From Escherichia coli (GTDB lineage Bacteria > Pseudomonadota > Gammaproteobacteria > Enterobacterales > Enterobacteriaceae): a stretch of DNA of 64,000 bases. How positions within the stretch are numbered: position 1 is the stretch's first letter; each line of letters opens with the position of its first letter. Below the pieces are notes generated by a model. It searched no databases and was not told where the DNA came from. It was given only the letters and a program-made list of their open reading frames with translations. Shown here in pieces: positions 1 through 64,000 of this stretch. A program made the position numbers and the translations under genes. Location of the stretch: NCBI RefSeq assembly GCF_002854065.1, contig NZ_CP024147.1; one strand, given 5' to 3'.

Positions 1-2969
1 TGTATATTGAGGTGAAGGATAATTACGGCAACGGAGTACCCCAGCAGGAGGTAACCCTCAGAGTATCACCAAGTGAAGGCGTGACCCTCAGTAATAACGC
101 TATATATACTACCAACCACGACGGCAATTTTTACGCAAGCTTTACCGCTACAAAAGCCGGGGTTTATCAAGTGACGGCAACCCTCGACAATGGCGATTCG
201 ATGCAACAAACAGTGACCTATGTGCCGAACGTCGCGAATGCTGAAATCACGCTGGCAGCCTCGAAGGATCCGGTGATTGCCGACAATAACGATCTCACGA
301 CACTAACAGCAACAGTCGCTGATACAGAGGGCAATGCGATAGCCAACACTGAGGTAACATTTACTCTGCCGGAAGATGTGAGGACGAACTTCACGCTGAG
401 CGATGGCGGTAAAGCGGTTACTGATGCCAATGGCAAAGCGAAAGTCACGCTGAAAGGTACAAAAGCAGGCGCTCATACTGTTACAGCATCGATAACTGGC
501 GGTAAGAGTGAGCAGTTGGTGGTGAACTTTACTGCGGATACGCTCACTGCGCAGGTTAATCTTAACGTTACCGAGGACAATTTTATCGCTAATAACGTCG
601 GGATGACCAGGCTGCAGGCAACAGTGACTGATGGAAACGGCAACCCGTTAGCCAATGAGGCGGTGACATTCACACTACCGGCAGATGTGAGCGCAAGCTT
701 TACTCTCGGACAAGGCGGTTCCGCCATTACTGACATCAACGGCAAGGCTGAAGTTACACTGAGCGGTACAAAATCCGGCACCTATCCCGTGACAGTTAGC
801 GTGAACAGTTACGGTGTCAGTGATACGAAGCCGGTGACTTTGATTGCCGATGCTGGTACCGCTAAACTGGCTGGTTTTACCGCATCATCGGGCTCATTTA
901 CCGCGAGCACAACCGAGGGCGCGACCCTGACGGCAAGCGTCACAGACGCTTACGGCAACCCGCTAGAAGGCATCATGGTCAATTTCCGCGGCCCCGCCAC
1001 CACGCTGAGTAACACCAGTGTCGAAACGGATGCTCAGGGTAAGGCAGAAATCCTTGTGACAAGCACCATTGCTGGAACGAAAGTAGTTACAGCTAATTTG
1101 GCAATCGCACCTACCGAAGCCGCCATTCGAATTTTAACTGTCAACGCAGATGTTGATTCTGCGACGATCACCAGTCTGGAAATGCCTGAAGGTCAGGTAA
1201 TAATCAGAGAACCCATAGCGGTTAAAGCACACGTCGACGACCAGTTTGGCAATCCAGTTGCTGACCAACTTGTGACATTCAGTGCAGAGCCGTCAAGTTT
1301 TAACATGGTCATTAGTCAGAATACGGTTTCTACGAATAGCCAGGGTATAGCTGAGGTCACCATGACGCCCGAAAGATACGGTTCGTATACTGTGAAAGCA
1401 TCCCTGGCGAATGGCTCCTCTTATGAGAAGGACCTGGTGGTAATCGATCTAAGACTAACACTCACGGCATCAAGTCAACTTATCGGCGTCAATGACCCAT
1501 CGGGAGCAACTCTGACTGTAAGGTTAACTCATGCAAACGGGGCTCCATTGAGCCATGAACTCGTTACCTTTAGCGTAACGCCCGAAGGTGCAACGTTAAG
1601 TAGCCAAACAGCGACAACCAACACTTCAGGTGAGGCACAAGTCGTTCTGACCAGCAATAAAGTCGGTACATATGCGGTGACAGCATCGATCCATAGCGGC
1701 GTAATTATTCAGACACAGACAACCGTGAAGGTTACTGGCAACCCAAGCACCGCACATGTTGCTAGTTTTATCGCTGATCCGTCGACTATCACGGCCAACA
1801 ATAGTGATATCAGCACGCTAAAGGCTACTGTTGAGGATGGCAGTGGTAACCTGGTCGAAGGGGTCAATGTAAACTTCGTCTTAAAAAGCGGCTCTGCCAC
1901 ATTGACGTCATTAACAGCGGTGACCGATCAAAACGGACTCGCGACAACGAGCGTTAGAGGAGCTATGACGGGGAGCGTCGCGGTAAGCGCAGAAACGAGC
2001 TATGGTGGAGCGCAAACAGTAGATATAACGCTGGTGGCAGGCCCGGCAGACGCTTCGCTGTCCGTCCTTAAGAACAACCGGTCATCACTGAAGGGGGACT
2101 TTACCGAAAGTGCTGAACTACATCTTGTTCTGCACGATCTATCAGGCCATCCGATCAATGTTTCTGAAGGGATGGAATTTGTGCAATCAGGTACCAACGT
2201 GCCCTATGTGCAAGTTAGTGCAATTGACTACAGCAAAAATTTCTCCGGCGAGTACAAAGCCACTGTTACAGGCGGCGGAGAGGGTATCGCAACGCTGATC
2301 CCCGTGTTGAATGGTGTTCACCAGGCAGGTCTGAATACCACGATAGAATTCATTAGCGCGGAAGCCAGACCAATGACCGGTACAGTGTCAGTCAATGGTG
2401 CGACCCTACCGGCAGCTTCATTCCCTTCGCAGGGATTTACCGGGGCGTATTATCAGTTGAATAATGACAACTTTGCACCAGGAAAAACGGCGGCTGATTA
2501 TGCGTTTTCAAGCACTGCCTCCTGGGTTGATGTTGATACTTCCGGTAAGGTGACATTCAAAAATGTCGGAGATAGAAATGCTGTAATAATCACGGCGACC
2601 CCAAGATCAGGTGGCGCTATTTACCAAACGCAAGTACGGGTGAAGGGCTGGTGGGTGAATCACGGTAATAACCTCATGCAATTAAGCCAGGCTGAAAACT
2701 ACTGCAGCAACCAGGTCGGTAATGGCTACAACCTTCCCCGCGCGGACCTTTTAAGCAATGGACACATGCGGCGCGAAATAGGGTCACTGTATGGTGAATG
2801 GGGAGATATGGGAAATTACATGAACGAAGCTGATTTTTATTCAATGGTATATTGGTCATCTAATTCTGCAGGCGCAGGCCAACAATACATTGTCTCCCTG
2901 GAAACAGGGACGCAAAACACTTATCAAACGCATGAATTTTTTTATGGGGCGTGTTATAAACAGATTTAA
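1..2969 (+). CDS. yeeJ: Large Ig-like (Big_1 repeat) adhesin, C-terminal ~985 aa; gene begins upstream of window
   Basis: Open frame runs from window start; tandem ~100-aa Ig-like repeats (motifs like VTATLDNG, TDANGKAKVTL); synteny with shiA/amn. The M at 12 is internal, not the start. Confidence 0.8.
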   Translation, partial: YIEVKDNYGNGVPQQEVTLRVSPSEGVTLSNNAIYTTNHDGNFYASFTATKAGVYQVTATLDNGDSMQQTVTYVPNVANAEITLAASKDPVIADNNDLTTLTATVADTEGNAIANTEVTFTLPEDVRTNFTLSDGGKAVTDANGKAKVTLKGTKAGAHTVTASITGGKSEQLVVNFTADTLTAQVNLNVTEDNFIANNVGMTRLQATVTDGNGNPLANEAVTFTLPADVSASFTLGQGGSAITDINGKAEVTLSGTKSGTYPVTVSVNSYGVSDTKPVTLIADAGTAKLAGFTASSGSFTASTTEGATLTASVTDAYGNPLEGIMVNFRGPATTLSNTSVETDAQGKAEILVTSTIAGTKVVTANLAIAPTEAAIRILTVNADVDSATITSLEMPEGQVIIREPIAVKAHVDDQFGNPVADQLVTFSAEPSSFNMVISQNTVSTNSQGIAEVTMTPERYGSYTVKASLANGSSYEKDLVVIDLRLTLTASSQLIGVNDPSGATLTVRLTHANGAPLSHELVTFSVTPEGATLSSQTATTNTSGEAQVVLTSNKVGTYAVTASIHSGVIIQTQTTVKVTGNPSTAHVASFIADPSTITANNSDISTLKATVEDGSGNLVEGVNVNFVLKSGSATLTSLTAVTDQNGLATTSVRGAMTGSVAVSAETSYGGAQTVDITLVAGPADASLSVLKNNRSSLKGDFTESAELHLVLHDLSGHPINVSEGMEFVQSGTNVPYVQVSAIDYSKNFSGEYKATVTGGGEGIATLIPVLNGVHQAGLNTTIEFISAEARPMTGTVSVNGATLPAASFPSQGFTGAYYQLNNDNFAPGKTAADYAFSSTASWVDVDTSGKVTFKNVGDRNAVIITATPRSGGAIYQTQVRVKGWWVNHGNNLMQLSQAENYCSNQVGNGYNLPRADLLSNGHMRREIGSLYGEWGDMGNYMNEADFYSMVYWSSNSAGAGQQYIVSLETGTQNTYQTHEFFYGACYKQI

Positions 2970-2989
2970 TTTTTCGTTATAATTTCTTA

Positions 2990-3023
2990 AAGAGTGCTCC
3001 ATTCGGGGCACTCTTTTTTACAT
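2990..3023 (+). terminator. Rho-independent terminator after yeeJ
   Basis: Inverted repeat agagtgctcc...ggggcactct followed by a T-run, just after the yeeJ stop codon. Confidence 0.55.
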
Positions 3024-3230
3024 TCCCTCTATAGAGCTTGCTCTTCTCTCACCGAAAATGAATAAATAAAAATGCGATACCGCCAGATTCGCGTTCGGTG
3101 TGACTATGATCGTATCCGGTGAGTACAGCTTTGATCCAAAGGCTGGTTTTCTGTGATGATTGACCAGCCTCAGAGTATTGATGACACCACCGTTCATAAC
3201 AGATCGGCATTACTATGCATAAGTACTGTC

Positions 3231-4283
3231 TCATATTCTCGCCAAAACACTTTTTAATGCCTTTGCGAATTCATCCAGACTTATATTGTCAATTTTTTGC
3301 CCAACGACGACTGACTCCGAAACATCGGCCATTGCGGGCCATCGCGTTTTGTAATCAGCATAAATTGCAACAACGGGGGTATTATAGGCACTTGCCATAT
3401 GTAATATTGAGGTGTCAGGAGTTATTGCGATATAAGCATCTTTTATGATTGCTGCTGAACGTTTAATCGAGGGTGATAAGGATAAACGGTAGACATTATT
3501 ATAACAATCCACTAATACCCTGGCTTTATCTTCCCCTTTTGGTCCATGAACGATCACTATTGGTATATCTGTTTCACTTTGAATTTTTTCTATTAGATTT
3601 TCTGCAATCGATAGTGAAAATGTACGATCCTGCGAGCTACCTTCTAAATTAAGCGCAATGTAAGATCCTAACGATCGCATTTCCTCGCGCACCTCATCGA
3701 GTACATCCTCACTTAGTGGCAATTCATATATTGGCCTGACTGCTGGAAAACCCGCCTCACGCATCATAAATGCCCATGTCATGGGTACGGGAGCCCGGAG
3801 ATTCTGATCCATCCGGGACGCGTTCTTACACACAGGGGAATAGCACTTCATGGTTAAACCAACAACCTGAAAATTCGTTTTTGCTTTCAACTGACTGATA
3901 AATAACATCGTTTTCAGGTTCTTTTTACGCATCGCCTCTATACAAAGATCCGGAGTACCGTATTGCTGTGTTATGTTCTTCGCTAAATCTTTTATTTCTT
4001 TTAATGTTGCGTGATCCTGCATAGTCATTGTGACTAATGTTAATTTAGTCTGTTCAAGTTTGAGCGCATTAAAGACTTCTAAATTAATTATCGACGTAAC
4101 AATTAGTAGATGCTTAATTTTATGCAATTCAAGCGCCCGAATAACAGGAAAGATGGCCATAGCATCGCCAATCTGATCGGGAATATGGATGACAACAAAG
4201 TCTGTTTTTTCAATATTGAAATTATAAGCTTTATAATCGTAGTAACTAAATGCAATACGTCTCAACAATGATACTAAAAACAT
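3231..4283 (-). CDS. yeeL: Glycosyltransferase family 9 (heptosyltransferase-like), apparently intact
   Basis: 371-aa ORF; start placed at internal ATG (4283) with GAGG-type RBS upstream; GT9-like C-terminal region; position between yeeJ and shiA. Confidence 0.65.
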   Translation of the reverse strand: MFLVSLLRRIAFSYYDYKAYNFNIEKTDFVVIHIPDQIGDAMAIFPVIRALELHKIKHLLIVTSIINLEVFNALKLEQTKLTLVTMTMQDHATLKEIKDLAKNITQQYGTPDLCIEAMRKKNLKTMLFISQLKAKTNFQVVGLTMKCYSPVCKNASRMDQNLRAPVPMTWAFMMREAGFPAVRPIYELPLSEDVLDEVREEMRSLGSYIALNLEGSSQDRTFSLSIAENLIEKIQSETDIPIVIVHGPKGEDKARVLVDCYNNVYRLSLSPSIKRSAAIIKDAYIAITPDTSILHMASAYNTPVVAIYADYKTRWPAMADVSESVVVGQKIDNISLDEFAKALKSVLARI

Positions 4284-4597
4284 AACTAACCTCGCCTCCC
4301 TACTGGTTATAATGCAATGCAGTCTATCAGAATCATCAGGGTGCAATTTTGTGCATATGCGGACTTTTATGTTTCATATCTCGAACCTGTGGGTCCTCTG
4401 CTTAATCCTTAAACAACACCAGCAACTCCCGCGCTTTCATCTTCCAGCGAATTTTTCATGTTGCCGCTAATCAGCCATAAAATCATTTGCAGATGCGCTC
4501 TGTCGAGGTAGTCTCATAAGGTTCGTTTATAGATCGACGGCAATGTGAGTTACCTTTTCCATACTAATTATAAAAAGACAGTACAAACAGGATCATT

Positions 4598-5914
4598 ATG
4601 GACTCCACGCTCATCTCCACTCGTCCCGATGAAAGGACGGTTTCGTTAAGTCGCGCCCGACGAGCTGCGTTAGGCAGTTTCGCTGGTGCCGTCGTCGACT
4701 GGTATGATTTTTTACTCTATGGCATCACCGCCGCACTGGTGTTTAATCGCGAGTTTTTCCCGCAAGTAAGCCCGGCGATGGGAACGCTCGCCGCATTTGC
4801 TACCTTTGGCGTCGGATTCCTTTTCCGTCCGCTCGGCGGTGTCATTTTCGGTCACTTTGGCGACCGACTGGGACGTAAGCGCATGTTAATGCTGACCGTC
4901 TGGATGATGGGCATCGCGACAGCCTTGATTGGTATTCTTCCTTCATTCTCGACCATTGGGTGGTGGGCACCTATTTTGCTGGTGACGCTGCGTGCCATTC
5001 AGGGATTTGCCGTCGGCGGCGAATGGGGAGGCGCGGCGTTGCTTTCCGTTGAAAGTGCACCGAAAAATAAAAAAGCCTTTTACAGTAGCGGTGTACAAGT
5101 TGGCTACGGTGTAGGTTTACTGCTTTCAACCGGACTGGTTTCATTGATCAGTATGATGACGACTGACGAACAGTTTTTAAGCTGGGGCTGGCGTATTCCT
5201 TTCCTGTTTAGCATCGTACTGGTACTGGGAGCATTGTGGGTGCGCAATGGCATGGAGGAGTCTGCGGAATTTGAACAACAGCAACATAATCAAGCGGCCG
5301 CGAAAAAACGCATCCCGGTTATCGAAGCGCTGTTACGACATCCCGGTGCTTTCCTGAAGATTATTGCGCTACGACTGTGCGAGTTGCTGACAATGTACAT
5401 CGTTACCGCGTTTGCACTTAATTATTCAACTCAGAATATGGGGTTACCGCGCGAACTTTTCCTTAATATTGGTTTGCTGGTAGGTGGATTAAGCTGCCTG
5501 ACAATTCCCTGTTTTGCCTGGCTTGCCGATCGTTTTGGTCGCCGCAGGGTTTATATCACAGGTGCGTTAATCGGAACGTTGAGCGCATTTCCTTTCTTTA
5601 TGGCGCTTGAAGCACAATCTATTTTCTGGATAGTTTTCTTCTCCATAATGCTGGCAAACATTGCGCATGACATGGTGGTGTGTGTGCAACAACCGATGTT
5701 TACCGAAATGTTTGGTGCCAGTTATCGCTATAGTGGCGCTGGAGTCGGTTATCAGGTTGCCAGTGTGGTTGGTGGTGGATTTACACCTTTTATTGCCGCT
5801 GCACTCATCACTTACTTTGCCGGGAACTGGCATAGCGTCGCCATTTATTTGCTGGCTGGATGCCTGATTTCCGCAATAACCGCTTTGTTGATGAAAGACA
5901 ATCAACGCGCTTGA
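4598..5914 (+). CDS. shiA: Shikimate transporter (MFS)
   Basis: 438-aa ORF with MFS sugar-transporter signature (GDRLGRKR), recognised as ShiA. Confidence 0.9.
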   Translation: MDSTLISTRPDERTVSLSRARRAALGSFAGAVVDWYDFLLYGITAALVFNREFFPQVSPAMGTLAAFATFGVGFLFRPLGGVIFGHFGDRLGRKRMLMLTVWMMGIATALIGILPSFSTIGWWAPILLVTLRAIQGFAVGGEWGGAALLSVESAPKNKKAFYSSGVQVGYGVGLLLSTGLVSLISMMTTDEQFLSWGWRIPFLFSIVLVLGALWVRNGMEESAEFEQQQHNQAAAKKRIPVIEALLRHPGAFLKIIALRLCELLTMYIVTAFALNYSTQNMGLPRELFLNIGLLVGGLSCLTIPCFAWLADRFGRRRVYITGALIGTLSAFPFFMALEAQSIFWIVFFSIMLANIAHDMVVCVQQPMFTEMFGASYRYSGAGVGYQVASVVGGGFTPFIAAALITYFAGNWHSVAIYLLAGCLISAITALLMKDNQRA

Positions 5915-6015
5915 TAGTCTGGCGAAGATCATCCGATCTTCGCCTTGCACTTTTGTTTCACATTTCTGTGACATACTATCGGATGTGCGGTAATTGTATG
6001 GAACAGGAGACACAC

Positions 6016-7470
6016 ATGAATAATAAGGGCTCCGGTCTGACCCCAGCTCAGGCACTGGATAAACTCGACGCGCTGTATGAGCAATCTGTAGTCGCATTAC
6101 GCAACGCCATTGGCAACTATATTACAAGTGGCGAATTACCTGATGAAAACGCCCGCAAACAAGGTCTTTTTGTCTATCCATCTCTGACCGTAACCTGGGA
6201 CGGTAGCACAACCAATCCCCCTAAAACGCGCGCATTTGGTCGTTTTACTCACGCAGGCAGCTACACCACCACGATTACTCGCCCTACTCTCTTTCGTTCG
6301 TATCTCAATGAACAACTTACGTTGCTGTATCAGGATTATGGTGCGCATATCTCGGTGCAACCCTCGCAGCATGAAATCCCTTATCCTTATGTCATCGATG
6401 GCTCTGAATTGACACTTGATCGCTCAATGAGCGCTGGGTTAACTCGCTACTTCCCGACAACAGAACTGGCGCAAATTGGCGATGAAACTGCAGACGGCAT
6501 TTATCATCCAACTGAATTCTCCCCGCTATCGCATTTTGATGCGCGCCGCGTCGATTTTTCCCTCGCACGGTTGCGCCATTATACCGGTACGCCAGTTGAA
6601 CATTTTCAGCCGTTCGTCTTGTTTACCAACTACACACGTTATGTGGATGAATTCGTTCGTTGGGGATGCAGCCAGATCCTCGATCCTGATAGTCCCTACA
6701 TTGCCCTTTCTTGTGCTGGCGGGAACTGGATCACCGCCGAAACCGAAGCGCCAGAAGAAGCCATTTCCGACCTTGCATGGAAAAAACACCAGATGCCAGC
6801 ATGGCATTTAATTACCGCCGATGGTCAGGGTATTACTCTGGTGAATATTGGCGTGGGACCGTCAAATGCTAAAACCATCTGCGATCATCTGGCAGTGCTA
6901 CGCCCGGATGTCTGGTTGATGATTGGTCACTGTGGCGGATTACGTGAAAGTCAGGCCATTGGCGATTATGTACTTGCACACGCTTATTTACGCGATGACC
7001 ACGTTCTTGATGCGGTTCTGCCGCCCGATATTCCTATTCCGAGCATTGCTGAAGTGCAACGTGCGCTTTATGACGCCACCAAGCTGGTGAGCGGCAGGCC
7101 CGGTGAGGAAGTTAAACAGCGGCTACGTACTGGCACTGTAGTAACCACTGATGACAGGAACTGGGAATTACGTTACTCAGCTTCTGCACTTCGTTTTAAC
7201 TTAAGCCGGGCCGTAGCAATTGATATGGAAAGTGCAACCATTGCCGCGCAAGGATATCGTTTCCGCGTGCCATACGGGACACTACTGTGTGTTTCAGATA
7301 AACCGTTGCATGGCGAGATTAAACTTCCCGGCCAGGCTAACCGTTTTTATGAAGGTGCTATTTCCGAACACCTGCAAATTGGCATTAGGGCGATCGATTT
7401 GCTGCGCGCAGAAGGCGACCGACTGCATTCACGTAAATTACGAACCTTTAATGAGCCGCCGTTCCGATAA
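6016..7470 (+). CDS. amn: AMP nucleosidase
   Basis: Start at internal ATG 6016 (MNNKGSGLTPAQALDKL...), giving 484 aa; the upstream part of the 5860 ORF is read-through. Confidence 0.9.
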   Translation: MNNKGSGLTPAQALDKLDALYEQSVVALRNAIGNYITSGELPDENARKQGLFVYPSLTVTWDGSTTNPPKTRAFGRFTHAGSYTTTITRPTLFRSYLNEQLTLLYQDYGAHISVQPSQHEIPYPYVIDGSELTLDRSMSAGLTRYFPTTELAQIGDETADGIYHPTEFSPLSHFDARRVDFSLARLRHYTGTPVEHFQPFVLFTNYTRYVDEFVRWGCSQILDPDSPYIALSCAGGNWITAETEAPEEAISDLAWKKHQMPAWHLITADGQGITLVNIGVGPSNAKTICDHLAVLRPDVWLMIGHCGGLRESQAIGDYVLAHAYLRDDHVLDAVLPPDIPIPSIAEVQRALYDATKLVSGRPGEEVKQRLRTGTVVTTDDRNWELRYSASALRFNLSRAVAIDMESATIAAQGYRFRVPYGTLLCVSDKPLHGEIKLPGQANRFYEGAISEHLQIGIRAIDLLRAEGDRLHSRKLRTFNEPPFR

Positions 7471-7531
7471 TAAGTTCTGAACCTTCTTATCAAAAATAGA
7501 TGTGAAGGATTAAGTAAGACATCTGGCAAAT

Positions 7532-7560
7532 AGCCCGCAATAAACGCGGGCTGTTTGCTT
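7532..7560 (+). terminator. Terminator after amn
   Basis: Hairpin agcccgc-aataaac-gcgggct followed by a T-rich stretch. Confidence 0.55.
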
Positions 7561-7812
7561 CCTTGGGCGGATACGAGTTTTATTATCGTCTTAATGATTT
7601 CCACATATTAAAAGCAAGTATGCTTTCAAAACACAATTATAAAAAATCCCACCAACAATATAAGTTTTTATAAAATTAAATATAAGATTATGACTTTAGA
7701 ATATTTTTATTTCTAATAGACGAGATTTTTCCTGTTATGATATAATATGCCGAATTAACACATGTTAACGATTTACCAGTAATGTAAATAAATTTTCGAG
7801 GAGATCATTCCA

Positions 7813-8529
7813 GTGGGACGTAAATGGGCCAATATTGTTGCTAAAAAAACGGCTAAAGACGGTGCAACGTCTAAAATTTATGCAAAATTCGGTGTAGAAA
7901 TCTATGCTGCTGCTAAACAAGGTGAACCCGATCCAGAATTAAACACATCTTTAAAATTCGTTATTGAACGTGCAAAACAGGCACAAGTTCCAAAGCACGT
8001 TATTGATAAAGCAATTGATAAAGCCAAAGGCGGCGGAGATGAAACATTCGTGCAGGGCCGTTATGAAGGCTTTGGCCCTAATGGCTCAATGATTATCGCC
8101 GAGACATTGACTTCAAATGTTAACCGTACGATTGCTAACGTTCGCACAATTTTCAATAAAAAAGGCGGCAATATCGGAGCGGCAGGTTCTGTCAGCTATA
8201 TGTTTGACAATACGGGTGTGATTGTATTTAAAGGATCAGACCCTGACCATATTTTTGAAATTTTACTTGAAGCTGAAGTTGATGTTCGTGATGTGACTGA
8301 AGAAGAAGGTAACATTGTTATTTATACTGAACCTACTGACCTTCATAAAGGAATCGCGGCTCTAAAAGCAGCTGGAATCACTGAGTTCTCAACAACAGAA
8401 TTAGAAATGATTGCTCAATCTGAAGTTGAGCTTTCCCCAGAAGATTTAGAAATCTTTGAAGGGCTTGTTGATGCCCTTGAAGATGACGACGATGTACAAA
8501 AAGTTTATCATAACGTCGCAAATCTCTAA
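7813..8529 (+). CDS. yeeN: YebC/PmpR-family transcriptional regulator
   Basis: 238-aa ORF starting [12 protein letters not shown] from GTG at 7813; GAGGAG RBS upstream. Confidence 0.85.
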
Positions 8530-8538
8530 TTATATTTT

Positions 8539-8575
8539 AAAGAAATCTGTCTTTATGGCAGATTTCTTTAATCTC
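8539..8575 (+). terminator. Terminator after yeeN
   Basis: Inverted repeat aaagaaatctg / cagatttcttt with T-rich tail. Confidence 0.55.
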
Positions 8576-8649
8576 ATATAATCCTTATAAAAAATATAAT
8601 GTTTAACTCGTCATATTGCTTATAAAAAATCCCCGGTAATGACTCCAAC

Positions 8650-9153
8650 TTATTGATAGTGTTTTATGTTCAGATAATGCCCGATGACTTTGTCATGCAG
8701 CTCCACCGATTTTGAGAACGACAGCGACTTCCGTCCCAGCCGTGCCAGGTGCTGCCTCAGATTCAGGTTATGCCGCTCAATTCGCTGCGTATATCGCTTG
8801 CTGATTACGTGCAGCTTTCCCTTCAGGCGGGATTCATACAGCGGCCAGCCATCCGTCATCCATATCACCACGTCAAAGGGTGACAGCAGGCTCATAAGAC
8901 GCCCCAGCGTCGCCATAGTGCGTTCACCGAATACGTGCGCAACAACCGTCTTCCGGAGCCTGTCATACGCGTAAAACAGCCAGCGCTGGCGCGATTTAGC
9001 CCCGACGTATCCCCACTGTTCGTCCATTTCCGCGCAGACGATGACGTCACTGCCCGGCTGTATGCGCGAGGTTACCGACTGCGGCCTGAGTTTTTTAAAT
9101 GGCGGAAAATCGTGTTGAGGCCAACGCCCATAATGCGGGCGGTTGCCCGGCAT
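8650..9153 (-). CDS. insB: IS1 transposase InsB
   Basis: 167-aa [19 protein letters not shown]... Confidence 0.9.
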
Positions 9154-9347
9154 CCAACGCCATTCATGGCCATATCAATGATTTTCTGGTGCGTACCGGG
9201 TTGAGAAGCGGTGTAAGTGAACTGCAGTTGCCATGTTTTACGGCAGTGAGAGCAGAGATAGCGCTGATGTCCGGCAGTGCTTTTGCCGTTACGCACCACC
9301 CCGTCAGTAGCTGAACAGGAGGGACAGCTGATAGAAACAGAAGCCAC
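9072..9347 (-). CDS. insA: IS1 InsA
   Basis: 91-aa [21 protein letters not shown]...; A6C frameshift motif before insB. Confidence 0.9.
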
Positions 9348-9660
9348 TGGAGCACCTCAAAAACACCATCATACACTAAATCAGTAAGTTGGCAGCATCA
9401 CCAAAATCCCCGTTCTCAGAGAAATAATATTTATTAAAATGGCAGGTCTTCTTTTTCTGATTACCGAAGACAAAGTGGCAATTACGTATAGTTTCCCGAT
9501 AAAGACACGACAGCAACATCCCGCATAAGGCATTGTTCTCTTTATCTTTGTACGGTACTTCATGGAACAGAGATTTTGACCTTGCGAATCGTGATGTCTG
9601 TTGGGGGCAATTTGCTCACTGAAGCGTGAGACTCGATTAAACGCACGAAACACAGAAATC

Positions 9661-9700
9661 AAAAAACCCGGCCACTTTTTTACAAAGTGACCGGGTAAAA
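9661..9700 (-). terminator. Terminator downstream of tRNA-Asn (minus strand)
   Basis: Near-perfect hairpin cccggccactt...aagtgaccggg flanked by A/T runs. Confidence 0.5.
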
Positions 9701-9757
9701 ATAATTTTTATTTTTTAACTGCCTTGAGACTCATAGAGATGTCTCAAAACTAAAATT

Positions 9758-9833
9758 TGGCTCCTCTGACTGGACTCGAACCAGTGACATACGGATTAAC
9801 AGTCCGCCGTTCTACCGACTGAACTACAGAGGA
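9758..9833 (-). tRNA. asnW: tRNA-Asn (GUU)
   Basis: Reverse complement of TCCTCTGTAGTTCAGTCGGTAGAACGGCGGACTGTTAATCCG...GGAGCCA; anticodon loop CUGUUAA; name by synteny. Confidence 0.9.
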
Positions 9834-9933
9834 ATCGTGAGAACGAGGCGAATATTAGCGATGCCCACCCACAATGTCAAAGCCTGTTTTTTAAATTTGA
9901 AATCGTTTGCTGAAATAATCTGCATTTTGTCGT

Positions 9934-11577
9934 TTATTCCGACACAGCTGGCTTTTTTTCACACTTTTGCGGTTCGGGTCGAGGGTATTTCCACAGCCAA
10001 CGTCCAGTAACCATTCGCCAGTAAAACAGCACGGCCCGCACAGCCCAGTCGGCAAACATTCCCATCCAGACACCAACCACACCCCAGCCAAGCATGATGC
10101 CCAGCACATAACCGACGACAACCCGGCAACCCCACATGCTCAACATAGAAACCCACATAGCGTAACGGGCGTCACGAGCCCCCTTAAATCCAGCGGGTAG
10201 CACCCATGAAGCGGACCAAATAGGCATAAATAAAGCATTTAGCCAAACCAGAATCACAACGACATGTTTAACCTGTGGATCCTGGGTGTAAAACGATGCC
10301 ATAACCCCGGCAAAGGGAGCCGTTAGCCAGGCGATGGCCGTTAATCCAAGAGTGGAAAGCCAGAACACATGCCGCAACTGAATCTCTGCTTGCGCTATCT
10401 GCCCTACCCCCAACCTTCGGCCTGTAATGATCGTAGAAGCAGAGCCGAGCGCACTTCCGGGTAAGTTGATAAGAGCCGCAATTGAAAACGCGATAAAATT
10501 TCCGGCAATAACACTGGTCCCCATCCCGGCAACGAACATTTGGGTTAATAACCGACCACTGGTAAATAACACTGATTCGACACTCGCTGGAATACCAATC
10601 CCCATGACTTCCCAGATAATGCTAAAATTCAGCGGTTTAAAATAGCTCTTTAACGAAATCCTTAGCGCAGGATTAAAACCAATCGCCAACACCCACAAAA
10701 TTGCAACTGCGCCAATATAACGAGAAATGGTTAAACCCAACCCAGCCCCGACAAATCCCAGTCCCGGCCAGGAGAAAAGGCCGTAAATCAATATGCCGCT
10801 AATAATAATATTAAGAATATTCAGGCTACCGTTAATCAGTAGCGGTATTTTCGTATTCCCTGCACCACGAAGTGCCCCGCTACCAATTAGAGTGATGGCA
10901 GCTGCTGGATAACTGAGTACCGTCAGCTCCAGATAAGTCAACGCCAGTGCTTTAACTTCTGTCGTGGCATCACCCGCGACGAAATCAATAATTTGCTCGC
11001 CAAAATGATGAATAAGCGTTGCCAACAGTACGGCAAACAACGTCATGATCACCAATGACTGCCGCGTCGCCACCCTCGCTCGTCGTCGATCCCGCTTACC
11101 GAGACTAAATGCCACAACGACAGTAGTACCAAGATCGATAGCAGCAAAAAAAGCCATAATGACCATATTGAAGCTGTCCGCCAATCCCACGCCGGCCATC
11201 GCATCTTTTCCCAGCCAGCTGACCAGAAAAGTGCTCAGAACCCCCATCAACAGGACACAGGCATTCTCCATGAAGATAGGAACAGCAAGCGGGGTTATCT
11301 CGCGCCAGAACAACACTTTGTAGCTCTTGCGTTTAGCGTGCCAGCGAGTGCCGTGAACAACCTGGCGTAAAGCAGAGGAGATATTCAAAGCCGACCTTAA
11401 TTGCAGAAAGTGAAACCACATTTCAAATAATGAGGGAGAATCAGCAAAGCTGCAAAGATTTTCGCCAACAAATTGTCTGCAAATGCAACAAACTGTTGAT
11501 AGAAACGGCAAACAGTTGGGGAATTTAAAAATCGGGTTTGACAAAAGATTTTTCGCCGTTAAGATGTGCCTCAACAA
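9934..11577 (-). CDS. yeeO: MATE-family efflux transporter; start codon uncertain (may be downstream ATG)
   Basis: 547-aa ORF, multi-pass membrane protein with MATE-like hydrophobic profile; lies between two tRNA-Asn genes. Confidence 0.8.
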   Translation of the reverse strand: MLRHILTAKNLLSNPIFKFPNCLPFLSTVCCICRQFVGENLCSFADSPSLFEMWFHFLQLRSALNISSALRQVVHGTRWHAKRKSYKVLFWREITPLAVPIFMENACVLLMGVLSTFLVSWLGKDAMAGVGLADSFNMVIMAFFAAIDLGTTVVVAFSLGKRDRRRARVATRQSLVIMTLFAVLLATLIHHFGEQIIDFVAGDATTEVKALALTYLELTVLSYPAAAITLIGSGALRGAGNTKIPLLINGSLNILNIIISGILIYGLFSWPGLGFVGAGLGLTISRYIGAVAILWVLAIGFNPALRISLKSYFKPLNFSIIWEVMGIGIPASVESVLFTSGRLLTQMFVAGMGTSVIAGNFIAFSIAALINLPGSALGSASTIITGRRLGVGQIAQAEIQLRHVFWLSTLGLTAIAWLTAPFAGVMASFYTQDPQVKHVVVILVWLNALFMPIWSASWVLPAGFKGARDARYAMWVSMLSMWGCRVVVGYVLGIMLGWGVVGVWMGMFADWAVRAVLFYWRMVTGRWLWKYPRPEPQKCEKKPAVSE

Positions 11578-11581
11578 CGAT

Positions 11582-11657
11582 TCCTCTGTAGTTCAGTCGG
11601 TAGAACGGCGGACTGTTAATCCGTATGTCACTGGTTCGAGTCCAGTCAGAGGAGCCA
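11582..11657 (+). tRNA. asnU: tRNA-Asn (GUU)
   Basis: 76-nt sequence identical to the other two tRNA-Asn copies, ends CCA. Confidence 0.9.
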
Positions 11658-11665
11658 AATTCCTG

Positions 11666-11694
11666 AAAAGCCCGCTTTTATAGCGGGATTTTTG
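11666..11694. terminator. Bidirectional terminator between asnU and cbl
   Basis: Hairpin aaagcccgct-ttta-tagcgggattttt. Confidence 0.55.
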
Positions 11695-12645
11695 CTATAT
11701 CTGATAATCAATTTCCTCTTCACTGCTTTCCATCACCTGCCGCTTGATATCCTCAACTGACAGTCCTGCATTACAAAGTTCCAGAAAGCGCCAGACATAG
11801 TTACGCTGAAGTTGTCCTCGCTTCAGTCCCAACCAGACAGTATTAGCATCAAAAAGATGCCGCGTATCCAGGCGGATTAAATTCTCTTCCTCTTGTTCGC
11901 CACTGGATTGCTCGGCAACTAATCCGATCCCAAGCCCAAGAGCAACATAGGTTTTAATGACATCAGAATCCTGCGCACTTAATACAATATCTGCCAGCAA
12001 ACCTTTGCGGGCAAATGCGTCATCAATACGTGAGCGCCCCGTAATCCCCTGTCGGTAAGTGATTAACGGCCACTTCGCTATTGATTCCAGCGTCAATGGT
12101 GAAATTTGCGTCAAGGGATGATCGTGTGGAACAAGCAAACTATGGTGCCAACGAAACCACGGGAAGGCGACGAGCTGCGGGTCATTACTCAAACGCTCGC
12201 TGGCGATACCAATATCAGCTTCGCCATTTTGCAACAATGTCGCAATTTCCTGTGGCGTCCCCTGGATTAGCTCGAGCCGAACCTCCGGGAAAAGTTCGCG
12301 AAAAGCTTTAATGACCTCTGGCAAGCTATAACGTGCCTGAGTATGCGTCGTTGCAATAGTGAGAACGCCAGACGTATCGTTGGTAAACAGGTCTGCAAGC
12401 CGACGAACATTACTGGCTTCATTCAGAATACGTTCTGCAATGACCAGTAATGCTTTGCCCGGTTCAGTCATGCCCAGCAGTCGCTTACCTCGTCGAACAA
12501 ATATTTCGATGCCAAGTTCATCCTCCAGTTCCCGAATATGACGGCTGACGCCTGACTGTGAGGTAAAAAGCATATTCGCAACCTCTGTCAGGTTGTAATC
12601 CTGACGTGCAGCCTCGCGGATTATCTTTAGTTGTTGGAAATTCAC
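11695..12645 (-). CDS. cbl: LysR-family regulator Cbl
   Basis: 316-aa ORF with LysR N-terminal HTH (MNFQQLKIIREAARQ...). Confidence 0.85.
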   Translation of the reverse strand: MNFQQLKIIREAARQDYNLTEVANMLFTSQSGVSRHIRELEDELGIEIFVRRGKRLLGMTEPGKALLVIAERILNEASNVRRLADLFTNDTSGVLTIATTHTQARYSLPEVIKAFRELFPEVRLELIQGTPQEIATLLQNGEADIGIASERLSNDPQLVAFPWFRWHHSLLVPHDHPLTQISPLTLESIAKWPLITYRQGITGRSRIDDAFARKGLLADIVLSAQDSDVIKTYVALGLGIGLVAEQSSGEQEEENLIRLDTRHLFDANTVWLGLKRGQLQRNYVWRFLELCNAGLSVEDIKRQVMESSEEEIDYQI

Positions 12646-12746
12646 GGTAAACTCCGGGCAGTTCAGATTTCCCGTTATTGTTAAAGTCTAATGCCCGGCA
12701 TAACAAATAATAAAAACCCGCATCTTATTCCATCCCGATATAACAC

Positions 12747-13664
12747 TTAGCTCACCAATTGCCACTGCCTTTTTTCCATCACTGGAGAACTAATCACTGA
12801 CATTAACAACTCTTTCACTGCCTGTGCCTGTGGCGATAAGTTCGCTCTGGCGGGTAAATTTAATGACAAAGAGAGACTCATGGAAGGAGTGGTAATGCGT
12901 GACATCCACCCATTTACTGCGCCACATAACGAACGCGCGGCCGATTCGGGTAATACTGCAACGCCCATGCCGCTGGCAATCGCTGCGGTAAGCGTGGCAA
13001 TAGACTCAATTTCACCAATAACTTTTGCCGTGAGTCGCCGTAGGGAAAAAGCCTCATCAACACGAAGTCTAATAGCACTGTAATCACTGGGGAGAAAGAG
13101 GTTCATTTGCGCAATAGCATTCACATCAACGCTTTGCCCCGGGCAATCTTGAGTTCCTACCAGAAAAAGATCTTCTTTCAGCAAAGCCTGACTGGATACA
13201 CCAGCCACAGGGGAATGCTCATAAATCACCGCCATATCGAGTTGGTGATTTATCAATTTTTCGTTAAGCACTGCACCACTATTTTCATGAAGATAGATAA
13301 CGATCTCCGGAAATTCAGCGCGAACCGCCTGTAATAAGGGCATGGTGATGGATGACGCAGCGGTTCCTGGTGCAAAGCCAATCGAGACTTGCCCCGATAA
13401 TGCCTGACCAACGTTATGCACCGCCAGTTGGGCCTGTTCACACTGACGTAAAATGGCCCGCGCATGGGTATAGAGAATTTTTCCGGCGTCTGTTGGTGTA
13501 ACGCCCCGCTTTGTACGGATCAAAAGTTGTTGATTTAACTCACCTTCCAGTGTGGCAACCTGCTGGCTGAGCGCTGGTTGTGCGATATGCAATACTTCAG
13601 CAGCCTGGGTCAGGCTACCAATATCTACAATTTTTACGAAGTATTTCAGGCGTCTGAAGTTCAT
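12747..13664 (-). CDS. nac: Nitrogen assimilation control protein Nac (LysR family)
   Basis: Start at internal ATG (MNFRRLKYFVKIV...), 305 aa; sigma-54 promoter upstream. Confidence 0.85.
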   Translation of the reverse strand: MNFRRLKYFVKIVDIGSLTQAAEVLHIAQPALSQQVATLEGELNQQLLIRTKRGVTPTDAGKILYTHARAILRQCEQAQLAVHNVGQALSGQVSIGFAPGTAASSITMPLLQAVRAEFPEIVIYLHENSGAVLNEKLINHQLDMAVIYEHSPVAGVSSQALLKEDLFLVGTQDCPGQSVDVNAIAQMNLFLPSDYSAIRLRVDEAFSLRRLTAKVIGEIESIATLTAAIASGMGVAVLPESAARSLCGAVNGWMSRITTPSMSLSLSLNLPARANLSPQAQAVKELLMSVISSPVMEKRQWQLVS

Positions 13665-13719
13665 GTTGCCTCCGGTTTTTAAGAATCGGCCCAAGCGCCG
13701 CCATTACTTACAACCAGAT

Positions 13720-13735
13720 TGCAAGATGCTTGCCA
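13720..13735 (-). promoter_or_regulatory. Sigma-54 (-24/-12) promoter of nac
   Basis: Minus-strand sequence TGGCAAGCATCTTGCA matches TGGCAC-N5-TTGCA; ~55 nt upstream of nac start. Confidence 0.7.
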
Positions 13736-13990
13736 GTTTTATTTTGGTGTTGATGTACAAGCTAACCAACTGTCAAATAAGAGATTATGATAGATTCGTC
13801 ATTTGCTCCTTTAATCAGCTGTCGCGTTCCCCTGCCCTATAAAAGGAGGGTATGCACCACGATGGTTCATTACCCAATAAGATTGAAAGCTCACCACTTT
13901 GTTGAAATTGACAGCAAACAAACAAAAAAATGCATTTCACCCTTTGACATCACCATGCACTGCCATTAATATGCGCCCCGTTCACACGAT

Positions 13991-14066
13991 TCCTCTGTAG
14001 TTCAGTCGGTAGAACGGCGGACTGTTAATCCGTATGTCACTGGTTCGAGTCCAGTCAGAGGAGCCA
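13991..14066 (+). tRNA. asnV: tRNA-Asn (GUU)
   Basis: Third identical 76-nt tRNA-Asn copy; followed by hairpin terminator 14070-14100. Confidence 0.9.
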
Positions 14067-14121
14067 AATTCAAAAAAGCCTGCTTTCTAGCAGGCTTTTT
14101 GCTTTCTAATTACCAACGCTC

Positions 14122-15057
14122 TTAAAACATCTGTCTTGAACCAGAACTAATTTGCACAGGCATTCCCGATCGACGTTGCAACGCAGCATTTGCGCGATTT
14201 ACATCAACTTCTTGCCCGTTGATAAACGCCCGCAAAGATGGGGTTACCGGCAATGGCACTTTTCGGTCAGACTCATATTCTGCACGATTGCGCGACAACG
14301 GCTCATGAACTTCCAGCCAGTTCGAGCCATCTGGTTCAGTGGTGTATTTTACTGGCTGGTCGATAATTTGCACACGCGTCCCAACAGGAACATTATCAAA
14401 CAGATATTTGATATCGTCATTGCGCAGACGAATACAGCCCTGACTTACCCGGAGCCCAATACCAAAATTGGCATTGGTACCATGGATGGCATACAACCTG
14501 CCAATATAAATCGCGTACAGCCCCATGGGATTATCGGGGCCCGCAGGAACAAATGCGGGCAAACTCTCCCCTCGTTTCGCATATTCGCGCCGAGTGTTCG
14601 GCGTTGGCGTCCAGGTTGGAGCTTCTTGTTTACGTTCAACGGTAGTCACCCAGTTACGCGGGGTTTCTCGCCCAGCCTGGCCGATACCAATAGGAAAGAC
14701 TTCCACAGTATTACTGTCTGGTGGGTAGTAATAAAGACGCATCTCAGCGACGTTAACAACAATCCCTTTACGAACAGTGTCGGGCAAAATCAGTTGCTGC
14801 GGAATGGTGAGTTGCGAGCCAGACTTCGGCAAAAAAACATCAGCGCCCGGGTTCGCTTCCAGCATGTTACTTAACCCTTGCCCGTATTGTGCGGCAAAAG
14901 TCTCCAGCGGCTGGGTATTGTGATCAGGAACAGTTACAGTAAACGACTGCCCCACTAAACGGCTACCCTCTGGAGGTAATGGATAAGTTACCGCCAGGCT
15001 AGTATGGCTGGCAAAAAGCAGAGCAAATGAGCAAAGAATATTTACACGACGCATCAT
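14122..15057 (-). CDS. ldtA: L,D-transpeptidase (ErfK/YkuD family); start may be the second ATG (15054)
   Basis: 311-aa ORF with signal peptide and YkuD-type catalytic region (...[20 protein letters not shown]). Confidence 0.85.
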
Positions 15058-15118
15058 GTCCCTTTCCTATGTCGCGAAAGCTATCCGTTAAGTATAGCTT
15101 TTATCAGACTTTTCGTTT

Positions 15119-16198
15119 TTAACTGTTCAAATCAGAAGTCGTATTCCCCGGTAGAACAATATTACTGGCAGCAAGTTCGCCCATGTTGTTGTATATCGCA
15201 CAGGCAGCTTCGATGATGGGCATCGCCAGAGCTGCGCCACTCCCCTCACCTAAACGCATCTCCATATTGAGATAAGGCTCCAGCCCCAAATGCGAGAGCG
15301 CTATACGCGCGCCTTTTTCTGCCGACAGGTGAGAAGGAATGAGATACGGTTTTATCGCAGGAGACATCTGGCAGGCTGCGAGCGCAGCAGCATAAGAAAG
15401 AAATCCATCCAGCAACACGGGTAAACCGCAGGAAGCAGCACCTAACATCACTCCAGCTATTCCGACCAAATCAAATCCACCCACTTTTGCCAGGACATCA
15501 ACACCATCCTGAGGATTTGGTTGATTCAACGTAATCGCCCGACGCACAACATCAATTTTATTAGCCAGTTTATCTGTCGGCAGGTTTGCGCCAATCCCAA
15601 CCACTTCTTCAGGATCCCGGCCAGTGATTGTGCTGACTATTGCTGCTGCCGGTGTCGTGTTTGCCATCCCCAGTTCACCTACACCAAACAGCGTGACACC
15701 GTTTTTTGCCAGCTCCTGCGTATAACATATGACGTCCAAAAGCAACTTTTCAGCCTGACGGCGACTCATTGCCGGAGCTGAAGCAATATTGCTGCTACCT
15801 CGTGCGACACGCATGTTGATAAGCCCGGGGATAGGCTCAGCAGTATCAATACCAACATCAATTACGTGGACGTTAGCGCCCGCTTGTTCTGCCAGCACAC
15901 ACACGCCGGTTGTTCCACGGGTCATATTTTCAGCCTGTATGGCTGTCACTTCTTTTGGAGAAATAGCGACCCCTTCCTCCCAGACGCCGTGATCGGCACA
16001 CATAACCAGTACCGCTTTTTTGCCCACATGCGGTATGCCATTCAACCCCGGCATTCCTGCCAGTTGTATGGCAAGCACCTCCAGCTTTCCCAGGCTACCA
16101 ACAGGTTTGAGTAACCCGTCAATATGCCGTTGTGCACGCGACATAGCGGTAGAATCGATGGCTGGGATCGTATTCAGTAAATCGGCAAGTATTTGCAT
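15119..16198 (-). CDS. cobT: Nicotinate-nucleotide--dimethylbenzimidazole phosphoribosyltransferase
   Basis: 359-aa ORF recognised as CobT. Confidence 0.9.
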
Positions 16199-16209
16199 CT
16201 CACGTCTCT

Positions 16210-16953
16210 TTATAGCAGTGCCAGCAGGAAGACCAGTTCACCAAGCTCTATGGCTGCTCCCAGCGTATCGCCCGTTTGCCCGCCCAGCGTACGTTTGAGA
16301 AGCTGACCGAGGATGAAAATCGCCACCATCGTCACCACCATAGCAGCCACACCATGCATACCCGGCAATAATACGGCAGCAAAAATAGCGGCTAAGCCGA
16401 GTGTGACGCAGGTTTGTCGCCCATCAATTTTGCCAATGAACACATTGCCAAGCCCTTCTTCCCGCGCATAACGATGACGATACATCAATAATGCGGCAGT
16501 CCCGCGGCTGACCGCACATGCTGCCGCCAGCGATGCAAGGATCGATTCGCCACGCAGAGCCAACTCGCTTAACACCAGAATCTTTGCCAGTACCACAAAA
16601 ATCAATGCCAGACCGCCGTGGGTGCCTAAACGGCTATCACGCATGATTTCCAACATGCGATCGCGGCTACGTGCAGAAAATACGCCATCACAGGTATCAG
16701 CGAGGCCGTCCAGATGGAATCCCCCGGTCATCAGCACCAGCACAAGTACGCTAAACAGTGCCGCCAGTGGTGCGCCACACCATGCCTGCAGCACCATGAA
16801 GACCAGCCCGCTAATCGCGCCAAGCAATAATCCAATCAAAGGAAAAGTAATAATACCGCGAGAATAATGCTCGAAATCCAGTCCCTGGGACCAGCGACGC
16901 GGTACAGGCAGACGCGTAATAAATGAGAGCATCGCCCAAAATAATTTACTCAT
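16210..16953 (-). CDS. cobS: Cobalamin (5'-phosphate) synthase
   Basis: Start at internal ATG (MSKLFWAML...); membrane protein; 4-nt overlap with cobU stop. Confidence 0.85.
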
Positions 16954-17495
16954 TTGATTTTTACTCCAATACCCGAAACCACCAGCCATACTTCATTTGC
17001 CGCAGCGGCCAACTGCTGATTTACCCGCCCGGCAATATCACGAAAATGTCGTGCCAGACGACTCTCCGGCACAATCCCCATTCCCACTTCGTTAGTCACT
17101 AATACAACCTTTGCGGGGCAACGTTGGCAGGCAGCAATCAACGACTGAATCTCAGCATTAATCGCCTGTTCCATCGCCTGATAATCCCATTCATCAGGGT
17201 CTTTATCGCCGCCATAATCAAACAACAGATTAGTCACCATTGTGGTAACGCATTCAAGCAACACAACCTCATTCGGGTTAATGTCTGCATGAATTAATTC
17301 ATCAAGATGTTGCCAGCGCTCCACTGTGCGCCAGTGCTCCGGGCGGCCTTGCCGATGATGTTCTATCCGTGCAGCCATCTCATCATCAAGGATTTGCGAG
17401 GTAGCGATATACAGAACCTGTGAAGAGTCCCCAATAAGCGCCTCTGCGTGGCGACTCTTCCCGCTCCGTGCGCCCCCCGTCACCAAAATCATCAT
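16950..17495 (-). CDS. cobU: Adenosylcobinamide kinase/adenosylcobinamide-phosphate guanylyltransferase
   Basis: 181-aa ORF with P-loop GGARSGKS. Confidence 0.9.
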
Positions 17496-18520
17496 ACCGA
17501 CTCCTGATTCAAATGTATGATGGTATTCATTGAACAGAACAATGGATCCCCCACCGTTGCTGACCGCAAAACATTTACGCGATTAATACTGCGCGTAATA
17601 TAATTAAAAATCCAGCATTCTCAATCCATTACGAAATAAGATGGCATTACGGAATAGCCAGACTTTCTCGTGTTAACGTCCGACAAAATGCGTCATTGAC
17701 AGCGGTTTCTGTGGATTGACACATTTCATTCAGATAATGAATTAATGCTACTGCCGGAACAACCAGCAAACGGGCATTGTGTTCTGAAATCCAGGCTATT
17801 GATTCAACGTCAGCGACAGATCTGCGCTGTAAAAGAACTTGTAAAACAACGTAATAGAATTATCCGGAATGGTGGCGACTATGCACTAGAACACCACAAT
17901 TTCGCTCTCTCGGTAAGGCACTGTCACAGCATTCAACAGAATGTGACTTGCCAGATTTATTAGCGCCACCAGATGTTTAACCGGGTAACCACGACCCAGT
18001 CGGGGATATATTCCATCTTCTCGCTGACATCATCAAGAATAAAAAGGTTTATCACACTCAGAGCAACGTTCTTCAGCAGGCGGGATAATTCTTCAACATT
18101 TAGAAGATGTGTTATTAAAGGCATACAAACTGGACGTATTGTATTTTCTTTTGGTGGTTGACCTAAGGTAGCAGTTTATCCTGATGCGCTGAGATTTCTG
18201 TAATATCTACGTCAACATTCTCCTCGAATAGAAAATGCAGCCCCGGCAAGTGATTCACATTTTTTAACAAAACGTTGTTAGCGTGCCATTTTCAGAAGCT
18301 CTCCAAGAAAGCGAATTCTTTTCTCAAATTCTGCATTCTCAGACACAGCTTTCTACTCCATGGTAATGGCCCAAATACGAAGTTGCTCAGGATCATTAGT
18401 GGTGCTGAGAAGTTAAATAACCATGCGGAGTACCACTCGTCATCACGTATTTATATATCATGAAGCTATTGTTGTGTTTTGTACATCAGTAGATATATTC
18501 TGATATACTCCTTTTGCTAG

Positions 18521-19715
<1,195 letters not shown>

Positions 19716-19819
19716 CTAATTTCGATAGGTTCTCAGATGAGAATGATGACGGTGATACACAGATAAGAATCAATGAGCAATGAGGGTTGCCGGGCAACCC
19801 TCATTGAATAAAACAGGAA

Positions 19820-20149
19820 TTACTTCGCTTCGCCGTTTTTCATTTCGCCCATAGCTTTCAGCTTTTTGGAGATATCGCGGCGTTCTTTGGAGAGCTCGGC
19901 ATTTTTGATGATGTAATCGTCAACGCGATCTTCATAGTCACCTTTCATGCTGGCGATGATGCCCTGGATTGCTTCAACGCTCATCCCGGGCTTGATGTAA
20001 TCGCTCAGGTTGTCCAGCAACAGGACGCGCTTCTGGTTGTCACGGATCTTTTTCTCAACGTCCTGAATTTCACGTTGCAGTTTGTTCTTACGACGGAACA
20101 GACGAACAAATTCCAGTACGTCCTGGAATGAAGGCTTGGTAGTTTCCAT
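19820..20149 (-). CDS. yeeX: DUF496-family protein YeeX
   Basis: Start at internal ATG ([14 protein letters not shown]...), 109 aa. Confidence 0.8.
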
Positions 20150-20320
20150 TTTTATACCCCTGATAATGTGAGAGTCGGATTCGTTTAAGCAACCGCTATT
20201 CGTTAGGGCCAACATTACTCATAGCTGCCGCAGATGACAATGCTTTTATCCCTTTTCACTATCATACCCTTTATCCTTGCTGAATCGAAGCAGCAGCAAG
20301 ATGATTCTGAAGTTCAGGAA

Positions 20321-21379
20321 TTATTTGCGCAAGGCCCGGCAAATCAGATTCGATAGCAACTCAAGCTGATGTGCCGTTTCCATGTTCAGCCACACATAAC
20401 CATAGATTGGTGTTTCCACAACCTTCAGGTCATGGTGGTTATTCAGCAACTGACGCAGCTCTTCCACAGCATCGTTCAATTTTTCCGTATTGGCAAAAAC
20501 CGGCTGCGGATTACCTTCGTACAGCGCATGAACAAGGCTCAGCAGTATTTGCTGCATCATGTGCTGGGTATCACGAAGTTTTTGCGCGTTCAATAACACG
20601 AAATGGCTGGGGCGCGTGGCCCAGTATGCATTGATTTGCAACTCCAGCATACAAACCAGATTGCGGTTAATGGTCTGGATACCTTCATATATCGATTTTG
20701 GAATTCGAGTTTCTTTGCTGGCGGGCGCAATCAGCCCACGCATTTTCACGGCATCGGTCAGGAGTTTTTGTAGATGGCTTTCCAGACGTGGGCGTTCGAG
20801 TAAGTTTGGTGAGAATGCAGATTGATAAACCCGATTATACTCGGTCAGACTTTTCGCCAGTTGAATGCGCCAGTGGATGAACGCCCGTTGTGGCCAGATA
20901 CCGGTAAACAACATTGCCAGTAAAGAGCCGAGGATCACATCGCCGCTTCGCCATAACGCCGTATCAATTTCACCTGTCGGGGAACCCACAACAATTGCCA
21001 GCGTCACCCCAATCAATAATCCTTGATACGGTTTCTTGCCCAGTGCCAGCCAACCGCAAAGAAACATAGCCGCCGCGCACCAGACTAACATCAGCGGTAA
21101 CGAAATTAACTCCAGTTGCAGAGCGATAAGACCTAAAATCGAACCCAACACCGTACCGCCAATACGTTCGAAGGCGCGAGGAACAACGTTACCCCAGAAC
21201 GAGATTGGCCCCATAATCACCACCATGGTGACCAGCGGCCAGGTGCTTTCAGGGATAGTAAACAGGCGGATAATGAGAAAAGTGAGCAGGAATGCCAGCG
21301 CGACCCGAGTACCATGCACAATGCGGTAATGGCGGTATACCCGGATTTCAAACGGGCTTAATGACTTATCGGCACGCAC
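20321..21379 (-). CDS. yeeA: Inner-membrane protein YeeA (FUSC-like putative transporter)
   Basis: 352-aa ORF with N-terminal transmembrane segments; synteny. Confidence 0.8.
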   Translation of the reverse strand: MRADKSLSPFEIRVYRHYRIVHGTRVALAFLLTFLIIRLFTIPESTWPLVTMVVIMGPISFWGNVVPRAFERIGGTVLGSILGLIALQLELISLPLMLVWCAAAMFLCGWLALGKKPYQGLLIGVTLAIVVGSPTGEIDTALWRSGDVILGSLLAMLFTGIWPQRAFIHWRIQLAKSLTEYNRVYQSAFSPNLLERPRLESHLQKLLTDAVKMRGLIAPASKETRIPKSIYEGIQTINRNLVCMLELQINAYWATRPSHFVLLNAQKLRDTQHMMQQILLSLVHALYEGNPQPVFANTEKLNDAVEELRQLLNNHHDLKVVETPIYGYVWLNMETAHQLELLSNLICRALRK

Positions 21380-21576
21380 GCAAAAACTCCGTAATGAAGA
21401 TTAAAAGCGCTCATAACTCATCTGTCGGCCAGAAGGCGCGCCTCTGAATTATCCGACGGACAAACCGGGAACAGTGTAATTTCCCGGCAGGAGCGAAAAA
21501 ATTGAAAGGCGCATCTTACTCTTTTCGCTTTCAAAAAAAGAGTGGTCATCGCGTTAACACACCGCCCTGAGATGAA

Positions 21577-22041
21577 TTAGTGATGTTTTGGCTGCACCGC
21601 AACATACATTTCGATATCCCAGTACCCATCTTCCGCGCCATTGTTCAAATAAACCTCGAAGCAGGGCTTTGGTAACATTTCATAAGCACTGTCCTGCAAG
21701 AGGCTATTAAAGAACTGATACCAGGGTTTAGCAAAATCATCACCGACTACACGAGCCACCGCCACCGCATACTGACCACCTGAAATTTCTGTCAGAATGA
21801 CGCCCTCACTGTTTTCGGGAAGCGTAAAGTTATTCGGTACCGTCACAACGGTGTCGCAGCGTAATTTTTCGGCGGGTCTTTCATCTGGATTGTCGTAATA
21901 GACAGCAACCCACTCAATATTTTTGTTATCTACCCACATCATCAACTGCTCAAAGCCTTTCTTTACCGTCTGTTCCCACGGGCCAACGAGATGGAAACCT
22001 GCAACGGTACGTTTCTCTTCCTGCTTAATCTCGTAGTTCAT
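21577..22041 (-). CDS. sbmC: DNA gyrase inhibitor SbmC (GyrI)
   Basis: 154-aa [27 protein letters not shown]... Confidence 0.85.
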
Positions 22042-22159
22042 GACGCCTCCATTAACACTGTTTTTATATACAGTATAGTTGCAAAATTAAAACCACAAGG
22101 AATGAGTGTTGATTATGCGAGCAGACTCGCACTCCTGCCAGTCTGCTGCAAAAGAAAGG

Positions 22160-23332
22160 TCAGGCCTTATGGTGGAAATAATCACTCAGGCGGGAAAACA
22201 TGCCGCCTTCCCCGACAGATTCCAGGGTAACCAGCGGCCAGTGCGCCACCTGTTTATCACGGTCGTAAAGTTCAATTTCCCCTACCCGCTGATGGGCGCT
22301 AATTGGCGCGGTGAGCTCTTTACCATCAAGGGTATATTTGGCTTTGATATGTGGAATTTCGGCTTTCGGTAGCACCATCCAGAACTCTTGTTCCGTTCCC
22401 AGGTCGATATTTTCTTTATCGCCATACCAGATGCGTTCCGTTCCGACCTTTTTCCCACGGTGCAAAATTTGCACCGTAGTAAAGTTTTGTTGCCCCCAAC
22501 GCAGTAATTTTCTTGCCTCTTCCTCACGACCTTTTGCACTGTCAGCCCCCATTACCACTGCAATGAGACGACGCTGCCCATCTACAGCCGAAGCAATGAG
22601 ATTAAACCCGGCACCAGAAGTATGACCCGTTTTCAGGCCGTCAACATTCATGGTTTTATCCCACAACAACCCGTTACGGTTTTGCTGGGTGATACCGTTC
22701 CAGGTGAGACTTTTCTCACTGTACATATGATAAAACTCGGGCTCGCCGTGGATGATAGCGCGAGAAAGCACAGCTAAATCATAAGCCGAGCTATGCTGGC
22801 CAGGTGCATCCAGACCATGCACTGTTTCAAAATGCGTATCCTTGAGATGCAGCTTCTCGGCATAGTTGTTCATCATTTCAACAAACTGCCGTTGCCCACC
22901 GGCAATATAGTCAGCCAGAGCAACACAAGCGTCATTTCCGGAATCCACAATTAAACCACGGCTTAAATCACGTACCGATACGCGATCGCCCTCTTTCAAA
23001 AACATCAGTGAAGAACCGACAAACACCGGATTATCTTTCGCCCACGCATCGCGCCCCACGGTGACAATATCGTCTGGCGTAATGCGATGACTATCGATAG
23101 CGCGATCCACGACATAACCCGTCATCAGCTTTGTCAGGCTGGCGGGATTGCGCTGTTGATGCTCATTACCCGCGGTGAGGATCTGTCCGGTGGTGTAATC
23201 CATCAGTACCCAGGACCCGGCTTGAATCTGTGGAGGCTGAGGTGAAAAAGGAATGTTTTCCGCCGCAAAACCAGACGATAAGTTAAAAACGAACAAAGAA
23301 GCAGCAATAATAAGACGGCGTTTCAACAGCAA
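22160..23332 (-). CDS. dacD: D-alanyl-D-alanine carboxypeptidase (PBP6b)
   Basis: 390-aa ORF with signal peptide and SxxK motif (ASLTK). Confidence 0.85.
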   Translation of the reverse strand: MLLKRRLIIAASLFVFNLSSGFAAENIPFSPQPPQIQAGSWVLMDYTTGQILTAGNEHQQRNPASLTKLMTGYVVDRAIDSHRITPDDIVTVGRDAWAKDNPVFVGSSLMFLKEGDRVSVRDLSRGLIVDSGNDACVALADYIAGGQRQFVEMMNNYAEKLHLKDTHFETVHGLDAPGQHSSAYDLAVLSRAIIHGEPEFYHMYSEKSLTWNGITQQNRNGLLWDKTMNVDGLKTGHTSGAGFNLIASAVDGQRRLIAVVMGADSAKGREEEARKLLRWGQQNFTTVQILHRGKKVGTERIWYGDKENIDLGTEQEFWMVLPKAEIPHIKAKYTLDGKELTAPISAHQRVGEIELYDRDKQVAHWPLVTLESVGEGGMFSRLSDYFHHKA

Positions 23333-23534
23333 ACCCTCAGGAGTTTCAAATAGCTGTTCTTTTTACGGAAATACTTATGAACTGGCTGGAATAAAGTGCA
23401 AGAAAATGTGACTACCCTAGCATTTTTATCTGACATGATCTGTTGCCACTCGCTGCCAAATTGTGGCGCTAAAGCTGATTAGCACGGTGATATTTGATAC
23501 TCTGGCAGACAGCAGAAATAACGGATTTAACCTA

Positions 23535-23588
23535 ATGATGAATGACGGTAAGCAACAATCTACCTTTTTGTTTCACGATTACGCGCAA
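23535..23588 (+). pseudogene. sbcB: Orphaned native 5' end of sbcB (MMNDGKQQSTFLFHDY...) left at prophage attL; reads into phage DNA and stops after 17 codons
   Basis: Sequence atgatgaatgacggtaagcaacaatctacctttttgtttcacgattacg; shares the 13-bp core tttcacgattacg with the start of intact sbcB at 38811-38823. Confidence 0.7.
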
Positions 23589-23637
23589 CACCCCTGAGAA
23601 CCGCCATGAATAAGGGTTTCATGATTTGTGATTTTAG

Positions 23638-23660
23638 TTTGGTACGCAATTTGGTACACA
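23638..23660. repeat. Direct repeats TTTGGTAC(G/A)C x2, putative integrase arm-type sites (attL side)
   Basis: tttggtacgc 23638-23647 and tttggtacac 23651-23660, same orientation as repeats near int. Confidence 0.5.
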
Positions 23661-24081
23661 ACACAATTTTCACTTCAGCGGGTAGTCATCAAACTCACCA
23701 TAACGAGCATCGTTGATGATGTATGTGATCACCACAAATATCACATCTGGACTAGTTCCGTCTTCATGCGCAGGTATCTGTTCACGCCTCCCTTTCTGCA
23801 AATCCTAAAGATGAGATTTTGGGGTTTTGGGATATCTTTTTATCCTCAGTTCTCTATCCATTCTACAAAGCAGTAATGAACCATCACTATGTGATAGTGA
23901 GGCATCCGCTACATTAAGCGCAGAGAAATGATGCAGTGGTGGTCGGACTGGATTGATGAAAAGGTGTGATCGGTTAGCGCAAGACGAATCACCACCCTCG
24001 CCAGTTTTGAGTTGTTTTGCGCTAATTTTTTACCCCACCTCTGCCCCATCAAAAGAAAACCCGCTCTAGCGGGTTCATGTC

Positions 24082-25152
24082 TCAGGCCTCTTTGCCCTTC
24101 TCTATCGCTGAGGGCTTGTCAGGAAGCAATGCGCTTATACGTCCCTTAAGGTACTTGTACATTCTGACGTCGATGAATGCTGCGTATAAATACGCTAGCA
24201 CTATCGAGACAGCAATCATTTTTACCGCCCCCATAAATGGATCTCCCTCAACAATACCGGTAATCATCACAGGGAAATGGAGAAGGTACAGAGGGAAGCT
24301 GATAAACCCTAAAAACTGGACTGGTGCAGAGTAAAGGAACCGTTTAACCAGGGACTCATCATTCATGTAATCGACAGTTAGCAGGGGAAGAAATGCCACC
24401 ATGTAGAAATAATCCATCCTGTTGGTATGCGAAGGTTGAGCATAGAGCCCGGCAAAGCATACAAACAGACACATAGCCAAAAAAACATTCTTTTGAGGTA
24501 GTTTAGTGAAACTCTCGTACCATTTTAATTTTATGATCGAGTACATACCCGATCCCATCAAAAGACATGATGATGCAAAAACAAAATTGTACATCCCGAA
24601 AAGCTCTGGACTACCGAGCCCTCTGGCAGAAACAACAGCCAGATAAATAAATGCCAAAATAGAAATACATAACCTTGAAAGCGGCCCCATTCTCAAGAAC
24701 AGAACTGGAATCAACATGGACGCCCAAAATTCTATGCTGACACTCCACGAAGGTTCATTTATCAAATTGAATGATAATGGGGTAGACCCATGTATAAATG
24801 CTAAATTCGCTACCCATGTCCTGATACTAAATACGTAATCACCTGGCACATAACCACCATTAAGGCTATTTACGTAGTAAATGATTACCATTATCACTGA
24901 TGATATAAAGGTAAGAGGCCACAGTCTTGCCAGTCTATTCAAAAAATATGACGGGATAGACGCCCCATTTCTTACTGAGTGGGTAAGCACAAATCCCGAT
25001 ATGATGAAAAAATATGCAACAGCCAAGTGAGGGCCGTTGAATGGCCCATCATTTTTCCAACCAGTAACAGCATTGATGGCGTGATTTAGGAGCACTGCGC
25101 ATGCAAAAAGGCCGCGCAAACCATCAACAGCATAGAAGCGTTTAATTTCCAT
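24082..25152 (-). CDS. Acyltransferase family 3 membrane protein (OafA/Oac-like); candidate lysogenic-conversion O-acetyltransferase
   Basis: 356-aa multi-pass membrane ORF, N-terminal motif YAVDGLRGLFACAVLLNH typical of acyltransferase-3; AT-rich; sits at prophage end after the tail fibre gene; hairpin terminator 24057-24076. Confidence 0.7.
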   Translation of the reverse strand: MEIKRFYAVDGLRGLFACAVLLNHAINAVTGWKNDGPFNGPHLAVAYFFIISGFVLTHSVRNGASIPSYFLNRLARLWPLTFISSVIMVIIYYVNSLNGGYVPGDYVFSIRTWVANLAFIHGSTPLSFNLINEPSWSVSIEFWASMLIPVLFLRMGPLSRLCISILAFIYLAVVSARGLGSPELFGMYNFVFASSCLLMGSGMYSIIKLKWYESFTKLPQKNVFLAMCLFVCFAGLYAQPSHTNRMDYFYMVAFLPLLTVDYMNDESLVKRFLYSAPVQFLGFISFPLYLLHFPVMITGIVEGDPFMGAVKMIAVSIVLAYLYAAFIDVRMYKYLKGRISALLPDKPSAIEKGKEA

Positions 25153-25271
25153 AACAATTTATTTAAAAAAAGAAAAATTATACTAGAAATATATCATCAA
25201 CATCTATGCCATTGATGATTAAGTGATGGTTGTCACGGTTTTGTGTTTCTGGCTGGAATGCTGGCAGTGCT

Positions 25272-25460
25272 TTACTCGCTTGACTCAGGATCGGTGAATA
25301 CTCCATCTTCATAAATCCATCCAATTCTGCATGGTATTCCGTCTATTTTAACAACCTGATAATCATCAAAAATATGCCCCTCACCATCCCATATAACAAT
25401 ATTTACAACTATTCCATCTGTAATTAATGCATATCTCATGCAAACTCCTCCACAAGACAA
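25272..25460 (-). CDS. Small hypothetical phage protein downstream of tail fibre gene (possible tail-fibre assembly remnant)
   Basis: 62-aa ORF only; position where a tail-fibre chaperone is expected. Confidence 0.3.
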
Positions 25461-26362
25461 ATACCATCAGCACCTTCACCACCATAAAAACGCGTGGAGA
25501 AGACCTGCGTGTCATATGCGCCAGCGCCGCCACCGCCAGGGACTAATGCTTTCGCAATTCTCGGTGAATATACAGTACACTGCCCCGCTCTTCGGCTGCC
25601 ACCCCAAAAGCTTGAACCGCCGTACCCATTAAGGAACCTAGTATTATTTTGGCCATCTCCGCCATCTCCGCCGGCTAGATTTACATCACCACCAGACCCG
25701 GCAACTCCAACGCCGCCTGATGCATATACAGTGGAAGCAGTGGACGGGTTTCCGCCTGTGGCAACCATCCCACTAAATGTTGAGTTACCGCCTTTTGTTG
25801 CCTCAGTTCCGCCAGCACCGATAACCACGGCAAAGTTTGTGATGTCAGCAATATTGAACCATTTGATACCTGTAGCGCCTGCAGCCCCCCCAGCACCGGA
25901 AAAGTTATCGGTTGGGGAACCACTATTAAAAGCGCCACCTCCGCCACCACCCCCTCCCGTTAGAGTTACTTTGATGCGCTTCGTCAGCGGGTTTAGCGTT
26001 ACTGTTTTTGATGAGGTGATCCACTGCTCGGCAATCTTCCTACCTACGTATCCGTTGGTATCTCCCAAATCAAGGTTTGCGAGAGCCGTTTTCACCGTGC
26101 CATCCGATTTGATATCGCCAAACGGATTCTTGCGGCTTAACAGCAGAGCACGAAGCGCGGTAAGCAACTGGTCGTGCCGCGCCTTCTCCAGACTGGCACC
26201 AGATGCCTCAACAACGCTACAAAGTTCTTCCTGCAACATGTCAAAGTAGTCATCATCCAGATCGGTGGCAGGCGTGCCAGTCTGGGGGTTACCACGGGTA
26301 AAACCGTTCTTACCCGCGCCGAACTTATCCTTCTGCGCGGTTTTCGTGTCTATACGATGCAT
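25436..26362 (-). CDS. Phage tail fibre protein, glycine-rich
   Basis: 308-aa ORF with poly-Gly/GGxGG repeats and conserved tail-fibre N-terminus; follows baseplate genes. Confidence 0.65.
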
Positions 26363-26365
26363 GGA

Positions 26366-26950
26366 TTACTCCGGATATTTAAAAATTACGTAGGTATGCG
26401 ACGGGCAGAGTTTGTTAAGCACACACTCGACAACGGTGTCGCCCCAGATACGCAGTGCGGAATCACAGGGATCGCCACATGTCATCCAGGTGGTGTTGGT
26501 GGTGGTTGGCATGTTGACATGCCAGTAATACCGCCATTCCGGCGCATTCACCGCGTCAGTACAGGCCGATGAGCAGGTGAACGTGCTTTTGTCGTATCGC
26601 GTGATGGTGGCATCTGGTCTGCCCAGGGCAGCAAGCTGTGCAAGATAAAAATCCTCGTTGATGCCGCCCGCCAGGTTAACCTTCGCATCCAGCCGTTGCT
26701 GACGCTGGCGAAGGGTCTGCGTTCCCGCCGGAATACATTCATCCGGCAGACCGCACAGACGCTCCCAGCGGTTTATCAGTTCAGTGGTGGTGCGCGGATC
26801 CAGCTCCCGCATCAGGGCATCCGCACGCTGATGAACACGGGTTAATGACGGTGCCGCACCGGCAATCGCCGGATCGCTGGCTGACCACGCCGGACCGGGC
26901 GGCAACAGTGCCGATAACAGGCGGATGTAATCATCGTTTGTCACGTCCAT
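26366..26950 (-). CDS. Phage tail protein (Mu gp48 / YmfQ-like, DUF2313)
   Basis: 194-aa ORF in tail module between baseplate J and tail fibre. Confidence 0.5.
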
Positions 26951-27999
26951 GAAATCGTCCCCAGTACCGCCAGTTCGTTTTTCGCAATGGAGATATTGTC
27001 CACCGGTGCAAGCAACTGATGGCTGTATTCCCCGTTCGCACCGGAAATCGCCTCACTGATACGCGACACCTTCAGTTCTCCCTGCGGATAACCATCACGC
27101 AGCAGGAACGAACGCAACTCCGCGGTGATGGCAGCCCGTATTTCCGGTGTATCCGGCGTCACGCGGATATGAAAATCCACCGTATGTGCCACCGGCCTGA
27201 ACACATACAAGTCAGAACCTGCCACCGGGGCCAGTGGCCCGATATGTTGTATTGCCGCCGTTTCCGTTGATTCTTCCGGAATGGGATTAATCAGGTCACT
27301 GCTGGCAATCATCACACCGACAGTTCCCGTTCCCATCCAGTGACGGTATGTCCATGCGCGGGTAATGCCGGGCACTTCTTTAGCCCAGACGACATAGTCC
27401 CCGTCAGCCCCGCCCTGCGGCGTCCAGTAATACCGCTCAATGACGCGGGCGCGCCACGTTTCCAGATCTTCAGTATCGAATCCGCCAGTCAGGGTATCTG
27501 CAACACCGGAAGACGGCAGACCATTCACCGGCGTGACTAGGATTAATGCCGTACCGTCGTCAGCGTTACCGACCGCGCCTGCATTTGAGCAAGTGATCGG
27601 CACACGCAGGACACCACCGGAGCTGGTTGCATCGGCAGTTGCCGTGTACTGAACCAGGTCATCGCGCTGAATCACGCTCCCGGCAGTCACCTTCAGGCCA
27701 TCGCTGACACCTTCCCAGCGCATATACCCGCTGGCAGCCGTGGCCCCCTTGCGCGGACACCGTTTCATCGCAGCATGTCGCGCCAGCCAGGACTCATCGC
27801 ACAGGTCAGGCAGCATATTCATTGCCAGATAATCGATGTACCCGTAGACCGTATGCAGCGCCGCCGCATACACCTTTGCCCGCACGTCTTCATCCATGCG
27901 CCGGAGCGTGTTGCTGACGTCCAGCCTGGCGAATAAATCGTTACGGAGCATACTGATATTTTCTGCCAGCGTCGGGCGCTGAAATTCACTGTCCGCCAT
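26941..27999 (-). CDS. Baseplate J-like protein (Mu gp47-like)
   Basis: 352-aa ORF, position and size in Mu-like baseplate module. Confidence 0.55.
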
Positions 28000-28414
28000 G
28001 CGTTATCGCACTCCACAGATCATCAAAAGAAATCATTACCGGTCCGTCACGACGCCAGAGAGTGATACTGTTACCCAGTTCATTAATCCCGGTACGGCGG
28101 ATATCCAGATCAATACGGGACACCACGCCGTCATCAATCATCCATTGCAGGCATTCGCGGATATATCCCCTTACCGTCTGCACCAGCTGATTGGTCAGTT
28201 TGCTGCGCTGAAGCAGCCACAGTCGGGAGCCGTAACGGTCATTCTGTACCGCAGGCCAGGTATCCCCCCACCATCCCATCGGGACGTCGGCGTTGTCATC
28301 AGGCTCCGCCCGCCGCCAGGTAAACAGGGAAATCACCACGGCGCGGGTCAGCGGATCCAGCGGTGCGCTGGCGCAGGTGCGTTTACCGTTCACCGTCAGC
28401 CACAGTTCCATCAT
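27986..28414 (-). CDS. Phage baseplate protein (Mu gp46-like)
   Basis: 142-aa ORF overlapping neighbours, as in Mu-like baseplate operons. Confidence 0.5.
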   Translation of the reverse strand: MMELWLTVNGKRTCASAPLDPLTRAVVISLFTWRRAEPDDNADVPMGWWGDTWPAVQNDRYGSRLWLLQRSKLTNQLVQTVRGYIRECLQWMIDDGVVSRIDLDIRRTGINELGNSITLWRRDGPVMISFDDLWSAITHGGQ

Positions 28415-28959
28415 GCCTCCATCGCTTTATCAGGTTTGTCGGTGTTACTGCCCTGACCGTTCTCTCTGTGACGATGCCCGTTATAGGCAAGCCGCATCGC
28501 TGACATGGTGGTGCCGCCGGAGTCGCACAGGTCTTTCACCTGTCCGGTCACTTCCAGGTCCATTTCAAAACGTGCTTTAGGTGAATTGCGAAACGTGATC
28601 GTTTTACCTGCACCGTCCACCACGATCCCCTCCCGGGTCAGCGTCACGGACTGCCCCTGATCGTCATAGACAGCCACCTCACCCGTCTGCAGCCCTTTCA
28701 GGCGGTAGCGCCGGTCCGACACCGTAACAACCACCGCATGAGAACGGTCGCCATCCGGAAACAACACCACCGCTTCCGCACCGCTGTTTGCCCTTGCGGT
28801 AAAACCGTAGGGTTCAAGATGTTCAACCCCGGCTTTGGGTTCACCGGCAATCAGGGACACATCCACGGTCTGACATTTCGTGGCGGCACTGATGCTTTTC
28901 ACCACGGCCCGCCCAATCAGGCCGAGGAGTTGTCGCTGCATGGCTTCAATCGTCCTCAT
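28411..28959 (-). CDS. Baseplate assembly protein V / spike (Mu gp45-like)
   Basis: 182-aa ORF; position in module. Confidence 0.5.
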   Translation of the reverse strand: MRTIEAMQRQLLGLIGRAVVKSISAATKCQTVDVSLIAGEPKAGVEHLEPYGFTARANSGAEAVVLFPDGDRSHAVVVTVSDRRYRLKGLQTGEVAVYDDQGQSVTLTREGIVVDGAGKTITFRNSPKARFEMDLEVTGQVKDLCDSGGTTMSAMRLAYNGHRHRENGQGSNTDKPDKAMEA

Positions 28960-30038
28960 CAGAACGGGTCCTCCTGTACTCTGGCTTTTTTCTTTTTCCG
29001 CGCGCCGGGGGCTTCGGGTTCAGGCAGATAAGCATCAGGTGGGCCGACACGGATTTCCGTCAGGGTGCCGTTCTGGTCCTGAGTAAACGTGACTTCCGAA
29101 ACAAGCAGTTCGGTATTGTCGAAACCACAGACCGGATCAAAGACAATCACCCGCTGGTTGGGCTGCCACAGCGTACCGTTACACTGTCGCCAGCCCTGCA
29201 CCACATAGGTGGTTTCATCCGTCCGCGCCGCCCGTTGTCTGGCTTCAAAGTCCGCACGGGCAATACAGCCTGCCCCCGTAGCCTGCCCTGTCTGCCTGAT
29301 ATACATCGGACGGTAACGGGCAATAAATGCGTCCTCTGTGCGGGCCCGCAGCGCGGTGGTGGTGGCCTCACCGAAATCATCGTCGTTTCCGGCACGCTGC
29401 CCCGCCACCTGGTAAACAGAAAACCGCTCCCGGATACTCTTCTCCGTATCGCAGGAAAGGATGTTTTCCCCGAGTACCAGCGCAGTATGTGCCCGAGTTG
29501 AGCCAATACCGCCAATCACCAGCCTGCCGTGCGGGTCGTCGTAAGCCAGTGCCTGCTGCTGACCGAGTATTTTGTTGATTACCTCAATCACCGTTTCACC
29601 GTGATCAGGCTGAACATCAGGAATAACACCCGACGGCGCACCGCTGTTCACCACCTCAATGCCGAAAGGCGCAGCAAGCGCCTGCGCAATCTGCACCAGC
29701 GAGCGTCCGTTAAACTGTGTCGGTTCGGCTGCACAGTCAATCAGGTCAGCCGTCAGACTACGTCCGACAATACCGGTGCTGACCGAACGGGAATCGTAAC
29801 GAACGGGCGTCGCCTCCACCCAGCCGGTGATCACCAGCTCATCACCAATCAGCACTTCCACTTTTGAACCGTTTTTAATGCGCGGCTGAAGCGTGGTGAT
29901 ACCCTCATCTCCCGGCCACTGGCGGGTGATCTCCACACTGAAATCCCGCGCCAGCCGTTCAATACCGGCACCGATGCGCACCGATGTCCAGCCATTCCAC
30001 TCCCGGCCATTTACCCGTAGCGTGACATTGTCGTTCAT
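28959..30038 (-). CDS. Phage tail protein (Mu gp44 / P2 gpD-like)
   Basis: 359-aa ORF; position between DNA-circulation and baseplate genes. Confidence 0.5.
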   Translation of the reverse strand: MNDNVTLRVNGREWNGWTSVRIGAGIERLARDFSVEITRQWPGDEGITTLQPRIKNGSKVEVLIGDELVITGWVEATPVRYDSRSVSTGIVGRSLTADLIDCAAEPTQFNGRSLVQIAQALAAPFGIEVVNSGAPSGVIPDVQPDHGETVIEVINKILGQQQALAYDDPHGRLVIGGIGSTRAHTALVLGENILSCDTEKSIRERFSVYQVAGQRAGNDDDFGEATTTALRARTEDAFIARYRPMYIRQTGQATGAGCIARADFEARQRAARTDETTYVVQGWRQCNGTLWQPNQRVIVFDPVCGFDNTELLVSEVTFTQDQNGTLTEIRVGPPDAYLPEPEAPGARKKKKARVQEDPF

Positions 30039-31375
30039 TGCACTGGCACCTTCAGAGGGATCACCGGCACAAAGCCGGGATGCGTAATGGCATTACGCCG
30101 GATAATGTCCGCGTCACGCGCCGCGTTATCAAACCAGGTCGCCGCCAGCACCAGCGCGGGTAAAACCTCATCCGGTGTGCGCTGAATGATCCGTGCAGAC
30201 TGTTCAAGGCGCGTGTTGATATCCGCATTCAGATCTGCTTTCACCCGGCGCAGCGCCAGAAACAGCGCATCACTGGTTGTACGGGACAACTCCTTATCAA
30301 TTGCCGTATTCAGTGTGTCGCGAATGTCAGTCAGTTCTTCCCACGTCGGCAGGTCAACCGTGTTTTTCACCGCCGGTGCATTGTTCAGTGCCGGATGCGT
30401 GACGGAAGGCCAGCCAGTGCTCTGCGCGGGTGTTGTTGCCTGCCCCACTGCGGCATTCTGCATCACCGCGGAAGTTGTTGGCGCAGGCAATCGGGTGACG
30501 GCATACGCCGCTTCGCTGATTGCGGTCGTACGAAGGGTGCTGGCAACCACGTTACGCTGCTGCGTCGCCGTGGCGGTGGTTTTACTGTCCGTTTTCCAGA
30601 CGCCGCGCGGTTGCAGATCGCTGCCGAGGCTGACACCGGAAAGCGTTTTGATCATGGTGACCAGGTCGCTGGCGTTACCATAAAGGCGTTTCCCGGTACG
30701 CCACATTTTCTGCACCTGCTCAACGAAATTTTTGCCTGACGATGGCGGCGGCAGAAGTACCGAGATATCCCCCTGCAACAGCCTGGCGGCATCCGATACG
30801 GCAGAATCCACCACTTTCATCGCATCAGAAACATACCCCAGCATTATGCTGGCATTACCGATAACGTCGTTCTGCACGAAATCCGCAACACCATCGATAC
30901 TGAAACCGCTGAAGCTGTCACTGATGCAGTCATCCAGTGCAGAACAGGATGACATCAGCGTCTGCGCCGTCGCCGCACCTGATGTGGGGTAAGAGAGTTC
31001 TCCTGCTTCGACAAACTTCAGGTCAAAGCGGACAATACGCCCTTCACTTTTCGATGTGCTGACCCGAACTTCCCCGTCAACACAGACTTTCAGCTCACCA
31101 TATGTCGGGTGGACAAGCGTGCCTGGACCGGGTTTATTCAGCGCGTCAATCAGGCGATCGCGCTGGTCAAAGCAGTCATCTCCCACCACATAAGCTGTGA
31201 TGGACGGGCGGAAAGTGATTTTCCCCAGGTCTTCGGTATAGGGTTTGTCGCGGTTTGGGTATTCATGCGTTTCAACCCGACGTCCTACCGGGGCCCCTTC
31301 ATCTTCTACCTTGAACGGAACGCCGCGAAACGACGCTTCAACCAGTCTGTCTTTCCACGCCATTGTCTGCACCAA
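30035..31375 (-). CDS. Phage DNA circulation protein (Mu gp43 / N-like)
   Basis: 446-aa ORF; the expected upstream tape-measure/sheath/head genes are missing, replaced by IS1. Confidence 0.5.
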   Translation of the reverse strand: MVQTMAWKDRLVEASFRGVPFKVEDEGAPVGRRVETHEYPNRDKPYTEDLGKITFRPSITAYVVGDDCFDQRDRLIDALNKPGPGTLVHPTYGELKVCVDGEVRVSTSKSEGRIVRFDLKFVEAGELSYPTSGAATAQTLMSSCSALDDCISDSFSGFSIDGVADFVQNDVIGNASIMLGYVSDAMKVVDSAVSDAARLLQGDISVLLPPPSSGKNFVEQVQKMWRTGKRLYGNASDLVTMIKTLSGVSLGSDLQPRGVWKTDSKTTATATQQRNVVASTLRTTAISEAAYAVTRLPAPTTSAVMQNAAVGQATTPAQSTGWPSVTHPALNNAPAVKNTVDLPTWEELTDIRDTLNTAIDKELSRTTSDALFLALRRVKADLNADINTRLEQSARIIQRTPDEVLPALVLAATWFDNAARDADIIRRNAITHPGFVPVIPLKVPVQ

Positions 31376-31534
31376 TATGATTTGTTATAAGCTACTCTGT
31401 TTCAGACGCTTCTTTCGAAGCGCCAGAGAACATTTACCTTTAAGGAGAGGTATAAATGGAAATGTTTTTGCCGTTAATACTGGGTTTGTTGCTAGCCGTT
31501 TTCATAGGACGGTGGGCTTGGTAATGACTCCAAC

Positions 31535-32038
31535 TTATTGATAGTGTTTTATGTTCAGATAATGCCCGATGACTTTGTCATGCAGCTCCACCGATTTTGA
31601 GAACGACAGCGACTTCCGTCCCAGCCGTGCCAGGTGCTGCCTCAGATTCAGGTTATGCCGCTCAATTCGCTGCGTATATCGCTTGCTGATTACGTGCAGC
31701 TTTCCCTTCAGGCGGGATTCATACAGCGGCCAGCCATCCGTCATCCATATCACCACGTCAAAGGGTGACAGCAGGCTCATAAGACGCCCCAGCGTCGCCA
31801 TAGTGCGTTCACCGAATACGTGCGCAACAACCGTCTTCCGGAGCCTGTCATACGCATAAAACAGCCAGCGCTGGCGCGATTTAGCCCCGACATAGCCCCA
31901 CTGTTCGTCCATTTCCGCGCAGACGATGACGTCACTGCCCGGCTGTATGCGCGAGGTTACCGACTGCGGCCTGAGTTTTTTAAGTGACGTAAAATCGTGT
32001 TGAGGCCAACGCCCATAATGCGGGCAGTTGCCCGGCAT
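31535..32038 (-). CDS. insB: IS1 transposase InsB
   Basis: 167-aa ORF. Confidence 0.9.
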
Positions 32039-32232
32039 CCAACGCCATTCATGGCCATATCAATGATTTTCTGGTGCGTACCGGGTTGAGAAGCGGTGTA
32101 AGTGAACTGCAGTTGCCATGTTTTACGGCAGTGAGAGCAGAGATAGCGCTGATGTCCGGCGGTGCTTTTGCCGTTACGCACCACCCCGTCAGTAGCTGAA
32201 CAGGAGGGACAGCTGATAGAAACAGAAGCCAC
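31957..32232 (-). CDS. insA: IS1 InsA
   Basis: 91-aa ORF. Confidence 0.9.
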
Positions 32233-32327
32233 TGGAGCACCTCAAAAACACCATCATACACTAAATCAGTAAGTTGGCAGCATCACCCGTCAGATGAAAG
32301 AATTAATCGGTAACGAAGGAGATATTC

Positions 32328-32498
32328 ATGTCACTTGCAACCACAGTGAAGGAGAGCAAGTTACAGAGACGCATGTACACGCAGAAAGCTCTCTGGTATC
32401 GCCATAATGGCGACCGCGAAGGAATGCGGGTATGCCTTAATTTGTCCCGAGTCGAAGTATTAAATCAGCGTTATTTCCTTGGGCCGTGTCCATTCTGA
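32328..32498 (+). CDS. Small hypothetical phage protein (56 aa), not in ORF track
   Basis: ATG at 32328 preceded by GAAGGAG RBS; translated by hand MSLATTVKESKLQRRMYTQKALWYRHNGDREGMRVCLNLSRVEVLNQRYFLGPCPF; directly upstream of recombination genes. Confidence 0.4.
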   Translation: MSLATTVKESKLQRRMYTQKALWYRHNGDREGMRVCLNLSRVEVLNQRYFLGPCPF

Positions 32499-32506
32499 GG
32501 TGAATT

Positions 32507-33214
32507 ATGGATTTGAATAAATTCGATGAGCCATTCAGCCCTGAAGATATCGAATGGCGAATACAGCAAAGCGGTAAAACACGCGATGGCAAGGTGTGGG
32601 CTATGGTGCTGGCTTATGTAACGAACCGGGCAATCATGAAACGCCTGAACGATGTTTGCGGCAAAGCAGGATGGCGCAATGAATACCGCGATATTCCCAA
32701 CAACGGCGGAGTTGAATGCGGCATATCAATCAGGATTGATTCCGAATGGGTAACCAAATGGGATGCTGCTGAAAACACGCAGGTAGAAGCCGTCAAAGGT
32801 GGTCGTTCCGGCGCAATGAAGCGCGCTGCCGTTCAATGGGGAATCGGTCGGTATCTGTATAACCTTGAGGAAGGTTTCGCACAAACATCTCTCGATAAAA
32901 AGCAGGGGTGGCACAGGGCAAAACTGAAGGATGGAACAGGATTTTACTGGCTCCCTCCATCGCTGCCGGGATGGGCAATACCAGCATCAGATAACAAACC
33001 ATCACCAGAAAATACCAACCAGAAATCTCCATCGGTTGACTGCGAACAAATCCTGAAAGACTTCAGCGATTATGCATCAACAGAAACTGACAAGAAAAAA
33101 CTCATCGAGCGTTATCAGCGTGACTGGCAATTAATGGCTGGCAACGAGGAGGCGCAGGCTAAATGCGTTCAGGTAATGAGCATCAGAGTTAACGAACTAA
33201 AACAGGCGGCATAA
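32507..33214 (+). CDS. Rad52/Rad22-type single-strand annealing protein (phage recombinase)
   Basis: 235-aa ORF immediately upstream of a phage SSB gene; sequence resembles Rad52-family phage proteins. Confidence 0.55.
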   Translation: MDLNKFDEPFSPEDIEWRIQQSGKTRDGKVWAMVLAYVTNRAIMKRLNDVCGKAGWRNEYRDIPNNGGVECGISIRIDSEWVTKWDAAENTQVEAVKGGRSGAMKRAAVQWGIGRYLYNLEEGFAQTSLDKKQGWHRAKLKDGTGFYWLPPSLPGWAIPASDNKPSPENTNQKSPSVDCEQILKDFSDYASTETDKKKLIERYQRDWQLMAGNEEAQAKCVQVMSIRVNELKQAA

Positions 33215-33721
33215 ATGGCAAGCAGAGGCGTAAATAAGGTGATTATCCTTGGTCGGGTAGGACAAGACCCGGAAGTTCGATACTCACCATCAGGAACAGC
33301 GTTCGCTAACCTGACAATAGCCACGTCAGAACAATGGCGAGATAAAAATACTGGCGAGCAAAAGGAATTGACTGAATGGCATCGTGTTGCTGTATCCGGG
33401 AAACTGGCTGAGGTCGTGGGGCAGTATGTGAAAAAAGGTGATCAGATTTATTTCGAGGGAATGCTGAGAACCAGAAAGTGGAAAGACCAGTCAGGGCAAG
33501 ACCGTTACACAACCGAGGTTCATGTCGGAATTAATGGCGTGATGCAAATGCTTGGCGGCATTGGCGACAGCAAACAACAAGCAGCCAGCAGGCAATCACA
33601 GAAGCCACAGCAGCAATCATCACCAGCACAACACAACGAACCTCCGATGGATTTTGACGACGATATACCCTTTGCACCAGTAACTCTCCCCTTCCCTCGT
33701 CACGCTATTCACGCAATTTAA
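33215..33721 (+). CDS. ssb: Single-stranded DNA-binding protein (phage SSB)
   Basis: 168-aa ORF with OB-fold N-terminus ([18 protein letters not shown]...) and acidic C-terminal tail DFDDDIPF. Confidence 0.85.
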
Positions 33722-33734
33722 TCAGGAGAAAATC

Positions 33735-34031
33735 ATGCCAGCGCCTCTGTATGGTGCGGATGACGCGCGCCGCTGTTCCGGCAATTCCGTATCGGAGGTG
33801 CTGGATAAATTCAGGAAAAACTACAACCGGATAATGTCGCTACCGCAGGAAACGAAAGAGGAAAAGGAATTTCGCCACTGTATATGGCTTGCAGAGAAAG
33901 AAGAACGCGAGCGAATTTACCAGACATCAATCCGACCATTCCGCAAAGCCACATATACCCACTTCCCTGAATATATCGACCCGCGCCTGCGTAATTACCG
34001 CTCACGCTATGGCGCTATCAGTAATGACTGA
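33735..34031 (+). CDS. Hypothetical phage protein
   Basis: 98-aa ORF in co-oriented phage early-gene string. Confidence 0.4.
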
Positions 34032-34040
34032 GGAATTTAC

Positions 34041-34205
34041 CATGAGAGGACTTGCATACAATCCCGGAATTCTTCCGGCAGAAATGATTATTCGCCAACG
34101 CGTAAAGCCAATGCCATCGAGAGAGGAATTGCTTAAGAGAAAGAGTTTCGGTTCTGTTAATGACAACAAATATCTGAATGCGATGTGGCTGAGTGGGAAG
34201 AAATG
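34041..34205 (+). CDS. Hypothetical small phage protein
   Basis: 54-aa in-frame segment from ATG 34041 within ORF 33889-34206; start uncertain. Confidence 0.3.
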
Positions 34206-34685
34206 AAACAAATGACACTAATTGAGATGGATGGATTTCTGAAAGGTAAATGCATCCCATGTGATTTAAAGGTTAACGAAACAAACGCTGAATATCTTGT
34301 GCGTAAGTTCGGTGAACTTGAATCAAAACTAGAAACGGCGTTGCGGGAGTGTAGTTCTGCTGGAATCACGATTGATAACCTTGAGGCCAAGTGCGCGAAG
34401 ATGGCTGCTGAAAATACCTCGCTTAAGCAATCTGAGAAGGAATTTAATGACTTTTGTCGTGAGGAGTTTAGCGAATGGGAAGATGATGTTACTGAAACCC
34501 CAGCCACCGATGCTTTCCTGGCTGAAGTACGGGCGCAGGGGGTAGAGATGTACGCAGATAACCTCGACAACGGAGCAGACGACGCAGAACGAGGTGGTTT
34601 TGATTATGCCGCTAAGTTTCTACGCGGTGAGGCGTCTAGTGTACGCTTGTTCGCCGACCAGCTTCGCAAAGGAGGCAACCAGTGA
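34185..34685 (+). CDS. Ead/Ea22-like phage protein (start may be ATG 34203)
   Basis: 166-aa ORF with coiled-coil/acidic features typical of lambdoid Ea22-like proteins. Confidence 0.5.
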
Positions 34686-35161
34686 GCAAGATTAACTATC
34701 AGGCACTGCGTGAGGCGGCGGAACGTGCAATTCCAGCAATGGAACGCCTGTTAATGTTGCCAGTTGATGATGATTTGTTAAGTGAACAGGAACTTAAAGA
34801 TTACGGTGTGGATATTGATGCGCTCAACGCCTTCAAATTTCTGACCGGACCAGAAACCGTGCTGGCGCTGCTGGATGAGCTGGAAAGAAAACAGCAATAC
34901 ATCAAATCCCGAGACCAGGAGAACGAGGATATTGCGCTAACGGTAGGGAAGCTGCGCGTTGAGCTGGAAGCCGCAGAGAAGCGCATTGCTGAGCTGGAGT
35001 TGCGGGAGGTTGTGCTTCCGCAATGCTATAGCATGTTGCATCGCGTCGATTTTGACGAGCCTTACCACACTGAAATGGTTTACAGGCAGCATCAGGTTCT
35101 TGAGGCACTGCACAACGCTGGAATAAACGTCACCGAAGCAGGTAAAGGAGAGGCATCATGA
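34682..35161 (+). CDS. Ead/Ea22-like phage protein
   Basis: 159-aa ORF, coiled-coil region (LRVELEAAEKRIAELELRE); overlaps neighbours by 4 nt. Confidence 0.5.
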   Translation: MSKINYQALREAAERAIPAMERLLMLPVDDDLLSEQELKDYGVDIDALNAFKFLTGPETVLALLDELERKQQYIKSRDQENEDIALTVGKLRVELEAAEKRIAELELREVVLPQCYSMLHRVDFDEPYHTEMVYRQHQVLEALHNAGINVTEAGKGEAS

Positions 35162-35670
35162 GCACTATCACAAGAGAATGGCTGCAGCAGGCTATCAACG
35201 ATTATGAAAGCGTTCGTGATGAGCTTCCTTTCGGGCTTGATGATTACCAGGGGAATATCCTGGCTGCCCTGCGTATCGCACTGGCATCGCTGGAAGCAGA
35301 GCCGGTGGCGTGGAAGGTAACATTCACGCAAATTGACCGTGAATATAACACGTTCACTGGTATGTATTCTGACAAAGCAGAAGTCGAACGGTGGGTGCGG
35401 CTGCATAAAGCATGTAATTTTCGGGCAGATATAACACCGCTTTATACCGCCAAGCCAGTGCCGGTAACTCCGGATGGTTGGATAAGCTGTAGTGAGCGAA
35501 TGCCAGAGGACGGTCAGCACGTAATTATTTTATGTGATGGCGCATTCGTTCTTTATGCGCAATATCGAGACGGAGAGTTTTTCGATATTGTCCGCAATGG
35601 TGATGAATTTTTCGAAACACAGAGTCGCAATGTAACCGACTGGATGCAACTACCAGAACCTCCCCTTTGA
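35158..35670 (+). CDS. DUF551-type phage protein
   Basis: 170-aa ORF; C-terminal region (PDGWISCSERMPEDGQHVIILCDG) resembles DUF551. Confidence 0.5.
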   Translation: MSTITREWLQQAINDYESVRDELPFGLDDYQGNILAALRIALASLEAEPVAWKVTFTQIDREYNTFTGMYSDKAEVERWVRLHKACNFRADITPLYTAKPVPVTPDGWISCSERMPEDGQHVIILCDGAFVLYAQYRDGEFFDIVRNGDEFFETQSRNVTDWMQLPEPPL

Positions 35671-35766
35671 TAGCTAAGCTTATACATATCTTTTACATCA
35701 GCAATCTATTGTTAATCTCCAATCAATGTTACGTTGTCATCTCTCTCATGCTTTGGAGGTAGTGAT

Positions 35767-35958
35767 ATGTCTTGTCCAAAATGCGGTTCTGGAAATATTG
35801 CAAAAGAAAAAACAATGCGTGGATGGTCTGATGATTATGTGTGCTGCGATTGCGGATACAACGACTCTAAAGACGCATTTGGAGAGCGTGGTAAAAACGA
35901 GTTTGTCAAAATTAATAAAGAACGCGAAGGCGGTGATGCTGCCAACTTACTGATTTAG
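35767..35958 (+). pseudogene. Phage zinc-ribbon protein with C-terminus altered by IS1 insertion (native end ...EREGNEKS reconstructed across the IS)
   Basis: CxxC...CxxC motif (MSCPKCGSG...YVCCDCGY); GGAGGT RBS 6 nt upstream of ATG 35767; reading frame runs into the IS1 terminal repeat. Confidence 0.55.
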
Positions 35959-35986
35959 TGTATGATGGTGTTTTTGAGGTGCTCCA

Positions 35987-36262
35987 GTGGCTTCTGTTTC
36001 TATCAGCTGTCCCTCCTGTTCAGCTACTGACGGGGTGGTGCGTAACGGCAAAAGCACTGCCGGACATCAGCGCTATCTCTGCTCTCACTGCCGTAAAACA
36101 TGGCAACTGCAGTTCACTTACACCGCTTCTCAACCCGGTACGCACCAGAAAATCATTGATATGGCCATGAATGGCGTTGGATGCCGGGCAACCGCCCGCA
36201 TTATGGGCGTTGGCCTCAACACGATTTTCCGCCATTTAAAAAACTCAGGCCGCAGTCGGTAA
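35987..36262 (+). CDS. insA: IS1 InsA
   Basis: 91-aa ORF. Confidence 0.9.
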
Positions 36263-36684
36263 CCTCGCGCATACAGCCGGGCAGTGACGTCATCGTCTGC
36301 GCGGAAATGGACGAACAGTGGGGATACGTCGGGGCTAAATCGCGCCAGCGCTGGCTGTTTTACGCGTATGACAGGCTCCGGAAGACGGTTGTTGCGCACG
36401 TATTCGGTGAACGCACTATGGCGACGCTGGGGCGTCTTATGAGCCTGCTGTCACCCTTTGACGTGGTGATATGGATGACGGATGGCTGGCCGCTGTATGA
36501 ATCCCGCCTGAAGGGAAAGCTGCACGTAATCAGCAAGCGATATACGCAGCGAATTGAGCGGCATAACCTGAATCTGAGGCAGCACTTGGCACGGCTGGGA
36601 CGGAAGTCGCTGTCGTTCTCAAAATCGGTGGAGCTGCATGACAAAGTCATCGGGCATTATCTGAACATAAAACACTATCAATAA
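36181..36684 (+). CDS. insB: IS1 transposase InsB
   Basis: 167-aa ORF. Confidence 0.9.
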
Positions 36685-36823
36685 GTTGGAGTCATTACCC
36701 GCGAAGGCAACGAAAAAAGCTAATTTATTTATTCATATATGAAAACAATGTAATAAATATTCGAATTGAAGAATTGAAAGAACACCAAGCCGCCTGATGG
36801 CGGTTTTTTATTGGAGACAAGAA

Positions 36824-37168
36824 ATGTCAGATTTGGCTATGAAGGTTTTGAAATGGCAATCGACTGGCGATGTCGGCATCAGTAGCGCAACTCTTGCCTC
36901 AATCGCATGTGGCCTGAAAAAGAATATCTATGGTCATCACTTCGGCGCTCCCCATGACGCAGCAGACTTTCGGCGATGCGTTGCACTTGTTGAGCAGATT
37001 CCAGAAATCAGAGATTCATTCGACAAGGTTGCAAAGCGCGTTCCGGCATTCAAAGGAATCCTCAACGAATGGGATTCACTCGTTGCTCTGTTGAAGTCTG
37101 AAATGAAGACGTACGGGAACAAAGCACCAGAGACTTACAGAAGAATCAGCGAGCTACGCAAGGACTAA
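36824..37168 (+). CDS. Hypothetical phage protein (moron-like unit bracketed by hairpin/T-run elements)
   Basis: Start at ATG 36824 (MSDLAMKVLKWQ...) with GGAGA RBS; GC hairpin plus T-run at 36789-36809 and a similar element at 37209-37229. Confidence 0.45.
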   Translation: MSDLAMKVLKWQSTGDVGISSATLASIACGLKKNIYGHHFGAPHDAADFRRCVALVEQIPEIRDSFDKVAKRVPAFKGILNEWDSLVALLKSEMKTYGNKAPETYRRISELRKD

Positions 37169-37245
37169 CGCCTCACACTCGATGAGGCCTGTACATATCT
37201 GATAGATCCGCTATATGGCGGTTTATTTTTGCCTGGAGAATTAAG

Positions 37246-37437
37246 ATGACCGATACCAGCCTGATTCCTGAGAAAGAAGTGATGAACAAGCTCGGTGTTT
37301 CATCACGTCAGACAATCTGGAACTATACCAAACGGCACGGATTTCCGAAGCCAGTCAGAACCCACCCCAAATCATACCTTCGTGAAGCTGTTGAAGGGTG
37401 GATTCTTAACGGTGGCGTTAATCAGAAATGCTCCTGA
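37246..37437 (+). CDS. alpA: AlpA-family phage transcriptional regulator / excisionase-like
   Basis: 63-aa ORF with HTH (VSSRQTIWNYTKRHGFPKP), convergent with and adjacent to integrase. Confidence 0.7.
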   Translation: MTDTSLIPEKEVMNKLGVSSRQTIWNYTKRHGFPKPVRTHPKSYLREAVEGWILNGGVNQKCS

Positions 37438-38596
37438 TGTGCCAGAACAATTTATCAGCGTGAAGCTCATACGCTTTGCGCTGAGCCTCTATCCAGTCGT
37501 GTTTATTGTATACGGACATTATCCCGCCAAGTTCATGACCGAGCATTCGCTCAGTAACATGAGGCTCGACATTCATCTCGGACAGACGTGTAACAAGCGT
37601 TCTTCTGAAATCGTGTGTTCGCCAGTAACCTAGATCCATCCCTCCCCTTATTCTATTTACGAATCGGTTGGCTGCAGCGATGCTGATCGGTTTGTTTATG
37701 TCTTCTCCAGGGAAAAGAACATCATTGTACGTTGTCATGGCCTTTTCGAGGAAAGGCTTAATTTGTTCGAAGATTGGACGGCGGATAACATTACCCATCT
37801 TGCTATGCTCTTTCGGTACGGTCCATACGTTTTCCAGCAGGTCAAATTCTGTCTTTTTTGCCAGCCTAAGCTCTGAGAGCCTCGCCCCCCACAGCATAAG
37901 CATCTGATGAAGTAGCTTATTTGACGTAGACGCACGGCTTCTTTCAATAGCAAGCCAAATCTTAGCCAGTTCGTGATACGACAGTACCCGATCCCCTACC
38001 TCAGCGCGGGAGCCGAAGTCCCTTGGTTGGATGCTCATAATTGCGCAACTATCTATCAACTGACGCCGCATGCACCAACTTATTGCTGATCTTAGTTGAC
38101 TTAGCACCTGCCTTGCTCGGCGTGGATTATCTCTTTCTTCTTCGGTAAGCAGGTCAACCCATTGCTTAACCGTGATAGAAGATGCCGGACGATTAGGAAA
38201 GGCGTCATGCATGCGCTTCATAACCGTTGATCGGTAAAGTGCCTGGGTCTTTTCTCTGAGAGTTGTAGAGACGTAGTTGTCGAACCAGTAGTCGAGACAC
38301 TGGGCGACCGTCATGGAGTTCTCCACCTTCTCTTCAAAATAAGTGCGTGGATCCGTTCCTGAGAAATAGAGCTTTCGCAAGTCAGCAGTGATCTGTCTGG
38401 CATCCTTCAAAGACAGGGATGGGTATCGACCAAGCCCAAGTCGATTAGGCTTGCCATGCCAGCGATAGCGGTACTGGAACTGGATGACCCCCTTCGGTGA
38501 AATTCGTACGCTGAGGCCATCGGCATCAGCCACTTCTTGTGGGCCCGAATATGGTTTACCATAAATACTACGCAGTTTTGTGTCGCTTATAGCCAT
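37418..38596 (-). CDS. int: Tyrosine-type phage integrase (P4-type, N-terminal arm-binding domain)
   Basis: 392-aa ORF with integrase catalytic region (HDFRRT...LGH...Y); adjacent to attR. Confidence 0.85.
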   Translation of the reverse strand: MAISDTKLRSIYGKPYSGPQEVADADGLSVRISPKGVIQFQYRYRWHGKPNRLGLGRYPSLSLKDARQITADLRKLYFSGTDPRTYFEEKVENSMTVAQCLDYWFDNYVSTTLREKTQALYRSTVMKRMHDAFPNRPASSITVKQWVDLLTEEERDNPRRARQVLSQLRSAISWCMRRQLIDSCAIMSIQPRDFGSRAEVGDRVLSYHELAKIWLAIERSRASTSNKLLHQMLMLWGARLSELRLAKKTEFDLLENVWTVPKEHSKMGNVIRRPIFEQIKPFLEKAMTTYNDVLFPGEDINKPISIAAANRFVNRIRGGMDLGYWRTHDFRRTLVTRLSEMNVEPHVTERMLGHELGGIMSVYNKHDWIEAQRKAYELHADKLFWHIRSISD

Positions 38597-38605
38597 AAAT
38601 AATAT

Positions 38606-38648
38606 TTGGTACGCTCAGAAATAATGGTTTGGTACACATCTGGTACAC
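38606..38648. repeat. Direct repeats TTTGGTAC(G/A)C x3, putative integrase arm-type sites (attR side)
   Basis: tttggtacgc 38606-38615, tttggtacac 38628-38637, ctggtacac 38640-38648; matching pair on attL side at 23638-23660. Confidence 0.5.
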
Positions 38649-38777
38649 AATATCACATGGACAACAGCGCACAGTAAACAACTATATTTGACGTTCGTAG
38701 ACATACTCAGGTGAAAAAATGGTTGTTTTTCGAGTTATAACAGACAGTTAATTAACTACAGTGGACAATGCTAGACA

Positions 38778-40202
38778 ATGACAGACGCAGATAAACAACC
38801 TACCTTCCTCTTTCACGATTACGAAACCTTTGGCACGCACCCCGCGTTAGATCGCCCTGCACAGTTCGCAGCCATTCGCACCGATAGCGAATTCAATGTC
38901 ATCGGAGAACCCGAAGTCTTTTACTGCAAGCCCGCTGATGACTATTTACCCCAGCCAGGAGCAGTATTAATTACCGGTATTACCCCGCAGGAAGCACGGG
39001 CGAAAGGAGAAAACGAAGCCGCGTTTGCCGCCCGTATTCACTTGCTTTTTACCGTACCGAAGACCTGTATTCTGGGCTACAACAATGTGCGTTTCGACGA
39101 CGAAGTCACACGCAACATTTTTTATCGTAATTTCTACGATCCTTACGCCTGGAGCTGGCAAAACCGCAATTCGCGCTGGGATCTGCTTGACGTGATGCGC
39201 GCCTGCTATGCCCTGCGCCCGGACGGCATCAACTGGCCGGAAAACGACGACGGTCTGCCGAGCTTCCGCCTGGAACATCTCACCAAGGCCAACGGTATTG
39301 AACACAGTAACGCCCATGATGCGATGGCCGACGTTTACGCGACCATCGCCATGGCGAAGCTGGTGAAGGCCCAACAGCCAAAGCTGTTTGATTATCTGTA
39401 TGCCTACCGGGGCAAAAACAAGCTGATGACGCTGATTGACGTCCCGCAGATGAAGCCACTGGTGCATGTCTCGGGAATGTTTGGCGCCTGGCGCGGAAAC
39501 ACCAGCTGGATTGCGCCGCTGGCCTGGCATCCGGATAACCGTAATGCGGTGATCATGGTCGACCTGGCGGGCGACATCGCCCCGCTGCTCGAGCTGGATG
39601 CCGATACGCTGCGCGAGCGCCTGTATACGCCGAAGGCCGAGCTCGGCGACAGTTCGCCGGTGCCGATTAAGCTGGTGCATCTGAATAAGTGCCCGGTGCT
39701 GGCGCAGGCCAATACCCTGCGCCCAGAAGACGCTGACCGTTTAGGCATTAACCGACAGCACTGCCTGGATAACCTGAAACTGCTGCGCGATAACCCGCAG
39801 GTGCGCGAGAAGGTGGTGGCGATTTTTGCTGAAGCCGAGCCGTTTGTCGCATCGGACAACGTCGACGCCCAGCTTTATAACGGTTTCTTTAGCGACGCCG
39901 ACCGCGCGGCGATGAAAATCGTGCTGGAGACCGAGCCGCGCAATCTGCCGGCGCTGGACATTACCTTCGCCGACCCGCGTATTGAGAAGCTGCTGTTTAA
40001 CTTCCGCGCGCGCAACTTCCCCGGCACGCTGGATGAAAACGAGCAACAGCGCTGGCTGGAACACCGTCGGCAGATCTTCACCCCGGAATTTTTACAGGCC
40101 TACGCCCAGCAACTGGAGATGTTGTACGGTCAGTATGAGGGGAATAACGAGAAGCTATCGCTGCTGAAGGCGCTGTATCAGTACGTGCAGGAGATTGTTT
40201 AA
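38778..40202 (+). CDS. sbcB: Exodeoxyribonuclease I, with phage-supplied promoter and first ~11 codons (MTDADKQPTFLF...)
   Basis: 474-aa ORF with DnaQ-like exonuclease N-terminus (FLFHDYETFG); hairpin terminator 40211-40241 downstream. Confidence 0.9.
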   Translation: MTDADKQPTFLFHDYETFGTHPALDRPAQFAAIRTDSEFNVIGEPEVFYCKPADDYLPQPGAVLITGITPQEARAKGENEAAFAARIHLLFTVPKTCILGYNNVRFDDEVTRNIFYRNFYDPYAWSWQNRNSRWDLLDVMRACYALRPDGINWPENDDGLPSFRLEHLTKANGIEHSNAHDAMADVYATIAMAKLVKAQQPKLFDYLYAYRGKNKLMTLIDVPQMKPLVHVSGMFGAWRGNTSWIAPLAWHPDNRNAVIMVDLAGDIAPLLELDADTLRERLYTPKAELGDSSPVPIKLVHLNKCPVLAQANTLRPEDADRLGINRQHCLDNLKLLRDNPQVREKVVAIFAEAEPFVASDNVDAQLYNGFFSDADRAAMKIVLETEPRNLPALDITFADPRIEKLLFNFRARNFPGTLDENEQQRWLEHRRQIFTPEFLQAYAQQLEMLYGQYEGNNEKLSLLKALYQYVQEIV

Positions 40203-40255
40203 TTCAACGCAGCGACGCCGGAAAATCTTCCCGGCGTCGCTTGATGCCTGGGGCA

Positions 40256-40480
40256 TTATTTCTGTACGGTGATGGTCCACGCCGCATCGCCAGACTGCTG
40301 ATAGTCCGTGACCGTAAAGCCCTCTTCCGCCGCCCACTGCGGGATGGCTTCCGTCGCCTGAGTACAGTCGAACTCAATCACCAGCTGGTCGCCGCTGGCC
40401 AGTTCCGCCATCGCCGCCTTCGCTTCAATTAACGGGAACGGGCAAACCTGCGTGACTACGTCCAGTTTCTTCACAACCAT
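40256..40480 (-). CDS. yeeD: TusA-like sulfurtransferase
   Basis: 74-aa ORF with CPxP motif (VCPFPLIEAK). Confidence 0.85.
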   Translation of the reverse strand: MVVKKLDVVTQVCPFPLIEAKAAMAELASGDQLVIEFDCTQATEAIPQWAAEEGFTVTDYQQSGDAAWTITVQK

Positions 40481-40525
40481 TTTTTCTACTCCTTAAGCCG
40501 TTGCGGTTTTCAGTTTTGCTTTCCG

Positions 40526-41494
40526 CTACGGGCGAACATACAACATCCACGACGCGCACCACACGCCGAGAATCATAAATACCAGGCCAATCCAGCCCTG
40601 CCAGGTCATCATCGCCGTCATCACCAAACCGTTGCCGATCGAGCAGCCGCCGGCAATGCTGGCACCGAAGCCCATCAGTACGCCGCCACCCGCGCTACGC
40701 AGCGTGGTGCTGGCATCGGCAGCGCGGACGCGGAATTCACGGCTGGCTTTCGCGGCAATAAACGAACCGATAAAGATTCCCAGCACCAGGAAGACGCCCC
40801 AGTTGAGGTACTTGCTGTCACCCCCCACCAGGAACTGCAGGATATTGGCGGTCGGCGAGGTAATGCCAAGGCCAAACATACGTCCGGTGGCCTCACTCAG
40901 CGGCCAGGCCAGCAGGGCGATAAGGCCAATCAGCACGGCGGTCACAAACGGATGCCAACGCTTTTCAAACAGCAGATGCGCCAGGCCAGTGCGGCGCGGC
41001 GGCAGAGAAGCTACTTTGAGCTTTGGTTTGCTCAGCTCTTTGCGAACAAACCACAGGGTCACCGCCACCAGCAGAACGATAAGTGGCCAGACGGAGATAT
41101 TCAGGGTTTCGGCAATGCCGTTGTGAGTGGTCGTGTGTTGACCGAGGAATTTGTTAAGCCCAGCCGCGTGCGGTGAACGCATGATCGCGCTCATCACCAT
41201 ATAGGTGACCAGTGCAATCCAGCTGCCAATCAGCCCTTCCCCGGCACGATACCAGGTGCCGGTGGCGCAGCCTCCCGCATAAACGATACCGATACCAAAA
41301 ACAAATCCACCCACCACGGTGCCAAGCCACGGGAACGCGCCTGCATCGTACTGCACCAGGCCAAGCTGGATCAGGGCGAACACGCCGATACTCTGGATAC
41401 AGATAGCAATCAACAGTGCGTAAAACATGCGGTTATTTTTGGTGATATACATATCGCGAAAGCCACCCGTCAGGCAGAAACGACCGCGCTGCAT
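40526..41494 (-). pseudogene. yeeE: YeeE/YedE-family transporter, 5' end severed by IS1 (first ~14 codons lie beyond the IS at ~42283-42330)
   Basis: 322-aa membrane ORF abutting the IS1 end; minus-strand sequence after the IS encodes MIISGMICGAL..., completing the native N-terminus across the 9-bp duplication. Confidence 0.75.
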
Positions 41495-41560
41495 AACGAA
41501 TCCCAGGTGATGCTGCCAACTTACTGATTTAGTGTATGATGGTGTTTTTGAGGTGCTCCA

Positions 41561-41836
41561 GTGGCTTCTGTTTCTATCAGCTGTCCCTCCTGTTCAGCTA
41601 CTGACGGGGTGGTGCGTAACGGCAAAAGCACCGCCGGACATCAGCGCTATCTCTGCTCTCACTGCCGTAAAACATGGCAACTGCAGTTCACTTACACCGC
41701 TTCTCAACCCGGTACGCACCAGAAAATCATTGATATGGCCATGAATGGCGTTGGATGCCGGGCAACTGCCCGCATTATGGGCGTTGGCCTCAACACGATT
41801 TTACGTCACTTAAAAAACTCAGGCCGCAGTCGGTAA
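41561..41836 (+). CDS. insA: IS1 InsA
   Basis: 91-aa ORF. Confidence 0.9.
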
Positions 41837-42258
41837 CCTCGCGCATACAGCCGGGCAGTGACGTCATCGTCTGCGCGGAAATGGACGAACAGTGGGGCTA
41901 TGTCGGGGCTAAATCGCGCCAGCGCTGGCTGTTTTACGCGTATGACAGTCTCCGGAAGACGGTTGTTGCGCACGTATTCGGTGAACGCACTATGGCGACG
42001 CTGGGGCGTCTTATGAGCCTGCTGTCACCCTTTGACGTGGTGATATGGATGACGGATGGCTGGCCGCTGTATGAATCCCGCCTGAAGGGAAAGCTGCACG
42101 TAATCAGCAAGCGATATACGCAGCGAATTGAGCGGCATAACCTGAATCTGAGGCAGCACCTGGCACGGCTGGGACGGAAGTCGCTGTCGTTCTCAAAATC
42201 GGTGGAGCTGCATGACAAAGTCATCGGGCATTATCTGAACATAAAACACTATCAATAA
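41755..42258 (+). CDS. insB: IS1 transposase InsB
   Basis: 167-aa ORF (FTSLKK variant). Confidence 0.9.
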
Positions 42259-42460
42259 GTTGGAGTCATTACCCGAATCCCAGTAAAGCCCCGCAAATCA
42301 TGCCACTTATTATCATGTGCAACATAAGAATCAATTAACTCAATATTATCAGTCTTAAAATTATTCCTGACCCCGCCGGACGGCTCCAATAACCAAAAGC
42401 TCTATATTATTCCCGACGGTTATTAATATTGATTTTTTAATCACCCCACAAACTTAAGAC

Positions 42461-42490
42461 AAAAAAAACCGGAGGCCCAGACCTCCGGTT
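42461..42490 (-). terminator. Terminator downstream of plaP
   Basis: Hairpin ccggaggcccagacctccgg with A-run on plus strand (T-run on minus). Confidence 0.6.
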
Positions 42491-42515
42491 TTGCAACCAT
42501 CGTTTTTAAATTCAG

Positions 42516-43874
42516 TTATGCAACATCTTCGTACTGCGGAACCGGGTTGCGGAAGCTTTTGGTCACACAGGCCAGGTAGATCAGACCGATACCGGCCCAG
42601 ATCAGGCCCAGAACCATAGAGCTCTCTTCCAGGTTCACCCACAGTGCGCCAACGGTCAGCGCGCCGCAGATTGGCAGGAACAGGTACTGGAAGTGATCTT
42701 TCAGCGTCTTATTACGCTTCTCACGGATCCAGAACTGAGAGATAACGGACAGGTTCACGAAGGTGAACGCCACCAGCGCACCGAAGTTAATCAGCGCCGT
42801 TGCCATCACCAGGTCGAAGTTAATCGCCAGCAGCGCAATCGCGCCAACCAGGATGATGTTCATCGCCGGGGTGCGCCAGGTTGGATGCACGTAGCCGAAG
42901 AAGCTTTTCGGGAACACGCCATCACGGCCCATCACGTACATCAGACGCGCCACACCCGCATGCGCCGCCATACCGGAAGCCAGCACGGTAATGGTGGAGA
43001 AGATCAGCGCGCCAACCTGGAAGGCTTTACCCGCCACGTACAGCATGATTTCAGGCTGTGAGGCGTCCGGATCTTTGAAGCGAGAGATATCCGGGAAGTA
43101 GAGCTGCAGGAAATAGGTGGAGAAGATAAAGATCAGGCCACCAATCAGCGCCGTCAGGAAGATAGCACGCGGAATCACACGCTCAGCGTCTTTGGTTTCT
43201 TCAGACAGGTTGCTGATACCGTCAAAACCGGTAAAGGAGAAGCACAGAATCGTGGCCCCGGTAATCATAGGGATCACGTGCGCATCACCCGACCAGAACG
43301 GACGGTTGCTTGCCAGCGTACCGGCACCTTCGCCGTGCGCCACGCCATAAATCACCATACCTAGGATCACGGCAATCAGTACCACCTGGAACACCACGAT
43401 CACGGTGTTAAAGTTGGCGACAGATTTGATGCTGCGCAGGTTAAAGGCGGTCATAAAGGCAACCAGTGCAATCACGAATACCCATGACGGTATCGACGGC
43501 ACCAGCGCTTCGAAATAGATTTTTGCCAGCAGAATGTTGATCATCGGCGCGAACAGATAATCGAGCAGCGAAGACCAACCCACCATAAAGCCAACGGTCG
43601 GGCTGATGGATTTCTGGGCATAAGTGTAGGCAGAGCCCGCCGAAGGATAACGGCGCACCAGCTTACCGTAGCTCAGCGCGGTGAACAGAATTGCCACCAG
43701 AGCGAAGGCATAAGCTGTTGGCACGTGACCATCGGTCATGCCAGATACGATACCGAACGTATCAAACAGCGTCATCGGCTGCATATAGGCCAGGCCCATC
43801 ATAACAACCGGAATAAGCGTAAGCGTTTTACGTAATTCCACGCGAGAGGTGTTTGGAGTAACGTTATGCGACAC
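42516..43874 (-). CDS. plaP: Amino acid/polyamine permease (putrescine importer PlaP)
   Basis: 452-aa 12-TM APC-family ORF; synteny. Confidence 0.85.
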
Positions 43875-44221
43875 GGTCAGTCTCCATTACGGCGATGGCC
43901 GGCGCAAAATTGAAAAATTGCCCCATTTTTTTTCTGTTTCCTCAGCGACAACGACTGTCGTTTTTTAAGTAAGTATCTATCCGGTACGAAGCCCGGCCTC
44001 TTTAATTTGATGGTTGTTTTGATGTAAAAAAAATAACCGACGCGGCAAGCACGTCGGTTAATCTCAATTTTTTACATTCGACATATTTTGCCCCAAACGG
44101 TAGCAAAAAGACAAGCCGCTGAGAGCATAATCAGCACGCCTTCTCGTCTAAACGACTGATAATTCAGCAACTCCCGAATCATAAATCTCATCAATAGCAC
44201 TATTTGCTAAAACAGCGGCGA

Positions 44222-45043
44222 TTATTCCATCGGCATACGTAACGGGTCAGGATACTGATACTCAAAGCCGAGCTCGCGGCAAATGAGATTACCGTCGATG
44301 ATTTTGCCTTTTCCATTACCGCTGTCGCTAAAGCTCGGAACCGCTAACCCCAGCTCACGCGCCATTTGCGGATAGAAAATACCGCGAGCGGGATGCAACG
44401 GCGCACAAATGTTATAAATGTGTCCACCCTTCGGCGCCTGTAATAAAAGCGTAATAGCAGAGACAACATCTTCCAGATGGACGAGATTCACGCCGTGCTG
44501 ACCATCCGGCGCGGATTTACCTGCGAAGAAACGTCCCGGATGCCGATCCGGCCCCACCAGCCCCGCCAGACGCAGAATATCCACCGACGTCCCCGGCAAT
44601 TGATGAAGCCAGTCTTCCAGCTCTTTTAATACTCTGCCGCTAGCGGTAACCGGTTCACGCGGCGTGCTCTCTTTTACCAGCCCTTCTTCTTTACCGTAGA
44701 CCGAAGTGGAGCTGGTAAAGATAATGCGCGGAATCTGGTACGCCAGCGCGGTGTCCACAATCTCCTGCACCGCCTGATGATAGAAATCTTCGCCCGGACC
44801 GCTGCGGCGCGCGGGGAGCGTAATGACCAGCGCGTCAACATTCATTAAAGCATCAAGGTCATCAGCCTCACAGACCAGCTGCGGATCGAGCCGCAACGGA
44901 TAGCTATCAATCCCGCACATCCGTGCGGCTTCCACGCCATCCTCTGTCGTTTTACTGCCCGTTACCTGCCAGCCGCGCGCCATCAACGACAGCGCCAGCG
45001 GCATACCCAGCCACCCTAAACCGACAATTGCCACCTTCTTCAT
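44222..45043 (-). CDS. yeeZ: NAD-dependent epimerase/dehydratase family protein
   Basis: Start at internal ATG (MKKVAIVGLGWLG Rossmann motif) with AGGAGA RBS; 274 aa. Confidence 0.8.
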   Translation of the reverse strand: MKKVAIVGLGWLGMPLALSLMARGWQVTGSKTTEDGVEAARMCGIDSYPLRLDPQLVCEADDLDALMNVDALVITLPARRSGPGEDFYHQAVQEIVDTALAYQIPRIIFTSSTSVYGKEEGLVKESTPREPVTASGRVLKELEDWLHQLPGTSVDILRLAGLVGPDRHPGRFFAGKSAPDGQHGVNLVHLEDVVSAITLLLQAPKGGHIYNICAPLHPARGIFYPQMARELGLAVPSFSDSGNGKGKIIDGNLICRELGFEYQYPDPLRMPME

Positions 45044-45149
45044 TGCGCTATCTCCTGGTTCATCCTGCACTCCTCTCATAAGGCTACGCCACAGCGAGAA
45101 AACTGACAATTTATAGTGGTAACATGAATTGATTTAATGAATGAAAAAA

Positions 45150-45190
45150 GCGCTTGCGCTCAACGACAAAAGTGGTTTAGGTTAAAAGAC
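45150..45190 (+). promoter_or_regulatory. his operon promoter region (approximate)
   Basis: Location upstream of hisL; TAGGTTAAAAG -10-like element as remembered for the enterobacterial his promoter. Confidence 0.4.
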
Positions 45191-45221
45191 ATCAAGTGAA
45201 TAGTCATTCAACGAGAAATTT

Positions 45222-45272
45222 ATGAGCCGCGTTCAATTTAAACACCACCATCATCACCATCATCCTGACTAG
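45222..45272 (+). CDS. hisL: his operon leader peptide (7 consecutive His codons)
   Basis: atg agc cgc gtt caa ttt aaa cac cac cat cat cac cat cat cct gac tag = [16 protein letters not shown]. Confidence 0.95.
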
Positions 45273-45369
45273 TCTTTCAGGCGATGTGTGCTGGGAGACA
45301 TTCAGATCTTCCAGTGGTGCATGAACGCAAGAGAGCCCCCGGAAGATCATCTTCCGGGGGCTTTTTTTT
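45273..45369 (+). promoter_or_regulatory. his attenuator with terminator hairpin 45335-45369
   Basis: Perfect 13-bp stem gcccccggaagat/atcttccgggggc followed by T8, between hisL and hisG. Confidence 0.9.
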
Positions 45370-45403
45370 GAACCAAATTCAGCAGGGTAATGAGGAATAC
45401 AGA

Positions 45404-46303
45404 ATGTTAGATAACAGCCGTTTACGCATAGCTATTCAGAAATCAGGCCGCCTGAGCGATGATTCACGCGAATTACTGGCCCGTTGTGGTATCAAAATCA
45501 ATCTCCACACCCAGCGCCTGATCGCGATGGCGGAGAACATGCCGATCGATATCCTGCGCGTTCGCGATGACGATATTCCGGGGTTGATTATGGATGGCGT
45601 GGTCGATCTCGGCATTATCGGTGAAAACGTTCTGGAAGAAGAGCTGCTGAGCCGCCGCGCGCAAGGCGAAGACCCGCGCTACTTTACCCTGCGTCGTCTG
45701 GACTTCGGCGGCTGCCGTCTGTCGCTGGCGACCCCGGCGGATGAAGCCTGGAACGGCCCGGCTGCGCTCGACGGCAAACGTATTGCCACCTCTTACCCAC
45801 ACCTGCTCAAACGTTATCTCGACCAGAAAGGCATCAGCTTTAAATCCTGCCTGCTGAACGGCTCTGTTGAAGTGGCCCCGCGTGCCGGTCTGGCCGACGC
45901 CATCTGCGACCTGGTATCAACCGGCGCGACGCTGGAAGCCAACGGCCTGCGTGAAGTAGAAGTGATGTTCCGCTCTAAAGCCTGCCTGATTCAACGCGAC
46001 GGCGAGATGAGCGACACCAAGCAGCAGTTGATTGACCGTCTGTTAACCCGTATTCAGGGCGTGATTCAGGCGCGCGAATCGAAATACATCATGATGCACG
46101 CGCCAACCGAACGCCTGGAAGAAGTGATTGCCCTGCTGCCGGGTGCCGAGCGCCCAACCATTCTGCCGCTGGCGGGCGACCAGCAGCGCGTGGCGATGCA
46201 CATGGTCAGCAGCGAAACCCTGTTCTGGGAAACCATGGAAAAACTGAAGTCCCTGGGTGCCAGCTCGATTCTGGTACTGCCGATTGAGAAGATGATGGAG
46301 TAA
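45404..46303 (+). CDS. hisG: ATP phosphoribosyltransferase
   Basis: Start at ATG 45404 ([17 protein letters not shown]...), 299 aa. Confidence 0.9.
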
Positions 46304-46308
46304 GCGCC

Positions 46309-51813
<5,505 letters not shown>

Positions 51814-51820
<7 letters not shown>

Positions 51821-52413
51821 CTGAACAACTGGACTGGCAAAAAACCGACGGACTGATGCCCGCCATTATCCAACACGCGGTATCCGGTGAAGTGCTGATG
51901 CTGGGCTATATGAACGAGGAAGCGCTGGCCAAAACGCAGGAAACGGGCAAAGTGACCTTTTTCTCGCGCACCAAACAGCGCCTGTGGACCAAGGGTGAAA
52001 CCTCCGGCCACTTCCTCAATGTGGTAAGCATCGCGCCCGACTGCGACAATGACACTCTGCTGGTGCTGGTTAACCCGATTGGCCCGACCTGCCATAAAGG
52101 CACCTCAAGCTGCTTCGGCGACACCAGCCACCAGTGGCTGTTCCTGTATCAGCTTGAGCAGCTGCTGGCCGAGCGTAAAAACGCTGACCCGGCAAGTTCA
52201 TACACCGCTAAGCTGTACGCCAGCGGCACCAAGCGTATCGCGCAGAAAGTGGGTGAAGAAGGCGTGGAAACCGCGCTGGCCGCCACGGTGCACGATAAGT
52301 TTGAGCTGAAGAATGAGGCGTCGGATTTGATGTATCACCTGCTGGTGCTATTGCAGGATCAGGAGCTGGATTTGACGGCGGTGATTGAGAATTTGCGGGA
52401 ACGGCATAAGTAA
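51814..52413 (+). CDS. hisI: Bifunctional phosphoribosyl-AMP cyclohydrolase / phosphoribosyl-ATP pyrophosphatase
   Basis: 199-aa ORF; last gene of his operon. Confidence 0.9.
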
Positions 52414-52423
52414 CGGATAAATT

Positions 52424-52452
52424 TGAGCCCGGCGATAACACCGGGCTTTATT
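52424..52452. terminator. Bidirectional terminator between hisI and ugd
   Basis: Hairpin gcccggcgataacaccgggc flanked by T/A runs. Confidence 0.6.
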
Positions 52453-52469
52453 ATTGCTGCACGAACCTG

Positions 52470-53636
52470 TCAATCATTACCAAACAGATCGCGGGTATAC
52501 ACCTTCTCTTTCACATCAGCCAATTCTTCCGCCATTCGGTTAGAAATGATGACATCCGCTTCTTGCTTAAATGCATCCAAATCGCGTACAACGCGGGAAT
52601 TAAAGAATTCATCTTCTTTCATCGCAGGTTCATACACAATCACTGGAATGCCTTTCGCTTTGATTCGTATCATAATCCCTTGAATCGAAGATGCGCGGAA
52701 ATTGTCGGATCCTGACTTCATGACGAGGCGATATACCCCAACCACTTTCGGCTTGCGGGCCAGGATGGAATCGGCAATAAAATCCTTGCGGGTACGGTTA
52801 GCGTCAACAATCGCACCGACGATGTTATTTGGCACAGACGCATAATTTGCCAGCAGTTGTTTAGTATCTTTCGGGAGGCAATATCCACCATAACCAAAAG
52901 ATGGATTGTTATAGTGATTACCGATGCGCGGGTCCAGGCACACGCCTTCAATAATCTGGCGGGAGTTCAGGCCCAGGCTTTCCGCATAGCTATCCAGCTC
53001 GTTGAAATAAGCCACGCGCATCGCGAGGTAGGTGTTCGCGAATAGCTTGATAGCTTCGGCTTCGGTCGAGTCGGTGAACAGCGTCGGGATATCCTTCTTC
53101 ACTGCCCCTTCCTGCAGCAGCGCGGCAAAACGCTCGGCACGCTCAGAACGTTCGCCGATAACGATACGCGACGGATGCAGGTTGTCGTACAGCGCACGGC
53201 CTTCGCGCAGGAATTCCGGCGAGAAGAAAATATTGTCGATACCCAGTTTTTCTTTAATCGAATTGGTAAAGCCTACCGGAATGGTAGATTTGATAACCAT
53301 CACCGCGTTGGGGTTGATTTCAACGACGTCACGGATAACAGACTCAACGCTGGACGTATTGAAATAGTTCGTTTTGGGGTCGTAATCGGTCGGAGTGGCG
53401 ATGATCACATAGTCTGCATCGCGATAAGCATCGCGCTTATCAGTGGTCGCACGGAAATTCAGCGGTTTGGTCGCCAGATACTCTTCGATCTCTTTGTCGA
53501 CGATCGGCGACTGTTTCTGATTCAGCATGTCGACCTTGGCCTGAACGATATCCAGGGCCACCACTTCGTGGTGCTGGGCGATCAGAATGCCGTTCGACAG
53601 GCCGACGTAACCTGTTCCTGAAATAGTTATCTTCAT
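52470..53636 (-). CDS. ugd: UDP-glucose 6-dehydrogenase
   Basis: 388-aa ORF ([16 protein letters not shown]...GGYCLPKD catalytic Cys motif). Confidence 0.9.
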
Positions 53637-53784
53637 TCGCTCTGTAACTTCTTCCGGTTAAACATTTGAGGGTGAATGCATCACCACCGTGGGACCCAAC
53701 GTTGTCGGATCGGCTTGCCGCCAGTATATCGCGAATTACCGCGTCGCCGCCTATCAGACCTGACTGAATGCTGTTTTCAGACAA

Positions 53785-53815
53785 TAAAAAAGCCCGGAGA
53801 TGCGCTCCGGGCCTG
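53785..53815 (-). terminator. Terminator downstream of gnd
   Basis: Hairpin gcccggagatgcgctccgggc with A-run on plus strand. Confidence 0.6.
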
Positions 53816-53839
53816 GCTTTACGGATGAACTAATTCAGA

Positions 53840-55246
53840 TTAATCCAGCCATTCGGTGTGGAACACACCTTCTTTATCAGTGCGTTTATAGGTATGCGCG
53901 CCGAAGTAGTCACGCTGAGCCTGAATCAGGTTCGCCGGCAGTACCGCAGCGCGGTAGCTATCGTAGTACGCCACTGCTGCAGAGAAGGTCGGTACCGGAA
54001 TACCGTTCTGCACAGCATAGGCCACCACGTCACGCAGCGCCTGCTGGTATTCATCAGCGATATTTTTGAAGTACGGTGCCAGCAGCAGGTTGGCGATACT
54101 CGCGTTTTCAGCGTAGGCGTCGGTGATTTTCTGCAGGAACTGTGCACGAATGATGCAGCCCGCGCGGAAGATCTTCGCGATTTCGCCGTAGTTCAGATCC
54201 CAGTTGTACTCGTCAGACGCGGCACGCAGCTGAGAGAAGCCCTGCGCGTAGGAGACGATTTTACCCAGGTACAGTGCGCGACGCACTTTCTCAACGAACT
54301 CTGCTTTATCGCCAGCCAGTTTAGCCTGCGGGCCAGTCAGCACTTTAGATGCCGCCACGCGCTGGTCTTTCAGGGAGGAGATGTAGCGCGCGAAAACAGA
54401 TTCAGTGATCAGCGACAGCGGTTCGCCCAGGTCCAGAGAGCTCTGGCTAGTCCATTTACCGGTGCCTTTGTTCGCCGCTTCGTCGAGGATCACATCAACC
54501 AGGTATTTACCGTCTTCATCTTTTTTGGTGAAGATGTCTTTGGTGATGTCGATCAGGTAGCTGCTCAGCTCGCCTTCATTCCACTCGGTGAAGGTGGTTG
54601 CCAGCTCTTCGTTAGACAGGTTCAGGCCGCCTTTCAGCAGAGAATAGGCTTCAGCAATCAGCTGCATGTCGCCGTATTCGATACCGTTGTGGACCATTTT
54701 CACGTAATGACCCGCACCGTCAGCACCGATGTAGGTTACGCAAGGCTCGCCGTCTTCAGCTACAGCAGCAATCTTGGTCAGGATAGGCGCAACCAACTCA
54801 TACGCTTCTTTCTGGCCGCCAGGCATGATAGATGGGCCCTTCAGCGCGCCCTCTTCGCCGCCGGATACGCCGGTACCGATGAAGTTAAAGCCTTCAGCAG
54901 ACAGCTCACGGTTACGACGAATGGTATCCTGGAAGAAGGTGTTACCACCATCAATGATGATGTCACCTTTATCAAGGTAAGGTTTCAGGGAATCGATGGC
55001 AGCATCGGTGCCCGCGCCTGCTTTCACCATTAACAGGATACGACGTGGGGTCTCAAGAGACTCGACGAACTCCTTGACCGTGTAGTGAGGAACCAGCTTT
55101 TTGCCTGGATTCTCAGCGACAACTTCTTCGGTTTTTTCACGGGAGCGGTTGAAGATAGAGACGGTATAACCACGGCTTTCGATGTTGAGCGCCAGGTTGC
55201 GCCCCATCACAGCCATACCGACTACGCCGATTTGTTGCTTAGACAT
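53840..55246 (-). CDS. gnd: 6-phosphogluconate dehydrogenase (decarboxylating)
   Basis: 468-aa ORF ([21 protein letters not shown]...). Confidence 0.95.
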
Positions 55247-55417
55247 TACATACTCCTGTCAGGTAGTATCTGTCTATGAACAGACAGAATTTAAGAAATT
55301 ATATATTAGGAGAACGACAAGTTGTATAAAGAAATAGATGTTTGAGTGAAATTAATAACTGTCATAAGTAACTAAAAAAACGCATAGCGACAAGCTCAGA
55401 TAAGTTGTTGCTCAATA

Positions 55418-56563
55418 TTAGAGCACTTCTTGCATTGTGAGTTTATTATAGATTTGAACGGTTTTTCGTATGACAACGGTAGATGAATACTTTTCCTCTA
55501 CTCGCTTTCTGGCATTCTGCCCCATCTTAGTGCGCTCAAGAGGATCGCTAATAAGGATACCAAGCTTCTGAGAAAATAGGTTCACATTTCCTTTAGGCAC
55601 AAGGAAACCGTTATAACCGTCAAGTATTAAACTCCCACAACCACCAGTGTCAAAACTTATAACAGGACGACCGATTGCACCGGCTTCTAAAAGAATTCGA
55701 GGAATACCTTCAGAGTAAACAGATGGCAAAGCGACTATATCCACACTTTCAATTAATTCCTTGATATCGCTACGCTTGCCCAGCCAAATGATATCACCGG
55801 AGTTATGCCACTCTTCTATCTGAGTTATACTTATAGCGTCGCGATCATTGTCAACAAGAATGCCCGCAACTAATATCTCAAATTCGATGCCTTGTAATTT
55901 TAAAATTCTACTAGCATCAATTAACGTGCGTAGCCCTTTACTCCAAAGCATGCGACTTGCAAAAAAAACTTTAACCTTGGTATTATTAGGTGGTGTACTA
56001 TAACAAAAATAGTCTATATTAATACCTGCGCCATCAATAACTTCAGTTTTATTTTTTGGAATATCTAATAGTTCAATTATTTTTTGCTGATCTTTTTTAT
56101 GTTCAAAGAGGATACAACAATCAATATTTAAGAAAAATCTTCTATACATATTAGCAATTAAGAACTTAACCATTTGGTAAATGACCTTATTGCTTTCAAA
56201 AACTCTACCTAACCCAACAAAACTATAGACCATTTTTTTGTTTCGGATTCTGGCCCATAAACAACTAATCACACCAGGTTTAATCGTGACGCTATGCACA
56301 ATATCAGGATTAATTTTATTCAATGTTCTAAATGAGCGAGTTATATCGCAAAAGAAAACAACAGGATTGATATTTTGCTCTTTTATTTTACTATCAATAC
56401 ACTTAAATCCTAAACTAGTAAAGCGATCCAGAATAGACTTGTCAGAATAATTCGCAAAAATATAGACATCATATCCTGCTTCCAGAACTGATAAGGCACG
56501 ATCTAACCAATGTAATTCGAAATACCAAGCGGAGTTCACAAAATAACATATCTTTATTTTCAT
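55418..56563 (-). CDS. Glycosyltransferase family 1 (GT4-type), O-antigen cluster
   Basis: 381-aa ORF with C-terminal GT1 motif (...EGIPRILLEAGAIGRPVISFDTGG...); AT-rich. Confidence 0.7.
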   Translation of the reverse strand: MKIKICYFVNSAWYFELHWLDRALSVLEAGYDVYIFANYSDKSILDRFTSLGFKCIDSKIKEQNINPVVFFCDITRSFRTLNKINPDIVHSVTIKPGVISCLWARIRNKKMVYSFVGLGRVFESNKVIYQMVKFLIANMYRRFFLNIDCCILFEHKKDQQKIIELLDIPKNKTEVIDGAGINIDYFCYSTPPNNTKVKVFFASRMLWSKGLRTLIDASRILKLQGIEFEILVAGILVDNDRDAISITQIEEWHNSGDIIWLGKRSDIKELIESVDIVALPSVYSEGIPRILLEAGAIGRPVISFDTGGCGSLILDGYNGFLVPKGNVNLFSQKLGILISDPLERTKMGQNARKRVEEKYSSTVVIRKTVQIYNKLTMQEVL

Positions 56564-56718
56564 ATTTAAAACTCACATCTCCTTCCTTAAGCTATTATCC
56601 TGTTAAAATTTAAAACCTCAGCACGTCATCTTATACTTCGAAGAAAATATCAGTTTTAAATAAAGCAAAACAAATCATCCCTGATTTGTTTGTGAATCAA
56701 AATAAAGACTATTACAAA

Positions 56719-58878
56719 TCACCAACACACAAGCATGTATTCATACACCAGATCACGCTCAGGCTGGAGGTGAACAAACTTGAATTGATAACCCATATTG
56801 AGATTTTCAACAAATTTCTTACATTCAAAAATTTGCTCTGGCTGCAACCACAAGTGATAAACAGAAATCAGCAACACGGGCTTGTGTTTTTTGATTGTCT
56901 CGATTGCACCATTAAGGGCATTAATCTCATAGCCTTCAATATCGAATTTAATCAAACCAACACGATCTTCAAACGTCAGACTATCAATAGTGACCGATTG
57001 AACTTTAATGTCAGACTGCTCGTCTTCAACAACACATGAGCCTACTCCATCATCCCCAACTTTCATCATCGAAAGTTCGCCAGATACATTGCTGACAGCA
57101 ACATTTAAGGGTTTAATAGTATCATTTAAATATTGATGATTACGCTCAAGATTCCGAACCATACAGTTATAATTATCAGCTACAGGTTCTAAGGCAAGTA
57201 CTTCTTTAAATCCAAAGCTAGCGAACATGATAGCTGTATCACCAACCCAAGCCCCACAATCTATAGCAACAGAGCCTTTGAATTCTTCAGTGAATCGGCC
57301 TGGAAGATACTTCAAGCCAGCTTTGAAATAGTTGGTTGCTAGAGTAACCGGTAATTCAGATAGATCAAGATGCTGAATTAATTCTTTTTCGTGACGTAAG
57401 ATTGAATCAATATTTGACAATATAACTCTATCTTCATCCGTAAATAATGTTAAAGATAAAGGTAATTCCAACTCAATGCCTTGATGTTCAAAGTATGGCA
57501 GTAATTCATAAAAACCAAATAATTTCCTCTCATTTTGAAGGCTAAATTCATCAAGGCCGCGTTTGAATTCTTCACGTAGTTTAGAGATCCGAGAGGAATT
57601 TACCTTCATGTAATAATAAAACTGGTTAGTAGGCGCTACTTTTATTAGTACAGAACCATTTTTATTCTGTCCTGAAATGACATCGACTTTATCAGTAAGT
57701 TCTTTCGACATCTTCAAAAATGAAGAATCTAACTCCTCCCGAAAATGTTTGGAAAGTAAAGATGAGGAGGAATCCATTTTTGATGAAACAGCATTAATAA
57801 TTGGTTCAATTATTAATTTGTTAGTAATAAAACGTAGTTTGGAAACGACTTTCTTTTTAATCCTGTTTCTTGTCTGAACTGTTTTTATAATCCTGTTACT
57901 CATCAACTCATTATAAATTGGAAGAACATGATTATAATAATAGTCATTTGTATCGGAGGAAAATGAAACATTAGAAGTTACTGGCTGGAAACCTTCTTCT
58001 TTAGCCTGTTCAAAAACAGCAATAGCAGCTTCCTGATATGACTTCAATCCATCGCCTCTCAAACGAGAAGAATGGAAAACTAAATCAAAAAGATGGTGAA
58101 AATAAAAATGATTCAGGTATTTTTGAAACGTTCCAACACTAAGAAGGTGTTTTTTTATAATATCATAATTATTAAAAGATATTAATGCCTTGTCAGCACT
58201 AGCACTGGATGAGCCCACGTTCATGACCCTGTAGTTATAAACAGGCACATTCAAAAGAGTTATCTTTTCTACAGAGGCATAGGTGATGAATTTAAAGGGC
58301 ATATCCTGATATGAAGCCCCAGGACTTTCATAGAAGCGAATATGATTTTCTTCAAGAAAATCTCTTCTATACAAGCCAGTCCAGATTGATGATTCAAGCA
58401 AGAAAAGCTCAACTGAATTTTCTGGTACAATTTCTGCCAAGTTATCATTATCAAATGTACATAAATGCGCAAGGGACTGAGTATTGATTACAACTTCATT
58501 ACTTATTCTATTGAAACTTGCTTTAATGACCGGATTCGGGATTTTATTATAAGCGTCTATTAGACGCTCAAACATATCAAGCTGAACCCAATCGTCTGTT
58601 TCGATGATAGAAATAAAATCGCCGCTTGCAACATCTAGCCCAGAGTTGATTGCAGCTCCGTAACCTGCGTTTTTTTTATGGATAGCAATAATTCTTGTAT
58701 CGCTCGAAGCGTATCGATCAATAATCTGAGGGCAAGCATCAGGGCTACCGTCATTGACTATTATTATTTCCAGATTCTTATATGTTTGAGACAGAACACT
58801 GTCGAGACATTGCTCTAAATAAACTTCGCCGCCGTATACAGGTAAAATAACGGAAATTTTAAAGATATCATCACCCAT
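56719..58878 (-). CDS. Fused glycosyltransferase family 2 (N-terminal) - FkbM-family methyltransferase (C-terminal)
   Basis: 719-aa ORF; N-terminus ISVILPVYGGEVYLEQCLDSVLSQTY...IVNDGS...DDW (GT2); C-terminus AIDCGAWVGDTAIMFA...FDIEGYEINAL (FkbM-type SAM methyltransferase). Confidence 0.65.
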   Translation of the reverse strand: MGDDIFKISVILPVYGGEVYLEQCLDSVLSQTYKNLEIIIVNDGSPDACPQIIDRYASSDTRIIAIHKKNAGYGAAINSGLDVASGDFISIIETDDWVQLDMFERLIDAYNKIPNPVIKASFNRISNEVVINTQSLAHLCTFDNDNLAEIVPENSVELFLLESSIWTGLYRRDFLEENHIRFYESPGASYQDMPFKFITYASVEKITLLNVPVYNYRVMNVGSSSASADKALISFNNYDIIKKHLLSVGTFQKYLNHFYFHHLFDLVFHSSRLRGDGLKSYQEAAIAVFEQAKEEGFQPVTSNVSFSSDTNDYYYNHVLPIYNELMSNRIIKTVQTRNRIKKKVVSKLRFITNKLIIEPIINAVSSKMDSSSSLLSKHFREELDSSFLKMSKELTDKVDVISGQNKNGSVLIKVAPTNQFYYYMKVNSSRISKLREEFKRGLDEFSLQNERKLFGFYELLPYFEHQGIELELPLSLTLFTDEDRVILSNIDSILRHEKELIQHLDLSELPVTLATNYFKAGLKYLPGRFTEEFKGSVAIDCGAWVGDTAIMFASFGFKEVLALEPVADNYNCMVRNLERNHQYLNDTIKPLNVAVSNVSGELSMMKVGDDGVGSCVVEDEQSDIKVQSVTIDSLTFEDRVGLIKFDIEGYEINALNGAIETIKKHKPVLLISVYHLWLQPEQIFECKKFVENLNMGYQFKFVHLQPERDLVYEYMLVCW

Positions 58879-60199
58879 TGTCTTTCAAAACCTTTCGCAA
58901 AGTGGATTGGAAATTATAGCGCTGATTAAAGTTGGCAAAGACATTTCGACTATGAGTAGCCATGTTAATGAGCTCATCTTTTTTAAGCGATGTAATGAAC
59001 TCAGCACACTTTTGCGCAGATTCGATCTGATGGTACGCTTCTGTCGACTCAATCCCTTCCATAGCAGCTTTAGTTGAAACTAATGGAACACCATAAGAAA
59101 GCGCCTCCAGACATTTAACTTTCAACCCTGAAAGTAATTCATCTGGATTGATAATTACATCGCAGGAATGGTAGAACTTATCAAGGCTCTCACAAAAACC
59201 GAGGATATTAACAAAACCAGGGTACTGTCTACCTTCAAGAGCTCCGCAAATTGTTCCTGAAATATCGAGTCTTACATTATGATCAAGTTTACTTAAGCTA
59301 TCGATAAAATTGTTGATCGCAACGACATTTGGATAGTGCCCAGAGGCCATAAAGCCAACAACGATCTTTTTATTGGATGTTGGGACATAATCAATAAAGT
59401 TTACGTCCAGAATAGGTGGCTGAACAATGACTTGGGAACTAACATTCTCCCTGAAGTAACGGCCTTCTGCTTCTTGAATAGCAAATATATAATTAGCTCT
59501 TGATAACCCAATGGTTTCTTCTTTCTTCGATGTAGAGAAATAGAATTTATCTTGTGAAATACCAATTTTTGCCATTCGAGTGTTCCTCTTAGCAAAAACA
59601 TCGTGAGTATCGATCACTGAGACTGTATTAGGTTTAAGGTATAAACACAATTTTGACAGGAAGACATAATTAACAATTGCAATCTGATAATTATTCATCG
59701 CAGAAAGTGCAGCAACAAATTGACATATTTCATCATCAAGCCAATCGTCAATTTTATTTCCATCAGGAATTATTTGCTGATTGACATCGTGTCTTAGAGT
59801 GCCGAACTTTCCGTTCCGACATTTTATATTATAAGTATAATCCCAATCAACACTATTTGAATCCCAAGGTGAATTATTGAAAACAATAGCGTGAATTGTG
59901 AATCCTAGGGATTTTAATGTCGCAATTTTTGTATCAATATTTTTCCCGACGGCATCATTTCCATAAAAAGGCATAATGACTAGCGCATTTTTATCTGAAC
60001 TTGACTTTAAAATTTTTGGAAAAACAGTAAATTCATTTGCATTTTGTTCAGCATTAACGTTCAACGCTTTAATTAATAACCGCCTTGGGTAATGAGCGTT
60101 AACCATGAGGGCAAATAATTTCCAAAGCTTACGTGCGAGCCTGGTATACCTGAATTTAACAAAAGCTTTCTTCAAAAATCTGGTGATTGTGTTTTTCAT
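58871..60199 (-). CDS. Glycosyltransferase (GT1-like C-terminal domain), O-antigen cluster
   Basis: 442-aa ORF; C-terminal region with E(x7)E-like GT1 features; overlaps neighbours by 4-8 nt. Confidence 0.5.
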   Translation of the reverse strand: MKNTITRFLKKAFVKFRYTRLARKLWKLFALMVNAHYPRRLLIKALNVNAEQNANEFTVFPKILKSSSDKNALVIMPFYGNDAVGKNIDTKIATLKSLGFTIHAIVFNNSPWDSNSVDWDYTYNIKCRNGKFGTLRHDVNQQIIPDGNKIDDWLDDEICQFVAALSAMNNYQIAIVNYVFLSKLCLYLKPNTVSVIDTHDVFAKRNTRMAKIGISQDKFYFSTSKKEETIGLSRANYIFAIQEAEGRYFRENVSSQVIVQPPILDVNFIDYVPTSNKKIVVGFMASGHYPNVVAINNFIDSLSKLDHNVRLDISGTICGALEGRQYPGFVNILGFCESLDKFYHSCDVIINPDELLSGLKVKCLEALSYGVPLVSTKAAMEGIESTEAYHQIESAQKCAEFITSLKKDELINMATHSRNVFANFNQRYNFQSTLRKVLKDNG

Positions 60200-60726
60200 A
60201 ATGGAATAGATAACAGATCAGAATAAACTGGATATGTGGCATAACCTACAGCAGGAATCTGATGGCCCGTCTCAACTAAAAAAACTCGGCCCAACCCAAA
60301 CTTTAATCCGGCTTCTACATCACCCAGTTTATCACCAACAATAAAAGATTGTTTTAAGTCAATGGAATAATCACGAGCTGCAGACTCGAACATACCCGTA
60401 TTAGGTTTGCGGCACGAACAATCACATCGATATTCAGGGACAATTCCATCTGGATGATGAGGGCAATAATAGATATCTAATATATCGATACCCTGTGATT
60501 TCAAGATACCCCTATACCACTTTGTCAATTTATCATAATCAGATAAGGTGTAATATCCTTTGGCAATTCCGGCCTGATTTGTCACAATGATTATTTTATA
60601 ACCATGAGCAATAAATCTTTTCATGCCACTGATACAGTTTTTGGTAAATTCAAAATCTTCAATTTTATATAGATAATTGACTTCCTTATTAATTACACCA
60701 TCGCGATCAAGAAATGCCACTTTCAT
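60196..60726 (-). CDS. gmhB: D-glycero-D-manno-heptose 1,7-bisphosphate phosphatase (HAD family)
   Basis: 176-aa ORF with HAD motif FLDRDGVIN and zinc-binding C..H.H..C..C signature typical of GmhB. Confidence 0.75.
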   Translation of the reverse strand: MKVAFLDRDGVINKEVNYLYKIEDFEFTKNCISGMKRFIAHGYKIIIVTNQAGIAKGYYTLSDYDKLTKWYRGILKSQGIDILDIYYCPHHPDGIVPEYRCDCSCRKPNTGMFESAARDYSIDLKQSFIVGDKLGDVEAGLKFGLGRVFLVETGHQIPAVGYATYPVYSDLLSIPL

Positions 60727-61400
60727 TTAAATCTCTCACATGCAATGAAATAATCTTCAGGAATTCCTATATCGATAAAATATGAGGAATTAACGTAGGC
60801 CTTAAACTCTCCTTTGAATTTAGGCAAAAAATCAGATTCAAAAGAAAATTTATTCCCAGCAAACTTGCTCATAATTTCCTTTGAGACAATATAAATTCCA
60901 CTGTTAATAATTCCAGGGCCAGTTCTTCCCTTTTCTACCATAGCATTAACATTAGATTTCTCATCTAAATCTAAACTACCATAACGAGCGACATCATTAA
61001 CTTCGACACCAGATATTAGAAGATCTGTTCCCTTCGAAGCTTCTATGAAGTCACTATAATTAAGCTCGCAGTACGTATCACCATTAAGAACAATGAATTT
61101 ATCCGTTCTGACTTTAGAACTGGCATATTTAATTGCGCCACCAGTTCCTAGAGGTTCTTTTTCGACAACAAAGTCAACCTCACAACCAACAGGGTTGTCA
61201 TGGACAACCCTGTCGATGATATAGTCAGCTTTGTAGGATAATGATAGTATAATTCTGGTAGCTCCTTGTTTTTCAAGATACGTCATTAGACGATAAAGAA
61301 ATGGTTGCCCTGAAATATCTACCATTGGCTTAGGAAGCTCGCCACTAACACTCTTCAGACGAGTACCTAGCCCTCCTGCCAAAATAACTACATCATACAT
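60723..61400 (-). CDS. hddC: D-glycero-alpha-D-manno-heptose 1-phosphate guanylyltransferase
   Basis: 225-aa ORF with nucleotidyltransferase motif ILAGGLGTRL; sits within gmhA/hddA/gmhB set. Confidence 0.7.
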   Translation of the reverse strand: MYDVVILAGGLGTRLKSVSGELPKPMVDISGQPFLYRLMTYLEKQGATRIILSLSYKADYIIDRVVHDNPVGCEVDFVVEKEPLGTGGAIKYASSKVRTDKFIVLNGDTYCELNYSDFIEASKGTDLLISGVEVNDVARYGSLDLDEKSNVNAMVEKGRTGPGIINSGIYIVSKEIMSKFAGNKFSFESDFLPKFKGEFKAYVNSSYFIDIGIPEDYFIACERFK

Positions 61401-61402
61401 AA

Positions 61403-61993
61403 TTATTTATCTTCTGGTTTGAAAATGGCACGTTCAACAATTGCGCAGATCATATGACCAATGCAAATATGGCATTCTTGAATGTATGGTGTAATTTTAG
61501 AAGGTACATTAATTGAATAGTCTACCAAATCTTTAAGCTTACCTGCTTCACCACATAGCGCCACGCTTGTCACACCCAGTTCTTTTGCCAGTTCCATCGC
61601 GTTAATGATATTAACGGAGTTACCTGAAGTACTGATGCCAATGAAAACATCACCTGGCTTGCTTTGAGCTTGCAGTTGTCTTGCAAATAGTTTATCAAAT
61701 CCGTAGTCATTGCCGATAGCCGTTAGCATCGAGGTATCAGTGGTGATAGCAATGGCTGGTAATCCTGGTCTATCGAAAAAGAAGCGACTGACGAACTCAG
61801 CCGCGATATGCTGAGAATCAGCAGCACTACCACCATTCCCGGCAAGAATTACTTTATTCCCGTTTTTATATGCATTGATAATCAAATCTGCAACTAAAGA
61901 GATTTGGCTCAATACACTGTCAGATTCCTGAAGCAATTTTTTTACTGCAATGCTGTCATCAAGATATGCTTTAATATAATTTACATTGTCCAT
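61403..61993 (-). CDS. gmhA: Phosphoheptose isomerase (SIS domain)
   Basis: 196-aa ORF with SIS motifs (ILAGNGGSAADSQH, ISTSGNS). Confidence 0.8.
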   Translation of the reverse strand: MDNVNYIKAYLDDSIAVKKLLQESDSVLSQISLVADLIINAYKNGNKVILAGNGGSAADSQHIAAEFVSRFFFDRPGLPAIAITTDTSMLTAIGNDYGFDKLFARQLQAQSKPGDVFIGISTSGNSVNIINAMELAKELGVTSVALCGEAGKLKDLVDYSINVPSKITPYIQECHICIGHMICAIVERAIFKPEDK

Positions 61994-63009
61994 GAATATG
62001 CTCCATCCTCGACAAATTGGAATTTATAGACTTCGCCACCAAACTCTTGTAGTTTACGTTCGATCAACTGTTTTCGCTCCGGTTCAACGAATAGCATCAT
62101 AAAACCACCGCCACCGGCACCTGAAACTTTCATTGACTTAACACCGATACTAAACACTTCCTTCTCGATTTTCTCAATCATCGGATTACTGATTGACGAT
62201 GAGGTGTTTTTCTTACTTTCCCATGCATCCAGGAATGTCGCGGCCATAGCATCGATATCAGATTTGAGTAAGTGTTCTTTAATCTGATATGCTGATTCTT
62301 TAACTTTATGCATAGCCATCAGTTTAGACTCTTTGTCACTCTCTAAAGATCTAATCTGGTCATCAATAATTTTCGCAGAGTCTCTCGAAGCCCCTGTAAA
62401 ATAAAGAATCAGGGATGACTCTAACTCATTTATTATATATCTACGAATTCTAAGTGGGTTAACAATAACGCGATTACCTTCATAAAACTCCATGAAATTA
62501 AAACCACCAAATGTTGCAGCATACTGATCTTGTTTACCACCTGATAAACCACAGTCTACTCGCTCAATCTTGAATGCTAACTGGGCCAGATCATATTCTC
62601 CAAGAGGCAGAGAATACATTTGCCGTAGTCCTTCAAGCATTGAAACAACAACCGTCGATGATGACCCCAAACCGCTACCTGCAGGAGCGTCAGAATGAGT
62701 AATGATACGAACCGGTTTTAATTCGCCGTCAAAATAATCATTCATGACTCGAAGGTAAACTGCTCGATGCAGTTTTAGCTTCCCTTCAATCGTTACACCA
62801 TTGGTAAGATCAATCTCTTCTCTGATATTAAGGTCGGTTGCCTCAAAAATAACTTTACTACCTTCAAGCTCATCATCAATGTAAGCATACGCATACATAT
62901 TGATGGTCGCATTCAGTACACACCCACCGAATGTATCGCTATAAGGTGAAACATCTGTCCCACCTCCTGCAATGCCTAAACGTAGAGGCGCTTTGCTTCT
63001 AACTTTCAT
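61981..63009 (-). CDS. hddA: D-glycero-alpha-D-manno-heptose 7-phosphate kinase (GHMP kinase)
   Basis: 342-aa ORF with GHMP kinase motif PAGSGLGSSS. Confidence 0.75.
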   Translation of the reverse strand: MKVRSKAPLRLGIAGGGTDVSPYSDTFGGCVLNATINMYAYAYIDDELEGSKVIFEATDLNIREEIDLTNGVTIEGKLKLHRAVYLRVMNDYFDGELKPVRIITHSDAPAGSGLGSSSTVVVSMLEGLRQMYSLPLGEYDLAQLAFKIERVDCGLSGGKQDQYAATFGGFNFMEFYEGNRVIVNPLRIRRYIINELESSLILYFTGASRDSAKIIDDQIRSLESDKESKLMAMHKVKESAYQIKEHLLKSDIDAMAATFLDAWESKKNTSSSISNPMIEKIEKEVFSIGVKSMKVSGAGGGGFMMLFVEPERKQLIERKLQEFGGEVYKFQFVEDGAYSWTM

Positions 63010-63025
63010 AACAAAAGAATCCCTA

Positions 63026-64000
63026 TTAACGATTCAGAGGAATGCGGCCAGATGCGATTTCTTTTCTCCAGTGCTGGAGTAAATCACGAAACATATCTGT
63101 CGCTTTTATTTCTGGTTTCCAGTCAATGAAATTCCTGATTTTAGTATTATCAAACATTTGGTAATCGGCATCAATTGGACGCAGGCGATCTGTATCTGTA
63201 ACAACTTCAATATCGTCACGAGTGCTAAAGCTCAGTAAAAGGTCTATAACCTCAGGAAGTTTGAATGCTTCTTCACCTGCAATATTAAATGCTTCGCCGA
63301 AAGGAACATTCCCTTTTTCGCTCTCCAGAGCTAATAAATAGTATGCACGCACAGCGTCTCTAGCATCTTGGAAAGTACGTACGCTTGCTAAATTGCCAAC
63401 TTTTAATTTTGGTTCCTGATGTCCAGCTTCGATCAAGGCAATCTGCTTGGCAACAGTACTTTCGAAAAATACATCACTACGGCGTGGGCCTGTATGTGTG
63501 CCCATGCGAGTGATAAATGTACGCAACCCATATGCCTCGCCATAAAAACGCCCTAAATAATCGGTACCAATTTTACTAATGCTGTAAGGGCTAGCGCCAT
63601 GGAACTGCGTATCTTCGTTTAAAGCTTCACCTACTTTTGCTCTACCATAAACTTCACTAGAAGAACAAACATGAACAACAGGATCATAACCATCTTGTTG
63701 TTTTAGTTTTTTAATGCATTCCAACAGATTGGCAGTACCAATAATATTGGTCTGCAAGGTCTCGATCGGAATATCGAATGAGGTGCGGGGAAATGACTGC
63801 GCAGCAAGGTGGAAAATGAATTTTGGACGCTTCGCTTCAATTAAGTTATACATGGAAGTATAGTCATTAAGGTCTGCGTATTGGATGAATACTCTATCCT
63901 TTTTATTAATCCGGTCTGTTAAATGATAGATATTATCCATTGGCTCTTGCCAACGCATCATTCCAATTACTGTGTCGGTTGTATTCTCTAAAATATAATC
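63026..64000 (-). CDS. NAD-dependent epimerase/dehydratase (Gmd/Rmd-like): probable GDP-heptose 4,6-dehydratase or 4-reductase; N-terminus lies beyond window end
   Basis: 311+ aa SDR-family ORF with catalytic S..YxxxK (SSSEVYG...YSISK); frame stays open to the window edge. Confidence 0.65.
   Translation of the reverse strand, partial: DYILENTTDTVIGMMRWQEPMDNIYHLTDRINKKDRVFIQYADLNDYTSMYNLIEAKRPKFIFHLAAQSFPRTSFDIPIETLQTNIIGTANLLECIKKLKQQDGYDPVVHVCSSSEVYGRAKVGEALNEDTQFHGASPYSISKIGTDYLGRFYGEAYGLRTFITRMGTHTGPRRSDVFFESTVAKQIALIEAGHQEPKLKVGNLASVRTFQDARDAVRAYYLLALESEKGNVPFGEAFNIAGEEAFKLPEVIDLLLSFSTRDDIEVVTDTDRLRPIDADYQMFDNTKIRNFIDWKPEIKATDMFRDLLQHWRKEIASGRIPLNR

Follow-up and report, generated by a model that had tools for sequence, protein, structure and literature searches.

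The window, by which we mean the whole 64-kb stretch of Escherichia coli DNA analysed here, contains a prophage remnant located between dacD and sbcB. The remnant spans 15.2 kb between its att cores, two IS1 copies included, a size that agrees with the approximately 15 kb proposed in a previous sequence-only reading of this DNA. A 13-bp exact repeat, TTTCACGATTACG, occurs once at each end of the remnant, at positions 23571-23583 on the dacD side and 38811-38823 inside the 5' end of sbcB. Both copies coincide with the overlaps with L023, a relative whose site is empty, sbcB directly adjoining dacD, and whose identity to the window chromosome is 99.97%; from these overlaps, the ends of the element map at around 23554-23583 and 38794-38823. 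The repeat is the reverse complement of CGTAATCGTGAAA, the attP core published for phages Sf101 and 2851, both of which integrate in the 5' end of sbcB (PMC4159516), and the att signature of this type of integration is present at both ends of the remnant. The whole window contains two att cores and one integrase.

Next to the dacD-side end there is a gene for an O-antigen-type acyltransferase of 356 aa (24082-25152, minus strand), an end moron assigned to the PHROG O-acetyltransferases (E 2e-34) and containing the Pfam domain Acyl_transf_3 in relatives. This gene is frequent in E. coli-type assemblies (64 index blocks), and showed no megablast match among 50,697 phage records that included Sf101, with its oacB gene, and the Sf phages. 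It is followed, on the same strand, by a tail fibre gene (308 aa; 25436-26362), matching the PHROG tail fibre families, and by genes for three baseplate wedge proteins similar to Mu gp48 (26366-26950, phrog_203), gp47/J (26941-27999, phrog_6) and gp46 (27986-28414, phrog_180), which in relatives contain the Pfam domains Phage_Mu_Gp48, Baseplate_J and GP46, respectively. Still on the minus strand are a gene similar to Mu gp45/V (28411-28959) and a gp44-like baseplate hub gene (28959-30038), both recognised with PHROG and Pfam, and a gp43-like gene for a DNA-circularization/baseplate hub protein of 442 aa (30035-31363; phrog_184, E 7e-144). The latter is the last intact tail gene, as the sequence-only reading had held, and the PHROG and Pfam assignments show that the Mu gp43-gp48-like baseplate block of SfV-like phages is present in the window. 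The description of the prophage as Mu-like suits these tail genes and not the phage itself, which is a lambdoid phage of the SfV type with Mu-like tail genes.

After the tail genes come the first 21 codons of a 145-aa ORF (31457-31519, plus strand; WP_061350224.1 in relatives), an IS1 element, and the 3' part of a 52-aa ORF that has lost its first 13 codons (32288-32407, plus strand; WP_000010960.1 in relatives). The recombination module begins beyond this IS1, as previously proposed, starting at 32328 or, from the annealing protein gene, at 32507. It comprises, on the plus strand, a 56-aa ORF (32328-32498) and genes for a Rad52/Erf-like annealing protein (32507-33214), a single-stranded DNA-binding protein (SSB; 33215-33721) and the anti-RecBCD protein Abc2 (33735-34031), identified from PHROG and from the RefSeq annotation of relatives. 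The exact Rad52 protein of the window has no database record, owing to a private single-base variant, and look-ups were done with the protein of a 99.97%-identical relative. The early-left accessory region that follows (34042-35670, plus strand) contains DUF2737, a 160-aa ORF, an Ead/Ea22-like gene and DUF551, identified with PHROG, Pfam and the gene calls of two relatives (L021 and L038) that are 99.97-100% identical to the window over the region. The module closest to sbcB includes an excisionase-like gene (37246-37437, plus strand) and a gene for an sbcB-type tyrosine integrase of 392 aa (37418-38596, minus strand), with hits to phrog_66 and phrog_1. This xis/int region is 99.8% identical to the prophage of E. 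coli CUWW06 and matches the integrases of Sf101 and HK544, a further feature of sbcB integration. All the baseplate, acyltransferase, recombination and integrase ORFs are full-length in the window.

The IS1 separating both parts of the remnant is a complete element of 768 bp (31520-32287, minus strand) and constitutes the deletion junction. Its terminal inverted repeats, GGTGATGCTGCCAACTTACTGAT and GGTAATGACTCCAACTTATTGAT, match in 18 out of 23 positions, in agreement with the ca. 23-bp imperfect repeats of the IS1 family. It contains insA (91 aa) and insB (167 aa) and, at positions 305-313 of the element, the A6C −1 frameshift motif TTAAAAAAC that joins insA and insB', also typical of the family. 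The deduced InsB is a common IS1 variant, and copies 98.7-99.9% identical to the element in E. coli CUWW06 and 100416 are named IS1B family transposase in RefSeq. The start formerly assigned to this IS1, 31376, marks instead where the adjacent DNA-circularization ORF ends, and the true end of the IS1 is at 31520.

There are four IS1 copies in the window, the junction element being copy 2, and the other three are flanked by perfect 9-bp target duplications: AAAATCCCC for copy 1 (8635-9402), CGCGAAGGC for copy 3 (35932-36699, plus strand) and CGAATCCCA for copy 4 (41506-42273). Unlike its three sister copies, the junction IS1 lacks the target duplication expected of the family, since the 9-mers beside it, GGTGGGCTT on the left (31511-31519) and CGTCAGATG on the right (32288-32296), agree in only four of their nine positions. 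The sequence-only reading had singled it out as the only one of the four without a repeat, which is indeed the case, and no duplication appears after correcting the coordinates. We also discarded an 8- or 9-bp duplication hidden by shifted IS1 ends; a boundary shift does not yield any duplication because the flanks, each native to its own site, run unbroken into different, distant parts of intact relatives. The absence of a duplication is a signature of secondary rearrangement, and not evidence against the identity of the element as an IS1. Comparison of the four IS1 sequences was uninformative as to a mosaic pattern that would indicate recombination between IS copies; copies 2 and 4 show only two differences.

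IS1 copy 3 is a recent simple insertion in a small Lar-like gene, inside the remnant and outside the deletion event, and is absent from four relatives (L021, L024, L038 and L047) that are otherwise 99.96-100% identical to the window around that site. Copy 4 is inserted ca. 45 nt inside the 5' end of tsuA/yeeE, annotated with 351 aa in relatives, leaving an ORF of 322 aa; its InsB shows a private R-to-S change, and the copy is absent from the otherwise 99.96-100% identical L021, L023 and L038. The window also contains a full-length IS5 (18521-19715), between cobU and tmaR, whose 4-bp flanks, CTAG and CTAA, do not amount to an exact duplication, and which may mark another rearrangement. CUWW06 and 100416 also have an IS5 beside tmaR, with different DNA beyond it, and another relative (L032) has gat-operon genes at this place. 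One end of the sbmC ORF (21577-22041) shows a minor lineage-specific difference, the product having 154 aa in the window and in GCA_035821435.1 and 157 aa in the remaining relatives of the comparison. Positions 1-8600, which precede IS1 copy 1, contain a 985-aa ORF (12-2969) and several further large ORFs.

The intact prophage of E. coli CUWW06, also located at the dacD-sbcB locus, has the same gene order as the remnant with an additional interval in place. Starting from dacD, it contains the acyltransferase, fibre, baseplate and DNA-circularization genes, the 145-aa ORF, on the opposite strand, and the tape measure gene, followed by the genes for tail assembly, tube, sheath, connectors, capsid, protease, portal, terminase and lysis, and then by Q, nin, P/O, cro/cI-type regulators, kil, the recombination module, xis, int and sbcB. 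CUWW06 is 98.3% identical to the window from yeeA to position 31519, and 99.8-100% identical from 37170 onward. Its recombination module consists of Gam/Bet/Exo, in place of the Rad52/SSB/Abc2 module of the window, indicating that the early-left region is mosaic among relatives. A second intact prophage, in strain CUPS SST 5/1, occupies the same locus with the same gene order. Additionally, contig JACAHU010000009.1 (GCA_030325175.1; L030, L042) unites both window modules in one intact prophage of ca. 39 kb, with identities to the window of 98.8% for the left module and 99.2-99.96% for the right one.

The flanks of the junction IS1 are colinear, and in the same orientation, with two distant sites in these three undeleted relatives, and the equivalents of the breakpoints are 25.1 kb (CUWW06), 26.0 kb (CUPS SST 5/1) and 25.3 kb (JACAHU010000009.1) apart. 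The interval between them contains exactly the gene classes listed as absent in the sequence-only reading, which were tape measure, sheath/tube, head, lysis, replication and repressor genes, and their absence extends to the whole 64-kb window. In detail, the remnant has lost the genes for tape measure, tail assembly, tube, sheath, head-tail connectors, capsid, protease, portal and terminase, together with those for lysis, Q, nin, replication, cII/cro/cI, N, cIII and kil. Accordingly, blastn of the interval DNA from the three relatives did not retrieve any match in the window, and the sheath, tube, tape measure, HK97-type head, lysis and immunity genes of a complete SfV-like genome are all missing from it. 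At least ten intact prophages encode a DNA-circularization protein identical to that of the window, each time beside a tape-measure gene, and among the intact relatives at dacD-sbcB we found no instance of tail and recombination modules as natural neighbours.

Other relatives match each side of the junction even more closely. L029 and L031 are 99.87-99.88% identical to the window up to 31519 and go on with the 145-aa ORF and the genes for tape measure, tube and sheath, and L038, L040 and L045 are 99.9-100% identical from 32288, preceded leftward by kil, cIII, cI, cro, cII, O, DnaB and nin. Because of the mosaicism of the early-left region, the ancestor was pieced together from two near-identical halves plus one single-contig relative with 98.8-99.9% identity, and does not correspond to one 99.9%-identical genome.

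The two halves of the remnant have different affinities: the left block matches SfV, SfI, SfII and SfIV at 97%, and the right block shows patchy matches to Sf101, HK544, Stx phages and related lambdoid phages. Moreover, GC content changes sharply across the junction IS1, from 57-60% on the left to 48-49% on the right. These differences are what would be expected if two tandem sbcB prophages, an SfV-like myovirus next to dacD and a lambdoid phage of the Sf101/HK544 kind next to sbcB, had been fused. Nevertheless, we consider such a fusion very improbable: single intact prophages at this locus unite an SfV-type tail with an sbcB-type integrase, one contig carries both modules of the window within a single ca. 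39-kb prophage, and no more than two att cores and one integrase are present. Additionally, the 13.7 kb of phage DNA kept in the window plus the missing interval of around 25 kb add up to one normal phage genome of ca. 39 kb.

Both breakpoints lie within small ORFs that are uninterrupted in relatives. The left one is 156 bp past the end of the DNA-circularization gene, after codon 21 of the opposite-strand 145-aa ORF, which separates this gene from the tape-measure gene. The unbroken site reads GGACGGTGGGCTT/ATAAAAAAGAAAAG, that is, GGTGGGCTT/ATAAAAAAGAAAAG (the slash indicating the breakpoint), and belongs to an intact gene in L001, L019, L029 and L031. The right breakpoint is inside the 52-aa ORF situated just downstream of kil, between it and the Rad52-like recombinase gene, and its uninterrupted sequence is GAAGAATTCATT/CGTCAGATGAAAG; likewise, GAATTCATT/CGTCAGATG is the unbroken right site in L006, L038, L040 and L045. 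In L002, the complete 52-aa ORF occupies positions 19962-20120, and the match with the window begins at position 20001. There is no microhomology between the left and right sites, and each of the 9-mers is native to its own site.

The junctions of the window also appear in other assemblies. The left junction is present in GCA_035821435.1 (L035, 99.99% identity), which contains the right junction as well (L024); SRR23696841 (L021) and two gut metagenomes (L020 and L047) also have the right junction. IS1 copies 3 and 4 are both absent from L021 and L047, and copy 3 is also absent from L024; the junction IS1 is thus older than copies 3 and 4, because there are junction-bearing assemblies without them. 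Neither junction was detected in 5,426 complete E. coli genomes, in the GTDB species representatives or in IMG/VR, and the IS1 elements found near either module in PEC122, CE20 and 2024CK-00475 are unrelated insertions at other positions. The chromosomal flanks of the remnant are 99.8-100% identical to those of E. coli CUWW06 and 100416. As to the neighbouring chromosome, the sbcB-tsuB-tsuA-plaP region (38800-44000) is 99.8-100% identical to few E. coli, such as CUWW06 and 100416, and shows an identity of only 82-87% with several further E. coli genomes used for comparison, forming a strongly divergent allele block near the his/O-antigen region.

All the other assemblies with a junction are short-read contigs that end inside IS1, and we recovered no independent assembly that runs across the whole IS1 into both flanks, such that the linkage of both flanks through one copy rests on the assembly of the window itself. 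Contigs ending inside IS1 at both junctions would equally result if two IS1 copies, each with its own duplication and with the intact 25-kb interval between them, had been merged into one during assembly. There is very little probability of such a collapse. Four IS1 copies, each with single-base variants of its own, are told apart in the window, suggesting that its assembly is finished or based on long reads, and none of the 5,426 complete E. coli genomes has an IS1 at either of the two sites. Also absent from IMG/VR were the reciprocal junctions, in which the left end of IS1 (IRL) would be joined to GGTGGGCTTATAAAAAAG (GCAGCATCACC/GGTGGGCTTATAAAAAAG) and GAATTCATTCGTCAGATG to its right end (IRR; GAATTCATTCGTCAGATG/GGTAATGACTCC). 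Finally, look-ups with an interior 322-aa early protein, the DNA-circularization protein and the acyltransferase did not identify interval-bearing contigs from the junction-bearing samples among the 23-24 contigs listed for each protein.

IS1 insertions and deletions have occurred repeatedly in this family of prophages. For instance, E. coli 100416 (L008, NZ_CM128593.1) contains an independent IS1 without target duplication (positions 6424-7191; flanks CAACTATTC and CGAAGATTG), which joins the equivalents of window positions 25414, at the acyltransferase end of the prophage, and 37768, in a truncated integrase gene. The sbcB-side chromosome of this strain is 100% identical to the window. ET120 shows an IS-free deletion that joins the DNA-circularization gene to the nin genes. 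In turn, three IS1 positions found in different samples (the window and the relatives L033 and L034) fall in a stretch of ca. 210 bp where the 145-aa ORF begins: one at 31399/31400, in the same orientation, that of the window at 31519/31520, and one 89 bp further in, in the opposite orientation. The start region of this ORF is a local hot spot for IS1, a moron region richer in AT that is flanked by GC-rich tail genes. The IS-free deletion of ET120 and this recurrent targeting, with separate insertions in other samples at distances of 120 bp on one side and 89 bp on the other, could suggest that an IS-independent deletion occurred first and that IS1 later entered its scar, or else that a simple insertion had its duplication mutated away. 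Both are extremely unlikely: a later insertion would have created a 9-bp duplication, of which there is none, no relative with the two flanks joined without IS1 was found, and the 9-mers, each being the native sequence of a different, distant site in intact relatives, did not arise by decay from a common copy.

Together, our results support the earlier reading of a large internal deletion marked by IS1, and we consider it highly probable that the remnant derives from a phage of around 39 kb, integrated in sbcB, by an IS1-dependent loss of ca. 25 kb from its middle part that left one IS1. The ancestor would have been a temperate phage located between dacD and sbcB, with the 5' end of the latter as its integration site. 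Its genome would have been organised as in lambdoid phages, with genes for an HK97-type head and for a Mu-like contractile tail of the SfV/SfI/SfII/SfIV type, an O-acetyltransferase moron and an integrase gene of the Sf101/2851 type. Around 25 kb of its interior would then have been lost in an IS1-dependent manner, a single copy of IS1 staying at the junction. Since the genes of the interval are gone, the remnant, as judged from its gene content, is non-inducible and can neither replicate nor lyse its host nor assemble particles.

The loss might have followed two routes, both of which, intramolecular transposition and recombination between IS1 copies, are established for IS1. In the first, a resident IS1 would have undergone intramolecular replicative transposition into a second site of the same prophage, causing an adjacent deletion; in the second, RecA-dependent homologous recombination would have taken place between two IS1 copies in the same orientation, one at each site. 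Both routes predict the same a-IS1-b structure and appear to us about equally likely. Therefore, of the IS1-mediated adjacent deletion invoked in the sequence-only reading, the large internal deletion with IS1 at the junction stands, and the adjacent route is indistinguishable from inter-IS1 recombination. As no precursor with an IS1 and its target duplication at either site was found in the 5,426 complete E. coli genomes, the GTDB species representatives or IMG/VR, we infer both the direct role of IS1 in causing the loss and the route. Inversions do not account for the structure, because both flanks, as well as dacD and sbcB, keep their native orientation; an inversion or a composite transposon formed by the inverted pair of IS1 copies at 31520 and 35932 was also discarded, because relatives without the second copy are otherwise colinear.

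IS1-mediated deletions were reportedly described by Reif and Saedler in 1975 in the gal region of E. coli, and Turlan and Chandler are said to have reported replicative intramolecular IS1 rearrangements in 1995. The junction shares with the classical IS1-mediated deletions the presence of one intact IS, the lack of a target duplication, the colinear flanks and a lost segment that begins exactly at the end of the IS. It departs from them in that here we have only the end product, with no visible mechanistic difference. IS-mediated adjacent deletions are also a routine class of mutation in experimental evolution of E. coli (PMC4300727).

The element resembles two groups of known phages. Along 5.3 kb of baseplate and DNA-circularization genes, the element shows 96.7-97.3% identity to SfV, SfI, SfII and SfIV, with which it also shares a lambdoid genome, Mu-like tail genes and an O-antigen-modification gene beside att. 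These phages integrate in tRNA-thrW and carry gtr genes, whereas the element of the window contains an sbcB-type integrase and an acyltransferase, and is a deleted remnant. Most sequenced genomes of S. flexneri contain, upstream of sbcB, IS elements and remnants with Sf101-like integrases (Jakhetia et al. 2014, PMC4159516). The element is similar to these Sf101-type remnants in the sbcB site, the 13-bp att core, the type of integrase, the acyltransferase moron at the far end and the presence of IS elements breaking the prophage (PMC4159516). However, its structural module is an SfV-type Mu-like contractile tail, unlike the Sf6/P22-like podovirus module of Sf101, and at the nucleotide level its acyltransferase, with no megablast match, is not oacB.

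The three IS1 positions within ca. 210 bp, the second deletion in 100416 and the full length of the retained ORFs could suggest that the decay of these prophages is not neutral. Selection might repeatedly have favoured locked-in remnants that retain the O-antigen acetyltransferase, perhaps along with Rad52/SSB/Abc2, and that have shed lysis and immunity, the AT-rich moron being a preferred entry point for IS1; we regard this reading as rather unlikely.

The event is of an already known kind, a routine IS-driven decay of a prophage with low novelty, and its value lies in annotation and lineage marking and not in new biology. The element between dacD and sbcB should be annotated as a defective SfV-type prophage with a single IS1-bounded deletion of ca. 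25 kb, and should not be mistaken for a tailocin, a small satellite or an element consisting only of tail genes. Its exact breakpoints can be used as lineage markers, as the junction is common to several assemblies and predates two other IS1 insertions. The retained acyltransferase may continue to modify the O antigen, which, if true, would be relevant to serotyping. In all, the remnant represents one further documented case of IS1-driven prophage decay in an IS1-rich lineage of the E. coli/Shigella type.

Follow-up and report, generated by a model that had tools for sequence, protein, structure and literature searches.

What is a tightly packed cluster of a small open reading frame (ORF), a Rad52-like single-strand annealing protein (SSAP) gene and a gene for a protein that binds single-stranded DNA (SSB) doing in a chromosome of Escherichia coli, and is it a new recombination system or the relic of a known one? 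The cluster lies in a window of 64,000 nucleotides, the whole stretch of DNA analysed here (contig NZ_CP024147.1). We propose, with high confidence in the explanation as a whole, including the mechanism given in the last section, that the region is a Rec module of the HK75 type, derived from the pL operon of a lambdoid phage and now left as a stranded remnant.

Gene order and composition of the module

The ORF list and the raw sequence agree on three plus-strand ORFs, given in the first three lines below; they are followed on the same strand by an Abc2 gene and a DUF2737 gene.

32328..32498, + strand: 56-aa accessory gene of the HK97 gp42 / Sf6 gp29 / HK620 HkaM family (phrog_1723, BLASTP, pN/pS)
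32507..33214, + strand: predicted Rad52/Rad22-family SSAP, 235 aa (Pfam PF04098, AlphaFold2 model, Foldseek)
33215..33721, + strand: predicted bacterial-type SSB ("SSB-1"), 168 aa (Pfam PF00436, TIGR00621, PDB alignment)
33735..34031, + strand: predicted Abc2, the P22-type anti-RecBCD (RecC-binding) protein, 98 aa (Pfam PF11043, PDB 8B1T)
34042..34206, + strand: DUF2737 small protein, HK97 gp38-like (Pfam PF10930, E 3.6e-28)

The SSAP stop codon TAA (33212-33214) abuts the SSB ATG (33215) with no gap, GAGGTG precedes the ATG of the SSAP gene, and the Abc2 ORF, itself preceded by AGGAG, follows the SSB gene after 13 nt without a nuclease ORF between them. The DUF2737 gene is the usual downstream neighbour, and its position matches that in HK75, Sf6 and HK620. 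All three ORFs of the original cluster match PHROGs families, the region is present in 495 phage records and in 3169 of 5426 complete E. coli genomes (megablast), and the HK75-like arrangement, which has no nuclease gene, occurs in 36 of 80 related viral loci; the three are not chance ORFs. The coordinates, the ribosome-binding sites, the Pfam and PHROGs matches and the recurring gene order thus bear out the preliminary description of the region as a compact small ORF, Rad52-like SSAP and SSB, and the TAA-ATG junction together with the Pfam match of the SSB (E 1.6e-36) agrees with its statement that the annealase gene is immediately followed by an SSB gene. Its account of the 56-aa ORF, as an unannotated frame with a strong ribosome-binding site, stands in the second part (AAGGAG lies 7 nt 5' of the ATG) and fails in the first, since the ORF is annotated in several phage records.

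The 56-aa ORF matches phrog_1723 at E 9.4e-36 and has 100% identity to Sf6 gp29, 82% identity to the HK75/HK022 version and homology to HK620 HkaM (BLASTP E 9e-10). Among 35 distinct DNA versions its pN/pS is 0.27, against values above 1 in the other two frames; the frame of "gp42.1", an ORF that overlaps it in related phages, has a pN/pS of 6.7 in the overlap and is under no constraint there. Judged from these comparisons, the ORF is a real gene under purifying selection, and not a novel one. In the alignment the family ends in an invariant C-terminal FL..PF, and its genes lie 8 nt upstream of annealase genes of either the Rad52 or the Sak4 type (loci L083-L089). Pfam gave no family for the 56-aa ORF or for gp42.1 of Sf6 and HK75, P22 Arf (PF17585) included, and we found no experimental basis in the literature for the PHROG label "recombinase" of phrog_1723. 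HkaM was part of the HK620 module that has been tested, in which sak4 and ssb alone gave full oligonucleotide-recombineering activity (PMC5928155). The 56-aa protein is a conserved accessory, whose HK620 homologue HkaM is dispensable for oligonucleotide recombineering.

The Abc2 ORF, left out of the preliminary description, matches Pfam PF11043 (Anti-RecBCD_p2) with 201.5 bits against a cut-off of 25 (E 1.9e-60) and aligns end to end (residues 1-98) with P22 Abc2 in PDB entry 8B1T (E 8.2e-55). These matches make it the predicted fourth member of the module and the one that would supply a counter-defence element; the earlier remark that such modules also appear in counter-defence contexts is justified mainly by this adjoining gene, which lies outside the stretch then described. 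In the RecBCD-Abc2 structure, P22 Abc2 sits on RecC, at the Chi-recognition domains, and RecBCD stays active, and loading of phage recombinases by P22 Abc2 was proposed by the authors (PMC9836394).

The annealase and its C-terminal domain

The 235-aa protein matches Rad52_Rad22 (PF04098) at E 2.3e-26, its score of 93 bits exceeding the cut-off of 20.3; its residues 4-136 cover profile positions 7-153 of 153, and the domain is present in all 120 homologues listed for the protein. The profile search suggested with the preliminary description as the means to place this protein therefore came out in favour of Rad52_Rad22, and Pfam returned no match to Erf (PF04404) or RecT/Red-beta (PF03837) at E<=0.01. 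Database labels are less uniform. RefSeq names the protein "Rad52/Rad22 family DNA repair protein", whereas phrog_1097 is called "Erf-like ssDNA annealing protein", the Sf6 and g341c records label the SSAP erf-like, and older phage annotations read "similar to P22 Erf". An annealase of the Erf or RecT/Red-beta family, as these last labels would have it, is nevertheless very improbable given the Pfam result and the structural matches described next, and family assignment already refutes it; the Rad52, Erf and RecT families form one superfamily, so that the labels are loose and not contradictory.

Searches of the PDB with the SSAP sequence (phmmer, and a profile of 36 sequences) found no Rad52 structure, only chance-level matches (PRP40 WW domain, E 0.1-0.5), and because they missed RAD52 a comparison of folds was needed. 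An AlphaFold2 model of the SSAP was built on 36 homologues (pLDDT 84.7). In a Foldseek search of the PDB, the ten best matches of the model were all yeast Mgm101 or human RAD52, with probabilities of 0.99-1.0, E values of 1.6e-4 to 3e-3 and modest TM scores of 0.23-0.51, and no Red-beta or RecT structure was among the significant matches. The N-terminal fold of the model is of the Rad52 type, with a beta-sheet that packs against a long helix. Profile and model together indicate that the protein is a Rad52/Rad22-family annealase, and neither Erf nor RecT.

Beyond the core (aa 4-136) the model shows a small beta-sheet bearing the FYWxPPxLPxWAxP motif, which is conserved, then a disordered linker at aa 162-175 and, at aa 179-234 (positions 33041-33208), a C-terminal domain of three helices. 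Homology (42% identity, E 2e-7) links this last domain to the final ~55 residues of AAA_24/Sak4-like annealases, where it lies outside the AAA_24 core, and the annealases that share it precede the same type of SSB in other phages. The sequence relationship fits an adaptor domain common to two unrelated annealase cores, of the kind anticipated as shuffled partner-interaction domains (PMC12315714). [quoted passage not shown] AlphaFold2 was also run on a fusion of the domain, a GS linker of 30 residues and the C-terminal 33 residues of the SSB, with a 42-row alignment of mixed paired and unpaired rows; the three-helix bundle came out at pLDDT 82-89 and the peptide at 45-58, and docking of the SSB tail on the domain is unsupported by these pLDDT values.

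The SSB and its capped tip

The 168-aa protein matches Pfam PF00436 with 125 bits and TIGR00621 with 166.9 bits against a cut-off of 53.95, the latter match ending at residue 153, and NCBIfam gave generic SSB models only. The structures of the E. coli and Klebsiella SSBs match it at E 1e-58 to 1e-59, with E. coli SSB aligning over residues 1-153, and the protein is 100% identical to the SSB of HK75. By homology it is a bacterial-type SSB, composed of an OB domain, a Q-rich linker, a host-like tip and an extension of 15 aa. The tip, ...DFDDDIPF (residues 142-153; positions 33635-33673), is identical to that of E. coli, yet it is not C-terminal: 15 more residues follow (33674-33718), so that the free terminal Phe of bacterial SSBs is absent.

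The extension is patterned, with the consensus [AS]P[VI][TG]L[PQ][FY]xx[HN]xx[HY]x[ILF], and recurs in 112 of the 120 closest 90%-identity SSB clusters and in 72 of the 80 related viral loci. Among 26 distinct DNA versions pN/pS is 0.42 in the extension (pS 0.44) against 0.04 in the tip, and 13 of the 26 differ only synonymously, the peptide of tip plus extension being identical in them. At seven of the eight loci without the extension, and also in Sf6, an HNH endonuclease gene is inserted exactly between the codons of IPF and those of the extension, and the HNH ORF at those loci reads into the extension codons. Extended SSBs follow Rad52-type annealases at some loci (L083-85, L089 and L090), Sak4-like annealases at others (L086-88) and, in a Vibrio phage, an ERF gene. 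The 28-residue unit of tip and extension also ends longer, non-homologous proteins of the ssDNA-binding type in virulent myoviruses, among them PVP-SE1 gp39 (409 aa) and the "SSB" of Phapecoctavirus Mt1B1_P17 (310 aa), and a profile of the unit, run against 1.84 billion proteins, returned 36 representatives, whose scaffolds measure 50-406 aa. Neither the peptide strings of the extension nor a "C-terminal extension" of phage SSBs was found in any paper in the searchable full text, which is mostly without subscription journals.

SSB partners reportedly use the free carboxylate of the terminal Phe, as described by Lu and Keck in 2008. The residue by which partner proteins recognise SSB is its last, Phe-177 (PMC6393309), and we hypothesise that the cap should therefore alter the choice of partner. 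We therefore put forward, as a tentative and rather doubtful idea, that the SSB belongs to a widespread class of phage ssDNA-binding proteins with a capped, host-mimicking tip, in which the cap reprogrammes partner recruitment. Such a cap might keep host nucleases and helicases away from phage ssDNA, or might serve a phage or host factor as a private handle. The shuffled C-terminal domain of the annealase and the PF-ended gp42/HkaM proteins would be candidates for readers or competitors of the cap, and an HNH gene at the boundary of tip and cap would act as a switch, with the SSB either capped or uncapped.

The masked tip also bears on another reading, in which the main role of the module is in the phage-host arms race and not in recombination: RecBCD, as an immunity hub, would be put out of action by Abc2, and the SSB with its cap, like the small protein that ends in PF, would alter the host SSB interactome or help to escape defences that sense SSB. 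The extension that masks the tip is conserved, the invariant ...PF end of gp42/HkaM resembles the SSB tip, Abc2 is a RecBCD-targeting protein, and recent preprints reportedly link anti-RecBCD proteins to OLD and Gabija sensing. We nevertheless consider this reading unlikely. PADLOC returned no family for any of the seven proteins submitted, so that no module protein matches a defence-system model, and the place of the genes between kil and int, beside the annealase gene, is the canonical position of a Rec module (PMC12315714); the two roles are, moreover, not mutually exclusive.

Prophage context and relation to known modules

Four IS1 copies lie in the window, three of them with 9-bp target duplications. 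The features that define the surroundings of the module are as follows.

31520..32287, - strand: IS1 at the left break of the early-left operon, without target-site duplication (IS1 terminal repeat)
32274..32303, + strand: candidate IS1/phage hybrid promoter, unproven (consensus scan, 9/12 matches)
32294..32407, + strand: remnant of the overlapping "gp42.1" ORF (Sf6 gp30 / HK75_33), its 5' end lost to IS1 (translations compared with Sf6 and HK75)
35932..36699, + strand: second IS1, a simple insertion with the 9-bp duplication CGCGAAGGC, interrupting a Lar-like zinc-finger ORF
37418..38596, - strand: prophage integrase adjoining sbcB, at the att-proximal end (Pfam Arm-DNA-bind_3 and Phage_integrase)

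The flanks of the left IS1 differ (GGTGGGCTT on one side and CGTCAGATG on the other), and because it has no target-site duplication this copy marks the junction of a deletion or rearrangement. Homology to HK75 and Sf6 sets in at 32288, which lies 39 nt inside the gp42.1 ORF. This ORF shows a short N-terminal resemblance to Arf-like ORFs, but given the lack of a Pfam PF17585 match we do not claim it as Arf. To the left of the junction lie Mu-like baseplate and tail genes of the SfV/SfI type on the minus strand; to the right of the module the early-left operon runs through the second IS1, which interrupts, more distally in this operon, a Lar-like ORF with its start at 35734, to the integrase beside sbcB, a region with 98-99% DNA identity to the integrase regions of mEp234 and of Stx phages. 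The opposite end of the prophage is bordered by dacD and an acyltransferase gene. These sequence data fit one prophage between dacD and sbcB of a Shigella-like chromosome, with an internal deletion. Lost with this IS1-associated deletion are pL, N, cIII and kil, and also the genes for immunity, replication, lysis and the head. A composite transposon formed by the two inverted IS1 copies was considered and rejected: the right copy has its own 9-bp duplication, as a simple insertion does, the left copy has none, and phage DNA continues past the right IS1 to the integrase.

All four module ORFs are intact, and the SSAP differs from Sf6 gp28 at only two of 235 residues. By its sequence context the module is a stranded remnant whose genes are intact and whose native promoter is gone, and because it is cut off from pL it is most likely silent or weakly expressed here. 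A different view is that the remnant has been reactivated, or domesticated, by a hybrid IS1/phage promoter, so that the host constitutively expresses a RecA-independent annealing pathway and a modifier of RecBCD, much as sbcA activates recET in the Rac prophage. A site of the form TTGGCA-18-TGnAAGAAT does span the junction just upstream of the first ribosome-binding site, with the -35 hexamer TTGGCA in the IS1 end and, after an 18-nt spacer, the TG-extended -10 hexamer AAGAAT in phage DNA, and the four ORFs have stayed intact amid surrounding decay. IS1 ends are said to be able to create hybrid promoters, as described by Prentki et al. in 1986. The site, however, matches the consensus at only 9 of 12 positions and is not above chance, promoter-like sites in the region numbering 3 against 5.5 expected, and a recent deletion explains the intact ORFs equally well, because the sequences share 96-100% identity with free phages. 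Reactivation is in our judgement quite unlikely, and we retain the silent or weakly expressed remnant.

The module itself is already known, as a catalogued lambdoid recombination gene set. A survey of 325 lambdoid phages published in Genome Research in 2025 classified Rec modules by function; HK75 is the prototype of its class with anti-RecBCD, SSB and SAP and no nuclease, found in 27 of the 325 phages (Table 1), and the survey states that SSB-1 proteins have "not been studied experimentally" (PMC12315714). HK75, the best megablast match, agrees in the four genes and in their order and spacing, with 95.8% DNA identity over 2.4 kb, an identical SSB protein and an SSAP that differs at a few residues. 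Its order is pL, nun, cIII, kil, gp42, SSAP, SSB, abc2 and DUF2737, then xis and int, and the layouts of Sf6 and HK620 share this plan. In HK75 the pL operon is complete and the module follows nun, cIII and kil, whereas that of the window is severed by IS1; composition and order are thus those of the HK75 type, and the operon context is only partly so, kil, cIII, N and pL being deleted. The downstream genes of the window (a 166-aa ORF, Ead/Ea22 and DUF551) follow other mosaic relatives, not HK75.

Sf6 carries, as genes 29-28-27-26-25, an ES18-type module with a nuclease. Its gp29 is the 56-aa ORF, gp28 the same SSAP and gp25 Abc2, but its HNH gene, gp26, is the one that lies between the SSB ...IPF and the extension codons, so that the Sf6 SSB ends at a free IPF and the Sf6 HNH protein carries the extension residues. 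The hkaM-sak4-ssb-abc2 module of HK620 has the architecture and position of the module described here and a homologous Abc2; its annealase has a RecA-like Sak4 core whereas ours is of the Rad52 type, and its SSB, of the type "SSB-2", lacks homology to the one here and has a free NDYPPF end. HK620 provides the experimental precedent, since Sak4 is stimulated by its adjacent cognate SSB through the C-terminal residues of the SSB (Hutinet et al. 2018, PMC5928155). In P22, arf-erf-abc1-abc2 occupies the same operon position, with the same Abc2 and with RecBCD in place of a phage exonuclease; the annealase is Erf, Abc1 stands where the window has the SSB, and no relationship of Arf to the 56-aa ORF is detectable. 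Lambda Red (gam-bet-exo) is a functional analogue in combining a RecBCD antagonist with a Rad52-superfamily annealase that has a three-helix C-terminal adaptor, but it has its own 5'-3' exonuclease and no SSB, its Gam blocks RecBCD and does not co-opt it, and there is no sequence similarity.

From these parallels we infer the following route for the HK75-type module. By analogy with P22, Abc2 would bind the RecC subunit of host RecBCD and co-opt the enzyme for end resection, and because Abc2 leaves RecBCD active, so that the host enzyme resects, the module would manage without an exonuclease of its own. The phage SSB would coat the resulting single strand, and the Rad52-type annealase, probably as rings, would pair the coated strand with complementary DNA independently of RecA. 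The three-helix C-terminal domain of the annealase would be a likely adaptor to the SSB or another partner, by analogy with that of Red-beta, which binds lambda Exo and the SSB tip (PMC6393309). In this prophage the IS1-associated deletion has fused the Mu-type tail genes directly to the middle of the early-left operon.

The combination of a Rad52-type annealase, a cognate SSB and Abc2 may serve as a compact, nuclease-free recombineering candidate of modest practical value. The side observation on the SSB cap could matter more than the re-identified module, as the cap sits on unrelated ssDNA-binding scaffolds and is interrupted by HNH genes at the same point. The capped tip, the C-terminal domain shared by the annealases and the PF-ended small protein are leads on the specificity between SSB and annealase. 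If it is functional, the cap would be a concrete explanation for the specificity of cognate pairs of SSB and annealase, and also a novel means by which phages rewire the hub of host SSB interactions.

The decayed prophage and its IS1 copies

Window positions 23400-38700 are a single decayed prophage lying between dacD and sbcB. The acyltransferase gene comes first, followed by Mu-like tail and baseplate genes of the SfV/SfI type. Next come the IS1 deletion joint and what is left of the early-left region; the last part is an integrase with relatives in mEp234 and in several Stx phages.

22160-23332: dacD, prophage flank
24082-25152: acyltransferase gene, first of the prophage parts
38778-40202: sbcB, prophage flank
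8635-9402; 31520-32287; 35932-36699; 41506-42273: the four IS1 copies
35734-35958: Lar-like zinc-ribbon ORF (phrog_2945), interrupted by IS1

The four IS1 copies in 64 kb, a load typical of Shigella-like chromosomes, differ pairwise by 1-9 mismatches. Three of them are flanked by 9-bp duplications and are simple insertions; the exception, at 31520-32287, marks a large deletion within the prophage. In the Lar-like ORF, the last nine codons (GGDAANLLI) and the stop codon are supplied by the IS1 inverted repeat together with the target base that was duplicated.

The annealase beyond its Rad52 core

Two elements follow the Rad52 core of the 235-aa annealase (SSAP).

32891-32983 (SSAP residues 129-159): small three-stranded sheet between the Rad52 core and a disordered linker
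33041-33208 (SSAP residues 179-234): C-terminal three-helix domain

The sheet carries the invariant motif W..FYWxPPxLPxWAxP; its match to the PRP40 WW domain is at chance level only (E 0.1-0.5). The three-helix domain is shared (42% identity, E 2e-7) with AAA_24/Sak4-like annealases of the related viral loci L086-L088, which sit before an SSB of the same type as that in the window. The Rad52-type SSAP, these AAA_24/Sak4-like annealases and HK620 Sak4 all end in AA, which resembles a ClpX-type C-terminal degradation signal.

The SSB tip, its extension and the HNH insertion site

The acidic tip of the 168-aa SSB (...DFDDDIPF) is not terminal, being followed by a conserved extension.

33674-33718 (SSB residues 154-168): 15-aa C-terminal extension

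The arrangement recurs in loci L083-L094 and proteins P0276-P0311, and a variant seen outside the window is AP[IV]GLQY...; pN/pS of the extension is 0.42. The tip and extension together also form the C-terminus of other, unrelated ssDNA-binding proteins, 160-409 aa long, of Vibrio phages and virulent myoviruses, and no description of the extension was found in the searchable literature.

Sf6 (L002) 4399-4890; also viral loci L059, L060 and L077-L081: HNH endonuclease gene inside the SSB reading frame

In all these loci the HNH gene is inserted exactly between the IPF codon of the SSB and the extension codons. The insert brings along a stop codon and an RBS of its own, and the HNH ORF runs via E[EA] into the extension, which becomes the HNH C-terminus. 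The HNH genes at this identical site are of at least two variants, MITCKKCGENKP... and MK[IT]CSRC[HN]QQKE....

The gp42/HkaM small protein

Annotations of relatives give two overlapping ORFs, gp42.1 and gp42, across window positions 32288-32407, where gp42.1 is cut short by IS1; within the overlap, purifying selection acts on the gp42 frame only. The gp42/HkaM proteins (window ORF 32328-32498; family alignment A4) terminate in an invariant FL(G)x2-5PF, with the endings PCPF, DELPF, SELPF and EPPF. This terminal PF is similar to the SSB tips DDDIPF and, in HK620, NDYPPF, a likeness suggesting that it may possibly mimic the SSB tip.

Follow-up and report, generated by a model that had tools for sequence, protein, structure and literature searches.

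A prophage remnant in Escherichia coli

The window analyzed here is a 64,000-nt stretch of the Escherichia coli contig NZ_CP024147.1, and it carries a prophage remnant of ∼15 kb between dacD and sbcB. The only content of this interval is an acyltransferase gene, Mu-like baseplate genes, IS1, erf, ssb, abc2, ea genes, xis, and int; it has no genes for the head, terminase, lysis, replication, or immunity. On the plus strand, an erf-like gene (32507..33214) is followed by ssb, abc2, an unknown ORF, an Ea22-like gene, a DUF551 gene, and eaG, which is interrupted near its 3' end by a copy of IS1. Beyond this copy lie a hairpin with a T-run, a 114-aa ORF, an AlpA-like excisionase gene, an integrase gene on the minus strand, and sbcB (Table 1). 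The same order of genes in the ea region is also found in P22 and in intact prophages, and eaG, a nonessential accessory gene of P22-like and lambdoid phages, occupies the P22-type position, distal in the early-left "ea" region and upstream of xis/int.

The second IS1 of the prophage joins the Mu-like baseplate module (25436..31375, minus strand) directly to erf/ssb/abc2. It marks a large deletion within the prophage, which is defective as a result, and the remnant is left without the normal early-left promoter region. A promoter-like site (32274..32303, plus strand) lies over the outer end of this IS1, with TTGGCA in the element, an 18-nt spacer, and TG-AAGAAT in the flank; by its match to the consensus, this is possibly a hybrid promoter created by IS1 that faces the string of genes from erf to eaG.

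The far end of the prophage carries a gene of the Acyl_transf_3 family beside the tail genes, possibly a lysogenic-conversion gene of the O-antigen acetylase type, and beyond it lie dacD, sbmC, and yeeA. Strain CUWW06 matches the window in chromosomal background and integrase (99.8% identity), but its prophage at this site is another one, lambdoid and complete. Over sbcB-tsuA, most E. coli genomes are only ∼87% identical to the window. Further along (52413..58878), hisI is directly followed by ugd and gnd, without an intervening wzzB, and then by glycosyltransferase genes and a gene fusing GT2 and FkbM methyltransferase parts, a layout that suggests an ABC-transporter-type O-antigen cluster.

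Table 1. Features of the eaG locus and of the surrounding prophage remnant (window coordinates).
Feature	Position	Strand	Remarks
Acyl_transf_3 family gene	24082..25152	-	far prophage end, beside tail genes
Second prophage IS1	31520..32287	-	without target duplication
Present eaG::IS1 fusion ORF	35767..35958	+	63 aa; RefSeq WP_101969444.1, named "Eag protein"
Native eaG part, residues 1-55	35767..35931	+	zinc ribbon C3, C6, C26, C29; predicted helix, residues 33-54
Left copy of target-site duplication, CGCGAAGGC	35923..35931		eaG codons 53-55
Complete IS1	35932..36699	+	768 bp; left (insA-proximal) end adjoins eaG
IS1 left inverted repeat	35932..35954	+	source of eight new codons and stop
insA	35987..36262	+	91 aa; Zn_ribbon_InsA (E = 3e-21) and HTH_Tnp_IS1 (E = 2e-30) (PF03811, PF12759)
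insB' frame	36181..36684	+	DDE_Tnp_IS1 (PF03400), E = 2e-78, 1-131 of 131
A6C motif, -1 programmed frameshift	36238..36244	+	within TTAAAAAACTC at 36236
IS1 right inverted repeat	36677..36699	+	
Right copy of target-site duplication, CGCGAAGGC	36700..36708		directly right of IS1
Displaced native eaG 3' end	36709..36723	+	AAC GAA AAA AGC TAA = N-E-K-S-stop
GC-rich hairpin and T-run	36787..36812		downstream of native eaG; IS1 now intervenes
Downstream ORF	36824..37168	+	114 aa, phrog_1229; intact, distal to IS1
AlpA-type excisionase/regulator-like gene	37246..37437	+	profile match and annotated homologue
Tyrosine integrase	37418..38596	-	prophage end adjoining sbcB (38778..40202)

The IS1 element and its junctions with eaG

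The element in eaG has the length of ∼768 bp and the imperfect terminal repeats of ∼23 bp beginning with GGTRATG that define IS1, and its two ends (GGTGATGCTGCCAACTTACTGAT and, reverse-complemented, GGTAATGACTCCAACTTATTGAT) match at 18 of 23 positions. All of its reading frames are intact, and an in silico -1 shift at the A6C motif yields an unbroken InsAB' transposase of 232 aa. The copy is complete and, judging by these frames and ends, apparently transposition competent. It differs from known IS1 in nothing essential, the one private base being a synonymous T at IS1 position 655.

Four copies of IS1 occur in the window and fall into two subtypes with ∼9 differing positions. The copy in eaG is 98.8 to 99.9% identical to the other three and 98.8% identical to a copy annotated as "IS1A family." Within the window it has a single nucleotide difference from the copy at 8635..9402 and 9 differences from each of the other two. 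The copies at 8635..9402 (minus strand) and 41506..42273 (plus strand) are also complete and are flanked by 9-bp duplications, AAAATCCCC and CGAATCCCA, respectively; the latter copy lies between tsuA (yeeE) and plaP. The description of the eaG insertion as recent, made in the initial annotation, finds only relative support, in the intact frames and in the single nucleotide that separates this copy from the one at 8635..9402.

The eaG copy is bordered by a perfect 9-bp duplication, for which the chance expectation at one fixed pair of positions is about 4e-6. Duplications of 9 bp accompanied 78% of the IS1 events in a large experimental set (PMC10359306). The duplicated bases are eaG codons 53 to 55 (R-E-G), so that a native end of ...EREG-NEKS* (59 aa) has become ...EREG-GDAANLLI* (63 aa). 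The ORF starts with ATG at 35767, with GGAGG 7 nt upstream, and the protein begins MSCPKCGSGN. Codons 1 to 55 are native, the native part ending in KINKEREG, while codons 56 to 63 (GDAANLLI) come from the left inverted repeat of IS1, together with the TAG stop (35956..35958). Direct reading and a script thus agree with the initial annotation that a CxxC..CxxC gene runs straight into the IS1 inverted repeat. The accompanying statement that the insertion replaces the last four codons holds for the loss of NEKS but leaves out the gain of eight IS1-encoded codons, which takes the protein from 59 to 63 aa.

The native form of EaG

In silico deletion of IS1 together with one copy of the repeat gives a gene that reads ...KINKEREGNEKS-TAA and encodes 59 aa. 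The reconstructed protein is letter-for-letter identical to P0001, an "Eag protein" found on 759 public contigs, and the ...EREGNEKS-stop end that had been proposed on removal of IS1 and one duplication copy is therefore exact. The present ORF (63 aa, GDAANLLI) departs from the native 59 aa and ...NEKS end, with which the reconstruction agrees exactly. RefSeq "Eag protein" WP_001277767.1, which has the same end, is separated from the reconstruction by the single substitution D22G; it is carried by intact prophages of E. coli PSJ-07 and VE-F10, in PSJ-07 at the same position beside sbcB. The 59-aa form also occurs in P22, HK620, Sf101, and ST64T. Alignments covered ≥80% of the query in 39 of the 40 phage records that matched EaG, and all of these 39 except a Klebsiella phage record aligned across residues 1 to 59.

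P22 EaG (NP_059587.1) is 96.6% identical over residues 1 to 59 (tblastn). Its 180-nt coding sequence ends in ...KERKGNEKS*, with the same native length and ...GNEKS end as the reconstruction, and the gene has the same position, after a DUF551/EaA-type gene and before a hairpin, xis, and int. The corresponding 9-mer is CGCAAAGGC in P22 and CGCGAAGGC in the window. Unlike P22 EaG, the protein now encoded in the window has its last four residues exchanged for eight encoded by IS1. Comparison with uninterrupted homologues, the check suggested at the outset, thus shows a native end shared by P22 eaG, WP_001277767.1, and P0001. A longer native C terminus would have spoken against the reconstruction, and forms of 82 to 84 aa do exist; they are a minority caused by +1 or -1 changes in the A-run right before the stop and are therefore not the native form.

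Many of the EaG variants in databases are frameshift products at two A-runs, AAAGAAAAAACAATG and GAAAAAAGC (35806..35811 and 36713..36718 in the window). They include P0017, P0018, P0030, P0035, and P0039 to P0045 and comprise the 82- to 84-aa read-through forms as well as forms of 43 to 98 aa with altered N termini. These variants could reflect real decay or homopolymer sequencing errors.

The hairpin downstream of native eaG aligns with the P22 site that is annotated, on the opposite strand, as the antisense aI RNA terminator (L020, 1444..1464), and it may therefore act on both strands.

The EaG family and its predicted structure

A profile search placed EaG in phrog_2945 (E = 2.3e-31, residues 1 to 58). 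The family is narrow, with 35 clusters that come from E. coli, Salmonella, or their phages wherever a source is named. Two better-known families share the CxxC...CxxC zinc ribbon and gave weak matches (E about 1e-4): the Lar restriction-alleviation protein (PF14354), with 23 bits against a gathering cutoff of 28.6, and the HVO_2753-type small zinc finger, with 23 bits against 33.2 (PF07754) and 18.9 against 80 (NCBIfam NF041909). Only the generic zinc-ribbon part matches, and EaG is thus a member of neither. The PDB sequence search returned nothing significant (best match, E = 0.04), the NCBIfam search gave no informative match, neither EaG nor the downstream ORF matched the PADLOC defense-system models, and a literature search on eaG and the P22 "ea region" returned unrelated papers only. 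EaG is a small zinc ribbon, and the assignment goes no further.

An AlphaFold2 model of moderate confidence (mean pLDDT, 69) predicts a ribbon at residues 1 to 31, a helix at residues 33 to 54, and an unstructured end, with pLDDT values of <50 at residues 57 to 59. This places the point of IS1 entry, after G55, immediately beyond the predicted helix and in the low-confidence tail, an arrangement compatible with EaG still folding. The suggestion that the protein may remain functional with an altered tail is thereby structurally plausible, but it is weakened by the state of the prophage: in a remnant, it is doubtful that a tail-swapped EaG matters.

A simple insertion and its likely consequences

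The initial annotation called this a simple insertion, and the perfect duplication and the colinearity of both flanks with intact loci bear this out. The reconstructed 361-bp empty site is up to 99.2% identical to intact "Eag protein" loci, and most of it is found in 271 genomes. Intact relatives have no extra sequence between the flanks, and native homologues end as reconstructed. Nothing contradicts the reading as a simple insertion. Taken as a whole, the locus is very probably explained by simple insertion of IS1 into the eaG 9-mer, in a remnant prophage and at a preferred IS target.

By this explanation, IS1 transposed into CGCGAAGGC, and the filling in of staggered cuts 9 bp apart produced the direct repeat. 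The eaG frame now passes G55 into the left inverted repeat and continues for eight codons up to TAG, such that the zinc ribbon and helix are retained and only an unstructured tail of four residues is exchanged. Downstream, 768 bp of IS1 now separate eaG from the hairpin, the 114-aa ORF, the xis-like gene, and int, and we infer a polar effect of the element on transcription entering from the left. Given a defective prophage and the accessory nature of eaG, the insertion probably has a negligible phenotypic effect or none.

Repeated insertion at the same 9-mer

A search for contigs with exactly the 63-aa fusion of the window returned none on record, and the protein cluster table ties the fusion to AUJ96525.1/WP_101969444.1. 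The same DNA junction was present elsewhere. E. coli strain S1 (NZ_CP010226.1) has IS1 at the identical eaG junction and in the identical orientation, with the 9-bp duplication visible at the right end too; the prophage remnant is another one, located beside torI/dsdC. The same left junction, likewise in this orientation, is found on five more contigs, which belong to other assemblies and samples. The S1 element differs from the eaG copy of the window at 8 positions and has deletions of 1 bp and 13 bp. Six of the 8 positions carry the base of the window's other subtype, one is a position at which the eaG copy stands alone against all others, and one is a base specific to S1. The empty site reconstructed for S1 occurs without a single difference (361 of 361 positions) as an intact locus of at least 8 genomes, and it differs at 5 positions from that of the window, the nearest intact relative of which is STEC711 (99.2%, 3 differences). 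These three observations argue that the S1 insertion is separate from that in the window.

Insertions in the opposite orientation were also found. The fusion predicted for a reverse-oriented IS1, with a 26-residue tail, is among the proteins of the collection, from which four other guessed combinations of allele and tail were absent. The corresponding DNA junction, ...CGCGAAGGC|GGTAATGAC..., occurs in L013, L015, L016, and L019. A fifth locus, L014, has a divergent IS1 end, GGTAGTGAC..., reverse-oriented at the same left junction, with 4 differences in 83 bp. These reverse-orientation cases, from ERZ917302, ERZ27289023, ERZ928877, GCA_052257825.1, and GCA_963680915.1, cover four eaG alleles; they are short contigs that end inside IS1 and display the left junction only. 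In total, IS1 lies at the identical nucleotide in both orientations and in at least three sequence variants (loci L004 to L010, L013 to L016, and L019). Since neither descent nor recombination between IS copies can change the orientation, the data point to at least three independent insertions at the eaG 9-mer, and the number is probably five or six.

Another element has entered the same 9-mer. In L018 (GCA_045757695.1, ∼2700), the end of an IS600 (IS3 family) is found 2 bp before the position used by IS1 (...CGCGAAG|TGAGGTGTACTGG...), giving a 69-aa EaG fusion (P0033). No IS1 fusion elsewhere in eaG was seen among the clusters of the family, a comparison in which the detection of fusion proteins is biased to insertions near the eaG 3' end.

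Among 5,426 complete E. coli genomes, a set that excludes the genome encoding AUJ96525.1/WP_101969444.1, the site is occupied in one (S1) and the locus is intact in 271, and the "hot spot" is thus modest in absolute frequency. A junction scan of the genome-contig and metagenome-contig collections, in either orientation, gave 0 matches. The sole complete-genome candidate for the reverse orientation, FDAARGOS_1277 (duplicate record, CREC_5), was rejected, its IS1 lying upstream of an intact eaG. In that genome (L017, 3002..3769), IS1 truncates the DUF551 gene and joins it to a tail-fiber gene, an instance of IS1-mediated decay off the hot spot.

The eaG 9-mer is thus a recurrent IS target and, as far as our literature search found, one that had not been described before; we regard this as a minor finding.

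Target preference, shared descent, or selection

We infer that the site is hit repeatedly through a preference for this target and not through selection. In several respects, the site resembles the known preferences of IS1: the duplication is 9 bp long, the neighborhood is A+T rich (80 to 87% A+T from ∼10 bp downstream of the 9-mer and an 80% A+T stretch just upstream), and the site is used repeatedly in both orientations. IS1 is reported to prefer A+T-rich target regions and to make duplications of 8 to 9 bp, the duplications themselves usually being A+T rich (PMC10359306). The eaG 9-mer departs from this pattern in being G+C rich (7 of 9 positions, 78%), and the cause of the preference is thus left unexplained by the A+T rule. 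Among the classical IS1 hot spots is the IHF site of pBR322; near the eaG target, the IHF consensus gave 1-mismatch matches only, and no good consensus adjoins it.

All alleles with the same orientation, including those of the window and of the S1 lineage, could alternatively descend from one insertion that was spread by prophage recombination, the difference in subtype being due to gene conversion. Their junction, duplication, and orientation are identical, lambdoid prophages are mosaic (those of the window and S1 share only patches of similarity and occupy different attachment sites), and bases of the other subtype at 6 of the 8 differing positions in S1 are what conversion would give. Yet the 361 bp of S1 flank match the intact alleles of at least 8 genomes at every position while the window flanks are nearer STEC711, such that a common origin needs breakpoints within about 30 to 190 bp on both sides in addition to conversion of the IS, and it cannot account for the reverse-oriented insertions or the divergent IS1 in L014. 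We therefore consider a single origin of these alleles unlikely.

Selection for the insertion itself is highly improbable. It could act if IS1 blocked early-left read-through into the xis-like gene, locking the prophage in place, or if a tail-swapped EaG had altered properties. One site has been hit repeatedly and in both orientations, with an IS600 end 2 bp away, and this site lies between the ea genes and xis/int; moreover, both of the IS1-bearing prophages that are fully examinable are remnants that are still chromosomal. Target preference alone nevertheless accounts for the recurrence, the frequency of occupied sites is very low (1 in ∼272 eaG-bearing complete genomes), and the upstream promoter region in the window has already or independently been lost, leaving no read-through to block. 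The reverse orientation also gives a quite different tail of 26 residues, which speaks against selection for any one tail. The broader proposal that the eaG 3' end is an orientation-independent IS1/IS600 hot spot in lambdoid/P22-like prophages, selected for cutting the early-left operon from the excision genes, we hold to be very unlikely; if true, recurrent insertions would help to immobilize, or "domesticate," prophages.

A joining of the eaG flanks by IS1-mediated rearrangement (deletion, inversion, or composite transposon) or by an assembly artifact is in effect already refuted and has next to no chance of being correct: the window does hold four IS1 copies, one of which, the second prophage copy without a duplication, does mark a rearrangement, but the eaG copy is bordered by a perfect 9-bp repeat, P22 and hundreds of genomes contain without interruption the seamless sequence that its two flanks form when joined, and the identical junction recurs in independent assemblies.

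Significance for prophage decay and IS1 targeting

With insertion at a preferred target as the favored reading, eaG::IS1 is a textbook insertion into a known phage gene and belongs to known biology. Insertions of IS1 in prophage accessory genes are routine steps in the decay of E. coli prophages, and this one carries little weight alone. For the EaG family, the RefSeq "Eag protein" entries WP_101969444.1 and WP_073527280.1 (63 aa) are IS1 read-through chimeras and not natural variants, as are the 81-aa forms, which calls for caution in protein-family curation. The eaG site itself is a compact natural substrate, of ∼100 bp, for studying how IS1 selects its targets, a question to which the current answer ("A+T-rich regions") is loose.

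Follow-up and report, generated by a model that had tools for sequence, protein, structure and literature searches.

A PHROG 1229 gene in an Escherichia coli prophage remnant as a candidate interchangeable cassette of the lambdoid exo-xis region

Introduction

Morons of lambdoid phages are promoter-gene-terminator units that are expressed in the lysogen, as exemplified by bor and lom of lambda and by gp15 of HK97. The lambdoid exo-xis genes undergo early transcription from pL with N antitermination, and they are tied to lysis-lysogeny behavior (PMC8614690). Conserved boundary sequences as a concept in lambdoid mosaicism are credited to Susskind & Botstein and to Clark et al. (2001), both as cited in PMC3029335. 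In addition, the integration of an Sf101-type integrase at sbcB has been described, as have IS-disrupted Sf101-like remnants at sbcB in Shigella flexneri (PMC4159516).

Herein we analyze a single small gene in a prophage next to sbcB, located in a 64,000-nucleotide stretch of DNA from E. coli (contig NZ_CP024147.1, assembly GCF_002854065.1) that is referred to throughout as the window. We propose, and consider reasonably probable, that this target gene is an interchangeable single-gene cassette at the variable, xis-proximal end of the lambdoid/P22-like exo-xis (pL) operon and, more tentatively, that it encodes an early, host-directed protein.

Results

The Gene and Its Surroundings

The target gene is an ORF of 114 aa (MSDLAMKVLKWQSTGDVGISSATLASIACGL...) on the + strand at 36824-37168 (ATG 36824, TAA 37166-37168). 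It is situated as originally described, between an IS1-split zinc-ribbon gene and alpA, and the hairpin, T-run and GGAGA motif that had been reported on each side of it were both located in the sequence. Its own GGAGA ribosome-binding site (36813-36817, + strand) lies 6 nt 5' of the ATG, and 'ggagacaagaaATG' at this site is kept in all close homologues, whatever the sequence upstream. The ORF finder also gave a 123-aa version with an ATG at 36797, inside the loop of the first hairpin, which was rejected as the real start because the phage EC.P3 sequence matches only from 'attggagacaagaaATG' on.

The + strand order in the window is erf (32507), ssb (33215), several ea-type genes, eaG::IS1, the target gene and alpA. 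The zinc-ribbon gene is of the eaG/hkaD type (59 aa when intact), with 98-99% DNA identity to the 'Eag protein'/hkaD genes of Sf101, HK620 and HK629, and its product matches PHROG 2945 (E=3.9e-30). It is cut into a 5' part (35767-35931, + strand) and a 3' remainder (36700-36723, + strand; ...REGNEKS, stop 36721-23), the latter recognized from the uninterrupted copies in E. coli strain 2-1 and in Sf101. The intervening IS1 (35932-36699, + strand; 768 bp, with insA/insB on +) is complete, matches both IS1 ends exactly and is flanked by a 9 bp target duplication, cgcgaaggc, at 35923-35931 and 36700-36708. Downstream of the target gene, the alpA-type excisionase/regulator gene (37246-37437, + strand; 63 aa) matches PHROG 66, 'excisionase and transcriptional regulator' (E=1.9e-8), and is named 'AlpA family' in RefSeq. 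A tyrosine integrase ORF of the Sf101/2851/mEp234 type (37418-38596, - strand) converges on alpA with an overlap of 20 nt, and sbcB (38778-40202) lies beyond the integrase. The integrase region has 98-99% DNA identity to mEp234, 2851, Sf101 and HK140. A search of Rfam over 35600-38800 returned no RNA family.

The prophage is bounded by dacD (22163-23332) and sbcB, and it is a composite remnant in which an O-acetyltransferase gene, myovirus baseplate and tail-fibre genes and an IS1 (31520-32287) are followed by a lambdoid early-left region from erf onward. Neither pL nor N was found in the window. The target gene is here probably silent, or expressed by read-through only, because it resides in a decayed remnant that has been severed from pL by IS1. 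As a separate observation, the encoded protein is identical in sequence to that of an isolated phage despite the remnant state of the prophage.

A Large and Constrained Phage Protein Family

The target protein has a full-length HMM match to PHROG 1229 (E=1.8e-51, 174 bits), with residues 1-114 aligned to positions 1-113 of the 116 in the profile, and PHROGs 15291 and 8038 are related families. Placement in a routine phage structural or regulatory family would have counted against the original prediction, and in homology searches no such family claims the target. Searches of Pfam and NCBIfam gave no match for the target protein, and the PHROG 1229 family is without any Pfam or NCBIfam model. 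In addition, 37 longer family members were assigned no Pfam family at E<=0.001 and no informative fused domain; one of the members of 267-346 aa is a tandem duplication, and the extensions of these proteins have no PHROG or Pfam identity. PADLOC defence-protein HMMs gave 0 families at E<=0.1, searches of the PDB by sequence, with both the single sequence and a profile, gave chance matches only (E>0.1), and the source databases hold no names for ten distant family members. Literature searches on PHROG 1229, the mEp phages, anti-defence and exo-xis found no publication that treats the target gene. The protein is already catalogued in RefSeq, UniProt and PHROGs and is an ordinary member of PHROG 1229. 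Hence the sequence is not new, and its value lies in its belonging to a large family that has no detectable fold relative.

The family is widely distributed. The target protein is 100% identical in amino acid sequence to a protein of phage EC.P3 and 94-98% identical to those of mEp043, mEp234, the Stx phages 1717 and WGPS6 and Salmonella phage g341c. For P22-like Salmonella phages the identity falls to 62%, and it is 33-58% for homologues encoded by Cronobacter, Yersinia (PY54), Vibrio, Klebsiella, Mannheimia and Clavibacter phages. Members of PHROG 1229 also occur in mEp213, phage 2851, SPN9CC and many Vibrio phages, and a 25%-identical copy is found beside methyltransferases in ~109 Pseudomonas megaplasmids. 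An exhaustive HMMER scan yielded 1,918 family clusters at 50% identity. A target-type gene is present in 275 phage records, in every one of which it is annotated as hypothetical, and the full-length gene is present in 914 of the 5,426 complete E. coli genomes (17%), with up to 4 copies per genome and the annotation 'hypothetical protein' throughout.

That the target might be a non-functional ORF, or a pseudogene decaying in a dead prophage, is a reading to which the IS1-riddled state of the remnant and its disconnection from pL lend themselves, as do the truncated and chimeric versions of the gene that occur in other genomes. It is scarcely credible when set against the intact ORF and the 100% identity of its product to that of an isolated phage, EC.P3, from whose copy the gene differs by 0 non-synonymous and 7 synonymous changes. 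Among close homologues dN/dS is 0.05-0.19, the differences being almost all synonymous, and deep conservation, invariant residues and a very confident predicted fold weigh in the same direction. A dead ORF is thus effectively refuted for the gene family: the target gene is intact, widespread and under purifying selection.

Boundary Elements and the Variable Slot

The first of the two flanking elements, hairpin 1 with its T6 run, spans 36787-36809 on the + strand, with CCGCC at 36790-94, the loop TGAT, GGCGG at 36799-803 and the T-run at 36804-09. In the terminator scan it has an 8-bp stem that includes G-U pairs and 5 GC pairs, and its fold of -13.4 kcal/mol (z -3.5) was equaled by 0/200 shuffles. 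Hairpin 2 with its T-run (37208-37230, + strand) consists of CCGCT (37208-12), ATAT, GGCGG (37217-21) and TTTATTTTT (37222-30), and is followed by the GGAGA of alpA at 37235-39 and the alpA ATG at 37246. It has a 5-bp stem and a z of -0.7, and 42/200 shuffles were as good. Hence, when an intrinsic terminator is taken to be a GC stem-loop with a U-run that is stabler than chance, hairpin 1 has the properties of a predicted terminator, or intrinsic-terminator-like element, whereas hairpin 2 falls short in stability. In the alignment the two hairpins share the core ATGGCGGTTT and the T-run-GGAGA layout, which identifies hairpin 2 as a direct repeat of hairpin 1, weak and diverged, that forms the left edge of the alpA-int module. 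The hairpin 2 element also trails a different cassette in Sf101.

The origin of hairpin 1 is evident from a comparison with lambda(DE3). A 64-bp boundary element at 36750-36813 (+ strand) comprises the last codons of orf55 (...DVTNIRIEELKEHQAA, with the stop codon in the loop), the hairpin and the T-run, and lambda(DE3) has the same sequence in the order orf55-hairpin-xis. In mEp043 the element still codes for the 3' end of a 55-aa gene, and many E. coli genomes match the element only, without the target gene. By these alignments hairpin 1 is a predicted terminator inherited from lambda orf55 and is not private to the target gene. A second conserved boundary, at 37170-37200 (+ strand), was found by alignment with SPN9CC, mEp043 and Sf101 and is left over from the 5' end of a P22-type xis (codons SLTLDEACAFL). 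The same sequence in SPN9CC is the start of a real xis, which begins 5 nt past the stop codon of the target homologue.

Such elements are not confined to the sequences seen in the window. The O157 prophages and SPN9CC have another hairpin (ctcgctacggcgag and a T-run) upstream of the target homologue, and in EC.P3 no hairpin was found upstream of it; in all of these, the match to the window picks up again either from the T-run or from 'ggagacaagaaATG'. The Mannheimia homologue has an unrelated terminator on either side, and both follow the same hairpin-T-run-GGAG-ATG layout. Elsewhere, junctions fall right after the stop codon, inside the xis remnant or around codon 56 of the gene itself. The count of terminator-like sites shows no enrichment over shuffled sequence, with 6 vs 2.8±1.9 over 3.2 kb and 7 vs 6.6±3.2 over 6.3 kb. 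As judged from sequence comparison, the bracket around the target gene is generic operon punctuation together with junction material, and not a private set of promoter and terminator.

The slot that these elements define exists in several states. The target gene occupies it in the window, mEp234, phage 2851, Stx phage 1717 and the O157 prophages. HK140 and E. coli MSB1_9D have an empty slot with a single hybrid hairpin, whose left half is that of hairpin 1 and whose right half is that of hairpin 2. The depositors of the HK140 sequence annotated this hybrid as a 'rho-independent terminator.' In Sf101 the same flanks enclose a different, unannotated ORF of 71 aa with a hydrophobic N-terminus, which also occurs in 70 E. 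coli genomes. Among E. coli genomes both span classes are present, one of ~252-258 bp and the other of ~672-676 bp. The conserved edges and the hybrid empty site that exchange at boundaries would leave behind are both apparent in the alignments, and it is exactly at the flanking hairpin elements that the aligned relatives differ, the slot being filled, empty with a hybrid, or occupied by another ORF. The expectation of a variable slot beside the excision and integration genes is therefore borne out by the filled, empty and alternative states in relatives.

Is the Gene a Moron?

The target gene had been described as moron-like and independently terminated. Its presence or absence in close relatives is in keeping with this, and neither a promoter of its own nor an atypical composition was found. 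In a consensus scan, which weak or non-sigma-70 promoters could escape, there was no sigma-70-like site near the target gene on the + strand, and the distance of 14 nt between the T-run and the ATG leaves no room for a promoter. The GC content of the gene is 0.46-0.48 vs 0.40-0.52 in neighboring phage (non-IS1) sequence. A hairpin is present downstream, but this is the weak hairpin 2, assigned to the alpA-int module. Nor is the gene rare, given its occurrence in 17% of complete E. coli genomes.

A true moron, with a promoter of its own, expression in the repressed prophage and a benefit to the lysogen in the form of phage defence, superinfection exclusion or fitness, would be in accord with presence/absence polymorphism at a variable slot beside int, with a terminator on either side of the gene, with the AT-rich stretch upstream (36720-36780) and with the intact state of the gene in decayed remnants, including those of the window and of E. 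coli strain 2-1. We nevertheless regard it as distinctly unlikely, as there is no promoter-like site nearby on the + strand, transcription from a more distant upstream promoter would run into hairpin 1, the GC content is not atypical and PADLOC gives no match. In addition, 66 of 70 IMG/VR loci with a family member have no integrase nearby and lie in tight early operons, an arrangement unfit for a gene that benefits the lysogen. The earlier moron reading is thus partly supported. The lone terminated gene is indeed a self-contained, single-gene accessory cassette, but its hairpins are shared with neighboring modules and are not its own signals, and with no promoter match from hairpin 1 to the ribosome-binding site, ordinary GC and an early-operon orientation, the label itself does not fit. 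We favor a cassette of the exo-xis operon because the gap between the hairpin and the gene has no promoter match, the GC content is unexceptional and the erf, ssb and ea genes run in the same direction as the target.

Position in the Early-Left Operon

On the strand of the pL operon, the target gene is found after the recombination genes and ahead of xis, and in the window, mEp043, SPN9CC and the O157 prophages no further gene separates it from xis/alpA and int. The same order, with the homologue last before xis, is found in Mannheimia phage 1152AP2 (33% identity) and in the Acinetobacter phage-plasmid pANC7919.1 (~30%). Its orientation is invariably that of the early-left genes, with xis/alpA as the next gene in temperate relatives.

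The wider family was surveyed at the 70 IMG/VR loci. An integrase-like match lies within 4 kb of the family member at 4/70, three of the four matches being full-length ORFs (L060, L070 and L074), and a general linkage of the family to integrase was dropped on this count. No neighboring gene family co-occurs with the target family at these 70 loci beyond one clade of related contigs. Other neighbors of family members are exonucleases, DNA methyltransferases, DnaB helicase, RusA, Lar-like genes and integrase, and Klebsiella phage Carvaje and Clavibacter phage CN1A have no annotated integrase within 3 kb of the homologue.

These arrangements bear on whether the protein is an accessory factor of excision or integration, such as a modulator or stabilizer of Xis/AlpA or Int or a directionality co-factor. 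The order homologue-xis-integrase recurs in elements as distant as E. coli lambdoids (with three types of xis), P22-like phages, 1152AP2 and pANC7919.1, in Salmonella P22-likes the stop codon and the xis start almost abut, and at the three IMG/VR loci with a full-length integrase the latter is downstream on the same strand. However, the target pairs freely with unrelated xis/int modules, HK140, Sf101 and HK544 use the same alpA-int module without it, and an integrase within 4 kb is the exception among family members. The family also occurs in Pseudomonas megaplasmids beside methyltransferases, in Carvaje and in CN1A, and the protein has no HTH and no similarity to the Xis family. The synteny arises because the target gene sits at the end of the early-left operon, and an excision factor is in our estimation quite improbable.

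Predicted Structure and Conserved Residues

The AlphaFold2 model of the target protein (pLDDT 96.2) has seven helices and predicts a soluble, all-alpha protein of a single domain. In an alignment of 54 sequences, the residues W11, G18, S20, P43, D45, D48, R51, C52 and W83 are invariant and present in the target, and S21 (96%), G30, L55 and P60 are near-invariant. These residues could be purely structural, serving as helix caps and core. With a pI of 9.2 for the target and of 4.6-9.6 across the family, net charge is not conserved, and a role as a DNA mimic or general nucleic-acid binder was dropped in view of this range. No HTH or Xis/AlpA-type fold or family match was obtained for the target in the PHROG and Pfam searches, and no likeness in sequence or fold was found to characterized inhibitors of defence such as Ocr, Gam, Abc2, Acb and Tad. 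The protein is probably not structural, not a DNA mimic and not an excision protein.

The conserved residues S20, S21, D45, D48, R51, C52, W11 and W83 make up a putative polar/aromatic cluster that may be an interaction site. One form of counter-defence that this brings to mind is a small enzyme or a sponge for a nucleotide-like ligand, either an immune signalling nucleotide or an NTP. The invariant residues are of the kind found in ligand pockets, with Ser-Ser at a helix N-terminus, D-x-x-D, Arg, Cys and two Trp around a putative pocket, the single-domain protein has no partner gene, and anti-restriction-type genes (Lar-like genes and orphan DNA methyltransferases) are repeatedly in the vicinity. 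The protein has no sequence or fold likeness to any solved sponge or nucleotide hydrolase, though, and in the AlphaFold2 model Cys52 is located mid-helix, which is atypical for a nucleophile, so that we deem a nucleotide-binding role unlikely.

A broader and still tentative view, which we hold to be possible though not probable, is that PHROG 1229 represents a new and widespread class of early phage and plasmid effectors with a previously unseen all-helical fold, in which a predicted Ser-Ser/Asp-x-x-Asp/Arg-Cys/Trp pocket sequesters or modifies a host immune signal or factor. If this were true, there would be a new counter-defence or host-takeover family in ~1/6 of complete E. coli genomes, in many marine Vibrio phages and in Pseudomonas megaplasmids.

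Discussion

We propose that the target gene functions as a cassette of the exo-xis operon in the following manner. By analogy with lambda, transcription from pL by N-antiterminated polymerase would pass through the hairpins in an intact phage, and the protein would be made early in infection or induction and would be silent in the repressed lysogen. In the lysogen, or wherever N is lacking, hairpin 1 would block stray transcription. The hairpins may also double as short conserved boundary sequences where cassettes are exchanged or lost through homologous recombination, as suggested by the end-products seen in relatives. Once made, the protein would act alone and early by binding a conserved host macromolecule or a small ligand, in host takeover or in counter-defence. 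A solo role directed at a host target is suggested because the family is broadly distributed in phages and plasmids, has no partner gene, has early-operon neighbors and retains invariant polar and aromatic residues. The idea of a host-takeover or counter-defence binder is the weakest step of the proposal and is a guess.

The locus has a significance that extends beyond the remnant in which it was found. It is a textbook-quality case of terminator-bearing boundary sequences that would allow single genes to be swapped within an operon. PHROG 1229 is an example of phage 'dark matter' that is large, strongly constrained and single-domain, with a confident model, no fold relative and no partner gene, and finding its function would allow thousands of genes to be annotated together. 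The target gene also sits in the exo-xis region that affects the lysis-lysogeny outcome, including that of the Shiga-toxin phages 2851 and 1717.

The remnant itself resembles the IS-disrupted, Sf101-like remnants at sbcB of S. flexneri (PMC4159516). The closest counterparts of the target gene are the variable exo-xis genes of lambda, such as orf55 and ea8.5, and their equivalents in Stx phages. Like these, it lies between the recombination genes and xis in the same orientation, and it is small, non-essential and variable between phages; indeed, its upstream flank is the 3' end of lambda orf55 itself. Lambda does not have the target gene, which is also not among the genes tested in the exo-xis studies that we found, and the protein is unrelated in sequence and fold to both Ea8.5 and Orf55, the latter having a beta-rich, Gp2-like model. 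With morons the target shares the property of being a single extra gene, present or absent among relatives and followed by a terminator-like hairpin. Unlike morons, it has no promoter match and no compositional anomaly, it is inside a co-oriented early operon and its terminators are common to the neighboring modules. Finally, the locus is reminiscent of the linker sequences of lambdoid phages, which are short, conserved intergenic stretches beside interchangeable genes (as cited in PMC3029335), and the empty site here is a precise hybrid of the two flanking copies. Unlike dedicated linkers, the boundaries here are remnants of neighboring genes, the 3' end of orf55 and the 5' end of xis, together with a terminator, and further junctions are found elsewhere.

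The Xis Remnant and the Cassette Slot

Immediately 3′ of the stop codon of the 114-aa target gene (PHROG 1229; 36824-37168, +) lies a 31-nt 5′-terminal leftover of a P22-type xis gene (37170-37200; codons SLTLDEACAFL), which indicates that the alpA-int module took the place of a P22-type xis-int through recombination within xis. The 3′ ends of the convergent alpA (+) and int (-) genes overlap by 20 nt (37418-37437), so any early-left transcription that reads through alpA would run antisense to int. The same 31-nt xis remnant is found in phage Sf101 (KJ832078), where it lies 3′ of another cassette: the hairpin-bounded slot that holds the target in the window is occupied there by an unannotated 71-aa ORF (1625-1840; MAAIHIVSIICNAIQIVACIIFVFSIL...) with a hydrophobic N-terminus. 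Its DNA recurs, always without annotation, in 70-79 complete E. coli genomes.

Rare chimeric genes (encoding the family proteins P0015, P0052, and P0063) join half of the target to a gene for DUF550 (PF04447), a dATP/dGTP pyrophosphohydrolase, with the joints at microhomologies of 2-3 residues, and several phages, including PA28 and phi345, retain only target codons 1-56 (PHROG 8038). Taken together, these chimeras and truncations indicate that the interior of the target gene also holds recombination junctions. The target domain occurs twice in tandem in a 333-aa metagenomic protein (P0080), the first copy of which lacks several invariant residues.

A Composite Prophage at sbcB

The segment that separates dacD from the lambdoid early genes of the window (24085-32287) carries a gene for an O-acetyltransferase (24085-25152, -) together with genes for myovirus baseplate and tail-fibre proteins (25.4-31.4 kb, -), and it ends at an IS1. 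Since these genes lie beside lambdoid early genes, the sbcB "prophage" is composite and combines two or more types of phage, with IS1 joining or cutting them, and it resembles the Sf101-like remnants reported for sbcB in S. flexneri (PMC4159516). The 64-kb window contains four complete IS1 copies (8635-9402, -; 31520-32287, -; 35932-36699, +; 41506-42273, +) and one IS5-family transposase gene (18670-19647, -), an unusually high IS load of the kind typical of Shigella-like genomes. A promoter-like site (32274-32303, +; TTGGCA-18 nt-AAGAAT with an extended TG), a consensus match only, spans the edge of the second IS1 copy and is directed toward the erf-ssb-ea genes; this candidate IS1-junction hybrid promoter may drive the orphaned early segment.

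A second decayed sbcB prophage, in E. coli strain 2-1 (5309-6737), is reduced to eaG-target-alpA-int, with a truncated tail-needle gene abutting this block. Prophage decay tends to spare the int-proximal block, including the target.

Distant Relatives and Comparable Systems

A full-length target homologue with 25% identity is encoded by the Pseudomonas putida plasmid p12969-DIM (5995-6351) and also occurs in about 109 Pseudomonas megaplasmids. It is flanked by an HTH regulator on one side and a site-specific DNA methyltransferase on the other, with a further methylase and the gene for an SOS-response peptidase nearby, surroundings that may represent an establishment or anti-restriction neighbourhood. 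In Mannheimia phage 1152AP2 (2494-3409), every small int-proximal early-operon gene has its own annotated rho-independent terminator: one comes after ant, one after gene 34, and one after gene 33, and each abuts the next GGAG. The E. coli lambdoids share this style of terminator/GGAG punctuation, with unrelated sequences.

Follow-up and report, generated by a model that had tools for sequence, protein, structure and literature searches.

Evidence that a 67-kb stretch of Kluyvera chromosome replaced the sbcB–mdtA region in Escherichia coli carrying the O52 antigen cluster

Introduction

The his-gnd-rfb region is a hotspot of intergeneric replacement. In the 64,000-nucleotide stretch of Escherichia coli DNA analyzed here (contig NZ_CP024147.1; hereafter "the window"), a GC-rich block running from the middle of sbcB to gnd abuts an AT-rich O-antigen cluster, raising the questions of whether this block was imported, from which organism, and how far the import extends. 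Our analysis indicates that a Kluyvera stretch of about 67 kb very probably replaced the orthologous E. coli chromosome from sbcB to mdtA.

Results

Base composition of the block

A first-pass annotation of the window had described a GC-rich block from mid-sbcB to gnd, with long antisense open reading frames (ORFs) and with AT-rich O-antigen genes past position 55300, and these descriptions were borne out. The pooled GC content of positions 39161–55300 was 0.557, fitting Kluyvera (0.558–0.566) and unlike the orthologous stretch of E. coli K-12 (0.508). In 1-kb segments, GC rose from 0.477 at 38–39 kb to 0.578 at 39–40 kb, reached a maximum of 0.636 at 47–48 kb, and was 0.32–0.42 beyond 55 kb; it was just 0.51–0.52 in the 42–46 kb part of the block. 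Pooled GC was 0.476 for the E. coli core at 19.7–23.6 kb and 0.369 for positions 55301–64000. The GC3 pooled from plaP through gnd was 0.678 versus 0.583 in K-12, with values of 0.66–0.77 for the his operon genes.

Both antisense ORFs named in that annotation are present, at 48548–49639 (minus strand, 363 aa) and 53858–55033 (plus strand, 391 aa). The longest stop-free antisense run exceeded that of the K-12 counterpart in 11 of 14 genes (350 versus 145 codons in hisB and 257 versus 120 in sbcB); the gnd antisense ORF is mostly intrinsic to gnd, with 353 codons in K-12 too. Among upstream genes, only the housekeeping genes are free of such ORFs; prophage baseplate DNA at 26–31 kb is another GC-rich block with antisense ORFs. 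We attribute the raised GC and the stop-poor antisense frames of the block to the higher GC of the donor, since the Kluyvera donor-type genome has a GC content of 54.8% and a GC3 of ~0.68.

A crossover inside sbcB

Identity along the region was not uniform: it was ~99% to K-12 to the left of a junction in sbcB and 73–87% from the 3' part of sbcB through gnd, a divergence of 14–27% that exceeds the divergence to E. albertii. The sequence left of the import is recipient-type E. coli core (tmaR, yeeA, sbmC, and dacD; 19717–23583; 98.6% identical to K-12), in which dacD is 99.3% identical to K-12 and 76.6–76.8% identical to Kluyvera. The sbcB gene itself (38778–40202, plus strand) is an intact chimera encoding an exonuclease I of 474 aa with no internal stop. 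Its 5' part (38811–39137, plus strand) is E. coli-type, being 99.1% identical to K-12 and 76% to Kluyvera, and all informative sites there that match either parent are K-12-type; from 39161 onward, sbcB matches Kluyvera at 97% and K-12 at 77%. In a three-way alignment, the last K-12-type informative site is at 39137 and the first Kluyvera-type site at 39161, and the 23 bp between them (39138–39160, plus strand; codons ~121–128) do not differ among K-12, the window, and Kluyvera sp. CRP. The maximum chi2 for sbcB, 255.1, was reached in 0 of 10,000 permutations. At the protein level, SbcB residues ~12–120 are E. coli-type (98.2% amino acid identity to K-12, 89.0% to Kluyvera), and residues ~129–474 are Kluyvera-type (99.4% to Kluyvera, 85.6% to K-12). 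The first-pass suggestion of an imported segment with a junction in sbcB was thus correct, and the crossover could be placed at 39138–39160.

Source of the imported DNA

Within the window, the import begins with the 3' part of sbcB, tsuB, and tsuA (39161–41505; 74–77% to K-12), for which identities to Kluyvera are 97.0–97.6% (sbcB 3' part), 98.7–100% (tsuB, 40256–40480, minus strand), and 95.2–96.6% (tsuA, from 40493 onward, minus strand). It continues with plaP, a yeeZ-like SDR gene, hisL, and the his leader (42274–45403). Here, plaP (42516–43874, minus strand) is 99.3–99.4% identical to Kluyvera and 87.3% to K-12, and the SDR gene (44222–45043, minus strand) is 98.4–98.9% identical to Kluyvera and 73.1% to K-12; gene order agrees with Kluyvera loci, and yeeY and yoeB-yefM are missing, as in Kluyvera. 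The his operon hisGDCBHAFI (45404–52413, plus strand) is 97.3–99.4% identical to the K. ascorbata group and 79.6–85.8% to K-12. It is followed by ugd (52470–53636, minus strand; 98.5% to the Kluyvera locus L107, 75.3% to K-12) and gnd (53840–55246, minus strand; 98.3% to L107, 85.9% to K-12); the hisI–ugd interval lacks wzzB, and the same wzz-less order is found in L107.

The donor group was found by exact-protein look-ups with HisF and YeeZ. Kluyvera sp. CRP (CP082841.1; 54.8% GC), K. ascorbata Colony288 (CP078559.1), L107/L117, and L133 show per-gene identities of 95–100%, with flanks of Kluyvera type. In these donor-type genomes, dacD is 76% identical to that of E. coli, sbmC is absent, cobUST adjoins, and the DacD, YeeA, and LysR proteins group solely with Kluyvera species. 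The dacD divergence and the differing gene order speak against these assemblies being E. coli under a wrong label. These comparisons show the putative donor to belong to the genus Kluyvera, within the ascorbata/georgiana/genomosp. 3 group; what the annotation had called an imported allele comes from another genus, not from another E. coli. The Kluyvera loci differ by 1–2% from one another and from the window, and carry several different O loci. None of the sampled Kluyvera genomes was identical to the import (best ~98.7–98.9% overall; tsuA 95–97%), which places the true donor strain or subspecies outside the sample. A HisC scan of 100,044 species-representative genomes gave Kluyvera genomosp. 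1 as the sole near relative among the matches listed (HisC 98% amino acid identity; 84–92% per gene and about 87% overall at the nucleotide level).

The O-antigen cluster and the full extent of the import

The AT-rich O-antigen cluster, of which the distal part lies in the window (55418–64000, minus strand), continues past the window end. This distal part comprises three genes for glycosyltransferases (one fused to a methyltransferase domain), followed by gmhB, hddC, gmhA, hddA, and dmhA. The window from 42274 to 64000 is 99.98% identical to the E. coli record CUWW06 (21.7 kb shared), from which wzm and wzt are known to lie just past the window end; RefSeq labels both "O52 family" in CUWW06, alongside heptose-pathway genes and an FkbM methyltransferase. 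By its predicted gene content, the cluster corresponds to the E. coli O52 gene cluster as defined by wzm/wzt, gmhA/B, hddA/C, dmhA/B, and a terminal methyltransferase.

The annotation had let the block end at gnd, near 55300. An O52-type cluster is also present in Kluyvera L107, in native Kluyvera context, with 98.3–99.4% identity up to window position 61993, the limit of the L107 locus. Because L107 has the same cluster in a native context, we assign the O52 cluster to the same import, and the AT-rich cluster is shown to have already sat in a GC-rich context in Kluyvera. Position 55300 was rejected as a recombination boundary: both sides are Kluyvera-like at equal identity.

For the right junction and the ~42 kb of the import beyond the window, the sequence used was that of CUWW06 and not that of the window strain; Kluyvera sequence for this junction was drawn from cluster members. 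In CUWW06, the import continues ~40 kb beyond the window end, well past the extent given earlier, and totals ~67.2 kb, ending at a second crossover inside mdtA. The mdtA informative sites revert between record positions 2,967,476 and 2,967,482, which maps this crossover within 5 bp, ~690 bp into the gene. The last 1 kb ahead of it is 99–100% identical to Kluyvera contig L133, and the right flank (the 3' part of mdtA and mdtBC) is 98–100% identical to K-12. The chimeric mdtA is in frame and is annotated as encoding an intact MdtA of 417 aa. A dip in baeS identity (2,975,494–2,976,396) was considered as an extra Kluyvera patch and rejected, its informative sites being mixed.

Past the O52 cluster, the import includes galF, the whole colanic-acid cluster, yegH, asmA, dcd, udk, dgcE, alkA, and yegD. 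The 22 kb from wca to alkA are 98.75% identical in Kluyvera sp. CRP; exact matches to the CUWW06 Dcd protein were confined to E. coli contexts. The dgcE gene is a pseudogene in the import and intact (779 aa) in Kluyvera. From sbcB to mdtA, K-12 is matched gene for gene at 67–86%, and the differences in content all recur in Kluyvera, including the missing E. coli genes yeeY, yoeB-yefM, wzzB, and yegI-yegL. The import, which follows the gene order of Kluyvera throughout, is a collinear, orthologous replacement without net insertion, with recipient-type sequence on both outer flanks.

Carriers, prophage, and IS1

Among 5,426 complete E. coli genomes, four carry the his-gnd allele at ≥99% identity, and nearly all others have their own his-gnd version, about 86% identical to the window. 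The same switch in sbcB was found in all 12 E. coli carriers examined; over the import, E. coli carriers match the window at 99.8–99.98%. The identical junction is present in at least 12 independent assemblies, among them NCTC assemblies, metagenomes, and complete genomes of Thai, Gambian, and Chinese origin. Since all 12 carriers have one common sbcB crossover, the alignments point to one ancestral import event. The diversity of the Kluyvera loci (1–2%, several O loci) and the near-clonality of the E. coli carriers, with their one crossover, establish that transfer went from Kluyvera to E. coli and again indicate a single event.

A decayed prophage (23584–38810) adjoins the 5' end of sbcB, outside the import; phage tail, baseplate, and integrase genes are annotated in CUWW06. 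It contains GC-rich baseplate genes at 26–31 kb and two IS1 copies, and its integrase gene (37418–38596, minus strand) lies 180 bp upstream of sbcB, of which bases 38778–38810 are overwritten by att-derived sequence. In carriers L089 and L091, which lack the prophage, sbcB is K-12-type from its first base up to the same junction, and SY3626 has another prophage at the same sbcB site. The prophage is a later, variable insertion, and its role as mediator of the import was rejected because prophage-free carriers have the identical junction. Likewise, a strain-specific IS1 in the 5' end of tsuA (41506–42273; ends read from the sequence), flanked by the 9-bp target duplication CGAATCCCA at 41497–41505 and 42274–42282, is absent from CUWW06 and 100416 and is a later event.

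Discussion

Alternative explanations and mechanism

The composition of the block could be explained without any transfer if his-gnd were natively GC-rich and polymorphic and the window carried a divergent ancestral E. coli allele; the K-12 his and gnd genes are themselves somewhat GC-rich (hisD 0.58), and the 353-codon gnd antisense ORF occurs there. Such an allele is extremely improbable given the fall in K-12 identity from 99% to ~77% within 24 bp of one gene, the divergence beyond that to E. albertii, and the 97–99% identity to Kluyvera chromosomes with Kluyvera flanks; the three-way pattern of informative sites already refutes it. Import from another genus, such as Klebsiella, Citrobacter, or Enterobacter, has a literature precedent in Klebsiella-to-E. 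coli transfer at this locus, and plaP and hisG are marginally nearer Pseudocitrobacter than Kluyvera genomosp. 1. However, representatives of Klebsiella, Raoultella, Citrobacter, Enterobacter, Pseudocitrobacter, Pluralibacter, and other genera are 81–84% identical over the block (~82% for Klebsiella and Raoultella), against 95–100% per gene for K. ascorbata-group genomes, and the O locus lies at galF–gnd, whereas Klebsiella has gnd–hisI; we regard another genus as very unlikely.

Shared sequence alone gives no direction, and nothing specific favors transfer from E. coli to Kluyvera. The E. coli version, ~80% identical, is held by over 5,400 E. coli genomes; in Kluyvera, the region runs unbroken into Kluyvera-type dacD and the sbcB 5' part and is diverse in sequence and O loci; the E. 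coli carriers are near-clonal across it; and its GC content fits Kluyvera, so this direction deserves next to no credence. Site-specific insertion of a prophage- or ICE-borne mobile island is suggested by the integrase gene beside sbcB in the window and several carriers. Against this, orthologous genes were swapped one for one with no DNA added, both block ends are crossovers within homologous genes, ~330 bp of E. coli-type sbcB separate the integrase from the junction, and the integrase belongs to a prophage that lies outside the block, varies among carriers, and is missing from L089 and L091; an island is highly improbable. A joining of E. coli and Kluyvera reads by misassembly or contamination has no point in its favor and is discounted outright in view of the identical junction in independent assemblies.

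In the Kluyvera replacement, homologous crossovers in sbcB and mdtA swapped the ~67 kb and left in-frame chimeras. Delivery may have been by conjugation or a large-capacity generalized transducing phage, since 67 kb exceeds the capacity of a lambda or P22 head. Recombination across ~20% divergence would have been RecA-dependent and probably aided by relaxed mismatch repair, selection for the new O antigen may have driven fixation, and the prophage and IS1 near the junction would have arrived afterward. More tentatively, and less likely than not, the O52 serogroup might stem from this one-step Kluyvera overwrite, with the remaining Kluyvera-type flanks lowering the homology barrier and making the lineage a landing pad for non-Escherichia polysaccharide loci. 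SY3626, whose Kluyvera-type flanks enclose a his operon and O locus of Enterobacter type, may be an example.

The replacement offers a clean natural example of homologous recombination across ~20% divergence in which over 50 chromosomal genes were exchanged together, among them operons of essential pathways (his) as well as gnd, the O-antigen genes, and the entire colanic-acid cluster. It also traces the O52 antigen to a definite source, Kluyvera. Typing based on gnd or his, and MLST-like schemes, will misplace carrier strains. The carriers also allow the limits of the mismatch-repair barrier to be probed, along with the function of chimeric SbcB and MdtA and the co-adaptation of foreign core genes.

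Comparison with known systems

Nelson and Selander are said to have described in 1994 (PNAS 91:10227; reference 32 in PMC5429811) how gnd and neighboring DNA moved between genera of enteric bacteria. As far as the case is outlined, both involve a housekeeping allele from a foreign genus beside an O-antigen cluster, homologous recombination, and hitch-hiking with O-antigen change; unlike that case, the present one covers ~67 kb and >50 genes with the whole his operon and colanic-acid cluster, its crossovers are mapped within 23 bp and 5 bp, and its donor is Kluyvera.

The E. coli O8/O9/O9a clusters and group 1 capsule loci (yegH–hisI) are Klebsiella-derived (PMC7685785; PMC6128206). As with O8/O9/O9a, DNA of another genus replaces the his-linked polysaccharide region, and the O antigens are of the ABC-transporter type, for which wzz is dispensable. 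In the O8/O9 and group 1 cases, the O locus lies at gnd–hisI, a group 1 capsule stands in for colanic acid, and IS elements often bracket the region, whereas here the E. coli layout is kept (galF–O locus–gnd plus colanic acid), the donor is Kluyvera, and the crossovers are plain homologous ones; ugd adjoins hisI, the O locus lies beyond gnd, and CUWW06 has a colanic-acid cluster. On statistical evidence, Holt et al. (ISME J 2020; PMC7305143) ascribed 218 between-genera cps/O locus cases in Enterobacteriales to recent exchange, likewise a cross-genus movement of polysaccharide loci, described at the level of locus types and not of individual events, flanks, or crossovers.

As summarized in the review PMC7685785, Feng et al. 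(2004; J Bacteriol 186:4510) described O52 as a disaccharide unit of D-Fucf and 6-deoxy-D-manno-heptose with wzm/wzt and a terminating methyltransferase, and on that description the window carries the same gene cluster. In its treatment of O52, this review presents an E. coli cluster at galF–gnd and mentions neither foreign flanks nor Kluyvera, and no paper joining Kluyvera, E. coli, and O52 was found in the searchable literature. The Kluyvera replacement is a new, well-resolved case of a known type of event, intergeneric replacement at the his-gnd-rfb hotspot; because such events are already well known there, it extends the existing picture and does not overturn it.

Composition of the his–gnd region and its donor

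In 1-kb windows, GC content rose from 0.477 at 38–39 kb to 0.578 at 39–40 kb, stayed at 0.51–0.64 until 55 kb, and was 0.32–0.42 beyond. Pooled GC of the window over 39161–55300 was 0.557, compared with 0.508 in the orthologous part of K-12 and 0.476 in E. coli core DNA at 19.7–23.6 kb; over 55301–64000 it was 0.369. GC3 pooled over plaP through gnd was 0.678 versus 0.583 in K-12, and antisense stop-free stretches exceeded their K-12 lengths in 11 of 14 genes; the gnd stretch occurs in K-12 too (353 codons). Together with the recovery in the ORF list of both antisense ORFs named in the first-pass annotation (48548–49639 and 53858–55033), these values confirm the GC-rich block that it had described from mid-sbcB to gnd (39200–55300).

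The window is E. coli chromosome: tmaR, yeeA, sbmC and dacD (19717–23583) are 98.6% identical to K-12, and the closest complete genome, E. coli CUWW06 (NZ_CP182139.1), whose O-antigen export genes are annotated as 'O52 family', is 99.98% identical over 42274–64000. Within the block, identity to K-12 was only 77.8% for sbcB–tsuA, 82.7% for plaP, 72.7% for yeeZ, 81.8% for the his operon, 72.7% for ugd and 86.1% for gnd, and yeeY, yoeB–yefM and wzzB are missing from the locus. When his–gnd was compared with 5,426 complete E. coli genomes, identity was about 86% in practically all and at least 99% in only 4.

Among the matches listed in a scan of species representatives, Kluyvera genomosp. 1 was nearest, with identical gene order, 84–92% nucleotide identity and 98% amino acid identity in HisC; other genera among these matches gave 81–84%. 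Closer donor loci were located by exact-protein look-ups of HisF and YeeZ. These loci, which include two complete genomes of 5.0–5.2 Mb, are 98.4–98.9% identical over plaP–his and carry different O loci. Comparison loci came from Kluyvera sp. CRP (CP082841.1; red-panda faeces, GC 54.8%) and K. ascorbata Colony288 (CP078559.1), among others, and per-gene identity between the window and Kluyvera was 95.2–100%. To the left of sbcB, the donor-type genomes carry dacD, 76% identical to the E. coli gene, followed by yeeA, tmaR and cobUST; sbmC is absent, and their DacD, YeeA and LysR proteins cluster with Kluyvera species only. The donor is Kluyvera, and we are highly confident that import of Kluyvera DNA, replacing the E. 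coli region, accounts for the block.

Crossovers and extent of the import

Identity of sbcB to K-12 was 96–100% until about 39150 and 60–83% beyond; 38811–39160 contains 3 mismatches, and the other 1,052 bp contain 250. In a three-way alignment of the window, K-12 and Kluyvera sp. CRP, all informative sites in 38811–39137 that matched either parent were K-12-type, and those from 39161 on were Kluyvera-type. The maximal chi-square was 255.1, the highest among 10,000 permutations being 24.1. The crossover therefore lies within the 23 bp at 39138–39160, a stretch that does not differ among the three sequences, supporting the earlier proposal of an imported segment with a junction inside sbcB. The chimeric SbcB is intact (474 aa), with residues 12–120 98% E. 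coli-like and residues 129–474 99.4% Kluyvera-like.

A further Kluyvera assembly (GCA_025979265.1, labelled K. ascorbata, going by the accession series) combines the full Kluyvera left context with an O52-type cluster 98.3–99.4% identical to window 55418–61993. The AT-rich O-antigen cluster thus belongs to the same import, and the change in composition at 55300 was a feature of the donor before transfer. DNA diverging from K-12 extends further in CUWW06, across the O52 genes and galF, the entire wca cluster, yegH, asmA, dcd, udk, a dgcE pseudogene, alkA and yegD. Over 22 kb of this right-hand stretch, Kluyvera sp. CRP and CUWW06 are 98.75% identical, and WcaJ, Wzc, WcaM and AlkA group with Kluyvera proteins. 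Informative sites in CUWW06 mdtA are Kluyvera-type to record position 2,967,476 and K-12-type from 2,967,482, and the last 1 kb before this switch is 99–100% identical to a Kluyvera contig (L133). In Kluyvera, mdtA immediately follows yegD, which explains why yegI–yegL are missing. Counted from the left crossover, at 2,900,252–2,900,274 of the CUWW06 record, the import spans about 67.2 kb; the block outlined initially is thus imported, and its 16 kb was too short an estimate.

Orthologous DNA was therefore replaced by a double homologous crossover in sbcB and, as read from CUWW06, in mdtA. Since 67 kb is above the capacity of lambda or P22, delivery may have occurred by conjugation or through a generalised transducing phage with a large head, and weak mismatch repair probably favoured recombination at about 20% divergence. 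Both points follow from what is generally known about barriers to recombination in enterobacteria. Fixation would have been driven by selection on the new O antigen. Loss of wzzB was probably tolerated because O52 export uses an ABC-transporter pathway with a terminal methyltransferase (PMC7685785).

Several features near the right end were also observed in CUWW06. Within the import, dgcE (record 2,961,944–2,964,073) is annotated as a fragmented pseudogene and is intact in Kluyvera (779 aa); just outside it, mdtD (2,974,241–2,975,656) has an internal stop. Both may reflect decay after transfer. A baeS patch of ~0.9 kb (2,975,494–2,976,396), about 8 kb past the right junction, is 86–89% identical to K-12; its informative sites mix K-12-type, Kluyvera-type and third states, and we rejected it as part of the Kluyvera import.

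Neighbouring mobile elements

A decayed prophage of lambdoid type, with a Mu-like tail, occupies 23584–38810 (integrase 37418–38596) and has inserted at the start of sbcB. The att site thereby altered the 33 bp at the 5' end of the gene (38778–38810), which are unlike K-12. The prophage baseplate genes at 26–31 kb have a GC of 0.55–0.59 and antisense ORFs of their own, and lie outside the GC-rich his–gnd block. This position next to the crossover makes the prophage a candidate vehicle of the import. However, two carrier loci (L089 and L091) are prophage-free, with sbcB K-12-type from base 1 and the identical crossover, and in E. coli SY3626 another prophage occupies this site. We therefore rejected the prophage as vehicle and regard it as a later, variable insertion.

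An IS1 (41506–42273) lies in the 5' end of tsuA/yeeE, flanked by a 9-bp target duplication, CGAATCCCA (whole feature 41497–42282). Neither CUWW06 nor 100416 has this IS1; the disruption is thus confined to the window strain, where it probably inactivates the gene for the thiosulfate transporter. Three further IS1 (8635–9402, 31520–32288 and 35927–36700) and one IS5 (18518–19719) occur in the left half of the window; the prophage contains two of these four elements. The corresponding CUWW06 prophage is intact at about 38 kb, and an IS1-mediated deletion is suggested to have removed most of the window copy.

Direction and spread

Kluyvera loci differ by 1–2% from each other and from the window and include several O loci. 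Across the import, identity between E. coli carriers and the window is 99.8–99.98%, and the switch from K-12-type to donor-type sites in sbcB is common to all 12 carriers examined, including complete genomes (Thailand, Gambia and China), NCTC assemblies and metagenomes. These comparisons indicate that the DNA passed once from Kluyvera to E. coli and then spread clonally. Exact protein matches were recorded in 245 contigs for O52 Wzt, 542 for the block's YegD and 654 for its AlkA. By these counts, the right part of the import seems more widely distributed among E. coli than the O52 genes are, consistent with later exchange of the O locus in this lineage.

SY3626 (NZ_CP059283.1), over the equivalent of window 38.8–55 kb, is a layered intergeneric mosaic. 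It shares the sbcB crossover and is Kluyvera-type until about window 45.27 kb (hisL), past which it has an Enterobacter-type his operon (94.4% to an E. asburiae locus) and an O locus that lies between hisI and gnd. Farther to the right, an identical copy of the block's Dcd protein reappears, with the same neighbouring genes.

Comparison with known transfers

We found no link of O52 or the sbcB–mdtA region to Kluyvera in the searchable literature, outside which the original O52 and 1994 gnd papers lie. Intergeneric gnd transfer at the his–gnd hotspot is established, as cited in PMC5429811 from Nelson & Selander 1994; O8/O9 at the same hotspot are of Klebsiella origin (PMC7685785), group 1 capsules from Klebsiella sit between yegH and hisI (PMC6128206), and locus sharing has been reported across the whole order (PMC7305143). 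Intergeneric transfer at this hotspot is thus a known kind of event, of which the present case is an unusually well resolved example.

Follow-up and report, generated by a model that had tools for sequence, protein, structure and literature searches.

The 64-kb window (the whole stretch of Escherichia coli DNA that was analysed) runs through yeeJ, shiA, amn, yeeN, the asn tRNA genes, cbl, nac, cobUST, tmaR-dacD, prophage remnants, sbcB, tsuBA, plaP, the his operon, ugd and gnd, and ends in an O52-type wzm/wzt O-antigen cluster. The gene that is hit, yeeE (now called tsuA), lies on the minus strand, where a copy of IS1, the fourth in the window, has inserted after codon 17. Along the plus strand, the features between the end of tsuB and the end of plaP are:

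40256-40480, minus strand: tsuB (yeeD), 74 aa, intact, with the CPxP cysteine present; downstream of tsuA in the same operon (NF041048)
40493-40525, minus strand: the former last 10 sense codons of tsuA (RKAKLKTATA) and the original TAA, now untranslated
40526-40528, minus strand: nonsense codon TAG, which is CAG (Gln341) in relatives (plus-strand A at 40528, not G)
40526-41494, minus strand: tsuA body, a 322-codon ORF from Met19 (MQRGRFCL) to the premature TAG
41497-41505: left copy of the target-site duplication (TSD), CGAATCCCA, abutting the IS1 end
41506-42273, plus strand: IS1 copy 4, complete, 768 bp
41506-41528: IRL of IS1 copy 4, GGTGATGCTGCCAACTTACTGAT
41513-41540, plus strand: predicted IS1 promoter-like site (promoter scan)
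41561-41836, plus strand: insA, ORF intact
41755-42258, plus strand: insB' frame, ORF intact
41812-41818, plus strand: A6C -1 frameshift motif (AAAAAAC)
42251-42273: IRR of IS1 copy 4, GGTAATGACTCCAACTTATTGAT
42274-42282: right copy of the TSD, CGAATCCCA, abutting the IS1 end
42275-42325, minus strand: detached 5' fragment of tsuA, codons 1-17 (MLHMIISGMICGALLGF), from translation
42326-42464, minus strand: native upstream region of tsuA, presumed to hold its promoter, between the plaP terminator-like hairpin and the tsuA start
42465-42492, minus strand: plaP terminator-like hairpin (terminator scan)

A search for both ends of the element found four full 768-bp copies of IS1 in the window (8635-9402 and 31520-32287 on the minus strand; 35932-36699 and 41506-42273 on the plus strand), and the left-end sequence likewise occurs four times. 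Copy 4 reads GGTGATGCTGCC... from 41506 at its left end and ...GTCATTACC up to 42273 at its right end, and its terminal inverted repeats are imperfect, IRL and IRR being identical at 18 of 23 bases. A size of about 768 bp, imperfect inverted repeats, insA and insB' with an A6C frameshift, and a TSD of 8-9 bp are the hallmarks of the IS1 family (PMC12428005). All of them are found in copy 4, together with Pfam matches to Zn_ribbon_InsA, HTH_Tnp_IS1 and DDE_Tnp_IS1 (PF03811, PF12759, PF03400) and a sequence that has one mismatch in 768 positions to IS1A of K-12.

The original prediction had described a perfect 9-bp duplication around this copy, which is borne out. The 9-mer CGAATCCCA occurs exactly twice in the 64-kb window, each time abutting an end of copy 4, and the chance of such a match at exactly those two positions is about 4e-6. 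Alignment to intact yeeE, which had been proposed as a check, showed that the relatives carry an uninterrupted gene with a single TGGGATTCG at the site and that the IS1 ends in the window flank that 9-mer.

Removal of IS1 and of one copy of the 9-mer restores a single open frame, MLHMIISGMICGALLGFVMQRGRFCL... (minus strand), which is the 351-aa tsuA of close relatives. In these, RefSeq names the gene tsuA (thiosulfate utilization transporter TsuA/YeeE) and has tsuB/yeeD next after it. On NCBIfam NF041049 (curated cut-off, 645 bits), the reconstructed protein reaches 689.6 bits over profile positions 1-348, which upholds the earlier identification of the gene as yeeE, and the expected TsuB/YeeD partner lies immediately downstream. 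The 322-codon ORF of the window, by comparison, scores 643.3 bits, just under the cut-off, and covers positions 18-339 of 348. As in E. coli K-12 yeeE-yeeD and in S. thermophila YeeE and YeeE-YeeD (6LEO, 8J4C, 8K1R), the reconstructed window protein is a full-length TsuA with three cysteines and a TusA-like TsuB next to it. These cysteines, C25, C94 and C302, are invariant in a 55-sequence alignment and are kept in the window ORF; in StYeeE, C22, C91 and C293 are the three conserved cysteines that line the pathway (PMC11073785).

The number of codons cut off depends on which start is used. The figure of about 14 given in the original prediction holds when the count begins at the second methionine (MIIS), whereas from the RefSeq-annotated start (MLHM) it is 17. 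A natural start at MQRGRFCL, with the upstream fragment as unrelated sequence, is ruled out by conservation, by the family profile, by a crystal structure and by a structural model. Residues 1-18 are coding and conserved across 80 species that range from Kluyvera to Paenibacillus and Bacillus relatives; in these, the frame opens as M..M(I/L)..G..CGALLGFVMQRGRFC, in many of them with stops just upstream. In the 55-sequence alignment, M1, G8, G12, L14, L15, G16, F17 and V18 are invariant. The NF041049 profile has 17 positions ahead of Met19, the crystallised S. thermophila YeeE (6LEO) begins at the equivalent of Met4, and in an AlphaFold model (mean pLDDT 78.7, pTM 0.81), residues 2-21 form the first helix. 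The gene is truly split after codon 17, and the residues cut off, 1-17, are in the model almost all of transmembrane helix 1. Where a functional gene would have a continuous conserved frame from start to stop with its own upstream region, this one is broken by IS1 after codon 17 and by a TAG at codon 341, and the upstream region now lies 777 bp away from the gene body.

Start calls for tsuA disagree on identical uninterrupted DNA (MQRG in relatives L001 and L007-L009, MLHM in L002-L006), giving products of 351, 340, 333 and 322 aa. Some gene callers pick the MQRG start even where there is no IS1, which gives L001 a product of 333 aa and L007-L009 one of 322 aa. Since gene callers disagree in this way, exact-sequence look-ups of TsuA are unreliable.

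The length of 322 codons given for the body in the original prediction is right for the ORF, but without an extra TAG at 40526-40528, which had been missed there, the remainder would have 334 codons. The normal tsuA stop lies at 40493-40495, 12 nt ahead of tsuB; the window ORF ends 33 nt earlier, and the TAG removes the last 11 residues, QRKAKLKTATA. Six relatives have CAG at this position, the TAG being the only difference in 121 aligned bases and also the sole mismatch in the 1,306 bases over tsuB and the tsuA body (99.9% identity to relatives). The TAG occurs without IS1 in at least the relatives L007-L009, L012-L014, L098 and L099, one IS1-free TAG contig having been recorded in 14 samples. 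The stop is therefore older than the IS1 insertion. The block around it, at about 38.9-45.2 kb, shows 100% identity between lineages whose flanks diverge (L008, L099).

The insertion itself is recent, since near-identical strains carry the uninterrupted gene with one 9-mer. In relatives L002-L006, an identical SbcB lies next door and the uninterrupted 351-aa gene is found at the corresponding place. L007 (SRR23696841) has no IS1 at the site, although its flanks match the window at 100% across 4,807 bases on one side and at 99.97% across 9,998 bases on the other. The same IS1-tsuA junction was found in none of 5,426 complete RefSeq E. coli genomes, the only match with at least 80% coverage being a different insertion, in strain D53-1. 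It was found in two further assemblies, L010 (GCA_035821435.1) and L011 (a metagenome assembly), whose contigs end inside IS1 with exactly the same junction. The insertion is a real and recent event restricted to a small lineage, and it provides a very recent marker separating otherwise near-identical O52-type strains.

It is hardly conceivable that the IS1 in tsuA is an assembly artefact in which a repeat copy has been misplaced. The window does hold four IS1 copies, and assemblers can be confused by repeats; however, a perfect 9-bp duplication lies exactly at both IS1 ends, the same IRL-tsuA junction terminates contigs in two independent assemblies, and copy 4 has a sequence of its own, 2 to 9 bases off the other three copies in the window, and is therefore not a mis-assembled repeat. 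Granted a real insertion, the remainder from Met19 to Pro340 (322 residues) might still be made, by read-through or from a promoter that the IS1 end contains or has created, and might work with TsuB as a thiosulfate channel. The frame is open across the junction, the three cysteines and the YeeD-contacting arginine are retained, an outward TTGGCA hexamer is present in IRL, and remainders of this kind pass as intact tsuA with some gene callers, among them PGAP in the case of D53-1. Nevertheless, a working remainder is very improbable. Both insA and the IS1 promoter are on the plus strand, pointing away from the tsuA body and toward the detached N-terminal fragment. The body frame stays open for 35 codons into the left end of IS1, with no ATG, GTG or TTG before Met19, and Met19 is not preceded by a good Shine-Dalgarno sequence. 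Under strict settings, a scan of 40200-42560 for promoters and terminators gave a single promoter-like site, IS1's own, which is on the wrong strand for the tsuA body, and an Rfam scan of 40.2-42.5 kb found no RNA family. When the minus strand was scanned leniently for a hybrid outward promoter, only TTGGCA (in IRL) paired with CGTTAT or TATGCA was found. These candidate -10 sequences match at 3 of 6 positions and both overlap the ATG of Met19, and the pairing was rejected as a useful promoter; because of the overlap, a transcript from the TTGGCA site would begin at or after the ATG and could not encode the 322-aa ORF. Moreover, the product would be without nearly all of helix 1, which is partly invariant across phyla, and its score falls short of the family cut-off. 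Read-out from IS1, which the original prediction had allowed as a means of expression, is not supported, given the direction of the IS1 promoter, the lack of an in-frame start in the IS1 end and the position of the outward match over the ATG. From the native start, translation gives MLHMIISGMICGALLGFG, an 18-aa peptide, followed by TAA TGA in IRR (TAA at 42269-42271). Expression of tsuB, or of a shorter product beginning at Met19 or Met33, could still come from an unrecognised internal promoter.

The reading that accounts best for these observations, at a probability of roughly 0.88, is that tsuA of the tsuA-tsuB thiosulfate-uptake operon is a pseudogene through two successive lesions, the TAG and then IS1. 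In the first step, a CAG-to-TAG change at codon 341 would have removed the basic C-terminal tail of 11 residues, giving an allele that circulates free of IS1 in several E. coli lineages. In the second, very recent step, an intact IS1 of the IS1A type would have transposed in after codon 17, duplicating 9 bp. The remainder of the gene is now cut off from its upstream region, its start codon and residues 1-17. Precise excision of IS1 would restore only the older TAG-truncated allele.

Whether the gene was already dead from the Q341 stop when IS1 fell into it is a separate matter, which adds to the two-lesion reading and does not exclude it. The TAG in the IS1-free relatives named above is consistent with an earlier death, as is the basic tail after the invariant Arg339-Pro340, kept by nearly all of the 80 orthologues. 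This tail, however, is variable in both sequence and length and falls outside the StYeeE region alignable to the crystal structure; the TAG allele has undergone no further decay, being 100% identical across lineages with diverged flanks and one base off the intact alleles. Such a pattern would fit a tolerated truncation and, equally, a very young allele, and a gene dead before IS1 arrived is a tentative possibility, on the unlikely side. A related matter is why IS1 should have landed at the 5' end of tsuA. Strain D53-1 (L016, NZ_CM161506.1) carries an independent IS1 at 2618-3385, with the TSD CACAAATT, 17 nt further 5' and in the same orientation, and its 334-aa remainder is what PGAP annotates as intact tsuA. 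In CAVP819 (L101, NZ_CM176344.1), an IS1 at about 3063-3830, again in the orientation seen in the window, interrupts a typical tsuA allele; this junction is common to 50 complete genomes, in which PGAP marks tsuA as a pseudogene. The first 35 or so codons of tsuA would then be a recurrent landing site for IS1, hit independently three times or more within about 100 bp of the start, always in one orientation and in two very different alleles, owing either to a structural hot spot or to selection in some niche against uptake by TsuA; the many lineages without tsuAB (22% of genomes) would fit the selective version. Such a non-random origin is doubtful, however, given that three events among more than 5,400 IS1-rich genomes (median of about 10 IS1 matches each) are not clearly above expectation, that the 50 genomes are probably one clade and hence one event, that three events would all share an orientation by chance with a probability of 0.25, and that no phenotype favouring the loss is known.

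In tsuB, the DNA is identical to that of relatives, and the product scores 160.5 bits on NF041048 (cut-off, 147.5) and has a Pfam TusA match. Polarity is a classical property of IS1 insertions; most transcripts that run into the 768 bp of untranslated, antisense IS1 would therefore be terminated there, and little mRNA would be expected to reach the tsuA body or the intact tsuB. Most likely, tsuA is dead and tsuB, on this general behaviour of IS1, is stranded by polarity. Both YeeE and YeeD are required for thiosulfate uptake by this route (PMC11073785), and the TsuA/TsuB pathway is therefore most likely off. This agrees with the original prediction, which had called the yeeD-yeeE pair probably inactive; the split of tsuA by an IS1 with a true TSD, also described there, is upheld. 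The cell would then take up sulfate and thiosulfate via CysPUWA, whose genes would lie elsewhere in the genome, outside the window, and the strain's thiosulfate uptake probably depends on it.

Loss of the pathway would be near-neutral. This neighbourhood is present in 5,424 complete E. coli genomes. In 4,203 of them, tsuAB lies between sbcB and plaP; in about 1,220 (~22%), sbcB is directly beside plaP and there is neither tsuA nor tsuB. The phenotype of the YeeE route appears only in a cysPUWA deletion background (PMC11073785). These genomes, the IS1 hits elsewhere and the dependence of the phenotype on the cysPUWA deletion suggest that loss of tsuA is common and probably near-neutral. By analogy, the genomes lacking tsuAB would have arrived at the same outcome as the window, with no TsuA/TsuB pathway; in those, however, the genes are gone, whereas in the window, both are physically present and the loss is recent.

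The closest parallels are the IS1-disrupted tsuA genes of CAVP819, with 49 further complete genomes, and of D53-1, in which the same gene is hit within its first 35 or so codons by an element of the same family (IS1A/IS1B type) with an antiparallel transposase, and in which tsuB is intact downstream, as in the window. Their insertion points differ from that of the window and represent independent events; in the junction of the CAVP819 type, unlike that of the window, the N-terminus and the greater part of the upstream region have been lost as well. Moreover, CAVP819 and D53-1 have the typical E. coli allele, while the window has a Kluyvera-like allele with the extra nonsense codon; the window tsuA, interrupted and truncated, is about 75-78% identical to the typical allele in DNA and about 84% in protein. 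A further parallel is with the classical polar IS1 mutations in the gal and lac operons, since here too IS1 interrupts the first of two genes in an operon, near its start, and silencing downstream would be expected. The feature is an ordinary, recent IS1 pseudogenisation of a dispensable gene, an event of a kind already known. In annotation, tsuA of this genome should be given as a pseudogene (IS1 plus a nonsense codon) and not as an intact 322-aa protein.

The origin of the whole locus, which had been missed in the original prediction, is of more interest. The sequence changes inside sbcB, at about 39.1-39.2 kb; from there until at least 46.3 kb, the window is 67-90% identical to ordinary E. 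coli and 95-100% identical to Kluyvera genomosp. 3 YDC799 (CP022114.1), whereas the DNA to the left of about 39.1 kb is E. coli-like, tmaR through dacD being 98% identical to ordinary E. coli. The Kluyvera-like block (about 39150-46330, and probably further to the right) covers part of sbcB, tsuB, tsuA, plaP, an SDR/yeeZ-like gene, hisL and hisG; yeeY and yoeB-yefM are absent from this arrangement. Judged from these identities, the block from sbcB to hisG is an interspecies import beside the O-antigen locus. Klebsiella, a donor that analogy with the O8/O9 antigens would suggest for the divergent block, was rejected, as the scan across species indicated Kluyvera. The Kluyvera-like tsuA allele is present in only 5 of the 5,426 complete E. 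coli genomes, at least 4 of which have the O52-type O-antigen region of the window, and the window is 100% identical to E. coli CUWW06 from 42284 to 64000. In L008, which belongs to another lineage, the identical block, including the TAG, spans only about 38.9-45.2 kb. When the literature was searched for O52 in combination with Kluyvera, no description of the import was found. The block is a clean example of interspecies replacement, more interesting than the IS1 insertion and still a known kind of event.

Several minor observations concern the remainder of the window. Rfam matches place STnc240, an enterobacterial sRNA, at 44025-44101 (minus strand), just upstream of plaP, and the His leader at 45248-45369 (plus strand). 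Three tRNA-Asn genes, at 9758-9833 (minus), 11582-11657 (plus) and 13991-14066 (plus), are in the usual asnW/U/V arrangement, and IS1 copy 1 (8635-9402) is inserted between yeeN and the first of them. Between cobU and tmaR, a 326-aa ORF (18667-19647, minus strand) matches in length and position the IS5-type (DDE_Tnp_1) transposase called beside cobU in L002. IS1 copy 2 (31520-32287) has no TSD and lies between Mu-like tail, baseplate and DNA-circularisation genes (25.4-31.4 kb) and lambdoid early genes (Rad52-like, SSB, DUF551), which run up to an integrase (37418-38596) next to sbcB; two prophage remnants were likely fused at copy 2 through a deletion or rearrangement mediated by IS1. Finally, the TSDs of copy 1 (AAAATCCCC) and copy 4 have AATCCC in register, which that of copy 3 (CGCGAAGGC) does not, and the shared hexamer may be due to chance or to a target preference.
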